A DNA stretch of 63,623 nucleotides, counting the filler, from Folioceros fuciformis (Eukaryota): assembly GCA_049999805.1 (NCBI GenBank). It is 7 parts of 7 records of this genome, joined end to end, with 100 filler letters (N's around TTAATTAATTAA, not from the genome) between each part and the next. Parts side by side here need not be neighbours in the genome. Positions count along the whole stretch, not along the records: positions 22,425 to 34,287 come from JBNGIO010006147.1; 6 more parts are not named here. One strand, 5' to 3'. Numbering within the stretch: the first letter of the stretch is position 1; every line of letters begins with the position of its first letter. A program made the position numbers and the translations under genes. A model generated the notes under the pieces. It saw only the letters and a program-made list of their open reading frames with translations, was not told the origin of the DNA and made no database searches. Shown piece after piece: positions 1 through 63,623 of this stretch.

Positions 1-253
1 CTCCTCCGTATCCCCCTTGCTCCTCTTGCTCGTAGCTCGGCTTGGCCGGCCCCTCGTACGATGGCCTCACCTTGCCCTCGTCTCCCTGGAGGTAGTTGCC
101 ACCCCCAGCTCCTCCTTCCGCGTAGCCTGTCTCCGGCGAGTACTTCCGAATGTCACCGTAAAACAGCGCGATGTTGTAGCCGCCGCTGTAAGGGGTGTCG
201 TCGTACTCGACGTTTTCATCATGGGCCGCGCCCTTGTGATGAAAGAGCGGCAT
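1..253 (-). CDS. 5' part of At5g39570/PLDrp1-like Gly/Tyr/Glu-rich protein (runs off window edge; absent from ORF track)
   Basis: Manual translation from ATG at 253 gives MPLFHHKGAAHDENVEYDDTPYSGGYNIALFYGDIRKYSPETGY...RPSYEGPAKPSYEQEEQGGYGG. This matches the recalled family motif EYDPTPYxGGYDIxxxYG followed by PSY/GYG repeats. Confidence 0.7.
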   Translation of the reverse strand, partial: MPLFHHKGAAHDENVEYDDTPYSGGYNIALFYGDIRKYSPETGYAEGGAGGGNYLQGDEGKVRPSYEGPAKPSYEQEEQGGYGG

Positions 254-849
254 TGTCACAGACTATCCGCGCTCGAAAAAAGGGAGCAATCGGGGAGCGT
301 GACGGACGGGGAGACGGAGTGCGCAAGCCGTGACAAATGAATCCCAAACGAAGCCTATAAGACCTGCAAGCAGAAGAACGGTATTGTAGGAAAAACACCG
401 CAGGCTCTGTCCACATCCTATTAGTCCTTGGCTCTCGCACTGGGAACGGGCACACAATTCGTGCTCCTTGAAAAGCAGAAAATATGCATTTATTTAGCCC
501 TGATAAAATTGAGTCCTCCGACACTGACATCAGTGACATTTGTTCATAGAGCATCCGACACCCCTCCGGCCCTAGCGTTTTCCACCAGGCCCAGCCCGTT
601 CATTTAGTGATCCACAATTTTCTATTTCTTCTATTTCTATTTCTTCGGTTTCACATACTCTATTATCATTTATAATGAGGTCTTTGATTTTTTTTATTTC
701 TTAAATTTAATAGTAATATTATTCATCTTCTAATGTTTGGTTTGTGTAACATTCTAGCTTGCTTCCACAATGTATGCACGATGCTTTGGGAGTACCATTG
801 GGAGGACTTTACGTCTTTTTGGATGACTTTGCAATTTTCAGCTTTAGGG

Positions 850-3652
850 TGCAACACGCAGCACATCTGGACGAAGTTTCAAAACGCTTAAATTAGCTAG
901 CATCGACCTAAACCCTAATAAGTGTGTATGGAAGGTAAAAAAGGAGGAGCATGCCCTTCACTTGCAAGGAGGTTTGGTCCTTTGTGCAAGCTGCCAATTA
1001 CTATTGAAGATAAAATCCANNNNNNNNNNCAATGTTCCAACCTCTCTTGTACACGTTGGTGTGGAAAGAGGAGGCACTTGTGTGGGATGAGCCAGCAACA
1101 GAAGCATTTGAGAAACTCAAGGTGTTGATGTCCTCAACTGCTATCATGAAAGCTTCATATTGGTTATCATATTTCTTTGTGAGCATAGAAGTGATTGAGG
1201 TTTTCTTTGAATATGCATTATTCCATATAATGAAGTTTGGTAAGATGTACCATCTAGTCTATTGTGCAAGTAGATTGATACCAAAGCCAAAACAAGAAGT
1301 ATAGTGAGATTTTGTAGGGACCATGGCTTCAGTGAAAAGTACTAGTACTACTTGATCACCAAACCATTTATCTTCCTTGTTCAAATGCATGCTATCACAT
1401 ACTTAATGCAGGTATCAAATCTAACAAGGCGGTTTACGAAATAGATCATGTTCCTTAGCAGCTATGATTTTGACATCCAACTCAAAACATTGAAGTTCTC
1501 AAAGGTTCTAGTCCAACTCAAAACCTTGAAGTTCTCAAAGCTGAAAGTTGGTTTATGTGGATATGAAGTTATCGATGGATAGGAAGTTGAGGAGACCAAC
1601 TTGGATGACGTGGCCTCCGTGATGGCTCCTGTAAAGAGGAAAAATTGGAAAATTTATTGGAGGCAAGAAAGCGACTTTGCTCACTTTTCCATGGGATTTA
1701 CAAGGGTGACAAGCTCAAAGATGATGATGACATCTAGTAGCTTTGGATGGATGGGGCAGTGGCTCACGAATGTGGGATTGATAGGGCGGTGGCTCATGAA
1801 TGTGCAGGCATTAGGTTGTACTTGCGGGGATCAGGAGGTGTTCCAATTGTGAAGATTAGTAAGGCAATCCCGTCATGCACCAACAATAAATAAAGTACTC
1901 TTCTTTGTTTGCAAGCATCACAAAGGCAACATTTAGGAGGTTTGTCAATCTTTATGTCTGTTGTGATAGCCAATTGATTGTGAAGCAGCTAAATGAGCCG
2001 TACAATGTCAGGGCTAAGCATTTGCAATGCTTACATATGCAGATGTTGGAGTTGATTCCAAGTTTCAACTAGATCTCTTTTATCCATATTTCACGCCATC
2101 AAAATCTACAAGTAGATGGACTCGTTAAAGCTACTCTACAAGTGAAGCAATAACGTGAAGAAACTAGCAGGTCACAGCATGTTTTGGGAATTTGCGGTGT
2201 TTCAGTTGTGAACATGGAAGAATGCAAGCAGAACACTCTTGTTGAAGAGAGTGGAAGATTGAAGCAAGATGTCACCATGTATCGCATTGCTACTAGGAAT
2301 TTAGAGGAGTATGAGCATGAGGCTCAAGTTTAGAAAATTGAGATTGTTGCAAAAGGATTGAACAAACCACCAAGAGTCAAAGTGGTTGTGCGAACACCAA
2401 ACAAAGAAGTAACTTATTTCATCCCTAAGACTATCTCCCTGATGTTAGAGAAAGACAATTTGTTACTTGCAACTCACATTGGGTTGGCTGATGCTACATA
2501 TTGTGGAGCACTACGGGCAAAAATAAAAAGTAATGTTAGTGGAATCATTATGAAAGCACAAGCTTTTTGCAAGGGAGAAAGAACCACACTAGAGAGAATT
2601 TCTTGTTGCAAATTGAAGAGCTAGTGAAGTGATTTCAGGGTGTGGGCTTTAAGCATGTCCTAAAGCGGATGACTTAGCAAGGACAAAATTCGGCAATCAT
2701 AACTATTGTAAGTAGGGATTATGAGTGTAGATCATGAAGGACGTTGTGGGTGATGTTTGTACACGAAAATGATCTTGCATAACTACATGTGAAAATCACT
2801 CATTATCTTGTGGGTTAGAAGCTACTTGATGGCTTGGATATGAGATAGAGGAGGCAATTTGAAAATTGTTGTAGAGCTTACACAATTGTTGAGGGACTGC
2901 TTTTTAGGATTGGAGGAGACAAAGTGTTGAGGTTCTATGCAGGAGACTGTATCTTAAGAATTCTACTCAAGTACATGATTTAGTTTGCGGTGGCCACTTT
3001 GCTTCAACTGCAACAATAAAGACGAAGTGTGCTTGATTTTTTGACCCACCCTATTTCGGGATGTGCATAAATACTACAAACAATACGCAAGGTGTCAAAA
3101 ATATGCACCAACAAGTTTGAGGAAGGGTTTGCTCTGCCCTATTTTCTAAAAGGACCTTTCATGAAATAGGGAGTGGATTGTGTAGGCCCTATTTTGCTTG
3201 TCACATTGCAAAAGAAAGCCTAATTAGTGGTTGCAATAAACTATACAACCAAGTGGTTGAAGGCCTACATTATAATAATAATAATTTTTGGTGAGATTGT
3301 TCCTTTGTTTCTACATCACTAAGTGAAAACTAGGTTTGGATTCTCTCATGAGTTGATCTTTGACTAAGGAAAGGAGTTTTTGAACACTTTTGTAGCTAGA
3401 ATGACTAGCATGCCCATAATTAAGCATTGGTTTGCAACCCCTTATCATATTGTAACTAATAGACAAGCATAGAATTCTAACACTTTGATCAAAATGCTAG
3501 CCAAACTTTGCAAAGCTACTCAATTGAGATCAACACCTCATAGAGTGCTTTGGGCCATACTCACAAGAACAAAGGCTTACCTTAACTTGTCACCCTTTAA
3601 TATGGTCTAAAGAGTGGAAGAACTCACGTTTGCTGCTGTATTATTAAGATTT
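850..3652 (+). mobile_element. Degenerate Ty3/gypsy pol (Tat-like, with additional RNase H), left part
   Basis: RT-RNase H connection WDEPATEAFEKLK (1032-1304). Extra RNase HI remnant DSQLIVKQLN...ISFIHISRHQNLQVDGL (~1960-2130). Integrase remnants CGGHF, GPFMK*GVDCVGP, NYTTKWL, RFGF, TPYH, SPFNMV (~2980-3610). Many stops and frameshifts. Confidence 0.8.
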
Positions 3653-3657
3653 GGATC

Positions 3658-3853
3658 TGACAATTATGTCTTGTAATTAGCTAGAGTACCTAAACTAAGA
3701 AGCAAGACTTAGATACAAATATAATGTGTGTATATATAAAAATGAATACATATGTCCTTATATACAAAAATTATAAGTGTCCTTTGCGTTAGATAGGTTA
3801 ACCCTCAAGTAACCTATCTTAAGTAAACTCGTGTTGGGTTTAATTCCCCAACA
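3658..3853 (-). repeat. 3' LTR of copia element
   Basis: TGACAATT...CCCCAACA. Six mismatches to 10061-10256 by eye. Purine tract TAGGTGGGAG (minus strand, 3854-3863) is adjacent. Confidence 0.95.
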
Positions 3854-4112
3854 CTCCCACCTAAACCCACACGAGGGTTACTCATACACACTTTACTTCG
3901 CACAAACTGTAATCATACAGAAGCACTAAGCCACCGCTACCTATGAGTGACATGGTACACTACATGGAGCTCCTGTCCGTGTTCCTCTCGTGCATGCTAC
4001 TCGTGAGGAAGGAAGGTGACACATACATAAAGGTGGGAACGCGCACAAGGGCTACTTCCAATGGCAACGCCACCCTCACTCACAAGACGCCCAAGGATGA
4101 AGAAGACCAACA

Positions 4113-4609
4113 GTGGCAGCGCTGACAAAAGCCAAGCACAAGGACAACCCTGGCGACTCTGTATCAGAGCTTAAGTCTTCTAATTCCTCCGAGACATCCA
4201 AGCCCAGCTTGACAGATCTTGATCCAATGCAAACCCCACGGGTGAAGAGGTGGAGAGCGCTTCTCATAGCAGAGTTCATAGAGATCCTCCCACTGCTCCC
4301 GTGCTAGCTGACCAAGTTGAGGCAGTCTTTGCTACGCTGGATGAAATGGAGAAGCTCCTGAATGTGAAGAGGGTCGAGCTTGCTAGGCATCAGGCGGCTC
4401 TGGTTGAAGAAACTGTCGCACGGGCTGTTGGCATTGCGGACAAAGTCTGTAATGACATCGAAGCAAACAGAACCAAACATGTAGGCAGAGACTATTGTGT
4501 GTGCACCTACAGTAGCCGACTGTGCCCACTGTGCGGGAAGAAGTTGTACAAGGTGAGTTCTACACTAACCATACTGTATGTTCTGTCCACGACTAGATTT
4601 GTGAAATAA
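4113..4609 (+). pseudogene. Antisense accessory ORF(s) in copia 3' region (helical segment plus Cys-rich CxC...CxxC)
   Basis: Overlapping ORFs 4113-4307 and 4250-4609 read continuously with one frameshift near 4300: RALLIAEFIEILPLLP / VLADQVEAVFATLDEMEKLL...YCVCTYSSRLCPLCGKK. Confidence 0.4.
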
Positions 4610-4829
4610 GCTTCATCCTCTGGACAATCCATGTGTTTGACACTAATCTGAGACTTGTCTTTCTAAGTAGGGAGGCTACAAACCTAGAGCAGTTTCAAAA
4701 CAGAACGGTGGTAAGGGCCACTAAGATGCATATCCCTTGTGTGGACAAGACAGCAGTGAACTCCCCAGGACAAAGCCATGGCTCTGCATAGAATAGTTAG
4801 GTTATTTTCTTAGGATAGCTGAACTCTTT

Positions 4830-5890
4830 AAGACCTAAGGCACCCATGTGCTGAAAATGTTTGGCCTTTGGGAGCCCTTTTGTGAAAATATCAGCGGTGT
4901 TCAAGTGAGTACTGATGTACTAACTTTGATAGCTCCTCGTTCTGCCACATCCCGGACATAGTGATGATAAAGCTCTATATGCTTTGTCCTCCCATGAAAC
5001 CTGGGATTGGAAACGAGAGCTATAGCACCCATATTGTCGCAGTGCACCTTAGTTGGTCCGATTTGCGGTTGTTGCACTGACTCAAGAAACTACCTTTGCC
5101 ATTCAGCTTCTTTGCAGGCATCCGGAAGGGCCTTGTATTCTGCTTCGGTTGAGCCCTGCCTGTCGATTACGTAGAATCTGAATACCAAGGCAAAATTGAA
5201 GTTCACCTTGGTCTGTCATTTCGAACTCCTGCCTAAGCATGTCCTTAACTTTATTTAACTACCCTATGTCATTGCTGAGCAAGACACAATCATCGACATA
5301 TAGAGCCAAGATAACAAAGAGAGCACCAGTGGCAAGGTAGAACACATTTGTGTCAGCTGGACTTTGAAGAAAACCCAACGTCTGAAGGTACTTCACAATA
5401 CGCTTATACCAAGCTCTTGGGCTCTGCTTTAGCCCATATAATGTTTTAAGAAGTTTACAAACCTTCTTAGGCCACTTCTTGCTAACAAAACCCTCTGGTT
5501 GTTCCATAAACAGGGTTTCTTTAAGCTCGCCATGTAGGAAGGCAGTGCACACGTCCATTTGGTAGACTTCTAAGTCGAACTCTGCGGCCATAGCAATTAA
5601 GATGCGAACTGAGGGTGGTTTTACAACCGGGGAAAAAGTATCACCAAAATCAATTCCAGGAATCTGGCTAAAACCCCTAGCTACCAACCTGGATTTGTAA
5701 CGTGCTATGGTACGATCAGAAGTTAGCTTAGTTTTAAAAACCCACTTGCAACTGATAGGTTTTCTGCCCAGTGGTAGATCAACTAGTTTCCAAGTGTTAT
5801 TTTTAATCAAGCTGTTATATTCATCATCTATTGACTTGCGCCAGTGTTCTCCATCAGGTCCGTTTAGAGCCTCTGCATAAGACTGAGGAT
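4830..5890 (-). pseudogene. Copia reverse transcriptase-RNase H with internal deletion
   Basis: Motifs KWVFKTK, YKSRLVARGFSQ, QMDVCTAFLHG, LYGLKQSPRAW, LYVDD. At ~5150 QILRNRQAG joins directly to STEAEYKAL...HCDNMGAI...RTKHIE, so the RT C-terminal part and the RNase H start are missing. Confidence 0.92.
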
Positions 5891-6279
5891 CTGATCAAAC
5901 TTCAGGGACATGAAGATCAGACACATGAGCAGCAGGCTTGCAAATGTCTTCAACTTGATAGGGTGGGTTCAGCCAGTTTTCCCTTGTTCGTCTTTCACAA
6001 GTGGGATATCTCAAAGACTCTGGCTATACCTCACAGTCATTTTGTTGTGCATAATCACCAAACAGCAACCCAATATCTGAGGTAGCTTGATTGGAATCCT
6101 CCGACTCATGTAATGACAGGTCATCATTAGAGTCCTGTCCATGAAGATCCAGATCAGCATCATCTAGATCAAGGTCAACAGGTAAAGTAGCCTGTTGAAT
6201 TCCAGGTGGAGTTTCAGAGTCATCTCTAATAGCTTGTACAGTAGTATCTGCATCTTCATGTTCCTGTTGTGAAGGAGGC

Positions 6280-7680
6280 TCACCATCTAACATTGGATAG
6301 GTGTAGGGGTGGAGCAAGTACAGACTGATCGGTATCCACTAAAGGATCTACAAGATGGGGATCCACATCTAGCTTAGGGGATGACAATTCTCTAAAGGTA
6401 ACGCTGCGAGAGAGGGTAATTTTTAAGGTTTGGGGATCAAACAGTTTGTAAGCTTTGGACTCTTCTGAGTAACCCAAGAATATAAGGGGTTTAGCCCTAG
6501 CATCTAATTTCCCCCTCTTGGATTCAAGGATATAAGCAAACGCTGGAGACCCAAAAACTCGAAGATGCAAGAGGCTGGGCTTTTTACCCCAAAAGGCTTC
6601 ATAAGGAGTCTGTCCTGGGAGAGCTGCTGTAACCACACGATTCAAAATATATTTGGCAGCAACAACAGCCTCAGCCTAGAAGCTTTTAGGTAAGGATGAC
6701 CACGAGAGCATGCTTTGTGTCATTCCCATCAATGTTTGGTTCTTACGCTCGGCAACACCATTCTACTGCTGAGTGTAGGGAACAGATAGCTGCCGAATGA
6801 TGCCGAACTGCTGGAAAAGGTGATCAAACCTGTAACTTGTAAATTCACCTCCATATCTGTACGAAAGCACTTGACTAATTTTCCTGTTTGACATTGTACC
6901 ATTGGAATCTAGGAAGCAATGGTATCAAATACATCACTCTTCAGCTTAAGAGAAAAAGTCCAAGTGTAGCGTGAGAAGTCATCAGTCAACGTGAGATAGT
7001 ATTTAGCGCTGGCAAGAGACTTCACAGGGAGTTTACCAGCTATGTTAGAATGAACTAGCTCCAAGACAGATTTGGCCCTTGTTGATGTTTTATTCTTGAA
7101 TGGTAACTCTTTTTGCTTGGATAATATGCAGGAGCGACATGCCTCAAGATGCTTAAAGCAAGGAGGAAGTTGTTCTCTGTAACAGTTAGACGAAGACATA
7201 AGATCTAACTTAGACCTGTTCACATGTCCTAATCGTGCATGCCAGAGGTTAGCCTGTACATTGTAAGCAGCAACAGAGCCCTTACTTTGGATTTTTGAAT
7301 TGTTACTAACTGATACAAATCATTGATTAGAACAGCCTTAGCAATAGAAACTTCTGGAAATGACTGCTGGTAGATATAACACTTCCTGTTCTCAAACTTA
7401 AAGCCATATTTCTGACTCTGAACAAGGGCTCTGATGGATAGAAGATTCTTACTCATCTTAGGGACAAAGAGTACATCATCTAGATGCAGAACTGTTCCAC
7501 CAGAGAGAGGTATGTTTACTGAACTAGTTCCTTTTACCTTAACACCACGAGCATCACCAACATACATTAGTTGAGGTGACTGCTGTTTGTGTAGGGTGGA
7601 GAAGAGTTTACGGTTGTTGTAGACGTGAGCCGTTGTGCCAGAGTCCACAAACCAGGAGGGAGACTGATCCTTATAAGAAG
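6280..7680 (-). pseudogene. Copia protease, GAG-pre-integrase and integrase (frameshifted)
   Basis: WFVDSGTTAH, LFVPKMSKNLLS, CRSCILSKQ, LELVHS, DDFSRYTW, TPYEAFWGKKP, LRVFGS, FLGYSEESKAYKL. Confidence 0.93.
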
Positions 7681-8904
7681 TCAGGCAAACTGTAAGGACA
7701 GTACTCCCACTCTTATGCTAAGATCCAGAGGTCTTGTTCTCCTTTGATGTAATGTGAGCTTTAGATCTGGAATCCTTCTTAGGCTCACCCGCCTTCTTTT
7801 TCCTGCAATCACGTTCCTAGTGGCTGGGGATCTGACACCAATTACAGTTACCACTGCGTTTGGTTGGGAAGTTTGAAGGACAGGTAGAAGATGTGGGTGT
7901 CTTCTTGCCCTTGTCTTTTCCTCTCCACTATCCTTTTCCTTTGGAGGCAAACAGGACCTTCTCCCCTCGCAGGCGGGAACCTGAATGGGTATGTAGGTGG
8001 CCTTGTTCCTCTTGCAAGAGAGCCCCTATGATTTCATTCAGATTCAATGTTGATGGTAAAGAAATTAAAGTAATTAGGGTTTCATTACTTAAATTAATAG
8101 CCAGCATTTATTAATGCATTAAATTGAANNNNNNNNNNNNNNNNNNNNNNNNNNNNNNNNNNNNNNNNNNNNNNNNNNNNNNNNNNNNNNNNNNNNNNNN
8201 NNNNNNNNNNNNNNNNNNNNNNNNNNNNAAATGGGGGCTCTCTAAAAATTTCTTCTCTAGTCGATCACATCTACGTTTTTAGATGGTTGACCACTTGTTG
8301 TTGCCTTGTATGCGTCACGCAAGGTGGCATTCTGACTGGATATGAATGTTTGATAGGACAAAGGCAGGCTGGCCAACAGTTGAGTAGTCATCTCCACCTC
8401 AGTGATTTTGGTACCTAGCATGGCAAGCTGTGCCCGTAGGTGCCTCAACTTAGTGACATGAGCCCCAACTGGTTCCCCGTCCTTCAACCTAAGACTATGG
8501 AAGTTATTACGAGCATTGATCATCGTACAAACATTCTGAACCTGGTACGTATTAGACAGCTGCTTCCAGACAGCTTCAGCTGTTTCCAAGGTGTCAACTT
8601 CAGTTACTGTTGACTCATCCAGACTAGATAATAGTATAGCAAAAGCGACTTTGTTGCCTTTCTTCCACTTTGCTATCTCATCAGCTGTTGGTTGTGATAA
8701 TGTTGTGCTAGGGACCTTCAATGGATTGGGTATGGATCCGTCCACATACTCCCACACGTCCCTAGCATCCAGGTTAGCTTTCATTCTCACCTTCCAGCTC
8801 TCAAACCTGATGGGTTTCCCGTCAAATCTGTCTTTCTCCTTAAATTCACCTGAGTAAAGAGACCCGACAGATGTAGATTGAGGAGCTATTGGAATGGATG
8901 CCAT
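7681..8904 (-). pseudogene. Copia gag (UBN2-type with zinc knuckle), interrupted by an insertion
   Basis: ORF 8257-8904 contains FESWKVRMKANL and QLLASLPLSY. Removing 8058-8287 restores SGQPS-TLNLNEIIGALLQEEQ. A knuckle remnant CNWCQIPSH*ERDC lies near 7800-7850. Confidence 0.9.
8058..8281. mobile_element. Nested insertion of unknown type within copia gag (contains assembly gap)
   Basis: Flanked by duplicated GATGGT at 8052-8057 and 8282-8287. AT-rich non-coding sequence on both sides of a 100-N gap. Confidence 0.75.
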
Positions 8905-9351
8905 GATGGGCTGAATAAGTGTTGGATTGACAGGAATGACAGAAAGTGGTGGATCAGAATACAGCCAAGAGAATTAGTCCAAATTTGAATCACTATCTGA
9001 GTCAACCTACAACATCAGCTACATACCCAACAAGGCACAACTACAACATAGCCTGATGAGACAGAAAAGGTACGAAACGGTTTGTTGAAATAGCGTTTTG
9101 TGAACTCTAGTTTTAGTTCTTAAAAAGGAAAACCCTAAAACTATGTCATGTAAACATCTAACTGAATAACGATTCACATGACATTGGCAGGGGACCAAGA
9201 ACGCAAGAGACATGACTCCAGCAACGAAGAGGCAAACAATAGATGGATCTTGACACGTGGATGCATCATTCAACAGGTACAACTCTAGAAAGTGCTTGTT
9301 GAGCGCTCCCTTGTCAGCATGCTGGGATCCCAAATGCTGTAACGCACCGCT

Positions 9352-9810
9352 TCAGATCTTGGAAGTTGTTGCACCCTGCTGATCCCCAGCACTTGCTCCC
9401 TCCCTCATGGAAACGAGTGATTTCAGATATAGGGCTGCAACTAGCTGAACGACGGAGATTGAAGAAGATTCCCGAAAAACCTTGAGACTAGCAATCTCAT
9501 TCGCAAGTTGACTGACTTCTGATTGGAGAGATTCCACATCGGAAGAAATTTGTTCAAGCTTTGGCTGAGTCTGAACAAGCAATCGAGTCAACAGGGCTTC
9601 AATGCTGTCCAACTCAGAGGAGAATCTCTTACTTGCAAAAGGACGTCTTGTGGAATCCAATTGATCAAATAATGCCACGTCTTTGTCAACTCCTACTAGC
9701 CAATTGTCTCTTTTAGTCCTTGATTGCAAAAGGTTTCTCCTCTCAATCTCAAGACATCTGGCGAGCACACGACTGTAGTAAGTGTGAGGAGAGACAAGAC
9801 ATTCTCTCAC
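9352..9810 (-). CDS. Extra ORF between PBS and gag, predicted coiled coil
   Basis: 152 codons without stops, sense to gag, with heptad-like LEQISSDVESLQSEVSQLANEIASLK. The ORF-track start is not ATG. Confidence 0.45.
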   Translation of the reverse strand: MRECLVSPHTYYSRVLARCLEIERRNLLQSRTKRDNWLVGVDKDVALFDQLDSTRRPFASKRFSSELDSIEALLTRLLVQTQPKLEQISSDVESLQSEVSQLANEIASLKVFRESSSISVVQLVAALYLKSLVSMREGASAGDQQGATTSKI

Positions 9811-10046
9811 TCCATTCTGCCTCTCTCTATCCTGGATCCGAACATCAGAGTCCAGATTATTGTGTCACCTTAGGATATAATCGGACCTAGCAGCCCAAGG
9901 AGGTGTAGGAATAGGCCTGTTGCTATGCCTACCACTCCTTCTGGGCATTTTAAGCACAAGGACCAGAAACTGATGCGACTATCATCTATGATTATTGAGA
10001 CCCTAGACTAGACACATCAATACAGCGGAAGACTCAAGAGCATCGA

Positions 10047-10060
10047 GGGCTCTGATACCA
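10047..10060 (-). promoter_or_regulatory. Primer-binding site (initiator tRNA-Met)
   Basis: Minus-strand TGGTATCAGAGCCC immediately inside the 5' LTR. Confidence 0.95.
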
Positions 10061-10256
10061 TGACAATTATGTCTTGTAATTAGCTAGAGTACCTAGACTA
10101 AGAAGCAAGACTTAGATACAAATATAATGTGTGTATATATAAAAATGAATACAGATGTCCTTATATACAAAAATTGTAAGTGTCCTTTGAGTTAGATAGG
10201 TTAACCCTCAAGTAACCTATCTTAAGTAAACTCATGTTGGGTTTAATTCCCCAATA
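10061..10256 (-). repeat. 5' LTR of copia element
   Basis: Direct repeat of 3658-3853. The terminal CA has changed to TA. Confidence 0.95.
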
Positions 10257-10261
10257 GGATC

Positions 10262-11700
10262 ATGACCAAGCTGGATGTGCATGAGCAAGGATGAGATGAA
10301 GCAAGAAGAAATCTTTGCATGAGCAAGGTCTAAATGCTTCTAGTGGTAAGAAATAGAAGGGAGGTTTTCCTACAGTTGAGGTACTATGTGTGACACGGTA
10401 GATCATGTCCTATGGAAGATTTTGATTCTTTGCAGAGGCCACTAACTAGTTTGCTACAAGCCTCTCACTTTGAGTTTACCTTACCCCCCTAGAAGAGTTA
10501 TCTCTTTAGACTCATCTTTGGCTATACCAAGCTGGAGTAGGTTTAGAAGTGCTCAAGATGAATGAAACCAACTTTGACATTGTCCATCTAAGTAATCAAA
10601 TTGACTTGATCCTAGTTGACCATGTCGAGGTTGAGTGGAAGGTCTTGAGAGCATGTTAAGTGGTTTGCCTTAATAAAGCCTTACTCTGCAATATGAAGAA
10701 AGAATTTAGTGCATAGGAAATGGTATGAGGAGTGTGAGAATTCTTGATGATGGCTAAGGGTGTCATGGGAACAAAAATTAGCTCCCTCCAAGGCTTATAT
10801 GGCACCAATAGTCGGACCCCTTAACGAAGAGTTAGCACAAGAAAATTAGTAGAATCTAATATCCCTAAAGATTATTCACAAGATGAAGAAGATGCTAGAG
10901 GAGTGGGAATCGGAAAAGCCCATGATTCTCTCAAATAAAGAGAGTGAGTCAAATCAAGCAACAAGGGGCCTTTATTAAGATAAAGGTACCAAGGATTCAG
11001 ACGTTGTGGAGGGTATGGCTTGTGTTTGAACTATGCGGCTTTTGCAAGTGTCACTTAATTATTACAATAGCATAATTTTTTTGGCTATGTTTGAAGATTC
11101 TAACTTTAGAGTATGGAGAGTAGCACTCCCTTAGGTAGTTCTAACCTCATCAAGGGAGCTGGGAACTAATAACTTTTTGGGGTGTGCTACTATTAAGGAT
11201 CACCCATGAAAGTGTTTGTGATGTTGGTTCTACCACTCTATAGGATAGGCCTAACTTAATGTAGCTAGGACTGAGAATATGTATACTTTATAGGGGGGCC
11301 ACGTATTGCGATGTGGGAAGGTGCCGAGAATTCAATGAGGAAAAATGCAGTGGAGAAGGTATAAGAGGTGTCTTGAGCATTTAATGATGGATAGGGGAAA
11401 TTGTAGTGGAGAATGTACAAAAGGTGTTCTACTATTCTAGTTAGGAACATTCTTAATACTAGAAAGATGAGGGTATGGCTTCTTAGCCTCATTTCACTCA
11501 TTCTTCCTAAGCATGACTAGGGAGGTAAGGGTTTGGTTTCTCATCCTCATTCCATCTAAGTTCTTGGGCGTTGGAGTTTTTCGTTTTTGTTTGATACATA
11601 GTAGACTTTCCTATCCTTGTTTTAAGGATTACTTTGTTATAAGGAAAATATGGGAAAGCATGTTCTAAGGAGAATATGGGAAAGTCATATATCTACAACA
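10262..11700 (+). mobile_element. Probable continuation of the degenerate gypsy element (post-integrase region, PPT, LTR remnant)
   Basis: Resumes after the copia TSD. PPT-like TAGGGGGG at 11291 is followed by TGTGGG. The right boundary is uncertain. Confidence 0.45.
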
Positions 11701-12539
11701 ATAGCTTATGACTTTGTTCTAAAAGCAAGCCCCTCCTGAAATATCCACTATGAGCAAGGTGTTATTTTTACCCTATCACTGGTTCGGTCCCAGTCCCCAT
11801 ATGTGTTAAAAAAAACTTGGGATTGGAGGCTCTTCAGGAGTTTGGTCCTCAACCTTGATCCCCCTTTTTAGGGACTGAAAGATTCATAAAAGGTTTATTT
11901 TATAATTAATAAATTATTTAATTTTATATTCAAGGATTTATAATTATTATGGACACATGGACTCATCTTATAATTGGTATGGTCATAAAAACACTTGCCT
12001 CATGGATCTATGGGCTATGTCTTAATTTATCTAATACCATATGTGGCATATTAATAAAGTCTTTATTCTATAAGATTTTAAGAGCTTACTTTGATACATC
12101 TAACCCTAAATGGATAAAAAGTGGATATGTAATATTTTACTTTAAATATATTTATTAATATACATAATAATTTATTAATATGTACATTCATCTATGAAGA
12201 TGGACTAAGATATGGTATCTCAACCATAGGCTTATATAGCATTCTTATCCTATCATGCTATGAATACACACTCTTCAAAAGTATATAGGGCTACAACACT
12301 AGCATTTTTAACATCACTCATTATTGCTCTCCTCATTGTGGTGTGCTCCTTATTCTTCTTCCTTCTTAGAAAGGGCTTTTCTTTTCTAAAGCTCATCTCT
12401 TTTTGAGCTCTTTAGGTTTAGAGTTCATTTTTGTTTGAGTTCATCTCTTTAAAGCTTTGTTTTTTTGGCTTTTTGTGTGCTATTTTTTTTTTAATTTACA
12501 AGTACGGATGGCTCATTTTTCTCAAAGTTCAATACTTTG

Positions 12540-13647
12540 GTATTTTTGGAGGGGCTCTACATGATGACCAAACAAGGAGTGGTGGCAATAGCCAAACAAG
12601 TCAAAAGAGACAAAAGCTGTAAAAGACAAGAGTCTTCAAGGAAGAATGGAAAGTTGCATTTCATTAGGTGGAATTGTGCTCAATTTATGGAGAGAATCCA
12701 ATGTTTTGTATTGTTTGTGAACAACATGGTCATGGTGTAGTGGGACAAGCTAAGACTTCGACTGATGCGTAGGTAAAAGTTGGCAGTTAGAACTTCCAGA
12801 AGAGTGCATTGAACGATCATGCAAGGAGTACCTATCATTTAGCGTCATTGAAGATGGAGCAAGCCCAAGTAAATGCTCAACAAACAACCATGCAACGAAC
12901 TTTGGAAATGTATTTTTCCAAAAAAGATAATAAGATTCTTAACTTGTTGAAGTTCACCTATTTCTTTATTAAGAAGGATTTGAGTTTCCATATGTACGAG
13001 GACCTTTGTGAGTTCATGGGGGATATTGAAGAGGAAGGCATTCCATAGGTGAAGACATAATGGTTCATATCTGACAAATAGTGCTTGCAAGGAGCATGTG
13101 GTTTCCATAGCCAATTTTGTATGTGAACAACAAAAAAAGAGGTTACATGCAAGTCCATAATATAAATACTCATAGATGAGGGATAAATAAGACAATGGTG
13201 GAACACATAATTATTTATGTGTATTATTTGTATAATAGAACGATATGAAGGGAGTTTTTGAAGCTAGCCAATACAACAAGTATGCGTGTTGAAGGGATCT
13301 TCAATGCCTTAAGTTAGTTGAGCAATTGCAACTCTTTGATTTGATATGCACATTAAAAAAATAAGTGGATTTGTGAGCAATGGAGCATCAGTTATGATTA
13401 GCAAGGACCAAGGTCAAAGAGATCACAATAATGTGAAGTTTTTGCATAATGTGTATCCATATTTTGCTCAAACTCATTGTGTTGCTCACTGCACGATGCG
13501 TGTAGCTGTAGAAGCAACATCCAAGATTCCCAACTTTGAGATGGCGGACAAAATTGTCAAGAAAATGCACACTGCTTTTTATCATTCAAGTAAGAAAACT
13601 ATGGCTTTGCATGAATTGCAAGTGCAATTAGAAATGTAAGTCTTAAT
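12540..13647 (+). pseudogene. hAT-superfamily (ZNF862-like) transposase remnant
   Basis: NDHARSTYH, LIDEG-like first catalytic region, GFVSNGASVM (consensus SDGASVM), THCVAH (CxxH), FYHSSKK. Multiple stops. Confidence 0.75.
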
Positions 13648-13747
13648 NNNNNNNNNNNNNNNNNNNNNNNNNNNNNNNNNNNNNNNNNNNNTTAATTAAT
13701 TAANNNNNNNNNNNNNNNNNNNNNNNNNNNNNNNNNNNNNNNNNNNN
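13648..13747. other. Artificial contig linker (also at 22325-22424, 34288-34387, 48788-48887, 54443-54542, 61029-61128)
   Basis: N44-TTAATTAATTAA-N44, giving stops in all six frames, occurs identically six times. Confidence 0.98.
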
Positions 13748-14994
13748 GAGAGATGGAGGACGAGCATCGAACGGACCGTAGAAACGCAACCCGGCTGTGG
13801 AAGGCCTGCGCGCTGCCTGTTCGGGGGCCTGTGTAGAAAGAAGCCTGAGCAAGGGCCGCCACAGCCGAAGCTACTGCTTCACGAAGACATCCAGCTGCCG
13901 TTTGCCTCCTCACTGCTCTCCGGGACCTTCATCTCAGGTGAATCTTAGAGGCAGCTAGGACATCCAGATCCGTGTCTCATTCTTTGTCTGACAAGGCCTT
14001 TCAATGTTGCTACATAGTTTCTGGTGATTGGGAAGCAACCTTGACTGCCAATCACCAACCTTGACTGTTGGTATGTAGGATTGCGGTACAACTCGTCATC
14101 CGTTTCTTCCTTCAGATTTTAAAAGACCAGGGCCTGCCTGAGTGCGTTGGAATTCGATACTGCGCGACATAACTTTCTGGCTTGTGATTTGGAAGACACA
14201 GTGGCTGCCTGTGTCTTGGATTTCGATACAAAGAAACTGCAGTTTCTTCGTCGAGGTTTGAAGGAAGCAATGGTTCATTGCTTGTTTGCGTGTTGTAATC
14301 TGATTGAAGGAGACTAGCGTTTCTTCTCGTGATTTGAACGAGTCGTGAGTGTTTGCATCCGATACCGAGATAGACAACATCCGATACCGAGATAGACAAC
14401 AGCATGGTTTGAACCTTGTGCCTTGGAAGAAGCTGAAGTTTCTTGCTTGGCTGTGGTTAAAAGTACAAAGCGTTCCGGATTAATCCACTGTTTCGGAGCT
14501 TCAATGGATTTTTAATATATATTTCGGGTCTCCATTTCCCAGGCCCGTGAGGAGCTGCGGTACGCTTACAAAGCGTACCGCGATTTTGTTGTTGAAGACA
14601 ATAATTTTATATTATATTTATAAGTATCAGGCTGGGAATGGCTGGTGGAGGCTCGTGCCGAAGCTGGCCCCAAGACGGAAGAATATGGCCAGGCTGGGAA
14701 TGGCTGGTGGAGGCTCGTGCCGAAGCTGGCCCCAAGACGGAAGAATATGGCCGGGAGGGCCTTGGAGAAACCATTTTAGTACTGCCTTGCAGAGCCATTT
14801 TAGGTATTGCCTGCAGTGCCATTTTAGGTACCGAAGCGCTAGCCCCACTTTAGGTACCGAAGCGCCAGTGCCATTTTAGGTACCGAAGCGCTGGCCAGCC
14901 CCACTTTTAGGTACCGAAGTGCCATTTTAGGTACCGAAGCGTTGGCCCCACTTTAGGTACTCAAGACCCGAGAAGGAGACCCCTAGAGTATATT
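13748..14994 (+). repeat. 1247-bp direct repeat, copy 1 (copy 2 at 21078-22324)
   Basis: Identical by eye. The ORF track is identical with offset 7330. Confidence 0.97.
14628..14961 (+). repeat. 2 x 62-bp tandem repeat followed by ~8 copies of CA(T/C)TTTAGGTACCGAAG-like motif (duplicate at 21958-22291)
   Basis: Read directly. The spacers are short, variable and related to each other. Confidence 0.85.
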
Positions 14995-15321
14995 NNNNNN
15001 NNNNNNNNNNNNNNNNNNNNNNNNNNNNNNNNNNNNNNNNNNNNNNNNNNNNNNNNNNNNNNNNNNNNNNNNNNNNNNNNNNNNNNNNNNNNNNCCCCTA
15101 GAGTATATTTAAACATGCTTGTGACTTCCACGCGACATCTACTTGGTTTCTTGTGACAAGTTTGTCAAATTCTTACGCCACATCTGTTGGGGTTTTTTCT
15201 TGCAGGCTCCGTGTCCGCATTTTCCTAGCGCGGAAGGGCAGAGGTTGGCGCCTCCTTCGCTTTAAGCTCCTCCCTCTCGGAAGGCAGTTGACCTAGGCTA
15301 GTAATCAATTAGTTTGAAAGA

Positions 15322-16140
15322 ATGATTCATCTCGCTTCAGAGGGTTCTGCGGGTGACCCCGCGGTTGTCGAGGTCTACGATGCCTGTGATTCAGTGGTTA
15401 TGGAGCTTTACGATTTAATTTCAGATATCTTCGAGAACAAAACTGATCCACGTATTAGTATGCACATGCGTAGAGCATGGAAAATGGGCAAGACAATTAT
15501 GGAGCTGAAGATACAGGTTCATAAGTGGCAGGAACAGGCCCATAGCTTGGAGAAGGAGATGCATAGCTTGGAGAAGGAGATGCATAGCTTGAAGAAGGAG
15601 ATCTGGAGCCATGAAGTGGCAATGTTGCAGAGGACGAAGGACCATGAAGTGGCAATGTTGCAGAGGACGAAGGACCATGAACAAGTTTTGGACTACAGTG
15701 AACAATTAATGAAAGAGAAGGAGCGTGTCATAAAGGGTCTTCAACAAACCAATCAGGACCTCAGATTGGATTTGCTTCAAGCAAAAGGGGTCACGACTCT
15801 CCGCGGATTATGGGAGTATTTCCAGGAGGAAATGCAACGTCGCGAGAATTTGGATACCAATAACTGGTACTATAACTGGAGCGAAGTTCTGAGAAGGAGT
15901 ACAACTTTGCGACATGATCTGGAGACAAAATGTAGTTGGGATGGGGACCTTCCATCTAAACTTCTGAACATTTATCGTACCTTGTCACAGCACATCCATC
16001 AAGAAAAAGTCAAGATCAGTTATGAATTAACGAAGTCGGGAGGGTTTGTATTGATTCAACAGTACCCGTTGACGTTCGATCAAGCCATTGCGATAAAATG
16101 TATTGGCAATCATTTAGGTTTTGATATCAGAATGGAATAG
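15322..16140 (+). CDS. Orphan 272-aa coiled-coil protein with globular C-terminal domain
   Basis: Intact ATG-to-TAG ORF with in-frame repeats (HSLEKEM x3, 21 nt; HEVAMLQRTKD x2, 33 nt). C-terminal motifs LLQAKGVTTLRGLWE and IYRTLSQHIH. Splice-acceptor-like TTTTTTCTTGCAG at ~15205. Confidence 0.7.
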   Translation: MIHLASEGSAGDPAVVEVYDACDSVVMELYDLISDIFENKTDPRISMHMRRAWKMGKTIMELKIQVHKWQEQAHSLEKEMHSLEKEMHSLKKEIWSHEVAMLQRTKDHEVAMLQRTKDHEQVLDYSEQLMKEKERVIKGLQQTNQDLRLDLLQAKGVTTLRGLWEYFQEEMQRRENLDTNNWYYNWSEVLRRSTTLRHDLETKCSWDGDLPSKLLNIYRTLSQHIHQEKVKISYELTKSGGFVLIQQYPLTFDQAIAIKCIGNHLGFDIRME

Positions 16141-16964
16141 CCTTAGCCTTGATAATTTACTTTAGAATGCTGGGTGTCCTCAGACATGTTTGGTCAGCGC
16201 CGATGATTATTTCCTGCAAAGACATTCGAAGATTCATAAATAATTGCCTTTTTATCTGTAGATCACGAAAGGATGCAAGAGTAAGGCCATGTTCTGGTGA
16301 CCAATGCTTGCCAATGTCAAAGTATCTGAACATCGGGTCCGGGACACGTCGAACCGCTGTTGCTTCATTAGCAGTTTGGCCATGTTTTGAACACCTATTT
16401 GAGACCACACCTTCGGACTCTCTGCTTCAGCCCTGCTGAGCGATTCCCATTAGAATAACCCACGGTTAACAGTTCTAAGCTACCGTTGCATTTTGAACTA
16501 ACCACCCGAATCGAGACTACCCGGATCCGAGCAAGATTAGAAAGGTCCTTGGAGTGCGAGTTTTCCCTTTGAAAGGAGAGCCTCGACATTGCATCTCTCA
16601 TCAGAGCCATAGGTCCTCGGTCTTCAGCACTCAACATGTCCGTTAAACCAGTTATGGTGTGGCCCATCAGCCTCCACTTACAACAGGAATTTCGTAATTA
16701 TCCAGATTCACATCCACAATCTGTCCAAGGGCAACACCAGTTATAGCCGACAGAGCCATCCAGCAAAGTTTGCGCAGAATCCTAGAATCAGAAACCACCG
16801 AACTTACCTCATCACACTCTCCCGACATGTGGCAGTATTGTCCCATAAGCCAGACCTGAATAGAGTGAGCAACAATTGAAATCGTGCTGTGACTGTAAGC
16901 TACATTTCTGTGGATGCGTAAGGACTGAGATCCTGCTTTGTCTAATCGGTGCAGGCTGCTAGGT

Positions 16965-19125
16965 TCATGCTGACAGTTCGGTGGTCCCACAGAAAAGAGC
17001 AAAGCTCAAATGTGCAACGAGAAGAGCCTCTGCGTCATCGACGTGACCTGCACAGCCAAGGAGATCGACCATGCAATGATAATGATCCGCAGTTGGCGCG
17101 ATGCCACGGTCTTCAACCATCAACATAAAGTATTGCCGCCCCTCGTCCACGAAGCCCACATGACTGCAGGCAACAAGCAACGAAATGAACGTTGCGGCAT
17201 CGGGCGTCACTCCGCGTTGTGTCATATCCTCGAAGCACTGCATGGCCATTTTGCAGTCATTGTGCTGGCCATAGCCGTTGATCAAAGAATTCCAGCTCAC
17301 CACATCTTGCAGTGACAGGCTTTTGAACAATTTGTGTGCGTCCTCCAGCCTTCCGCATTTGGTGTGCATGTCAACCAGAGCACTCCCAACGAAAGGGTCG
17401 ATCTTCAACCCGCTTTCAAGGATGTGAGCTTGCACACGCTTACCCTCCTGAATAGCTCCCATGCTGCCACATGCCTTCAGAATGGTGGCAAAAGTGACTT
17501 CATCGGGAGTTGACACTCTGCTGCTGCATGCTCGCAAATAGATCAATGGCGTCCTGCTCACGCCCGTGCTGAGTGTATCCAAAAATCATGCCATGCCAAG
17601 TGCCTTTGGTTTTGGTCGGACATCTGTCAAACACCTTCCGGGCATCCACCAAGCTCCCGCATTTAGCGTACATGTCCACCAGGCTGGTCGCAATGATCCC
17701 GTTTACCTCAACCCCTCTTTCTTGGACCTGCGCATGTATTTCCTTGCCTTGCAAGATAGCCCCCAGGCTGCCACATGCCTTCAAAATGCTGACAAACGTG
17801 CTCTCACTGGCCACTGTCGCACCATCCTGCTGCATGTGTGCATATAGGGTCAGTGCATCCTGGCCCAAGCCTTCCTGGACGTATCCTGCAATCATAGCGT
17901 TCCATGTCACAGCATTCCGGTCGGCCAGGCCGTTGAACACGCTGCGAGCGTTCTCCAGGCAACCGCACTTTGCATACATGTCAACCAGGGCACTCCCAAC
18001 GAAAACATGTGTTTCAAGGCATCGTTCTCCAATCCGAGCATGGATTCTCGTTCCCTCCTGGATGGCCCCCGTAGTGCCACATGCCTTCAGGATGCTCACC
18101 AATACAACAGTGTTGTCTAGCATCGTACCATCTTGTGGCATGGTGGCATACAGTTCCAGCACTTCCGCACCAAGGCCATGCTGAGCATATCCTGCGAGCA
18201 TTGCACCCCATATCACCACATCCTTGGTAAGCAAATCGTCGAAGATTGTACGAGCGTGTACCAGGTCTCCACACTTCACATACATGTCCACGAGAGAGCT
18301 TGCAACACACAAGTCCGTTTGCAGTCCTGCTTCCACAATTTTGGCATGAATCCGAGTGCCCTCCTCAAGGGCTGCAATACTGCCACACGCTTTCAGTACC
18401 GCTACAAAAGTGACTTTGTCCGGAGTCACGCCTTTCCGTTGCATGTTGGAGAAGAGATGAAGGGCTTCCTCACCCTGTCCGTGGTGGGCGTATCCAGCAA
18501 TCAAACAACTCCAAGCAATTACATTCTTTCTTGGCATGGCATCAAACACTCTCCCAGCATCCTCCAAGCTCCCACATTTGGCGTACATGTCCACGAGGGT
18601 AGGCCCAACAAACACATTTGATTCCAAGCCTGAGACAACCACATCAGCATGCACTAGCTTGCCCATTGCCAGGTCGGATCTGCTGATACAAACTTTAAGC
18701 ACAGCCACAATAGTGTAGGCATTGGGGCCTTATGGCTGCCTGCTGCATCTTTTGATACAGCTCCAGCGCCTGCACATCTTTGCCAAGCTCAACGTGTGCT
18801 GAAATAATACATGCCCACACAAACGCATCGGGTGCATGTTGCTCCGGCTGAACACTTCATTTGCTTCCCGCAAACTCCCATGCAAGGCATACATCCGGAT
18901 TAGCAGAACTGCCAGAAACGAGTTGGACCCATAGCCACATTCCACACAAAGAGCATGCATTCGCCTGCCCAGTTCCGGATCTTTCTTCTCAAAACACCCC
19001 TTCAAGTGACGGCACAGAATAGATCTGGAAACAAACAATCCTTCCCGTCCCCCAAGATCCACTGCATGAAATATCTCAGAAAGGCTTCCTTCAGTACAAA
19101 GTTCCCCCCTCGCATCAGACTGCAA
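16965..19125 (-). pseudogene. PLS-class pentatricopeptide repeat gene, frameshifted and C-terminally truncated
   Basis: Repeated VGSALVDMYAKCG, VTFVAVLKACG and VVSWNSLI motifs, ending ACSHVGFVDEG...HYHCMVDLLG. Frameshifts near 18845 and 17510. No recognisable complete E/DYW tail. Confidence 0.9.
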
Positions 19126-19439
19126 GTCACCTTCAATCTGTGGCGGACTGCATCATCCAGAAGGTCAACAAGGAGACCACAACATAAATATCATGTTACG
19201 TTACACTGCATACTGTTATGCTACGCCATGCTTGCAACATCTCAGAGATCCTTATGACTGCAAGATCCACTTGCCTCAGTGATTTCCACCTACACCGTGC
19301 ACTAGAATTCGTTGCCTCCGAATATCTCGCATCCCCACACTTCAGCCACGCAGGGTTTTCCCACGGGTCGAGCCCCAAGGCCCCTCTATTTGCTTGATGA
19401 ATGAGGTTGAGATTGATCTGCTGTGAGCAGCAATCACCA

Positions 19440-21600
19440 GCATGTACTTCTAGAAACGCGAAAATCCCTCCTATCTTCAATGAGGATTTCCCAACACCGA
19501 TACAAAGCCAGCAACAGAGCACACGTTTCACCTTGTCCCTCCACTTGCTATCCCACCAAAGCGAGGTATGAGCACCAATCTCCACCGACAAGTCTTCCTG
19601 CAGATTTCAATCACTTGCCAGCAAACACGTAATATTCCAGCACTGCACTCTCCAGCATCATGTCAATGTAAGTTGAATTCCAAAAACCAGAGAATTACCA
19701 GGCCGAAATATGGATATGCTGGGCTCTATTCCCGTGTGCACACTTGACAACCGCCTGTACCACTCCTGGATGAAGCTGCAGGGGAATGGTTTCTTTGGCG
19801 TCGGGCATGACACATCCAAACTCCGGTGTGAAAGTCCAATTCTCTTCATCCCGCTGCTGCTCTCCCACACTGGACACGCTTAAACCCTAAACCCTTGCCT
19901 GTTGCGCTGAGACTATGAATGCTGGGCAGGCAACAGATGGGCATCCCCGAAGCATGCTTAGTTCCATGGCCTTAACCTTTAGCCAGGGCAGGTGCTTGAT
20001 TACCACACCTCGATCCTTTCTTGCCACCCTTGCGCTTTTCCCCGCATTCGCGCTCACCCTACGCTCCGAAGATGGAAGACGAGCATCAAGCGCACCGGAA
20101 AAACACGATCCGGTAGCGGGAGCTTGTTTCAGGGTCCTGTGGAGAAATAAGCTAGAGCTGCGGTTCCCCGACCTCGCTGCTCTCCAAGACCTTCTTGGCA
20201 GGTTGATCTTAGAGGCCGCTAGGAAATTCAGATCCATCTGCTGCTAGCAATTCCATCGTGTCTGATTTGCCATTAGATTTTACGACAACAGTTTCTTCAT
20301 GTGAGTAGGAGAAGTCGATGGCCGCGTGTGTGTAAGATTGCCATCCAACGGGACCTCAGTTACTTGTATGTGAATTGGAAGACGCAGTGGCTGCTGGAGT
20401 GTTGGAATCCGAGAAAAATGCAGTGGCTGCTGGAGTGTTGGAATTGCAGACAAAACGACATCAGGTTTTTCCTTGATGGTTTGGAAGACGCAGTCGCTGC
20501 TTGAGTCAAAATCGTCAATGAAGATTTTCTGACGACACAGAACCAGTAGTAGACCACACCACCTACTACTACCAACTACCTCCCCCGACAGGCCTTCATG
20601 CAAATTCTATCACTCTCAGCAAACACGAAATATTTCAGTCACGGCATCCTCCAGCGTGTCAATGTAACCTGCATTGCTAAAACCAGGGAATTGCCAGGCT
20701 CACATCTGAATCTGCCGAGCTCTGTTGCCGTTTGCAAACTCGGCAGCTGCCTGGACCACAACTGGAGGAAGCTGCAAAGGGATTGATTTCCTTGACTTCA
20801 GGCATAACACATTCCATCTCCGGTGCGCCGGACCATGTCTTTTCATCCCGTTGCTGACGTCCCGCTCCCGCTATCTACGCACTCCAACCCTAAACCCTTT
20901 CGTGCTGAGCTGAGACTCCAAACCCAAGGCGGGATACGCGTGGGCATATGTGAAGCATGCTCAGTTAGAGTCCATTCCATGGCGTTGACTTGTTGGTACA
21001 GCAACTGCTTGATTTTCGCCCCGATCCTTTCCTTCAATCCATGGGCGTCTTCCCGAACTCACGCTCGCCTTAATCTTGAGAGATGGAGGACGAGCATCGA
21101 ACGGACCGTAGAAACGCAACCCGGCTGTGGAAGGCCTGCGCGCTGCCTGTTCGGGGGCCTGTGTAGAAAGAAGCCTGAGCAAGGGCCGCCACAGCCGAAG
21201 CTACTGCTTCACGAAGACATCCAGCTGCCGTTTGCCTCCTCACTGCTCTCCGGGACCTTCATCTCAGGTGAATCTTAGAGGCAGCTAGGACATCCAGATC
21301 CGTGTCTCATTCTTTGTCTGACAAGGCCTTTCAATGTTGCTACATAGTTTCTGGTGATTGGGAAGCAACCTTGACTGCCAATCACCAACCTTGACTGTTG
21401 GTATGTAGGATTGCGGTACAACTCGTCATCCGTTTCTTCCTTCAGATTTTAAAAGACCAGGGCCTGCCTGAGTGCGTTGGAATTCGATACTGCGCGACAT
21501 AACTTTCTGGCTTGTGATTTGGAAGACACAGTGGCTGCCTGTGTCTTGGATTTCGATACAAAGAAACTGCAGTTTCTTCGTCGAGGTTTGAAGGAAGCAA
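19440..21600. repeat. Diverged tandem duplication, period ~1.0-1.1 kb
   Basis: Co-linear matches, e.g. AGATGGAAGACGAGCATC (20070) / AGATGGAGGACGAGCATC (21081); ACCCTAAACCCTT (19885/20888); TTGGAAGAC(G/A)CAGTGGCTGC (20375/21520). Confidence 0.75.
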
Positions 21601-22324
21601 TGGTTCATTGCTTGTTTGCGTGTTGTAATCTGATTGAAGGAGACTAGCGTTTCTTCTCGTGATTTGAACGAGTCGTGAGTGTTTGCATCCGATACCGAGA
21701 TAGACAACATCCGATACCGAGATAGACAACAGCATGGTTTGAACCTTGTGCCTTGGAAGAAGCTGAAGTTTCTTGCTTGGCTGTGGTTAAAAGTACAAAG
21801 CGTTCCGGATTAATCCACTGTTTCGGAGCTTCAATGGATTTTTAATATATATTTCGGGTCTCCATTTCCCAGGCCCGTGAGGAGCTGCGGTACGCTTACA
21901 AAGCGTACCGCGATTTTGTTGTTGAAGACAATAATTTTATATTATATTTATAAGTATCAGGCTGGGAATGGCTGGTGGAGGCTCGTGCCGAAGCTGGCCC
22001 CAAGACGGAAGAATATGGCCAGGCTGGGAATGGCTGGTGGAGGCTCGTGCCGAAGCTGGCCCCAAGACGGAAGAATATGGCCGGGAGGGCCTTGGAGAAA
22101 CCATTTTAGTACTGCCTTGCAGAGCCATTTTAGGTATTGCCTGCAGTGCCATTTTAGGTACCGAAGCGCTAGCCCCACTTTAGGTACCGAAGCGCCAGTG
22201 CCATTTTAGGTACCGAAGCGCTGGCCAGCCCCACTTTTAGGTACCGAAGTGCCATTTTAGGTACCGAAGCGTTGGCCCCACTTTAGGTACTCAAGACCCG
22301 AGAAGGAGACCCCTAGAGTATATT
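21078..22324 (+). repeat. 1247-bp direct repeat, copy 2
   Basis: Matches 13748-14994. Confidence 0.97.
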
Positions 22325-22841
22325 NNNNNNNNNNNNNNNNNNNNNNNNNNNNNNNNNNNNNNNNNNNNTTAATTAATTAANNNNNNNNNNNNNNNNNNNN
22401 NNNNNNNNNNNNNNNNNNNNNNNNCCCGTCGCCGATGCCGATGCCGCCCCTCGATCTCTCCGCTGGCGGAGAGCACTAAATGCCTGCTCACCCGACGGCC
22501 GCCTCCCGTCACAGAGGCCACTCGCTCCGTGAATGAAATTCGAATTCCGAATCCCGGAAAGCCCTTCTTCAGATTTTTCTAGGGGACCAGCCCAGCCAGC
22601 ACACACAAGTACACAGTAAGAAGGTGCGCACCATATCCCAAACAAGTGGTGATACAGCTTTGTTCCTGTGCCATGCTTTACCCAACCTTCACACCCCATG
22701 TAACAAATCCACAGAACAGACGTACAAGCAGATTTTAGGTCCGAGTGGGGCCTGCAAATTTTGAAGCAGCTCTGCCCGGTAAAGGTCTCTCCCGGGCCCA
22801 GCAAGCCCAGCAGCAGCAGGTGCTGGGCGGCAGCGGCAGCT

Positions 22842-22883
22842 GCACCCGCACCCGCACCCGCACCCGCACCCGCACCCGCACCC
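22842..22883 (+). repeat. (GCACCC)7 microsatellite
   Basis: Read directly. Confidence 0.9.
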
Positions 22884-23239
22884 GTAGCCGCGGCCGCAGC
22901 GTCACGACACCGGGCTGGATCCAGGTTGCGGCTATCCCCACACTCATCCACGGAGCGCTGCAAGGCCAGCAGCTACAGCGTCCAAGATGCTTGCGGAGAT
23001 CTGGTTTCCCAGGGCGGCTTGAACGATTTCACGTGACGACATAAATTCCAAACACAAGAATTGGATAAAAGACAGCATGCCCGGTGGGGTAATCTGGGTA
23101 CCTATCATAGCATAGCTGCAAGAAAAAACAATTTTTCACACTTCAAAAGAGGCCAGAACGTTGCATCAGGCACTCTCACCCTTGGAAGGCCATCACCGCT
23201 TGATGACGCTAGTTAGCTCCGTGATAAACACAAGAGGCA

Positions 23240-25400
23240 TCGTCACACAACTCTTACATGGGCTTTCAATTTGCTTACGTTTTGTCGACATAAATCTCTA
23301 AGTGGGAATTGGGTTCTTGGGTAAGCATTCCACGAAGGAAACGAGAAATTCAAACTTGTAAAGGCAAGGAAAGGAGAGGAGAAGAGGAGAGAAGAGAAGA
23401 CTATGGTTTCTAACCTAAGGTATCGTGGGCCTTGATCAAACCAAAAAACTGTATGTGAGTTGATATCAATAGGTATCAATTCTAAATTGAGACAAATTTG
23501 ATGGATTTGATTGAAACTTTCTGGCATTTGATTGAAACTTCATAGGTATCATAGCCATATTAATCCTAAGGTCATTGTAGGTTTCCTCAGAATTGCTCCT
23601 TCGAGCCTAGTGGTCAGCTCCCCCAACTATGCCTATCGTTCATCTATGACAATCAACACTCTCACAATCAACACTCTCACAATCAACACTCTCAATCACG
23701 TACCTACAATCATCCTACAACTCGTCCAGATAGTAGAAGGGCACCATTCTTTCATTTAGAAGGATCTTAGTATTTCGCCTACCGTTTTCTACCTCCCTAC
23801 GCTCAATACCCTTTATCCATAAGGCTCCTTACAACACCTTCCTCAATCCAGCTACTCATCTCCCTATGTCCAACACTCCCAACCAAACACCACAAAACAC
23901 CTTTGCAAATGTGGCAATGGAAAGAAGACCACTCAGGTCTCTACCTTTCCTTTCGTAGGTTAGTGAGAACCTCTAAGAGATCTTTCCCTAGAGTCTACCC
24001 GTAAGCCAACAATCACGTAGGCATTGCCACACACCCACGGCAAAACAACTCAAGCTCATCTCTCTACTAGCTCTTTAAATAATGTCATTCTCAACACTTA
24101 AAGACTCACCACATATAATATGTAGTTCATCCCCTAACTATTACGTGAGATCCTTACATCCAGGCATCTATGTGATCTTAAATTTTTGGAGTTGTATGTT
24201 ATCTTTCACAATAGTGAGAGTCTATTGAGTATTCAACTATTCATTCACATTGTGTGTCGGGTCCCCCCATAAATAATAACCTTCTTTTTAAGTCACTATT
24301 AACTCTTTGTTTATTGTCCTTAGCAGCTTCAAAGTAGTCGTTGCCACTAGATTTTCCTCTAGTCTTGCTATACTAACCATGAATATTGTCTCAAAATCTT
24401 GTAAAAGAGTTGGATGTACTTGGATAAAAGGTATTGGGGACAACATTTAATGCTATTATAACCTCTGTCAAAGTCATAATGGACCACTCAATTCAATTTG
24501 ATTAGGTTAGTCTTTTAATCTAATCGTAAAGTAAAGCGATGTGACTTACTATCTTTTCTCATTGTTGTATATTGCGTGATAGCTTCATTAAGTTTGCACT
24601 TGTATATTCTCGTATGATACCTATTTGTTTAAGATGTTGTCGACTCAAACATGAAGCATTGCTTAAGACCGCTTTCATCTGCATCTTTTAATTATCTGAC
24701 TTCTTTCCACATGGGCTTGTTGTGGTTTAGGCAACATTTTCTCGCTAGGTTACTCTCCTAGTGGGTTGAGGTGAAGCATTAACAAAAACTTCTAATATCT
24801 GCATGCTCAAGTGCTTTTTTATTGACCATTTTAACACTCTCTCTAATCTCTCAAAGGAATAAACTACCTTTCTTTTATCACTCAAAGAATAGACTATGTT
24901 CTCGTTACTAGTAGGAACCCCCTTCCTTAACCCCTTTCTTATGTACCAAATAAGGAAGCAAAAAGTGATATTAAATCTTGTCTATTCACTCCACAAGAGT
25001 CTCATGACATGAGGATACGCTCAAAGTAGCCCAAGTAGCCTAGTGCCCATTGATAACTTGTAGGCTGCCTTCTCGAGATGCTACTCTTTATTGCACCAAG
25101 TAGCTTGTTGTCCATTGACATCTTGCACGCGACCTCCTTACAACATAAAAACGTTTACAAGAGTTTTGCCATCCATGCCCAGCTCGTTATTGCTTTTGAT
25201 CCATTCTTAACTCACTATTGCTATTAGCCCTTGAAATAGTGTTTGATCCACTCTGAACTCAATTGCTATTAGCCCTTGGCTCTTATAAGCTTGCTCTTCA
25301 AGCTCTCTATAACCCTCTCCATACAAAGCTCACAACTCAATCTCCTCCTCAAAGCATGAGTGTCTCCACACTAAATCTCCCTTTGCTCTAACAACCCTCA
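23240..25400 (-). mobile_element. Possible highly decayed LTR-retrotransposon remnant
   Basis: AT-rich, CpG-poor and ORF-free. Minus-strand PPT-like ATGGGGGGAC (~24262-24271) followed by TGTGAA, arranged like the site at 11291-11317. Confidence 0.35.
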
Positions 25401-26421
25401 TCCGTCCTAAGTAGGTAACCAATCAACAATTTACATGAAACATGCAACATATAAAGGAGCACACAACATAAGCATGTCCACAAAACAGCTATGATTAAGT
25501 TTTACCTGTAATCATCTTTAAATTTGCAGCTAGTTTTATTTATATTATTACTTTACTACTACCCATTGTCACTGTTTTTCTGTTCAGATAAAAAATATTT
25601 AGGCAACATGAAATTCTAAGTGTGATCGGAGGAGTGTGACATATCGGGAGTGGAAGAAAAAGTGAGCAATATAAAATTCTCGGATAATATCTGTAGGCGA
25701 GTAAACATGTGACCCTCCATCCTTGATGTCGCTTAAAGCCTCTCCGTGACGTCCTCCGGTTGCTCCTGATGCACCTGTTCGGTTAGGAGCCAATCCAGGG
25801 CATGCTTGGGAGGCAGCTTACAGAGTGAACTGTAGGTGCACATGCAGCCACTAGCCGTGGACTGAGTTTGCAAACCCAGTGAAGGCGGGAGGGCCAAGGG
25901 GCCAGCCAAGGAGGTGTAGTGTAAGATGATGGCAGCGGGAGGGTGGGCTGGTACAGGTCAAAAGGTCCTTGGCCGTTTGACAGTGATGACACAGATGTTC
26001 TTCGAGAAGAAATCCTGCCACTGTTGTCACTACTTGTGCAAACTACTACTGATAATGTATGCGCTTCCACGGCCTATGGCACAAGAAGCAACTTCGTCCT
26101 GAATTTGATGCTTTGAGATGACTACCTGTATATGCCAACACATTCTCATTGCTTCACCTGCAAAAGTCCTCTACCTTGTTAGGAGTTAAGCATATTAAGA
26201 GCCACCAACCATGAGCGTAACAAAAAGATTCTTCTGTCATGTCTACTTGCGAACGTGTTGTACAAATACATTGTCAGATTGTTCAGAGCATCCTTATTGC
26301 ATCCCTAGCATTGGGTTTATAATGAATTCGGCAAGCCTCAACGACCTAGAAGCAAGACAGGCAACCACCTAGAAATCACCTCCATCGTATCAGTGTAACA
26401 ACAAACGGGCTCACGTAGAGC

Positions 26422-27669
26422 TTATGGAAGTTGAATCAGAACAAGCACACCTGCAAAGAACAGCCAGATGAGGTGTACTAGAAGCAAAGATTGCTGTGCC
26501 ATAGACCCTTTCCCACCTGCTCCATTCTGGATACTACAGAATCCAGAATGTGCAACCTCCACTCCAGCGCATTTGGCATCAGCTATGCCACACCAATACG
26601 TCACTCCGTTTTCACCACACACAGGATCCGCTCTGAAGCAGTTCGGGACGCAAGGCGCCACCTTCCGAGTGTCTGAATGACCCGAACCTTCCCTTCCTCC
26701 TTCCCCTGACACCAACACTTTCTCGACAGCCTCCTCCTCAACCTCATTCTTGGGTAATCTCAAACCGTTGGGATACTGAACAATCAAGGAACCCAAAACG
26801 GGACCCATCGAGAACAGACGTCGGTTAGGCATAGGCGGATCTGCAGGTCCCTCCAAAGTCGCCTGCAAGTAGTTGACCAGATGCAATGCATCACTGATCA
26901 TCCTTCTTGCAGCGTCCGACAGGCGAATAAACTGATCACCAATCTGCGAGTCCCCCTTCTCATTCAAAGAGTCGTAACATGTCTCAATGTCAGTCTCGCT
27001 GGCACTCAGATACGTGTTCAAGTCAGCTAACTCGTCCACCGCTGTCGCGTAGTCCATACTCAAATTGCTGTAGATCCTGATCGACGTATTCAAGTAGTCT
27101 AACGAGCTTTCCATATTCTCAAGACATGTTTGCAAAGCAGCTATGACCAACGGATTCCCGCCACTGGAACCCTTAGTCAAAAACGCTGTTGCAGCCTGCC
27201 ACCCAGTTTCACTCTCCCTCTTGGCAATCAAGAGCCCTATCCCCACTAGTTCCCTCAAGGTCGCGTTATTCCCGCCAGGATATGCAGACAAAGACTGAAT
27301 GCAAGATTCCGGGTACAAAGTTCCATTACATGCCACCTTGATGAGATCCGATACCTGCTGCTCAGCGCTGGCCGGCGGTTGCGGAGCGGGAGCAATGCCG
27401 TTGCCAACGATGCCCCCTCCGCCCCCGCTGTTCACACTTAGGCTAGAACCACCTCCACGCCGAGGCAAAACCACCGCCAGTGGTATCACCACGGCCAGAA
27501 CCACAACCACTGCAACGACGAGAAGAACTGCCACAGTCTTGGAGTTGAAGTGGCTCCTGACCTCCCCGCAGCCACCCGAAGGATGCACCAGCTCGTACTC
27601 GGGAGAAGCCCCGGTAAGGACGTCCTTCAAGTCCTTCAACTCCCGGATCGGTGAGCTTCCCTTCGTCAT
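26422..27669 (-). CDS. Membrane-anchored PMEI/invertase-inhibitor domain fused to a Kazal-type protease inhibitor domain
   Basis: Intronless 415 aa. N-terminal TM helix; PMEI motifs IKVACNGTLYPESCIQSL, AALQTCLE, TYLSASETDIETCYDSL; basic motif NRRLF; plant Kazal CVPNCFRADPVCGENGVTYWCGIADAKCAGVEVAHSGFC; tail QSLLLVHLIWL. Confidence 0.9.
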   Translation of the reverse strand: MTKGSSPIRELKDLKDVLTGASPEYELVHPSGGCGEVRSHFNSKTVAVLLVVAVVVVLAVVIPLAVVLPRRGGGSSLSVNSGGGGGIVGNGIAPAPQPPASAEQQVSDLIKVACNGTLYPESCIQSLSAYPGGNNATLRELVGIGLLIAKRESETGWQAATAFLTKGSSGGNPLVIAALQTCLENMESSLDYLNTSIRIYSNLSMDYATAVDELADLNTYLSASETDIETCYDSLNEKGDSQIGDQFIRLSDAARRMISDALHLVNYLQATLEGPADPPMPNRRLFSMGPVLGSLIVQYPNGLRLPKNEVEEEAVEKVLVSGEGGREGSGHSDTRKVAPCVPNCFRADPVCGENGVTYWCGIADAKCAGVEVAHSGFCSIQNGAGGKGSMAQQSLLLVHLIWLFFAGVLVLIQLP

Positions 27670-28126
27670 CTCCTCGCGATAGAGGCTCTCACAGCGCTAG
27701 GCCCTTGCGTGCATCACCATCATATCTGGAATTCAGGATTTCAGCGCTCGGCTGTGTGTCCGGTACGCGCTCCGAGCCTGACTCGCACAGCGCGCCTGAC
27801 AGAAAAACTCTTGACCCTACTGTCATTCAAGCACCGACGCTGCAATCATGTATTCCCTTCACCTCGCTCTCTCCGAACAAGCCAGCTGTTGCAAGCCAGC
27901 CTCGCTTTGAACCGCAAAAGAACCGCGTGCGTAGCTGGGAGGAACGTTAAAAACGTCTGCCAATGCCTAGCTGACAAGCCGTGTGCTCCCGGATCCCTTT
28001 CCCCAAAAAAGAAAAAAGTTGGGACGCGGCGTTCAATGCCTAGGTACATTTCTTTCTTCTAGTATGTAATATGGAATTCGGCCGTTCCTACCACTACAAT
28101 ACACAGCTTTTGACCCTGGCATGCAA

Positions 28127-28127
<1 letters not shown>

Positions 28128-28178
<51 letters not shown>

Positions 28179-28353
28179 TGTATGTATGTATGTATGTATG
28201 TATGTATGTATGTATGTATGTATNNNNNNNNNNTATGTATGTATGTATGTATGTATGTATGTATGTATGTATGTATGTATATATGTATATGTATGCATGT
28301 ATGCATGTATGTATATGTATGTATGCATGTATATATATATATATATATATATA
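28128..28353. repeat. Compound microsatellite (TAAG)n(TATG)n(TA)n
   Basis: Read directly; contains a 10-N gap. Confidence 0.97.
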
Positions 28354-28571
28354 TCCAACTCAGGAAGAAAGCCCATGATGCCTCCCATAGATTATCATCC
28401 ATGGGAGCTATTTCTTTCTACAGTTCTCGCGTGAGGGCGGTTTAGGGTTTAGGGTTTAATATCTCCTGGTGTAACCTGACCATCGAGACATTTGATTGCT
28501 GTGTGCTTGGCGTGTATTGCAGTTTGTGTTTATTGTGATGTAGTGCTCCAGCGGGAGAGGGAACCGGGGAG

Positions 28572-31140
28572 ATGGGAAGGAGGTCAGTTGCAGCAGGTGT
28601 TGCTGTGAGGATTGGTGTGATAAATGCGTGGGACACTCTGATGAAACGGACTTCTGGTGCACTATCATGGCTGGTCGATAATCGCCGTTTGTGGTGGGTA
28701 GTGGCAGAATCTCGTGAGCTTGCTGCTCTGGAGGTGAGTCTGTCAGGGCTTGCATCACGTTCTCGCCACGGGATTGTGGTGGGTTTTGATATTTTGGTGG
28801 TGTCTCGTGTGTCATACAGATGGGGGCAGGGCAGCCTGGTAAGCTCACATTGGCAGGTGCTGCATCCAAAAGTGCGCTGTCACGTTCAGCTCTCACAGCT
28901 AATGGCTGCTGGCCTTTGAAAATGCCAGTGGACAACGGGCGACATGGGCCTGGTGAGGGTGTCTTGCGTGTGGCTGAGCTGAGAAGGTGGTGCTCAGGTG
29001 GGTTTTGAATGCTGCCTGCGTCGGGTGAAAACGGGTTCTTAGCTGTGGGGCTCAATGTTGGAGATGCTTTCTTGTGTGGTGCTCTCTCACGTGTTGTGTT
29101 TTCGATACAGGGTCGACTTGGAGGTCAGCATGGCTGGCTGAGACTGAGGAGGAGGTGGATGTTGTTTCGAAGTCACATCCTGAGGCTGATAGCTCGTCGG
29201 GCTTCATTCATGTGCAGGATGACATGATCGAGAAGTCAGAGGCTGATGGCTTGGGAGGCTTGGAACCTGCCCAGAATGAAATACTGGACGAGATGGATGG
29301 GGAGGCTACGAGCATGAAAAGGTTACCTCGTGGACCCAGTGGCAAGTATGAGAACCTGATGGAGGTAGTGAGGCTGTGCAAAATGGAGGTAGTCGCTGCT
29401 GAATCAAGAGAAGATAGGATGGGACTTGGTGGAGTGCTGCTAGAGGGACCATTCGAGTTCGTGAGGATTCCTGGCAGATCTTGGTCTTTAGTTGACTCAA
29501 GTGAGAAGCTGCTTGCTAAGGCAGCTAGCATGGCCCTGAGCAGAGTGTACGAGCCACACTTCTCTGACTACTCCCATGGCTTTCGTCCATCCAAGGGTTG
29601 CCACTCTGTCATGCTGCAAATGAAAAAGAAGTGGAGGGGGATAAATTTCTTCATGAAATATGATATCAGGAAGTGTTACGAACAGATTAATCGACAGCAG
29701 CTTCGACGTGTTCTGGAGGAGCAGATAGAAGATCAACGGTTTGTTGATTTGGTGCTGAGACTGTATCAAACTGAGGCGCGTGTCTGTCACGAATTGAAGG
29801 ATCCCCCACCTGAGACCGGATTCCCAAGAGGCAGTATCCTTCTGAAAGCTCTCTGCAATGTTTATTTGGACAAGCTGGATCAAGAAGTCTTGAAGTTGCA
29901 AAAAGAGTATGAATATAGTCGGGACATGGATGACTTTCAGGAGGACACTCATGACCACGAAGACGAGGCTTCAGATGATTCGGAATCAGAAGCAGATCAG
30001 GGTTATAGTTATAGGAAGGGGGATGCAGAAGTTAGGATAAGATACCTTCGTTATGGTGACGAGTTTCTGGTTGGTTTCACGGGGCCGAAACCTTTAATGA
30101 AGGATATTCAGCACAAGATTCAGGACTTTGTAAAAACAGATCTCCTTCTAGACGCCCAGTTGGACCATCTTGTGCATGTGACCAGTGGGCACGTAAGGTT
30201 TCTTGGTATGCGAGTTGCCGGTCTCCCTGAGTCCAAAGGAATGAGGCGGTATGCTAAGGGAATGGAGAAGCGTCGGCGAGTGAAGGCTCGTCTCAAGCAG
30301 TTTGCAAAGCAGCGTCAAGAGAGCTGGGATATCCAGATGAGGAATCTTATCCTGCTTGCCTGGGCAAGGGCTTTCAAGAAGGTTAGATCAACTGTTGCCT
30401 CTAGCATGGAAGCTCAGCACGTCCTGCACAAAAAGGCGAGGGAGATCGTCACAAATTATGCTCTGGAGAGACTTGAAGCAGGTGACAGTAAGCAAACAGT
30501 TCTAGAGCTTCTGGAAAAGGAGAAGGTGGACAGGATGAAGGTGTCCTGGCTTGGAATCCCAGAGGAGATCTGGGAGGCTCATGAAAATTTGACACAGGTG
30601 ATGCAGGACTTTTGGGACGAGGAAGATAGGGCAGAAGCTGAACTAGCCGCTGTCACCCTCAGGGTGAGCAACAAGGTGAGAGCCCAAAGGCGAAGCAAGT
30701 ATCGTGATACCATTCCTCTCCAAGTATTGGCCTCGATGGAGGAAATAACAGATAAATTGAAGAAACGTGGGATACTCACTCCTCGGAAGAGTCGTTCGAA
30801 CTCACTCGGGCCAAAGACCAACATTCCAGATGAGGAAATCGTAGCCTACTTCGCATCCGTGGGTTATGCACTTCTCACGTACTATCGTTGCTGTGACAAC
30901 CTAACAAATGTGAGGAGGCTCGTTGACTACCAGATTAGGTGGTCAGCAGTTTTCACACTCGCCACCAAACACAAGAGTAGCGCCAGGCAGGTGATTGGGC
31001 AGTACACTCGAGATCTGCATGTGTTTAAAGACGGGAAGATGATAGCCAGGTTTCCTAGCTCGGTAGAGCTGGTGAGAAACATGGGGAAGCGGTTCCTCCC
31101 AGGCATGTACCAGGCGATGGTGGACGAATTCATACGGTGA
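28572..31140 (+). CDS. Nuclear-encoded group II intron maturase, MatR-like; model join(28572-28733, 28820-28952, 29111-31140), 774 aa
   Basis: RT blocks YEPHFSDYSHGFRP, DIRKCY, GFPRGSIL...NVYLDKLDQE, RYGDE, RFLG. Domain X YYRCCDNLTNVRRLVDYQIRWSAVFTLATKHKSSA. Two GT-AG introns (86 and 158 nt) with compatible phases give 2325 nt in frame. Confidence 0.9.
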
Positions 31141-34100
31141 AGGGTACTTCACCGTACGTGATGATCTCTGAGAAGGGTGAAGGGAATCAGCTCTTGTCGC
31201 TCTCAATCATCGAGGTGCTGCCCGAACTTTCTGAATTGATGAGATGTCCACCATTCAGGTTGGTTTTCCCTGGTCCCCTTCGGCTGCCTGTAGTCTAGGA
31301 AAAGCTGCCAAGCCCTCCTGATCTACGGCTAAGTGACAAAAGCTTGTTTCGTGTCTGTAGGGTGTTGTTGCAATTGGGTATCGTTGCTTCAGTATGCGCT
31401 GTGTACATTCGAGCAAGCTGAAGCCATTAGACTATTAGCGGAGCTGTGGCTGCTTGTCCATGAACCTCTGAGAATTTCCTTCGTGTACTTTATCTGTTGG
31501 GAGAGGGGAAAAACTTTTACGTTAAGATACTTGCAGTGCTGAAGGTTTTTCAAGAGGTTCTCCCTTGTAGGGAAACGTCATAGCCACAAGATTCTGAGCT
31601 GTATGCAGAGACCATTCCGTGCAGGGAATGGCACCCTTTTTGTACCAGGAGGTAGAGGGTTTCCATTGTGGCATACTCATCTCCTGGACGAAGGGAATCT
31701 CTCACGGAAGTTATAATGCAAGGTTGGGGACTGGAGACTTCCTGTTCCGCATGTTCCTCAGATGAGGGTTGCTCTCGGCGAGTCTTTCGGAAGGCTTTGA
31801 TCTGTGTACGAGGGAATTCTGTGCCACGACACCAGTTTCAAGTGGACTTCTGTTAGAAGTGTGTATTCATTTGATTGTCAATTGCTGCGACTCAAGAATT
31901 GGGAATTTACGTTTCTGCGCAATTGATGAGAAGCGTTTCCTCAGATGGAATGTGGCATGGGTACCGGTCACGAGTTGCAACGCTTCGACTCTCTGTGGAC
32001 TTGATCAAGAGACGTATCTAGAAGCCACGGCTCTTTCACAAACTGTTGTAGCTTCTGAAGAGCTCGCGCGAAACATGAACCTGAGGACACTCTTCAACCT
32101 CAAGACGCCAGTAGCTCTATCACCCATATGCAGTCCAGTAACTCAGCATCAGCAGTACCAAAAGGGTACCATGCCCCTCTCTGCACACCCACAGCCGCTG
32201 ACTGGTGTTCGTTGAACAAACTGACGTGGGTTACAGGCGGACCTGCACAAGACGTCAACAAAAACTGCCGCAAAAGTTTTTTTGCCTATGGTTGTCAGAG
32301 AAAACTACACGAACGTATCCTTGGCGAGAAACGTTGTAGCTACCTTCCCATGGGCGCAAGATGTGAACATCCGAACATGTATTTGATTCGTACCCAAGTG
32401 TGAGATCATGAAGCGGACACAACACTGACAGATCTTTCTTAGCTACGCACGATTTGAGCGCATGACAGCAGCGTGCGTAATTCCAGCTCCATTCCAGAGC
32501 CTTAACGGCCTCACGATCCTTCCCTCACCTTGCTGACATTGTTGCTCTCGGTTCCAGCTGTTCCGACGCGCCGGAGGCACTTCAGATTTGCAGGCTTACC
32601 CAAATCCGTCGAGGTCGCCTTTTATTAAAAACAAAGTGATAAGGTACATACGGGACGTCGTACCTCCTACCAATCGCCCACAACAAACCCCTAGACTACC
32701 GAGCTTCTGGAGATCTCCTAGAGCTCTACACTCTGCTTCTGCTCCAGATCCAGATCCTGATTATGCATGTATGCGCCTGCATACACAATCAAGAGCTGAA
32801 ACCGGAGCAAAAACTTCGTCCTCAAGACGCCTGACCACATGCTCGTATGGAAAGAAGCAGCTCTCCTGGGCATACAGTTTCTAACGGGGGCTGTTGAGTT
32901 GCGTCACCACGCCGATGACGTGAAGGTGATGGGTGCAAGCGACAGGCAGGAGATTGGCCGGGGGTACAGGTAAGGGAGCGTTGGAGGAGCCGCTTCGGAT
33001 AGCCCGTGTTCTGCACACAACAACAGTCAGCATCGTTGCTACCACAGAGCACGTCCAGAAGTAGACCCATGGTGGCGCTGGCCTTGCTCCAGCTGGGACA
33101 GGAAAGCTGGAAGCATGCGGGCAAAGCGGATGAGGTGAAGGTGTGCTGTGAGAGGAGGGCAGAGAGGCGGCGAAGCATGCCGACCTGATGATGGAGGATG
33201 CAAAGACAAAAGGACGAGAAGATGTTGTGAGAAGAAGATGGCGACGAAAAGGACGAGGATGTTCCCACGCCTTCAAAAATGCTCCAGGGCTTTCAAAACA
33301 TCCCGTGACCTCATGCCCTGCACACGTGTGCGTATAAGGACACATCAGCCAAGCCAATGTGCTTACAAGCCAAGCTTCTGGCATTTTCCAAGCAATTGCA
33401 AGCAAACAAGCAGCTGGAATGATGGGAGGTGCCAAGAACGCACAGCGCTGCGCTCCGCTTCGCTGTGTTGTCCGCAAAACAAAGCTGAGCAGCAAAGGGA
33501 ATTTGCTTAGGTTTATTACCTTGGCGGCAGAGCAGCAATGTCCGGGTCGCCGTGGTTGCACACCCTGGGCCGTGTCCAGGTGAAGAGAGTGCCAAAAAAG
33601 CAGTGGAACACCGCAGTTGACGTTCTTGTCCACCCGCAACTCCTCTTCTAGCATGCTGTCAAGGTTGGTTATCTTGGAGTTGAGATTCGTCGGCATACGT
33701 AAGGTAAGGTACGCATGCTTGTTGACAAGGGATCCAGATGCGAGACATGGCGAAGCTCCTACAGCTTGCAACCATGATGGGGTATCCATCCCTATTGGCC
33801 GACCATGAGGCTTCATGGTCACACAACAACAATGACAATGCTCCACAGCTTGACAACAACTACTACTACTATGAGGCTTTATGTCCAGACGATAACTGAA
33901 GGAAGAAAGGTATGTGGTTAGACCACAACAACACGCCGTGGGCTAGCTGATCAATGGAGGAGAGGAAAGGACCCTCCACAATCCTCAGGCCCAAAAGCGC
34001 ACCATATTCCCCTCAGCTCTCCTGAGCTTGAGTTTCATGCACACTAGTTCCATGGATTGGACCAAGCAGCATCGGCATCATCCTCGTGTATCACCTCCCT

Positions 34101-34387
34101 ATGGAGAAAGAGTGATGGTTCTAGACAGAGAAGACAAAAAGGAGGGCTGTTGATGGCAATAGCAAGGACAAGACCTCAGATGGGGAGGGAGAGGGGAGGC
34201 GCAGGGAAGGGAAGGGGAGGGGAAGCAAGAGTACAGGTAGGAGAAGAGCAAAAGCTTAAGCAGGAGCTCGGGCAAGGCAGAGCTTGGNNNNNNNNNNNNN
34301 NNNNNNNNNNNNNNNNNNNNNNNNNNNNNNNTTAATTAATTAANNNNNNNNNNNNNNNNNNNNNNNNNNNNNNNNNNNNNNNNNNNN

Positions 34388-37316
34388 TTGGGGCCTTCCG
34401 GCTCACTGCTCCGTCCCCTGCTACCACTGCTGTCGCTGTCGCAGGTCCTTCCTCTTTGGCTCCTCCCACCAAGAGGGTTGCGGTTGCCGCTGCCAGGAAT
34501 GGAGCGGGTTCTTTCGCGGTAGCTGGGGCCAGGAATGGTGCGGGATCGTTTGCCTTCAGTGCCACTGCTACCACTGCTGCTCAGGCTGCTGCTTCTGCGG
34601 CAGGAAAGGGGAGTGTGCCGCCGGCTTCTGTTGCCATTGCTGTGGCTGTGGCAGAGGGTGCGGAGGCCACGGGGGAGGTGACGGCCCTCAAGCCCAGGAC
34701 AGAGAGGAAGGCGTCTTTCCAGCTGCTCAAGTCTGATATCACCAAGGAGGAGGAGACCGAGAGGTTGCAGCGCAGGAACGGGCAGCTCCTCGAGTCCATG
34801 CTGGCCAACAGGCAGGGCAAGGATGTGTTTAAGGTCAAAACCGGCTCCAGATCACTGTCCGTGGCCTCGGAGGGTCTGCCTCCCAGGGCGGGTAGGGGAG
34901 CTGAGAGCCATATTTTTGGTTTTGTTCCCAATGTCAAGAAGTTCGCGTCCGACGGTCCATTTGGGGGCCCGGGCCCCTCGGACACGTTAGGCAGGCCTGG
35001 GAAGACGTTTGAGCCTGCCGGCGGTATTACTAACATGGATGTTGCAACTACGGGCGTGGGCCTAGGACCATCAGCAGGGGCGAGACCGGTGAAGGAGGTG
35101 TTCCAGGAGACTGACATGGCTGCTGCCCGACCTTCGCAGCGCCATGCAGATACTCTCAGCCAGCTCTGGCAAGGGATTGTGGAGCAGCCTTCTCTGCTTA
35201 CTCCCCTCTTTGCACCCTACAAGCCCGCCCAGGACAGTTCCGAAGAGGTCAGAGCTGGAGGGAGCGGGTCAAAGGAAAGGGCAGACCTTCTCCCTCCTTT
35301 GACACCTATCTTTAGTCCCTTAAAGTATGCGCAGGATGATGCTTCCCGTGCGCCGTCCTCTGTCAGGCCTCCCTTATCTAGGAGGCCGGATCCTTGCCCC
35401 TCTCCCTCAGCTACTCCCTTCTCTTTTTCTGCTCCTCCCAAGCGTCCGCCTCCGGGACCCAAGGCTGCAGCAGGCGCGTCATTTGTCATTCCCCCTCTCC
35501 CTGGAGAAGCCCTCAGGAGCAATGATCAGGATTTCGGTGCCGAACCATCCCGCGTCTTGAGAAAAGAATCTGCGTCGGCCGACACCCGAAGCAAGTTTCA
35601 GAGTCAATCTTCCCATTTTTCCAGCTCTCCGTTCGAAGGCCCATTTGCTGGCTTTCAAAATGATGACGCAGGTTCCAGATTTCCTGCACACCGCTCTGCT
35701 CCGGGCCCGTCCGTCTTACCATCCGGTAGTGCATGGGCCCGAGGGTTTAGACCCAGTGATGCAGGCTCTGCATTCGATACGCGGATGCACGCTCTTCCTC
35801 AGAGCCTTGCTCAAGGTATTGCCATGTCTCAAGTCTTGGCTGCATATGAATCATGTCGTTATGTTTGCGTGTGCAAATCTTTGCGTCGCGATCTTCTCTT
35901 CAGAAATGGAAGATGACGATGAGGATGGTTTCCCGCCCGGATTATTCACCTTGTGTCACCTCTGGGATCTGTGTACAGGTGGCTCGAATGCGGACAACAG
36001 ATTTAAGGTATGCAGGCTTGGCTGTCCTGGTGAATTTCAGCTTGAAACTCCTGTTTCGTTCGTACCTTGGAAAAGTTCCTTTAGTCTAGTATCAAGTTAC
36101 GAGAGAAGCGTGTGCGTCGCTGTACCGTTGAGGACATTCGCACTGATTCACGCATCAAGATCAGTGCTTGTTGCTGATGGTTATAGATGAGTTCTGGCGG
36201 GTTATAGGATCAAGGTCGGTCTTTGTGGAAGTTTTGGCGATAGTGGATTGGCTGATTCTGCCGAGCTTTGGTTTGGTTTGTGATTGGCTTCACTGCAGCA
36301 TCCAGGGGTGCCTGCACACATCAGGCAGCCCTTTCGTCGACAGATCACTGCTGAGTCTGGCGACAGCGGGGACTCAACCCCTCCTGTATTGCCTCTTAAA
36401 GGTGGCTTGGACCTGCAGTATGCAGAGATTCAAATGCGTCAGCTTTGAAGGATGAAGTAAAATGGTTCCTTGCTTGTGTTTGCAGGCCAGAGGTGAGTCC
36501 GATGTGCCGCCGTTTTGGCAACCAGGTCAGGACGTTTCCGCATTCAAGGACGCGGGCTCTGAAATGCACGGGTCACAGAAACAGGGTGTGGTGGGTGGCA
36601 GCAATGTGGGCGACGCGGGTCCAGGACCAAGTAGTGGTGGAAATGAAGGGGGCCCGAGGCAGGGTAGGAGGAACATTCTGAACGAGGTAGATTCGTCGGG
36701 ACCTAGTTATATCTCGAGTAGATCTCTCCATCAAAGTAGCAAGAAGTCAAGGGGCTTCCAGTTGCAGGCAGGCAGGGCAGATGTGGCAGCAGAAGTTGGG
36801 CTCGAGTCTGAGAAGAAGGCAGAGGAGGAGGAGGTGCTCCCTGAACGAGCCAAGGTGTCGCAAGTTTGGATTAATAGGTGGCTTCCTTCCAACCCTGCAC
36901 TGCCTGCTTGCCAACCTTCAAATTCAAAATCTAGTGCTAGGCCAGCGGCAGGAGGGGGAGGGCCCTCCACCTCAGCCCGTGCTCCTTGTACCAACATCCC
37001 TGTGAGTAGTTCGGGCAATGTACGCATCACTTCTCATGGGGACTTGGACAGACCTACAGGCTCCAGATACAAGGCCGATGAGCACAGGGGTTTTGAGTAT
37101 GGACCAGACCGCTGGTTCCATGCAAGGACAGCAACAGGGAGTCCTGCTCCGCCTGGCCCGCCAAGCGCGGCTGCTATGGCTATTGTTGGTAGAGCTTCAA
37201 GAAACCTGACCACTCCTGCCCCTCTCCTGCCCAGGCAAGGTGTGAGCAGTGTGTGGTCGTCCTCCGGGTCACAAGCATCAGCACCTGGCCCCTCCAAGAA
37301 GAAGCAGCCCCGATAG
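34388..37316 (+). CDS. Multi-exon low-complexity protein with PCH1/At2g16365-like C-terminal motifs (5'-truncated)
   Basis: Long ORFs 34456-35916 and 36462-37316 with splice signals between (AAG|GTATT ~35816, TTTGCAG| 36485). Motifs SQVWINRW and PSAAAMAIVGRA...VW resemble the recalled WIQRW and PSIAAMALMGKA...VWN. Confidence 0.6.
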
Positions 37317-39341
37317 TAAGGGTGTGTGTGTACCTGGGAATCCTCTCCCGCCATGTTTCGTGGCCTGTACACCCAAGGTTGGCCACTCTGTCCTTCCCTG
37401 CCCCCTCTCCCCCCTCCCCCTTCCCCACACTGTCCTGGGTTCTGGGCAACATCGCTAACTCCTTTAGTCAGTAGTATCTGTGCCTGTGACATCCCAGCGA
37501 CTAACGGGTTTCATGCTTTCTACGGTGCTTGTCCAGGAACGGGCCTGCCTGGTGACTGCTAGCGCAGAAGCTAAGCTATATTGGAATCCGTCAGCGACCG
37601 TTGCCGTCCAGGGCAGGATACGCAGCTCTCCCAGTTGCCGTAGACAAAAGTGAGAGCAACAGAGGAAATGTTGTACAGAAAAGGGCCGTCTCTGGTTGTG
37701 GTAGTGGTGCAATTGCACCTACCTGCAGTGGGGACGGCAGCCACGCACTCAGTGGTCCCACTGGGCGGGTCTCCACACCTTCCAACTCCACACCACAGCA
37801 GCCATCCAGTCACGGTTGTGCTGCTGGGTTCGAGTTTCGCTGCGGATAAGCTTGCCACAGCATCGACGTATGTATAGTAAGAATTGCAGTGAATAATTGG
37901 GTCCCCACCTCCGTTCCTGCCTCCGGTGGCCTGGTTGTGGTCCCGCATTTCAGTAGCCATGCGTGAATCCCACCAGCAGTCACTGTTCGTCGTACTCTGG
38001 AGAAATTGGGTAGTGGACTGCATCCCACTTGCGCGGCTCATGCTCAGGCCCTGCCAACCGCGTCCCTTTGTCCTTGCTCGACTATAGGGGCTATCCCAAC
38101 CTTTGACTTCAACAGATAGGCTACTTCTGTGACCTTTTTCCTGTGAGAGGAAGCCCACTTATCAGAAATATAATATTTATGGGGTGTACTAGTCCTAGGG
38201 TGTGTGAAAAGTGTTTCGGTAGTGCTGGATATGGCCATGCCCTCATCAGTGTGGACATGGAATAGAAGACTGACAAAGAAACAACCCGCCGCCCGCGGTG
38301 GACGATGGGGCGAGGGAATTGAAAATCTCGATGTGAGATTCAGGGACGATCCAAGGCACGCGGGCAGGAATGTAAAGATGCGAAACGATCAAGACAATAA
38401 ACTAGCATATCCTAAGTGGTCCATCTGGCGGACGCTCCAATTCGTAGCACTTGTTTATGGGCTCATGCGATACGGCGGTACCAGTGGGAGATTGAGGTGT
38501 GCACTTGGCCCACCCACCGACTGACTGGCGGTTTGTCCTGGCCTGGCCTGGCCTGAGAGGCCTCGGCCTGGACTGGTCTGTCCTGCTGCTGCCTGGCAGC
38601 CAGCAGCCAGCAGCATGCAGCCATCGCTACCCGCGCCCGCTCCCGCTTCCGCTGCGCTGTAGCCCGTGCTGTGCTGTGCGGAGCTGTGCGGAGCTCTGCT
38701 GCGCCGCTGGGAGCTCTCGATCTCTGCTCCTGACCTTCCTGTTCATCATTCTAGACTGTCTGCTGCTGCAGGTGCCTCCGCCACCGCCTCCGCCTCCGCC
38801 TCTGCCCCTTCCTTTGCTCCTGCGCCTGCTGCTGCAACGGCCATCGAAAAGACAGAAGGAAGGAAGAAAGAATTCGCACCTGCCGCCTTGGATGCTGCCG
38901 CCTCCAGTCGGACGGACACAGCAGGGCTAGCACGAGGTTTTTGCTCCTTCCCGCGCCTCTGCGCCTGGCCTCCTGCTCCTGCCTGCACGCCGGCGGGTCT
39001 TCCCAGTCCGCCTAGGCTCGAAATCCGGGCAGGGCCGGCGCTCTTGCAACTCCGTCATCAAGGTTCGTGACTGCCTGCTTGTCGCTGGATGAAGCCGCTC
39101 CTCCTGTTGCTCCCTGCCTGGATCGCTGCTGGCCAGCCGCAGCTCGAGGTGGAGCCCGGAGCAGCGGCGACGATGGAGGAGAGGTGAGGCGGCCATGCTG
39201 TGCGCTGTTCTCTTCTCCTCTTCTCGGTCGTGAGAACCGATTGGTGCCAATTCTGTGCTCTCGTGCTTGCTGGCTCACGCAGTGCAATTGTGGCGTTCCG
39301 GATGGATCTGCACAGGGACTGCTCTTGCGCTGGTGCTGCTC

Positions 39342-41879
39342 ATGGACACCTGTCGCGGCGTGGAGGAGGAGACCAATGCCCCCGAGGCTGCGCCTGCTCC
39401 TGTTGTTGCGCCGCGTCCAAGCGATGTGACTGCTCCGCTTTTGCCAGCTCGCCGGCCTGAGCCCGTCGTGCGAATCTGGACTTCAGCCGTGGACGCTGAG
39501 AGCGTGGTGGAGACCGACCGGCTGGTCCATACCGCTGCCGCTGCTGCTGCCGTGCAAGTGCAGAGACTGTACCGCGGCTATCGGTTGAGAAGGCAGCTGG
39601 CGGACATCGCTGTCATGGCCCGGAAGTATGCCTGGTGTGTCGTTATCCCTTGGCTTCGCTTCGCTCCTGTCCTGGCTTCGTCGCGTTCGTGCGAGAAATT
39701 TACACCCATGTCGTGTCTGTGTGTGTAGCGCAGGTGGAATGTTGTGGAGGCCGCTGTGCTTCAACACACCACGGAGCAATTCTATGCGTACAATAAGCCG
39801 GAGACTGCGCGCACTCGCTGGGCCAGGATCAAGAAGAAGGCCGCCAAGGTGCGTTGTCGCTCAAGCTTCCTCGCCTGCGCAATTCTCTTGCGATGCCGGA
39901 AAACCAATTCACCTTGTTCCCCCTCCTAATTCAGGTGGGACGCGGTCTGGCTAAAGATGACAGAGCTCGGAAGCTGGCCATCCAGCATTGGCTGGAAGCT
40001 GTGAGTTTCGTGGCTGCTACTCGCCACTCGCGTGTTGTGGCAACTCTTCGCGCTCGTGTGTGTGTGCTGACGACAATGGATTGCCTTGTGTGCAGATAGA
40101 TGCAAGGCATCGATATGGCCATAACCTGCACCCTTACTATAAAATCTGGATAGACAGCCCGACCAAGGAGCCTTTTTTCTACTGGTAAGGTGGCAGAGGA
40201 AAGCATTTCATCCGACTCTATCCAAAAATTTCCTGGACCTTTGTGTGCGTGCTGCCTGTCTCTTTGCTCAATCGAATGCGCCTTGTGGATGCTTCTGCTC
40301 AGGTTGGACGTCGGGGATGGCAAGGACCTGGATTTAGAGGACTGTCCGAGGTCCCTCCTAAATAAGGAGCAGATCAAGTATCTGAGCCCTGTAAGCTTCC
40401 ATGGAGCCTCCACAATGTCAACCTTTAGGAGCCTTGATACAGGCTCGTAGCCTCACGTGATGGTAGATTGGGAGGTCTTGCAGAAAGAAAGAAAGCATTA
40501 TGAAGTGGTTGTTGAGGATGGAAAACTGTTCTACAAGACTAGTGGGGAGCCGGTAAATACTCCAAAGGGCGACAAGTATATCTTCGTGATGAGTGCATCA
40601 GGAAAACTGTATATTGCGCGGGTACTTTCTCACTTCAGGCCGTCATGTTTCCATTGCCGCCCTGCCAGTCTGGCACGCAGAAAGCGTGTGCGCGTAGAAA
40701 CGCTGCTGATAGGGAGCTGTAATGTTATTGTGGCTGTTGCAGAAGGAGAAGGGCAGGTTCCAGCATTCGAGCTTTCTTGCAGGAGGTGCTGCTCTGGCTG
40801 CCGGCCGCTTGCTTGTGAACGATGGTACCCTTGAGGTCAGAGTGAGACCCATGAACTGGACTCTCACGATCAGCGGACGTCAGCTTGTATTTTCGATCTT
40901 GCCCTGGTGACCTGACCCACTGAAGTTTTTATGTTTGCCTGTAAAGCTGATGGAAGCGCACAGCGGGCATTATCGACCCACCGAAGAGAACTTCGCTGCT
41001 CTGGTTGAGATTCTGACAAAGTTGGGTGCAGACATGACAATGGCCAAGGTGTGACTTTTGGTTTTCTTTTTTCTTTTCTTCACCTTAGCTTTGGTTCCCC
41101 GTGGAGTTCTGGCCAGAAGTCCTGACTACTCCAACTGTCTCCCTCAGGTACAAAGCGTCTCTGACGACATGCTACTCAAGTCCAAGTCCATCAACCAGTC
41201 AGTTGAGTGTACGATGCGGCAGGTTGACCAAGGTGGTGTTGTAGAAGAAGTTGAAGGTGCTAATGGAGGCGAAGAAGGACAGGGTTTTTTGGCAGTAACT
41301 AGCGATGTGAGGCGGGATGATGTGCTTTTGGAAGAGGTGGTGGAGACGTTGGATTTGAGAGAGATTCTGGCAGCCGAGGATATCGAGCAATCGGATGACG
41401 AAAGTGCAGCTGGTGCGGACGGTTCAAGGCAGAGTCGGTGTCGCAGGTCGGGCGTGGAATCTGAAGAAACATATATTTCCCAAATAAACGTGGTAAATGT
41501 CACGCACGACGAACAAACTCGACCCTATGATGTGAAGCCAGACCCTTCTTCCAAGGAAGACGCGGTGAAGACTGCCAAGTCATGTGCTGAATTTTTTAAG
41601 GCGTCAGCACGATCTATGAGAGAAGTGAGATCAACAGACATATCACACACTGCCACCGAGATCTTGCGGCTCACCTCTACTAAGGACACGGCAGAACTGG
41701 GAGGGGCCTTAGAACTCCGCACAACTATCGTGCACAAGGAGGCACGGCCATCCTGGTCTAGCAAAGAGGGTGCTCTAGTAGCAAGTTTATCCAGGTTACC
41801 CCCGGCGCTCCTCCACTCCAACCTGTCGTGCCTGATTGAAGGGCGATTGCCTTCAACAGTCATCAGTGGGAAGATGTGA
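39342..41879 (+). CDS. IQM: IQ-motif-containing protein, IQM family (about 9 coding exons)
   Basis: Exons encode [106 protein letters not shown]. They are separated by short GT-AG introns. Confidence 0.93.
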
Positions 41880-42869
41880 GTGCAGCGACGTCACCCTCCG
41901 TGACATGATAGGCTGTCCTCCGAGACCATCCCGTGGTCATGGCGAGTTTGCAGGATTCTAATCCAGGTTCGCATGGCGAATCGTTCTCGGAGTGTTCTGG
42001 CCATGTCATCGGAAGGAGTGCGATTCCATGCAGTACTGCGCACGATCTGGGGCTGCTGGCCACGCAGTGTGTTGGTCGCACTTCCGTTCTCTCACACTGG
42101 CGGAAATAAACAACTTTGTAGTTTTTGTAGGACAGAAATGTGGCAGGCGGCGACGTGCATGTGCTGTTGGGGCCTGCCCGGATGTGCCACGGCAGCAGCT
42201 ATTATAATGCGGGGTTCACCATAGTCGCTTGAGTTGCGTACCCTGCAAGTCCCAGTTCGCAGCGCTTGTTGCGCTCGGACCTTGGTGACTCGAGATGTTC
42301 CGACGGAACTTGCAATAAAGGCAATCCTCGAGAGAGTGCAAAGCCAGTGCGATCTGCCATGCATAGTTCCAAAAAAGGAGATTGTACTAGGCTGAATGCC
42401 GAAACTGAAGGTTTTTAAGAGCATTGGTATCTGGACAATCCTGGGAACGTGAAATCGTCCTCGTCACTCTAGTAAATTGCAACCTCTCAAAGCTCTGTTC
42501 GCATGGGGCGTCGAGGTCGAGAGTCGGGGACTGTGTAATCGCGCGGCACCATTTTCCGACGTCGTCCTCAAGCAATGTTCTTCAAATTGAGGCCGTGGAG
42601 ATCTTGTTTCTTCAGAGTTTTTCTCCGTAGCACCCTGCATAAAAGATGGTATCAATATCTTCAGAAAATACATCCTCCTCCTTACTAGAAACTTCTTCTA
42701 CAACAACCTCTCTAACTTTGTTATTTGAGAAAAACAAGATGGAAACCATCTAGCCTGGAAAGAGTGAGACAAAGCACTATTAGTTAACCGAGGCTAGCCC
42801 TTGAAGTAGCTAAGTTTAAAAACTAGCCACAGCACCTAAGATATATGGTTTGAGAGGAGGAAGGATCTA

Positions 42870-43100
42870 CCTACCATTGGAGTCGCTAATGTCGTTTTCC
42901 CAGTCATTGTCATCGTCCTGAATATAGTATTAGCCAATGCCCGCTACCATTGAAGTCGCTTATGCTGCTTTCCCTGTCATTGATGTTGTTTTGTCATCGT
43001 CCTGAATTTAGTATTAGCCAATGCCCGCTACCATTGAAGTCGCTTATGCTGCTTTCCCTGTCATTGATGTTGTTTTGAATATAGCATTAGCCAATGCCTG
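42870..43100. repeat. Imperfect tandem repeat, ~3 copies (CTACCATTGAAGTCGCTTATGCTGCTTTCCCTGTCATTG core)
   Basis: Core recurs at ~42870, ~42943 and ~43027. Confidence 0.8.
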
Positions 43101-43319
43101 TTGTAGTGCAATGTAAACCCTCTAACAAAAGAACACTACAATCCATTCTTCCTATTGTAAATCGCCTTAGCACAGATCCTTGTATCATTTGTTTATTGGT
43201 AGTTTGTTTGCTGCAAAAGTCCTGCTAAGAGCCTTTGGTGGCAGGTGAGGTCTTTGAAGGAGTGCTATTAGTGTTGGTTGTTTGGCTGGTGTGTGCAAAA
43301 GAGTTGTCAGTGAGTAGGA

Positions 43320-43453
43320 GTGGGTGCCAAGTAGGGTGACATACTGGATTTTTGTGAACCATCTTAGTGGGTGGCAAGGAGGGTGACATACTGGATTTTT
43401 GTGAACCATCTTAGTGGGTGCCAAGGAGGGTGACGTACTGAATTTTTGTGAAG
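43320..43453. repeat. ~47-bp tandem repeat x3
   Basis: AGGGTGACATACTGGATTTTTGTGAACCATCTTAGTGGGTG recurs. Confidence 0.8.
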
Positions 43454-43548
43454 ATCTCAAGCTCTAGAGCATCAGTCTTGGTTGTTGGCTTTAGTAAATG
43501 GCTCTTCTAAAGTTTTGGGATATTTTCTAAATGACTCTCGGAAATTTG

Positions 43549-43724
43549 TGGCGTCTTGGGTTCAGGGTTTGGGCTAATGGCGTCTAGGGTTCAGGGTTTA
43601 GGCTAATGGCGTCTTGGGTTCAGGGTTAGGCATTAGCCTAAACCCTGGGCGTCTNNNNNNNNNNTTGGGTTCAGGGTTAGGCATTAGCCTAAACCCTGGG
43701 CGTCTTGGGTTTAGGCATTAGCCT
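43549..43724. repeat. Minisatellite containing telomere-like GGGTTCAGGGTTTAGG units with local inversions
   Basis: ~29-bp units GGCGTCTTGGGTTCAGGGTTTAGGCTAAT and inverted CATTAGCCTAAACCCTG. Confidence 0.75.
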
Positions 43725-44765
43725 TTGTGGCCTCTTGGCCTCCGCATTTTCTGGTGACGCGCTTACTATCATCTTCACAAAGTTGTGAGCCTCTCGATGG
43801 CCTCCGTTGGGTACATAGAGGACGACAGCTTGATGGCAACTCACATCTCAAACCGTGGGTCAGCAAATCTGATTGCTGCTCTGCAAAACCTGCTGCGGAG
43901 GGATTGTGGTCCCTTCACACCATTCTCGTTTGCTTCAAAGCGAGCGCCTCTGGTAGAGGAAAGGATGGTTGGTACACCAACCAACCGAAAGGTTCTGCCG
44001 TGATGAAGCTGCCTCCGTCTCTCGTGTTCTTGAGGTTACGTGATACACCTGGGTACTCGACATGCCCACGGTGGTGATGGTATTATCCTTTTGTGCATGT
44101 CGTGCAACGCCAACAAGCTGAACGAAAAAGGGAGGTAGCGCTGGATAACAACCGACAATCATCCTGCCTTCTCCTTGATCTGGAGAGTGCGAAGGACGGG
44201 ATCCAATGTATACTACCGGCGACAGAATTTGCTGTTGTATCAATGGATGCTTTCGAATGAGCATTCGTATGGCTGGGATTTGCGTGCATGTAGCGGCGTC
44301 GTTCGCCTCCTGATGCCCAGGTCGGTGCAGCCAGCCCCAACCAGACTTCAGGTGCGGACCTCGCACTACAACTTCCCCCAACGCCGCTTTACATCCGTTC
44401 CTCGGCAAACAGTAGTTAGCCATAAGGCCAAGCACAGACCCTGGCCGGGGATGTGTCGTCAACATTGCAGTCTCCCGCTGCAACCGCGAGGCAAACCTGT
44501 CAGCCTGCATCGTCGCTAAATCTTGTCTAACAATCGCATTGCTCTGGCGAATGACATTCCGGTGTTGCAGTTGAAAAAGCGTTAAGGGCTGCCCAAACCA
44601 TGGACGCGGGAACGCAAATACTCGGATTCGGATGTGGTTGTGGTTTTTCGGCGAGGGCTGCCGGAGTGTTTGACGTTCTTGGAACACCTTCTTCGGCAAG
44701 AAGGATGGCCATGTCAGTCAGGATGAACTGTTGGGATCCTGCTACGGCCGGCCACGACCTTGGAC

Positions 44766-46606
44766 ATGGCAGGAGCACGGAGCTGGATCAAGGTGGTGAA
44801 GCAGAACAGCTATCTCAGAAGAGGAGGGGACTCGGTGGCGGCATCCGAGTCGCCGAAACGGGGCATGGAATCTTACCTCGGAGCCATGCTGTTGGCCACC
44901 GTCTTGCTTCTCTCCAGCACCCTGGTTGTGCTGCAGTCATGCACTTCGCTGGAAGGGCTGCTGCCGGCCGCCGGCCTGGGTCCCAAGGAAAGCTCACGAG
45001 CAGGGCTGCTGAGGCGGTCACGTGACGCGGCTATGGACACCAGACAGGCTGTGCAATGGCTCATTCGGCAAGCGGAGAAGAACGGCACAGACAAGTGCGA
45101 AGAAGAGAGCACCAGCAGGGTGGCGCTGGTCGGGCGGTCCGATCTGCAGGACGGGAGGCCCCTACTGCTGGAGGCTGGAGTGCCGCATGAGCTGCTCGTT
45201 GTTTCCTACACTGAGAACGGCACACGGCGGTGTGCTGGTGGCGATTTCTACGAGACTGCGCTCACAGGTGACTCAGATTCAGTCGTCCCTTCTATGTTAG
45301 ATTCAGTGTCTTTTATGGGGGAGATGGTGTCAGTTGGTGTGGAGCTCATTCTGCGTGTTTGGCTTGGTTGTTAGCAGGTGTGGCATGGAGATCTCGGCCT
45401 CCTGTTGTGGATCTCGGTGATGGATCATACATCATCAGGTTTCTGGTGCCGGAAGGAGTGACTGGTGTTCTGAAGTTTAGCGCAGTACTGCTGTTCGGGA
45501 ATCTCCACGGGCTCGATCTCGTGCCGGACTCGTGGATTCAAGACAAGGAATTGTTAGGGTTTGATGTCGAGTTTGTGGCAGCATTCCGGAGGGAGGTTCC
45601 CCAAGGTGTGAGCAAGGATAGGAACGATGACCTGGTACTCAAACGCTGCAGGGATACGGATTACAAGGTGAGGGAGTGGTTGGGACAGTGGACTCGCACT
45701 TCCTTCAATGCGTCCTGCGACCGGCAGCCTGATGCAGACGGTAGATTCCGATGCTTGGATCCCAGCACGCCCTGTGACCCATCCTGGTGCGATGGAGCCG
45801 CCGGCAGGATTGAGAGCAACGGGTGGATCTACTCCGCTCACTGCAAATTCCGTATCTTCGATCCTGCAGCGGCTTGGCAATGTGCGAGCTCCTTGCGATG
45901 GATCTTTTTCTGGGGCGACTCTAATCACCAGGACACCATCCGCAACCTGCTCAATCTGGTACTGGGCTTGGGCGTGGGCACGCCGAGCAGAACATTTGAT
46001 GCCACATTTCAAAACCCCGCCGACATTTCTCAGAGCCTGCGCATCACAAGCATCTTCGGAGGCCACTATGAAGAGTCTGGGAACAACCTGGGCCTGGCAT
46101 CCCTGTACCATGAGCCCTACCGTGACTTCCTCCGATCCTACTTCACCAACAGCCAAGTCCCCACTCTCATGGTGCTCAACTCAGGCCTACATGACGGTAA
46201 GAAGTGGAGCAATCTGACAGAGTACGTGAAAGCAGCGGAATTCGCAGCCAATTTCTGGGCTGAGTTATGGGACAAAGCTGGAGACCACAGTAAGGCGAGG
46301 CCCAGGGTTGTGCTGCGAACCACTGTGGCTCCGGCCGGGGAATCGCGTCACATGCCCGCCAATCCACACAAAATGGAAGTGTTCAACAAAGTTCTGGTGG
46401 ACAGGTTTCTTGCCACCGACATCTCGTTCCAAGTGGTGGATGCCTATGACCTGACGTTTCCTTGGCATTTGGACAACAACTGCAGCGATGGGGGACACTA
46501 TGGCAGGCCTCCTGCTCTGGAATCCTGGTTTGGACAAATGGGCCATCAGTACTTTGTCGACGTCATGCTTGCTCACATCCTGCTCAACGTTGCCTGCTCA
46601 CAATAA
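44766..46606 (+). CDS. Type II membrane SGNH/PC-esterase (TBL/NXPE-like) protein; join(44766-45267, 45378-46606), 576 aa
   Basis: N-terminal TM; RRCAGGDFYETAL|GVAWRSRPPVVDLGDGSY; IFFWGDSNH (GDS); NSGLHDG; DGGHYG (DxxH). The phase-1 intron is consistent. Confidence 0.88.
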
Positions 46607-46639
46607 CCATTTCTGGACTGTCATGGAGGCAGCGATGAT

Positions 46640-46870
46640 GGGCGCTCCTCTGTACTGCCGTGAGAGGCCGCCGTGCCGGCTGATGCAATTTTGTTCCTTC
46701 CAGATATTATTTTTGCACGGGGACTGCTCTTGCGCCGCTGCTCATGGACAGCTGACGCGGCGGGGAGGAGGAGATCAACGCGACGGAGTCAGTGCCTAGT
46801 TCTGCTCCTACTGCTGCTCCGTATGCAATCGATGTGAACGCTCTTTCCTCACCAGCCCGCCAGCCTGATG
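46640..46870 (+). pseudogene. Diverged copy of the IQM 5' end
   Basis: TGCACGGGGACTGCTCTTGCGCCGCTGCTCATGGACAGCTG aligns with TGCACAGGGACTGCTCTTGCGCTGGTGCTGCTCATGGACACCTG at 39309 and continues for ~130 bp. Confidence 0.75.
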
Positions 46871-47189
46871 GGTAAAGACCTCGGCAGGTGAGATCAAACC
46901 TTTAGGTGCAGGCTTTCTGATGTCGCTTTGGGGTTTACGCTGTAACCCTACACGAACCCTCCACTTCGTCTGAAAATAAAAGCTCTTCGAGTCCACACCT
47001 CCCTCAGAGCAGAGACGTATGTATTGTGAAGGCGGGAATGCTGTCCTACCGTAGCGGTGCGCTTGCTGCCGCTGCGCAACTGAGCATTGCATTCATCTTG
47101 TTGCCTGCCGAGGGCTGATGGCGTAGCCGGTCTTTGAGTCTTCAAAGCTTCTTGTATCGTCTGTTGCTTGGTAGGTTGTTTTCTGCAAG

Positions 47190-48110
47190 AGTCATATTAT
47201 GCAGCCTTTGGTGTCTGGGGCATTTATGGAGTGCTGGTAGTGTCGCTCGCCCGGCCTGTGTGTGCGAGTGAGTTGTCTGTGAGTAGGAGCGGGTAGGAGC
47301 GGGTGCCAATGATGACTGAAATAGCGGATTTCTGTGAAGCCTTTCAGGCTTGGGAGCATATCCATGTTACACACTCTGAGGCGATCTGATCTACATCCTT
47401 CTAGGTTGTTGGCTTTAGTGAATATTCGGCGTCGTAGCTTTAGGGTTGTAGATGTGGGGTTTCAGGAGTAGCCCTCGTCGCCTGTAGACCTCCACAACTT
47501 CGGATGATGACACGTACGACTGATTCTCGTGATGTTGAATCGTAATACACTCTAATTTTTTGCTGACGGAGATGTGGAGCCGATCTAGGACAGGAGTGAG
47601 AGTCTGGAAATGCGTGGAACTTGTTGCATTGCCAAGCTAACAGGCAAGAAGGGCCGTCAGTTGGCTGTCCATAACAAAACAAACACCAAGTTCCTGAGTT
47701 TCAGGATGTTTCTCTTCTTCCCAATTTCTATCATTCCTACCCTCACTTCCTACTGGCTGAAGTTCCTCATTTCTGTTTGTCTAAGTCATATTTACAAAAT
47801 TGTGAGCCTCTCAGTGTCATGCGCTTCGTCCTAGGGTACAGCTTGATGGGAACTCTCATTCTGAACTATGGCCAACACTCTTGGGTTTCGTTACCTGTCA
47901 GCCAATCTGGCCACTGCTTTGCACCAGATCCTGTGGAGGGAGTGTGGCCCTACACACAATAGTGGTTTGCTTCAAAGCCCTCGCGGGTAGTGGGAAGGAC
48001 TGTTGGTACCCCTGGTCCAACTGGAAGGTTCGTCCATGATAATGCTGTCCTTGGGTTGTTGAGCGTGTATAACACACCCGGCGGCTTCACGACATGCCCA
48101 CGGAGATGAT
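47190..48110 (+). repeat. Diverged duplicate of 43220-44075
   Basis: Co-linear blocks GTGAGTAGGAG, GGTTGTTGGCTTTAGT, TTGTGAGCCTCTC, ACAGCTTGATGG, GTTTGCTTCAAAGC, CGACATGCCCACGG at an offset of about 4 kb. Confidence 0.8.
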
Positions 48111-48712
48111 CTTTCGTTGTATCTGTGAAGTGGCGAGATGTGGATCAGATCCATTCCCTCCTTCCTGGGCTATGCCTGTGCCACTATTCTGAAGGCAATG
48201 CTGGCTGACTCGTGAGGCTCTTCCCATTCCCAACTGAAAAAATGTGCACTCGGCTGTCCATGTGTGCCCACACGGACAAAGCTCGGACCCGACCTGCAGC
48301 TCTGCTTCTCACTCGCCTCGCCCGCGTCTTGTGTGCCTGCTCCCACGTTTAGGCACAGGTATGTAATATCACGTGTCAGTGACATCGAAACGTATGCTGC
48401 AGCGTCTTTCTCGTCTAGCTTCACTGCGGGGACCAGAGGATAGCATCCCACCTCCACGATGCAATTCCACGTTCACACCCTTTGCAACTTCTGAGTCACG
48501 GGCATGAGCATATCGATAGCATTGACACCTGACAGGAGTGCCTTGTCCTACAAACTCTCCCTTTCCCTCATGAAACAAGACTTCCAAGAGAATGTCTCGG
48601 AGCGTCTGTACGGAATCGGTACAAGAAAACAGTATATTATTTCATTCGGTAAGCAGTATGGTTGACATATGCGTTTGTAGTCGAACGCTTAGGATAATTG
48701 CCTTCTAAACAA

Positions 48713-48787
48713 ATATATATATATATATATGTATATGTATATGTATATATATATGTATATATATATGTATATGTATATGTATATGTA
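48713..48787. repeat. (TA)n/(TATATG)n microsatellite at contig end
   Basis: Read directly. Confidence 0.95.
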
Positions 48788-51189
48788 NNNNNNNNNNNNN
48801 NNNNNNNNNNNNNNNNNNNNNNNNNNNNNNNTTAATTAATTAANNNNNNNNNNNNNNNNNNNNNNNNNNNNNNNNNNNNNNNNNNNNGTCTGCAGAGATG
48901 AGCCAATGAGATCCAGGTCTCATACTGCAGAAAAGACTTCAGCTTTAAGGTGAGTTCTCCCTTCGAAACCCAGACAAAATCTTTGTGCTTGCGTCCAGTC
49001 AGGTTCACTTTGTTGCCAATGAGCTGCGTGCAAGGCAACTGATTGTCAGACCAACCCAAAAGATTCTAAATTGTAACACCAAGTGCCACTGCTACTGGCC
49101 TTCAAACTCCAGCGGGAGAATTCACGCCATCGTCACCTTGAAGAATGGCACAGGGGCACCACGCTGGACACAATGCTGTTCGATGTGCCCCACTGGACCA
49201 TTGCCCACAAACTACAGGTCGTTATCTGGATCCTCTACAAAAGATGTCACAGCAGATTCTGCACACTGCAATCAGCACCTTCAATATGCAAGAGATCCTG
49301 TAGGCCACAGCAAGGGTCAGCAAGTGCCTGAATTGCTGCCCATACCAGGCGCAGTGTCTCCTCGTCTGAGTACTGTTTTTCGGGGAAGTGCCAAACAGGC
49401 TTATCCCTGGTGCTCCCGAATGGAAAGCCGTGCAGTATAAGGTAAAGCCTACGGTCTCATGCCCTCAGCAAAGACCTGCATCCAAGGCAAAGAGCTGTAG
49501 CAAGGCAGTAGCATTCCTGCTCCCAGCAAGGAAGTGCTGGAAGAAGACAGCTAACCCCATACCTCCGGTTGTCCTTTGTGTCAGCTTCGGTGACTGTTGC
49601 AGCTGGACCATCAAGTAAGTCTCCCCCATCGTCTTCCCGGCCTTGAGCAGACACACCCAGCAGGAACTCTCGTTACTCTTGAGCATGCAGGAAGTATCAG
49701 CGTGACCACAACCGGACTGTACTCACTTGCTGGAGGAGGCCTTGAGGAATTCTTCAGGGTAGGCTCTTCGGTACTGCTGTCTCCAAGCGAATCTTCACAC
49801 CATAACGAGCAGGGCCATCAAACTTTAACACAAAGCCATGCAAACGAATGCCGCACCAGCCAACTCATTGTCACACAGAAAGTTTCAGCTTCACAACTTA
49901 CGAATAGCTCCGAAAATCCGCAATAGGCTTCGGGAGCTGTGGTAGCACAACAGGGAGCCTCTACAAAGCCACAGCGGCCACGATTTTCTCCGTTTTGCCA
50001 CCCGGCGGTTTCACTGCAGCAGCATTGGACTTCTGCTCGCTGGATGCCGCCCTGGTAGTGAAAGCCCTGCATCCTGCTTTCTGGTGCCACACGCAAATCA
50101 GGCGTCAGCTGCTCCAACCCCTTTTTATCAAAACAAAATCGAAATCTTGAAGTAGTGAGATTCTCACAAAAAAGGCAGATGCATTGCAATCTGCTTCCTG
50201 ATTCCACGCCTTTGCCCATCTGCACGCGTGCGCACCCCGACCCACCGCGCGCACGGAAGACCGCAGCATTTTCACCTTGGTCCCACTTGCCCACCTAAAA
50301 CCCTTGTAAACGTTCATCACTGAAGTTGAAATTTCGACCATTTCGATGTCCACATGACAACTCGCGCGAAAAACCTTGTCAAGCATGCACGCCGAAGACA
50401 AGCTTGCAGAGGTGCGGTATAGCTGACAACCCTGGACCTCCTTCATTATCACGTCTCTGTTGTGCTCACTGGTGTCGCATTCAGGTACTGTCTGAATTGG
50501 AGGCACTCTCAGCGACGGCGCTTGTGAGTGAGGTAACCAGTGTCTCGTTGTTTGGTTCGAAATCGTCAGCAACAAACTTCAAAGGGCAGATGCACTGCTT
50601 CTGATGGTATACATTGAAACACGTTTTGCTTGTTGGATTTGCAGGGGTAAGAATCCAGGACCCCAGATCATCTGTGCTATTTGCTTGTGAAGGTGGTATT
50701 ATAGCAAGCTACGGGGCAAGTTCAAGCTGCATTTTTTCTTTCATTAAATACACCACCGTCCGCAGTGTTTACTGACAGTGATTCGGGACAACTGTGGTGT
50801 AGGCCGACAGGACAATCCGTGATTCTTTGGGGAGTCCTTATCCTTACTGGCACAGGACAAGATACTCGATTTATGAATCTAGTGTTAGCAGCCTGGTGAG
50901 TATCGTAGTAATTGGATGTTTGGATGACTCTGTATCAGGGCTGAGATTTCTATTGCTCCCATATCTTTGGCAGCTTCTGTTGTTTACTTCGGACGACAGA
51001 TATGTCCGTCACTCTGCAACAAGTGTTTTCCTGGTTTTCGCAAACTGTCTACAGGTTTCTGTGAATACTTGAGACAACTCTTGCCAGAAAATACGAAACA
51101 TGGTTTGCAGTTGGTTACATGTGACGTACTCTGCGAAGTATTGACACCGCTGGCATTGACCCCAAGATTCTTCGTATAGGCACGATAGG

Positions 51190-51265
51190 AAGGCTCATAA
51201 TTCTCTTCAGATAGGTGGTACTCCAAAATGTCCAACATTTTTGTCATCTGAGAGAAAATAAGCAC
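51190..51265 (-). pseudogene. Isolated SNF2-family (DDM1/ISWI-like) helicase motif IV exon fragment
   Basis: CAG|VLIFSQMTKMLDILEYHLSEENYEP. No other SNF2 motifs recognised in the contig. Confidence 0.75.
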
Positions 51266-52399
51266 CTGCGAAGAGCCATGATCAAATCTCTATCTTCCAA
51301 AAGCTATTTACCATGAAAGGAACCGTAAATGCAAGGTTCAAGTGCTTCTTAAGCTACTTAGCACACACACAACCAAGAAGGTGTATGTCCCAGCTACCCT
51401 GTGGCCCCTGCTCGTTCAGTGTTTCAAAAGCCGATCCAAAAGCTTTAGCTTCCCACATTGCTCTAGCATGGTCTCAACAGGCGGATAGTCCTATGCAGTC
51501 CCAATTACATTACACACATGATCTCAGACTGCACATTCAGCTGCCACATTTTGTATTGAAAAAAGACTATGCCCACAACACACAAGAGACGGACAACGCC
51601 TATACCATTCTTGTCGAAGTGGGACGTCAGCAGGTCTGGATAGCTGCAAGTCTTGCGTCGAAATGGGACGTAAGCAGGTCTGGATGGTTGCAAGTCTTGC
51701 GGAGTTACATGAGTACATTCTGCAACTGTTGCTTGACAGGAGCTCCTGAAGACGGGAACAAGGCAGACGTAGAAGTGCTTTGTGGCACTGCCAGCCTCAG
51801 TCATAGTGCAAACCCGGCATTCAGTTATTGATTTTTTTAATAACATGTGATGATCATGGTTAGGAATGAAACCCATAAACCCCTGACCAATGCGCACATC
51901 CTGGACTCGCCGCGTGGCTGGCGCTGGGCTGCTGCAATCCGGGCTGGTCCTGCAAATCCCTGCCGCTGCTGGCCGCGATGCTCCCGTGACCCATCTGCAT
52001 ATCCGCTGCAGCCAGCTTCTCTTGTCTACTCGTGAGTCATCTGCATATCCGCTGCAGCGAGATGCTCTGTCCATTCTGTATGCGCCAGAGACTCCAGAGC
52101 TCCACCGGCCTCATCAGAAAGCTCCCCCTGGTGACATAACGTGCTCACGAGAACGCCACCGTGGCCCATCGGATGTGGCAGGGCTCCTTACACTACTGCA
52201 CCTGGAGCCATTTCAGAACCAGCACGCCTTCTAGATTCATCCTGAGAGCTGAAGAGCTGCATTTCAAGGGAACGGGCTGCCAAGCCCCCTCCCTGCCTCG
52301 CTCCATCCTTTGCCGCAGCAACGACCCATCCTTGCCGCAGCAACGACCCATCCTTGCCGCAGCAACGACCTGCCAAGCCCCCTGCCTGCCTGGCGTAGC

Positions 52400-52625
52400 A
52401 ACACTTTTTAAGAAGTTGTCTCTTTTATGATGGATGAGCGTAACTTCAACAAAATAGACCAAGGTGGCGTCGCAACATGTTTTAAGAAGTTGTCGCTTTT
52501 TTATGATGGATGAGCGTGACTTCAACAAAATAGATCAAGGTGGCGTCGCAACATCTTTCAAGAAGTTGTAAGAAGTTGTCTCTTCTATCATGGATGAGCG
52601 TGACTTCAACAAATTAGACCAAGGG
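52400..52625 (+). repeat. Three tandem copies of a ~75-85-bp unit
   Basis: AAGAAGTTGTC...ATGGATGAGCGT(A/G)ACTTCAACAAA(A/T)TAGA(C/T)CAAGG occurs three times. Confidence 0.85.
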
Positions 52626-52980
52626 TTTCAGCATATCTTGAGAACGATAACTGAAATCCAGACTGAGACTGTTCACATATCAAATTTGCCCGCGGTAGAG
52701 AAACAAGCCCAGATGGCCGCTCTACAGGCTATGCAGGCTTCCCTAGCAAACTTACCAGCTAGGCAGGCTTCCCTAGCAAACTTACCAGCTATTCAGGCCT
52801 CCATATCCTGCTATGGAGGCTTTCATACGGGATATGGAGGCTTCTATACAGGATATGCAGGCTTCCCTGGCAAACTTACCAGCTATGCAGGCTTCCATAT
52901 AGCACCTTGAACAAGACATGCAAAGCATGTTACATACCTTGGCCAATATTGAAGAAGAACTACGGAGGATTGATTGAGAC
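52590..52980 (+). pseudogene. Short orphan ORF with (Q/G)AMQASI-type repeats, frameshifted
   Basis: MDERDFNKLDQGFQHILRTITEIQ...LQAMQASLANLPARQASLANLPAIQASI, then an alternative frame DMQASLANLPAMQASI. Confidence 0.4.
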
Positions 52981-53823
52981 GAACTCAACATCAAGAGCTT
53001 TAAATGCTCAACTTAAGAGCCTTTCACTAATTGAATGGTGACTACCTATCCCTATCCGACTGGCACATCCTTCCAAAACTCTTACAATCCTGGCTCATGC
53101 TTCAAAAAGTCTTACCATGCTCCCAAGAGATAGTGTTCACCATATCAAGAGCTTTAAATCCTCAACTTAGGAGCCTTTCCAATTAAGTGGCTGCTACCTA
53201 TCCGCATGTCATACCCTTCGACTCTTCTTACAGTGGCACATGCTTCGAAAACTCTTACAGTGCCACTCTAATCCACCTAATTCACCACAACCACACGTTA
53301 CCGCTTCGAAAACTCTTACAGTGCCACTCTAATTCACCACAACCACACGTTACCGTATCTAGGCAGCTACCCGATGTGGCAGCGCTTAGCAAGCACTTGC
53401 ATTCTAACTTGGCCTAAGCAGGCTGTTTGCCATTAACTCAGTTTTTCCTCATTAGGCGCAGACCCTGTTCTCCCACTCCTTCTCTATCTGTCACCCCGGC
53501 TTGTTATCACCTCTGTCATGCATGAAGGTGCACAGTCCCCATACCCTCAGTACCCAGTCTTCTTGTAGTCTTGCAAATGTCAGGCTGCAGTCTATCCTCA
53601 AACCCTAGACCTATAGCTGGACCTAAACAACGCCATCAACTCTGAAGCTGGCATCCGAAACCCTAAACCCTAACACACCACCATCTTCTTCCCCTATAAC
53701 TTGGCCATGCCCAGGAGGCGGCACTTATCTGTGGAGTGAGTCTCCGAGCCCACTGTCCCACAGCCTGAAGTTCGAAGAAAGGGATGGATGGCCTTGGTTG
53801 GAGGCCTATCCACAGAATCTTCC

Positions 53824-53876
53824 GGTCGCCTATTAGTTTAGGTCGCCTATTAGTTTAGGTCGCCTATTAGTTTAGG
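53824..53876. repeat. (GGTCGCCTATTAGTTTA)3
   Basis: Three perfect 17-bp copies. Confidence 0.9.
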
Positions 53877-54024
53877 CCAATATGGCGGAGCAGTCGAGTC
53901 CTTCTGGCATCAACACCTGTGTCAAGACCCATAAGCGATGAGAAACGCATTCAAAATATGCCCTGCACACCGTCCAAAAACTCGAAGATTCATCGGAGGA
54001 TCTGGTGGCATCACCTGACCCCAG

Positions 54025-54442
54025 ATAGGTAGCAGCCACTCAATTGGTGAAAGGTTCTTAAGTTGAGTATTTAAAGCTCTTTAACGTTGGCCAAGGTATT
54101 TTAGCACGCTTTGCATATGTTCCTAATGTTCCTAAAGGTACCGTATGGAAGCCTGTATATCTTGGATGGAAGCATACATAGCCTGTATAAAAGTTGTATA
54201 GCCTGTAATGAAAGCCTGCATAGCCTGTATAAAAGCTGCATAGCCTGTAATGGAAGCCTGCATAGCCTCTAATGGAAGCCTGCATAGCAAAGCTGCGTAG
54301 CCTCTAATGGAAGCCTGCATAGCAAAGCTACATAGCCTCTAATGGAAGCCTGCATAGCCTGTATAAAAGCTGCATAGCCTCTAATGGAAGCCTGCATAGT
54401 CTGTATAGAAGCTGCATAGCCTGTATAGAAGCTGCATAGCCT
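54025..54442 (-). repeat. Inverted paralogue of 52720-53050 with expanded GCTATGCAGGCTTCCAT-type minisatellite
   Basis: The reverse complement reads ...ATGCAAAGC...ATACCTTGGCCAA...AAGAGCTTTAAATACTCAACTTAAGAACCTTTCACCAATTGAGTGG...CTACCTATC, matching 52918-53050. Confidence 0.85.
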
Positions 54443-54542
54443 NNNNNNNNNNNNNNNNNNNNNNNNNNNNNNNNNNNNNNNNNNNNTTAATTAATTAANN
54501 NNNNNNNNNNNNNNNNNNNNNNNNNNNNNNNNNNNNNNNNNN

Positions 54543-56016
54543 GGCATTATGTGAACATCTTCCAGGAACTGATCCTCTGTCAACGTCAACGAACCGATGT
54601 ACTCCACCACTAAAGGCCGGCTTGGGGCTGGAGTCTCCATCCTGGAGGGCCCTCTTTCGGACAAGCCGTATCGTAGACATGACTCGGTCGTACTGACAGT
54701 ACGGTTGCTCTCTTCTGGACAAGCCGTATCCTGTACTCGATGGTGCTGACAGTACGGTTGCTTGTTTTAACATCAAGCATCCACTGCAAGCTGGACTGGA
54801 TGTGCGTAATTGGAGACTGACAAGTCTTTGCTGTCCAACGACGTCCGTGGGTGGACCGGTATAGACCTCGGTTCTGGTCCCGGTCCAAGACTTGTGGGGA
54901 CCGGGTCGACAAGTGTAAAAATGATTTTCCGAAGACTGTTCGCCAAACAGTCCTCGGAAATTGATCCCTTTCATTCCCAGCCTACCGAACAGTGTTCGGG
55001 AGGCTTCGGCACCGGGAATCAAACGGACGAGTGTACACCTGTCCACATCCTCCCAAATGGAAACTGGCCAGTGTTCATCAGTTGCTCCTTAAGTGTTCAT
55101 GGGGCGGCTGTTTGATAGCAGACGATGGGACTATCTGGTCTTGGGGCTACAATGCTTGTATCCGGTGGCTGTTGATTTTTTTGGCTTCCGTGCTATGTAC
55201 ATGCTTGGTTGCTTCTGCCGGAGATCTGCTATTTGCAACTGAGGTCATGCACTGACAATTTTGGCCTGAGGTACTTGTCAACTGTGACAATTTTGGCGCG
55301 AGGTACTTGTCAAGTTCCTTGACAGGTGCACACATGGTCAGCTGGGTCGGGACGGACAAACCTCGAAACTGTTAGAAAACAGGAAATCCCAAGCTCAGTC
55401 CTTGGACAAGTTCATTCAGAGCAGGTAGTCCTTACACACTTATGTAGACTTAGGTCTATTCGCTGTCTCCCTGGAAAGATAATTCATCTCGAGGCAACCT
55501 ATAATATGCCTCTAATACAAACTAGATGTGTTGCTCGAACCCTACAGGCTTCTAACGCAAACCCATACCACGCAGAGGTTTTTGAGAAGGGGCATGGTCG
55601 GCACAAGTGATGATCCAGAGGAGAATCAGGTCTCTGATGAGAGGAAATGTGACACCAGTGCTGTGAAGGTGCGCCGGCCCTTGCGAGCCCTTCTCCCACG
55701 CTCCGAGCATTTGTATGCGTGACAGTTCTGACAGGTATCCTGTAATCAGGCAGGCTGTGGCCATTGACGCTGGTGGCATGATGTCATGTGCTATTGACGC
55801 GAATGGTCCCCTATCACCGGATCTGGATGCTCAAGGACAGCTGTGTTGCTCAGTCTTTGCGCACCCTGACACTGGTGCGAGGGCCGGGATATCACACATA
55901 GGTTTCCAACGTCGCTTGTGGCAACGAGCACGTACTGGCTCTGGTACGGCCAACGGCAGGGGCAAGCGATGCATGGTATGCATGGGGAAGTAACAAGCAC
56001 GGTCAGGTAGGGCAGG
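54543..56016 (+). repeat. 1474-bp direct terminal repeat, copy 1 (copy 2 at 59555-61028)
   Basis: Identical by eye. The ORF track repeats with offset 5012. Confidence 0.97.
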
Positions 56017-56400
56017 AACGTCGAATTAGCACGTCCCGCCCGCAGGTTGTGGCAGGTCTGGGAACTGTTCAAGCTGGGTTTGCTCTTATTGCATGCGGTG
56101 CTTTCCACAGTGTGATTGTTGTACCATCAGCTGTTTCTCGTATTGAGGATGACATTGCTGGTGTTTCCCTTTTGCTATACATTCCGAATTGGGGAGAATG
56201 GTCAGCTTGGTCATGGAGTGGCAGTGAGCTCGTGGCTTCCGCAGCCTGTTCGAGGTCTTCCAAAAGATGAGCTTGTAGTCGCCGTCCCTTGCGGGCTCTT
56301 CCACACCAGTGTCGGGCTTCAGGATGGTGATATCTGGGCTTGGGGCATGGAGGGTGGATTGGGTCCCTGGTTGACGCCTCTTCCGCAGAGCCATCTGCGC
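55050..56400 (+). pseudogene. RCC1-repeat (UVR8-like fold) gene, disrupted
   Basis: DDGTIWSWGYNA, AIDAGGMMSCAID, VACGNEHVLALV, AWGSNKHGQVG, IACGAFHS, GENGQLGHG, CGLFHTSV...WAWGMEGGLG. Frameshift in a T run at ~56170 and an apparent deletion near 55810. Partly repeated at 60060-61028. Confidence 0.8.
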
Positions 56401-57978
56401 AGCGGCTACGGAGGGATGGGGAGCAGACGATTGAGACGTGAAGCGATCAAGAGCTTGCACATGTGGGGCCTTCTATCGATCTATGCGCTCTAATGTGAAA
56501 GATGTTGCTCTTCTTCTTAAGACGCAGACTTGGTGCACGCGATCTCTCAAAAATAGTAGACAAATCGACAGCGTCCAGCAGATCACGCCCCACAAGCGGG
56601 TAGTATGCCTTACGACCCTGCAGGAGGTCCAGAGCAGGGTTCCTTGCATACTTCACCTTACACGTCGCAGTAGCTGAATGTTGTCTCCGAGAAGCTGACA
56701 ATGTTGTGAGGAAGGTTATGTGAAGATGACGCTCAGCCTCAAGTATCGGCTGAATGTGGAGTCCAACCTCCCCATTTCCGATGTACTAGGAACGCATGGG
56801 GCCCCTGTCTACTGCGAGTGTCCATCGAAGTTTATCCCGGCAACAACTCGTTTTCAGAGCTGCCCAGCAACTTCTTATCTGCCCTAGAAGAGAGGCACGC
56901 CACCAAGGTACGTTGTACAACGTTGCTGCGTCTCATCACCCGATCCCCTTCCAGCCCAACTTTGCAGCCTTGTGTTTTTGCTTCACTCGCTCCCACCAAA
57001 CGATGCGAGCTGCATTTCAGGTGTAGCACCTCCAACGTACTGACTTGAGGATCTCTCAGCGCAAAATCGGCTACAGCACTTCCATCCTCACAAGTCCAGC
57101 CGTGAGAACATCCATAATCTCATTCCACCACCAGATCAAGCTTCCAGCGGCCACATCCCCATCCACACGCACCTCTGCGACGACCCAACACTGCGACGGC
57201 CCGTATACGACCTCCACCTGGGAGGCGAGCATATTGCGATTTTGGAAGACAGCACAAGCCCGGGCGGCGCTGCCATGGTTTCCATGGGGATCAAGCCGCA
57301 TCAGCCACAGAAGAGAGTCTACCCTGGGATTGCCCCCGTCTTCAACAACGGCCGGTTGCCCTAACACGACACTCAGGTCACCATTTGACCCTCTGAGCAC
57401 AACGTTTTCAGAACCGGCCACTATTTTGGTTTATGACTTGAAACACCGGCTAGCTGCTAATTATCTGCCTGTCAGTGCCGGTATTTGGGAGTCTCAACCG
57501 ACCACATCCCACTAGTGTCTGACAGCCTAAAGGCCCTTTCACAAAGACGAAGACATGGACCGCGCAATCAAGATGGGGCAGAAAGATAGTGAGTGAGTCC
57601 TTTCAAAGTTTACGCATCACTGCCAATGATGCATAGAAATCGGGCTGATGATCGTTCATGCATAGCTGCTCCTTTTATCATTCGTGCATAGCCACGTGCT
57701 GCTTCGATTGAAGTCACCCTTTGGTGACTTGACAGAGTTGCCATTTGCCTTCTTTGAACAGGGTTGATACTTCCCTCAAACAAGCTGGGAAGTACTAGCT
57801 CGAAAGAGTCTGGCATAAATAAGAGCGCCGCGCCCACTGCCCAGCAAGTACATAGTACGCAAGGGACTAATCCCTTTTTATGCTGTGGATTACTCCTCTG
57901 CTTTTGGATAATTCGTCCTCATTTCTAGGTGGAGAGGATTTTCCATCTTGTTAAGTATCCTCCCTCATAAATATAGGA

Positions 57979-59133
57979 TCAAGTTTCCATTTTCCTGCAT
58001 TCCACCATCAATACAGGGTCGTTGTTGCCAGAGTTCCCCGACACAGCCACCGCTCTAGGTCTGCGGGGTTTGCTTGGCCTATCGTCTTCGGATCGCCCTT
58101 GTTTCTTGTGACGCCACTTCCGCAATACCTTTCTGTCGATCATCAGGGCGAATACGATGAGGAAGAGCACAACGATGAGCGACACTGCTCCTCCGCACAG
58201 GAGCCAAGCCAGCATGCGATGCCTAGGGCCTGCCACGATGTACGCAGCTGAGATGAAAGATACGACGGTGAACATGGTAGCTACAAACACCAAGACTCTG
58301 GCCTGTTGGTAGAGGAGGAAGGCGCCGAGATGCGAGCGCGGCACCACGGACGTAAGGGTGAGGATGGACAGGAGGGCCACGAATAGCGCCATCCCGTTGG
58401 CGACGAAGAAGATCTTGAAGGCCCGCGAGCCCCCCAGGTTGGCACTTCCGATGGTGCCGTCCTGGTGGATGCTTCCGGGAGGTTGCAGCAGGGAGCTGAA
58501 GGATAGGGCGGCGATGAGGGCGGCCACCACCACCGTCGTGTTGGTGGCGCTGGAATACCCATTCATGCGGAACTTTTCGTCGTAGTCTCTGTTCTTGTGA
58601 CAGCCCTTATCCACGCGCTTCTGAATCTTCCCAGGCCAGTACAGGAGCGTCATCTTCACCCACGACCGCACGCCCCTGCAGTGAGAGCCAGAGTTCTGGG
58701 GGTCCTAGCTGCTGTGAGAGACATTGCTCTGGGGAATCTCGCTGCCGTGAGAGGCAGTGATCTGGTGGTCCTCGCTGCCCCATGACGAAAGCCCGGCCTC
58801 GAGGTCCCGCTCCACCTCGTTGTGGCTGGTACGAGCTGGTGCGGGTTCTTCTCCTTTCTTCTCCCGAAACAGCCATCGCAGCCGCCTCATCACCTTCCTT
58901 ATTGCCGGGGTTCTGGGCAGCTCTGCCACCTCTACCTGTTTTCGTTGCCGTTCGTATCTGCAGGCCCGGGTATTGCTGTCAGAAATGCAAGCGAACGTTG
59001 GGGGGGTACTGGGCGGGCGTAACGAAACCTGACCTTTGCAGCAGCAGGAATGTGAGCCGACTACTTCGCATGCAGACTCGAGGTCCCGGGGAAGCTGCAC
59101 GATATTGAAGCTCGGCTCCCTCTCGCTGGCCAT
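57979..59133 (-). pseudogene. PGG-domain multi-pass membrane protein with in-frame TAG at 58705-58707
   Basis: ORFs 58705-59133 and 57979-58671 share one frame. NTTVVVAALIAALSFSSLLQPPG, AFKIFFVANGMALF and further TM helices. No ankyrin repeats seen. Confidence 0.75.
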
Positions 59134-59554
59134 GGAAAGTCCAGCTCCTCAGCCCACGAATCGTTTGATCCACTGACGCTTGCCTCCAGAGAGCCTAGAC
59201 TGAGGCTGCCTGCTCTGAGAATCCACGTCCCGGACTGGTGCCAAGGCATTATTGTTGAATGCCGCTTTGGATGCAACGCACCCTGCCGGGTGTTTCGCGC
59301 CACCTGTGGCCTCCAGTTACAGTGACGTGTTTGTTCCCATGTGCTATCCTGAAGAGATGAAACGAGTTTACGGACACCCAAATGTGCGTCAGGTGGAGAG
59401 GAGAGGGCGAAATCAGTTTCGGAATCCACTTAGTAGATGGGCAATGCACACGGATGAGAGCCATGGCAGCATCTCTTGGGAGCAGTAGTTGTTACTCATT
59501 TTTAAAGAGAAAGTAAGGTACTGTCTTCGACAGGTAGCGGAAAACCGTGAGGCG

Positions 59555-61028
59555 GGCATTATGTGAACATCTTCCAGGAACTGATCCTCTGTCAACGTCA
59601 ACGAACCGATGTACTCCACCACTAAAGGCCGGCTTGGGGCTGGAGTCTCCATCCTGGAGGGCCCTCTTTCGGACAAGCCGTATCGTAGACATGACTCGGT
59701 CGTACTGACAGTACGGTTGCTCTCTTCTGGACAAGCCGTATCCTGTACTCGATGGTGCTGACAGTACGGTTGCTTGTTTTAACATCAAGCATCCACTGCA
59801 AGCTGGACTGGATGTGCGTAATTGGAGACTGACAAGTCTTTGCTGTCCAACGACGTCCGTGGGTGGACCGGTATAGACCTCGGTTCTGGTCCCGGTCCAA
59901 GACTTGTGGGGACCGGGTCGACAAGTGTAAAAATGATTTTCCGAAGACTGTTCGCCAAACAGTCCTCGGAAATTGATCCCTTTCATTCCCAGCCTACCGA
60001 ACAGTGTTCGGGAGGCTTCGGCACCGGGAATCAAACGGACGAGTGTACACCTGTCCACATCCTCCCAAATGGAAACTGGCCAGTGTTCATCAGTTGCTCC
60101 TTAAGTGTTCATGGGGCGGCTGTTTGATAGCAGACGATGGGACTATCTGGTCTTGGGGCTACAATGCTTGTATCCGGTGGCTGTTGATTTTTTTGGCTTC
60201 CGTGCTATGTACATGCTTGGTTGCTTCTGCCGGAGATCTGCTATTTGCAACTGAGGTCATGCACTGACAATTTTGGCCTGAGGTACTTGTCAACTGTGAC
60301 AATTTTGGCGCGAGGTACTTGTCAAGTTCCTTGACAGGTGCACACATGGTCAGCTGGGTCGGGACGGACAAACCTCGAAACTGTTAGAAAACAGGAAATC
60401 CCAAGCTCAGTCCTTGGACAAGTTCATTCAGAGCAGGTAGTCCTTACACACTTATGTAGACTTAGGTCTATTCGCTGTCTCCCTGGAAAGATAATTCATC
60501 TCGAGGCAACCTATAATATGCCTCTAATACAAACTAGATGTGTTGCTCGAACCCTACAGGCTTCTAACGCAAACCCATACCACGCAGAGGTTTTTGAGAA
60601 GGGGCATGGTCGGCACAAGTGATGATCCAGAGGAGAATCAGGTCTCTGATGAGAGGAAATGTGACACCAGTGCTGTGAAGGTGCGCCGGCCCTTGCGAGC
60701 CCTTCTCCCACGCTCCGAGCATTTGTATGCGTGACAGTTCTGACAGGTATCCTGTAATCAGGCAGGCTGTGGCCATTGACGCTGGTGGCATGATGTCATG
60801 TGCTATTGACGCGAATGGTCCCCTATCACCGGATCTGGATGCTCAAGGACAGCTGTGTTGCTCAGTCTTTGCGCACCCTGACACTGGTGCGAGGGCCGGG
60901 ATATCACACATAGGTTTCCAACGTCGCTTGTGGCAACGAGCACGTACTGGCTCTGGTACGGCCAACGGCAGGGGCAAGCGATGCATGGTATGCATGGGGA
61001 AGTAACAAGCACGGTCAGGTAGGGCAGG
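59555..61028 (+). repeat. 1474-bp direct terminal repeat, copy 2
   Basis: Matches 54543-56016. Confidence 0.97.
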
Positions 61029-61128
61029 NNNNNNNNNNNNNNNNNNNNNNNNNNNNNNNNNNNNNNNNNNNNTTAATTAATTAANNNNNNNNNNNNNNNN
61101 NNNNNNNNNNNNNNNNNNNNNNNNNNNN

Positions 61129-62771
61129 GCAGGTGCATTAGGGAAAGGTGATTCTTTCTGCTTAGCTAATATGCATGACTCGCATAGAGGTAAGTTTTTG
61201 AAACATTTGGGCAGGGGTTCTCTATGGCATTCAGTTATAGACATATCTATCAATTTTCGTCTATTCACGTGACCTAATCTCGCATGCCACAAGACTGCTA
61301 CCTGCTCAAGTCTAAGTGAGGATACACCAGTGGAATGTACAGCATGCTGACCGGCTGTATGTTGTGAACAGGTTATGTCCAAGCGGTAAAGGGAATTGTC
61401 AAGAATCCCCTTAAAGACACATCTACTAGGAGATGTACTTCTATAGAATAAGCAGTGCTTAGAATCTGCATACATGGTGAAGGTACATAAACGCATGAGC
61501 TGACTCATGGACATGAGATTTTTAGCCATGCTGGGTACGAAGAGAACATCTTCGAGTGTGAGGTCTGTGTTATCTTTCAATTTGAAAACACACGTGCCTC
61601 TGCCTTCAATATGCAGACTAGTCCTAGACTGCTCATCACCAAGGAGGACCTTTTCATGGACATGAACAAGGCTGAGGGAAGTGAACAACTCCCTCTTTTT
61701 GCAGATGTGCGTGGTAGCCCCGGAGTCGAGGAACCAGCTCTCATCATCATGTGTCGAACTTGACAAGCATATGGTGAGAATTTTCACTGGTGCCTTTTCG
61801 ACAGGTTTGTCCTTCACTGCAACACTTGCAGCAGGTTTAGCCTGCTTCTGGGGCTCACCAGCTTTGCGTTTTCGGCACTCGCGTGCCCAATGGCCAGGTA
61901 TGCCACACCAATTGCATGTGCCTGGTCGTTTTGAGCTTGAGGGTTCAGGCCTGTCCTTGGTTTGTGCTGAATTTCCCCCTCTGAATTTGCCCTTTCCTTT
62001 GGGGCGAAAATTCACAGCTAATGCCCTTTCGGCTTTGGATTGTTTGTGTAAGCCTGCCGAAGTCAAGCGGGTTTGCTCCTCTTGGTAGAGGGCTCCGATT
62101 ACGTCTTCCATGGTGATGGCTGCAGCCTGTGTCCCTCCTGCAGCAGCTGCTGCAACAGGGCCATTCTGGTAACTGGTGACAAAAGATTGGTAAGAGGGTG
62201 GCAGGCTCGTGAGCAGCTGGGAGACAGCCTCAGACTCCGTCATCTGTGTTTTCGTGATGGACTGAATCTGAGCTCGAAGATGACGAAATTTGCTGGTATG
62301 TGCAGCCATTTTGTCACCTTCTTTCATCCGCAATGTGTAGAACTCCATACGGACAGCGGACAATGTTGCCATTGTGGTTGTGTGGTAGGTCTTTTCAAGC
62401 TGATTCCAAATTTCTTCAGCCAATGTGAGGAATTCAACGTTGGGAATCAAAACTGCATCAAGCCCATTAACAATGACTGCCATAGCCACTCCATTATTAT
62501 GCTCCCACTTAGCATACTCATCAGGTTTGGCTACTGGGTCAGGTTTCTTAAAAGTACCATCGACACTTGACCAGACACCACGTGCTGTGAGGATGGTTTT
62601 CATCCGTACTCGCCAGACAGAGTAACCAGTACCTCTAAACCTATCCTTGTCCTTGACATCTGAACTAAAGGAAAGTGACTGTTGTGTTGCCATGTTTCTG
62701 ATAGGTGCAGGCTGCAAACTAAGGTTGCTAAAGCTATTGATTAGCGCATTCAGCTGTGAGGTTGTGGTCAT
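61129..62771 (-). CDS. Ty1/copia gag-pol (gag, zinc knuckle, protease, GAG-pre-integrase), intact to contig end
   Basis: YSVWRVRMKTIL, LLTSLPPSY, CNWCGIPGHWAREC, WFLDSGATTH, LFVPSMAKNL, LWHARLGH, CESCILAKQ. Confidence 0.95.
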
Positions 62772-63118
62772 AAGGCACCTATGAGCATCAAAAACTATGG
62801 TTTTCAAAAAAAATGCTGGACCCTGCTCATGCTGAGCTCCTCAGCATACCACTCATGTTTGCCGTGAACAGTCTCATGAAACCCTAAAAAATTAAAAAAC
62901 GTTTCATGTTCAAAAGGCATGGACAACGCTTCATGTTCACAAACCCTAACTGCCCTTAACTGCCGTGTCATGGTGGTGTGAAATGACAGGTTAGCTGCAC
63001 CAATCAAAAGAGCTACATGCGAGAATCTGCAGGGGATGCAAGGAAAGAGGCACCGCTTCAAATCTGGGCAGGGTTGGACCCTGCCACTCTCGCTCCGCTC
63101 CTGGGCAGCGGAAGTAGG

Positions 63119-63442
63119 TCATAAGGTGATGCAATCAGGCCCTGAATGGGGGCATCCTGATTCAAGATCCTTCAACTTTGTATTCATCTGCTTCAGGAAA
63201 TCAGCTACATCATCGATGTCTCTCTCAATTTCCAGCGTACAGTTAGAAATTTCTCTCTCTTTTGCAGAATCCTGACTCGGAACTCTGCTCTTGAGCAACT
63301 CCTGGTTTTCAATGGTGTGTAGCAACAGTTGTTCTACTCTGGCAAGGAGATGCTCTTTGCATGCATCAACAAATTGCCTCCTTGGTCCAGTACAATTGCC
63401 ACAACTGCTGGTATTCACAGATTGTGCTGCAAAACGTTGCAC
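63119..63442 (-). CDS. Extra ORF upstream of gag in second copia element, predicted coiled coil
   Basis: 107 codons, sense to gag, with EIERDIDDVADFLKQMNTKLKDLE. The ORF-track start is not ATG and the true start is uncertain. Confidence 0.4.
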   Translation of the reverse strand: MQRFAAQSVNTSSCGNCTGPRRQFVDACKEHLLARVEQLLLHTIENQELLKSRVPSQDSAKEREISNCTLEIERDIDDVADFLKQMNTKLKDLESGCPHSGPDCITL

Positions 63443-63623
63443 CCCAGTAGGTATAGCCTCCCGTCTATGATTTGTGTGGTCAAGGTGAGGCCTAAAAAGG
63501 AAATCTGGTGGAGCAGATGCTTCTGGCCTTGGGACAAAGAATAGATCGGGGTTTTGTCCTCTCCTAAAACAGCGTTGTCGATAAAGGCGATCAACCTCTC
63601 GATTCCTGTTTAAGGGATGCGTT

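Follow-up and report, generated by a model that had tools for sequence, protein, structure and literature searches.

We found that positions 28572-31140 (+) of the window, the whole 63,623-nucleotide stretch of DNA analysed here, hold an intact nuclear gene whose product is a group II intron maturase composed of an RT domain and domain X. It is very probably an expressed maturase gene of the atp9i95 type, from a mitochondrial lineage, and not a derivative of matR. A sequence-only reading had interpreted the locus as a nuclear transfer of matR or a close paralogue. The trees, the contigs and the neighbouring genes upheld its view of a nuclear, expressed gene with spliceosomal introns, derived from a mitochondrial group II intron maturase. 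Its fallback, a close paralogue, is correct; orthology with MatR (nad1i728) was contradicted by the trees and by an AU test (p 0.001). Since the protein is not MatR, that interpretation was only partly right, and the locus is not the rare matR transfer first proposed. The features of the gene and its flanks are given in Table 1.

Table 1. Positions of the maturase gene, its parts and its flanking features in the window
Feature	Position	Strand	Support or remark
Neighbouring nuclear gene, PMEI domain	26425-27696	-	PF04043, E 7.1e-22
Tetranucleotide microsatellite, period 4, 57.5 copies	28126-28352	.	upstream of gene
Assembly gap (N run)	28224-28233		inside microsatellite
Plant-telomere-like (TTTAGGG) repeat	28441-28459	+	5' transcript edge
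5' UTR, minimum extent	28464-28571	+	X3 record 11 starts at 28464
In-frame TGA; one-codon uORF	28536-28538; 28538	+	within 5' UTR
Exon 1, coding part, 54 codons, basic N-terminus	28572-28733	+	joint in X3 (side 181) and X5 (side 177)
Spliceosomal intron 1, 86 nt, GT..AG	28734-28819	+	joint 28731>28818, cut +2
Exon 2, 178 nt	28820-28997	+	3' end is the RWCSGS motif, running on into exon 3
Spliceosomal intron 2, 113 nt, GT..AG	28998-29110	+	joint 28994>29108, cut +3
Exon 3, coding part: acidic linker, RT-like domain, domain X	29111-31140	+	stop 31138-31140
WRSAW motif then acidic run, one copy of the unit	29119-29133	+
RT fingers/palm domain	29485-30126	+	RVT_1, residues 153-366, E 1.1e-12
RT3 YDIRKCY, Asp kept	29659-29679	+
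Acidic insertion between RT4 and RT5, 38 residues	29917-30030	+
RT5, YGDE	30052-30063	+
Helical RT7-domain X linker, ESWD and GIPEEI..AH..LT motifs	30265-30720	+	alignment; model helices 373-532
Domain X (maturase/thumb)	30724-31008	+	Intron_maturas2, residues 566-660, E 9.7e-12
3' UTR, minimum extent	31141-31869	+	X3 record 14 ends at 31869
Spliceosomal intron 3 in 3' UTR, 102 nt, GT..AG	31259-31360	+	joint in X3 (side 255) and X14 (side 132)

The frame at 29029-31140 (+) is open for 703 codons, and the full spliced model encodes 789 aa with an open frame throughout and intact splice sites. Three GT..AG introns were found spliced out in contigs of runs X3, X5 and X14, which represent three species; X3 is from the window's own species, and all three runs are presumed to be RNA on the strength of their spliced joints. 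A joint was accepted when at least 31 letters lay on each side. In the DNA run X1, a 1674-nt contig was colinear over 28400-29934 and lacked the intron 1 joint. The expectation of a spliced transcript was thus borne out, and the junction predicted for intron 1 (28733/28820) was matched exactly by the RNA contigs. For intron 2, the predicted acceptor at 29111 proved correct but the donor at 28953 did not: the donor in use is 28998 (junction 28997/29111), 45 nt downstream, which leaves the phase unchanged and lengthens exon 2 by 15 codons. No contig carried a 28952/29111 joint, though a GT is present at 28953. The intron 2 joint was found in a 2651-nt contig of X5 (side 177) and in a 56-nt contig of X3 whose sides of 26 and 30 letters fall below the rule. 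In the window's own species, removal of this intron is seen in that 56-nt contig alone, and an unspliced 169-nt X3 contig is also present.

The upstream exons encode a real N-terminal extension, as proposed, although 113 residues, not about 100, precede the exon 2/3 junction codon. The extension is basic, with the first acidic residue at position 21 and a net charge of +4 in the first 30 residues. The N-termini of the orthologue P0169 and of the Selaginella protein P0183 are likewise basic with a late first acidic residue, and the motif at the exon 2/3 junction, RWCSGS.WR.AW, is conserved and uninterrupted in P0169. Judged from charge and composition, a mitochondrial presequence is plausible, to which plastid or dual targeting of the maturase is the alternative.

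We then considered the protein itself. Pfam confirmed an RT plus domain X maturase that lacks an endonuclease domain; no HNH or endonuclease family matched, and the protein ends ~40 residues past domain X. MatR and many other maturases of organelles likewise have no D/En domain; a degenerate En domain persists in nMAT3/4. The YGDE tetrapeptide, the acidic insertion between RT blocks and the other motifs singled out by the sequence-only reading are all present, including the YYRC...KHKSS block, which is conserved in domain X. Two interpretations placed on them failed. The change from YADD to YGDE had been assigned to the nuclear copy, yet YxDE also occurs in the mitochondrially encoded Phylloglossum protein. 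DIRKC, NxYLxKLDQE, EKRxRVK and YYRC...KHKSS had been taken as MatR signatures, but they are also found in atp9i95 and Coleochaete maturases and therefore mark the superfamily rather than MatR. The YxDD polymerase motif is not intact, and the TIGR04416 score was 104 bits against a cut-off of 300 bits. The acidic insertion sits in a 43-residue stretch with 18 D/E and low model confidence, and is probably disordered. The unit formed by WRSAW and an acidic run occurs in four copies in P0169 versus one here.

The best solved relative by sequence was LtrA of the Lactococcus intron Ll.LtrB (5g2x_C, E 2.5e-25). The AlphaFold model (pLDDT 78.6) agreed, with LtrA in its RNP (8h2h_D) as the top Foldseek match (E 4.9e-14, 591 columns). 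The fingers/palm and the thumb bind intron RNA in solved maturase complexes, LtrA among them. Unlike the window's protein, LtrA is active as an RT, reads YADD, possesses D and En domains and lies within a mobile intron of its own.

The nearest named protein was Mat-atp9i95g2c of Phylloglossum (P0003), with 38% identity over 90% of the query. Among 1.84 billion representatives searched there was one close cluster (P0002, 65%), and the next match stood at 37%. A distant relative holds a full-length orthologue, P0169, of 844 aa and 68% identity over 602 columns. We built an IQ-TREE tree of 39 rows and a FastTree tree of 118 rows. In the former, the query and P0169 formed a pair (SH-aLRT 100) whose sister was the group of the Phylloglossum mitochondrial protein, the Selaginella nuclear protein XP_024518366, and P0027 together with Sphagnum nuclear proteins (SH-aLRT 99). 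The joint clade with mat-atp9i95g2 had an SH-aLRT of 97 in IQ-TREE, and the same grouping was recovered at 96 in FastTree. Within an 8-sequence alignment, the YxDE motif, the RT7-X linker motifs and the MGKRF tail, all of them features defined in this analysis and not taken from the literature, were confined to the atp9i95-type clade. A profile search with a 17-sequence alignment gave 4 matches among 7999 candidates and added no new named relatives.

These results bear directly on the other origins that the gene might have had. Were it a nuclear-transferred orthologue of matR (mat-nad1i728g2), as in Pelargonium, the resemblance of its domain X to the matR-type proteins P0007 and P0011 (45-47% identity over ~20% of the query) would be expected. 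MatR, whose nuclear copy in Pelargonium is P0012, and mat-atp9i95g2 are also assigned to one superfamily, SF10-11-17-28, in the classification given in PMC10012718. MatR too is an RT plus X protein without En and has a very similar domain X core. However, the 9-row matR clade, to which Pelargonium 'maturase RX' and Sciadopitys belong, was separate with an SH-aLRT of 100, and forcing the query and P0169 to join these 9 rows cost 59.1 lnL (p-AU 0.001). The RT7-X linker and the C-terminal tail align with atp9i95-type proteins and not with matR, in which the linker is unrelated, YADD is kept and the normal location is nad1 intron 4. Neither a location in nad1 intron 4 of mtDNA nor remnants of one were found, the context here being nuclear, and we regard this origin as extremely unlikely. 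Membership of one of the angiosperm-type nMAT1-4 clades is very unlikely as well. The make-up is nMAT-like (nuclear, RT plus X, with an N-terminal extension), and an Atlas feature search ranked a cluster named 'nuclear intron maturase 2, mitochondrial-like' third, with a score of 0.93. Angiosperm nMAT1-4 are described as nuclear, formerly mitochondrial intron ORFs whose products are imported and act on several introns in trans (PMC3927076, PMC10012718). Against membership, the nearest relatives were atp9i95-type and algal mitochondrial maturases, and, of the top 150 representatives, the 30 whose names were checked included no nMAT and no Physcomitrella protein by name. Our trees contained neither labelled nMAT1-4 nor Physcomitrella nuclear maturases, so that the separation from nMAT1-4 is one of literature placement, with F03-like nMAT1/2 and F10-like nMAT3/4 set in lineages apart from mat-atp9i95g2 in PMC10012718.

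A recent, non-functional insertion of mitochondrial DNA (NUMT) would account for an ORF of mitochondrial origin lying near a microsatellite and transposons. We give it virtually no weight, in view of the spliceosomal introns, the recruited 5' coding region, the spliced transcripts in three species, a distant relative's full-length orthologue at 68% identity and the lack of flanking mitochondrial gene sequence. A related question is whether the window's allele is a copy under relaxed constraint, such as a redundant allele or homeologue or a copy on its way to a pseudogene, instead of a working gene. The contig of organism C had 158 other letters in 2152 nt of exon 3 and that of organism D had 131 in 1696 nt, and one 3-nt insertion was the only coding-region length change listed for the two. 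Compared with the X3 RNA contig of the same species, the window's allele showed 12 coding differences: 6 derived non-synonymous and 2 synonymous changes fell on the window's side, and none and 4, respectively, on the X3 side. One of the replacements is Pro>Ser at model residue 676, at the start of domain X, a site where 90% or more of the 60 maturases aligned have Pro. The excess of replacements on the window's side hints at relaxed constraint, and the DNA run X1 contained mixed haplotypes. On the other hand, these counts are small, all 789 codons are open, the splice sites are intact and the X3 contig of exons 1-2 matched the window with 0 other letters; we therefore consider a failing copy unlikely. 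RNA editing was also considered as a source of T>C mismatches between the DNA and the RNA contigs and was rejected, since G>T differences occur alongside and two sites vary in the DNA too, which makes polymorphism the simpler reading.

The surroundings agree with a nuclear, free-standing gene. The microsatellite and the nuclear gene that had been noted as its flanks were both verified, and the genes around the locus include PMEI, PLS-PPR and PGG genes plus copia elements; a DYW domain was looked for downstream of the PLS-PPR gene and none was found. The maturase is not encoded in domain IV of a group II intron: as the sequence-only reading had maintained, neither RNA of such an intron nor adjoining exon or intron sequence from a mitochondrial gene was detected. 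Rfam returned 0 families at gathering score in the whole window. At E<=10, none of the 23 rows within 27500-33000 was a group II intron; all were microRNA, sRNA, snoRNA or lncRNA families, and 20 of them fell on the microsatellite. The best named matches of the neighbouring gene's protein were from liverworts (52-55%) and Diphasiastrum (51%), and its tree placed it on a deep branch of its own outside ferns, seed plants, Selaginella and liverworts.

Comparison with the members of the clade showed how far the gene has departed from its relatives. Mat-atp9i95g2c of Phylloglossum drummondii shares YxDE, the MGKRF tail and, in the linker, the motifs ESWD and GIPEEI..AH..LT. It lies inside a mitochondrial group II intron in frame with the atp9 exon, is 943 aa long, has neither spliceosomal introns nor a presequence, and has longer RT0-RT2 segments, which are shortened in the window's protein. 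The Selaginella moellendorffii proteins XP_024518366 and XP_024524942 (P0183 and P0025), each annotated as 'uncharacterized protein', are nuclear, on contigs of 0.75 and 4.1 Mb. They belong to the same clade, their N-terminus is basic, RT5 reads YLDE and an En domain is missing; they differ in their 33% identity, long branch (1.2) and replacement of the RT3 Asp by Asn. Because they are closer to the Phylloglossum/moss side of the clade, they probably represent a separate transfer. The Sphagnum 'Domain X domain-containing' proteins (for example KAH8938064, 395 aa; P0200) and the P0027 cluster come from chromosome-size contigs (16-30 Mb) and have the same linker, X domain and tail. They are truncated, starting at RT5 (YGKE or HGRE) without the fingers and most of the palm.

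The gene very probably descends from a lineage of mitochondrial maturases encoded in introns, whose present-day representative is mat-atp9i95g2 of Lycopodiaceae (F11, Zumkeller and Knoop 2023). The ORF would have moved to the nucleus without the intron RNA and would then have acquired new 5' sequence interrupted by two spliceosomal introns, coding for the ~113-residue basic extension and followed by the acidic linker, as well as the intron in the 3' UTR. The protein retains an RT-like scaffold of fingers and palm together with the thumb (domain X), and it lacks a DNA-binding/endonuclease domain. Because the polymerase motifs are degenerate across the clade, the protein most likely serves as an RNA-folding and splicing cofactor only and has presumably lost RT activity. 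We infer that it is most likely imported and acts as a cofactor in the splicing of those mitochondrial introns of the atp9i95/atp6i80 family that lack a maturase. As to specific clients, we tentatively suggest the F11 introns atp9i95g2 and atp6i80g2, together with cox1i653g2 if the plant is, as seems probable, a hornwort; such introns would be without working ORFs of their own in the host lineage. Both atp9i95g2 and atp6i80g2 are reported from mosses, hornworts and lycophytes in PMC10012718. In Table 1 of Hecht et al. 2011, however, the hornwort Megaceros is listed with an ORF still present in its atp9i95g2 (PMC5654404), an observation that counts against ORF-less client introns.

Mitochondrion-to-nucleus transfer of maturases is a route by which selfish-intron proteins become plant splicing factors, and it frequently serves as a model of spliceosome origin. 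Such transfers are already known from angiosperms, Selaginella, Physcomitrella and Pelargonium, and the locus is not a new kind of system; nuclear maturase loci in Selaginella and Physcomitrella are mentioned in PMC3927076. We found no nuclear atp9i95-type maturase and no hornwort nuclear maturase described in the literature, where supplementary figure S5 of PMC10012718, the full maturase tree, may already show nuclear relatives of mat-atp9i95g2. What the present gene adds is a nuclear copy of the atp9i95-type lineage that is verified, spliced and full-length, and a candidate trans-acting factor for maturase-less F11 introns. Considered alongside its relatives in Selaginella and Sphagnum, it makes the repeated capture of a single lineage open to testing. 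Regarding the direction and number of transfers, we infer a possible, though doubtful, scenario in which the F11 maturase was captured independently at least twice and perhaps three times (probably in hornworts, Selaginella and mosses), with different outcomes and with ORF-less clients. The plant studied here would have ended up with a complete RT-like protein, Selaginella with one in which RT3 is dead, and Sphagnum with the X domain only. These outcomes would amount to a natural replicate experiment in turning a cis-acting intron protein into a trans-acting host splicing factor, and the WR(A/S)AW-plus-acidic linker repeat would be a newly acquired module. The authors of the intron-family survey noted that co-evolution studies awaited genome sequences from early lineages such as hornworts (PMC7049729).

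One further feature was observed at the 5' edge of the transcript. The telomere-like 14-nt pattern had 2 matches in the window versus 0.01 expected, and RNA contigs started beside the repeat, at 28445 in X5 and at 28464 in X3. The repeat resembles a 'telo-box' and may be a promoter element.

The maturase gene at 28572-31140 (plus strand) is a real feature, and what had been observed of it is sound except for one splice donor. We compared four public sequencing runs over 28400-32400. X1, a DNA run of the window's own species (organism A), gave a 1674-nt contig colinear with 28400-29934. Three GT..AG intervals were skipped among the contigs of X3 (organism A), X5 and X14 (the related organisms C and D), runs whose RNA nature is a guess of the run-search tool. 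The evidence for processed transcripts is these joints, which occurred in X3, X5 and X14 but not in the DNA run. The sequence-only reading had placed intron 1 (junction 28733/28820) correctly; for intron 2 its acceptor and phase held, but the donor actually used lies 45 nt further downstream. The exon 2/3 junction was independently supported because P0169, a full-length 844-aa orthologue from a more distant relative, also carries the RWCSGS.WR.AW motif that spans it. An unspliced 169-nt X3 contig (28969-29137) spanned intron 2 alongside the spliced form and is either intron retention, pre-mRNA or DNA carry-over. Organisms A and D share intron 3, which begins 118 nt past the stop codon. Joining 28572-28733, 28820-28997 and 29111-31140 gave a 2370-nt coding sequence whose 789 codons include no premature stop. 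A TGA in the same frame precedes the ATG by 36 nt, and the sole upstream ATG opens a one-codon uORF. The transcript contigs start exactly at a plant-telomere-type TTTAGGG repeat (~2.7 copies, 28441-28459). 'Telo-boxes' are linked to promoters, and the repeat may be such an element. An imperfect second copy was seen at 53661-53674 on the minus strand.

Features of the maturase gene, its product and its surroundings
Feature	Position	Strand	Details
Copia-type LTR retrotransposon	3658-10254		194-nt direct repeats, 97% identical, 6403 nt apart
Direct repeats, at least 300 nt, 100% identical	13748-14047 / 21078-21377		7330 nt apart; flank PLS-PPR gene
PMEI-domain gene	26425-27696	-	directly upstream of maturase gene, opposite strand
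Tetranucleotide microsatellite	28126-28352		227 nt, with assembly gap
Intron 1	28734-28819		GT..AG; X3 and X5, shorter side 181 and 177 letters
Intron 2	28998-29110		GT..AG; strong in X5 (2651-nt contig); X3, one 56-nt contig, 26 + 30 letters
Derived replacement sites in window	30533, 30572, 30614, 30659, 30796, 31115		also differ from X3
Intron 3, spliceosomal, 3' UTR	31259-31360		GT..AG; 102 nt; X3 and X14
Direct repeats, at least 300 nt, 100% identical	54543-54842 / 59555-59854		5012 nt apart; flank PGG-domain gene
PLS-type PPR gene	in window
PGG-domain gene	in window
Copia-type gag and RT fragments	in window
RVT_1	residues 153-366		Pfam, E 1.1e-12
Intron_maturas2 (domain X)	residues 566-660		Pfam, E 9.7e-12

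A single open frame of 703 codons lies at 29029-31140 (plus strand), and its product bore out the description of a maturase with reverse transcriptase (RT) and X domains, Pfam finding no endonuclease domain in it. The NCBIfam group II RT/maturase model scored 104 bits, below its 300-bit cut-off, and the best solved sequence relative was LtrA of Ll.LtrB (E 2.5e-25). For the exon 3 product, an alignment of 60 sequences yielded an AlphaFold2 model with a mean pLDDT of 78.6 and a pTM of 0.69; confidence was low in the acidic insertion, in the N-terminal acidic linker and where RT0-RT2 is shortened. The model's top structural match (8h2h_D, E 4.9e-14, 591 aligned columns) was LtrA as part of its ribonucleoprotein, and RT domains from other group II maturases ranked next. 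Group II domain V/VI had been reported missing after the stop codon, and with Rfam no group II intron element reached the gathering score anywhere in the window. Over 27500-33000 at E<=10, none of 23 rows was a group II intron family; all were microRNA, sRNA, snoRNA or lncRNA, and 20 fell on the microsatellite.

A word-based search with the window's protein gave 18 matches among 7999 candidates, and 1.84 billion representatives scanned exhaustively with HMMER gave 5390 proteins at E<=1e-3. The HMMER scan had a single close cluster, P0002 (65%), its next match reaching only 37%. Among the word-based matches, P0002 (703 aa) was 68% identical to the query, Mat-atp9i95g2c of Phylloglossum drummondii 38% and two mitochondrial proteins of Coleochaete scutata 34-35%, while those of the matR (mat-nad1i728g2) type aligned mainly in the C-terminal fifth. 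We looked up the identities of 30 of the best 150 representatives, and none of the 30 carried an nMAT name. P0025 and P0183 were nuclear proteins of Selaginella moellendorffii (on 4.1- and 0.75-Mb contigs), the P0033 cluster comprised Sphagnum nuclear 'Domain X' proteins (395 aa, on 16-30 Mb contigs), and P0040 was a maturase-related protein of Sciadopitys.

The gene had been attributed to transfer of matR or a close paralogue. We built a FastTree of 118 rows (the query and 117 of 119 ids, two being dropped as shorter than 400 aa) and an IQ-TREE (LG+C20 PMSF) of 39 rows, namely 31 taken from the 42-row FastTree clade of interest, Sphagnum P0200 and seven outgroup rows; P0002, P0025, P0005, P0009, P0010, P0011, P0049, P0050, P0077, P0090 and P0112 were left out as near-duplicates or long branches. 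The two trees gave the same picture. The query paired with P0169 (SH-aLRT 100). The sister of this pair (support 99) comprised the Phylloglossum mitochondrial mat-atp9i95g2, the Selaginella nuclear lineage and a group of P0027 with the Sphagnum nuclear proteins, and the joint clade had a support of 97. The matR clade, in which seven rows are labelled 'matR-like' from clustering with named Pelargonium and Sciadopitys proteins, stood beside Coleochaete and Zygnema proteins, separate from the query clade (support 100). A clade of the query, P0169 and nine matR rows was rejected by the AU test (delta lnL 59.1, p 0.001), indicating that matR is the wrong parent; the close paralogue fared better, since the trees place the query beside mat-atp9i95g2. 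The rejection is explained by a helical linker from RT7 to domain X (ESWD..., GIPEEI..AH..LT) and a C-terminal MGKRF tail, which are common to the query, P0169, Phylloglossum, Selaginella, Sphagnum and P0027 but absent from matR. The motifs listed as MatR signatures also occurred in the Phylloglossum and Coleochaete proteins.

The RT5 motif was YGDE in the window protein, as had been read, YADE in P0169 and Phylloglossum, YLDE in Selaginella, YGKE in Sphagnum and YADD in matR. Since the mitochondrial Phylloglossum protein already has the glutamate, the Asp-to-Glu change is older than the nuclear copies and not an alteration of this gene. The RT3 aspartate was kept in the window protein and replaced by Asn in P0169 and Selaginella, and the Sphagnum proteins lacked everything N-terminal to RT5. 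Polymerase chemistry is therefore not the conserved part of the lineage, whereas domain X and its linker are conserved. A nuclear-only clade excluding Phylloglossum (query, P0169, Selaginella, P0027 and two Sphagnum rows), a group chosen after the tree was seen and with P0027 and P0169 assumed to be nuclear, cost 25.6 lnL (p-AU 0.0014). Subject to those limits, this cost indicates that the lineage was captured independently at least twice. The 395-aa Sphagnum proteins (P0200 and the P0033 cluster) correspond to only the RT5-to-X part, and the sister P0027 cluster (20 members, 437-500 aa) has a similar make-up; both are candidate moss splicing factors for introns of family F11, which includes atp9i95g2 and atp6i80g2.

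The first 20 residues of the spliced product contained no acidic residue, and the net charge over the first 30 was +4; P0169 and Selaginella P0183 have similar N-termini. Differences from organism C were highest in exon 1 plus 5' UTR (48/287 letters), followed by exon 2 (22/177) and exon 3 (158/2152), a gradient that fits a fast-evolving presequence ahead of a constrained core. An acidic linker, predicted to be disordered, separates the presequence-like region from the RT domain. It carries the unit S-G-S-x-W-R-(A/S)-A-W followed by a Glu/Asp run, once in the window (29119-29180) and four times in tandem in P0169 (residues 106-200). These N-terminal features and the mitochondrial ancestry suggest mitochondrial import. 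By analogy with LtrA, nMAT1-4 and MatR, the imported protein would use its RT-like surface and thumb to bind group II intron RNA, and would promote folding and splicing.

Its ancestry would point to F11 introns as clients. Nuclear maturases often serve several introns, which weakens a simple story of this kind. It is weakened further because atp9i95g2 of the hornwort Megaceros is marked as ORF-bearing in Table 1 of Hecht et al. 2011 (PMC5654404). [quoted passage not shown] In angiosperms, nMAT1-4 are nuclear maturase genes of such origin. Per PMC3927076, Guo and Mower 2013 reported seven additional nuclear maturase loci for Selaginella and five for Physcomitrella. Other sources mention two Physcomitrella genes resembling mat-atp9i87g2 (PMC7049729) and a nuclear transfer of matR in Pelargonium (PMC5174742). 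Thus, nuclear maturases acquired by transfer are already known from several plant groups; what is added here is an atp9i95-type nuclear copy. Our literature searches turned up no description of such a copy or of a hornwort nuclear maturase, and the Selaginella member may appear in the supplements of PMC10012718 or the figures of Guo and Mower.

Exon 3 of the window differed from the putative RNA contig of X3 at 12 coding sites. All six non-synonymous differences were derived in the window, with X5, X14 and P0169 carrying the other residue; one, at the beginning of domain X, gives Ser in place of a Pro shared by at least 90% of 60 aligned maturases. Two synonymous changes fell on the window side and four on the X3 side, which had no non-synonymous change. 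On these small counts, the window's allele may be under relaxed constraint. Of these sites, X1 matched the window at three and the other sequences at two; since it has only some of the window's states, several haplotypes exist.

The flanks were as first described, with the microsatellite and the PMEI-domain gene upstream. A C-terminal stretch of the PMEI-domain protein is Cys-rich and seems to resemble a Kazal-type inhibitor module; it had no Pfam match at E<=0.001. A hydrophobic tail follows it, an unusual combination. Three direct-repeat pairs spaced 5-7 kb occurred in the window. The copia element has gag, integrase and RVT_2 frames between its repeats, broken into several ORFs. The two 100%-identical pairs reflect either very recent insertion or duplication, or else faulty assembly. 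N-run gaps were seen near both. The plant is probably a hornwort, judging from its short introns (86-113 nt), its PLS-PPR gene, the separate position of moss nuclear copies in the maturase tree, the plant groups for which public databases have no annotated proteins, and the relatives of a neighbouring single-exon ORF (45272-46603). The best named relatives of this ORF were in liverworts (52-55%) and Diphasiastrum (51%), with one further protein at 62%; the 120 proteins listed included no moss. A quick tree put the ORF on a deep branch of its own that fell outside liverworts, Selaginella, ferns and seed plants.
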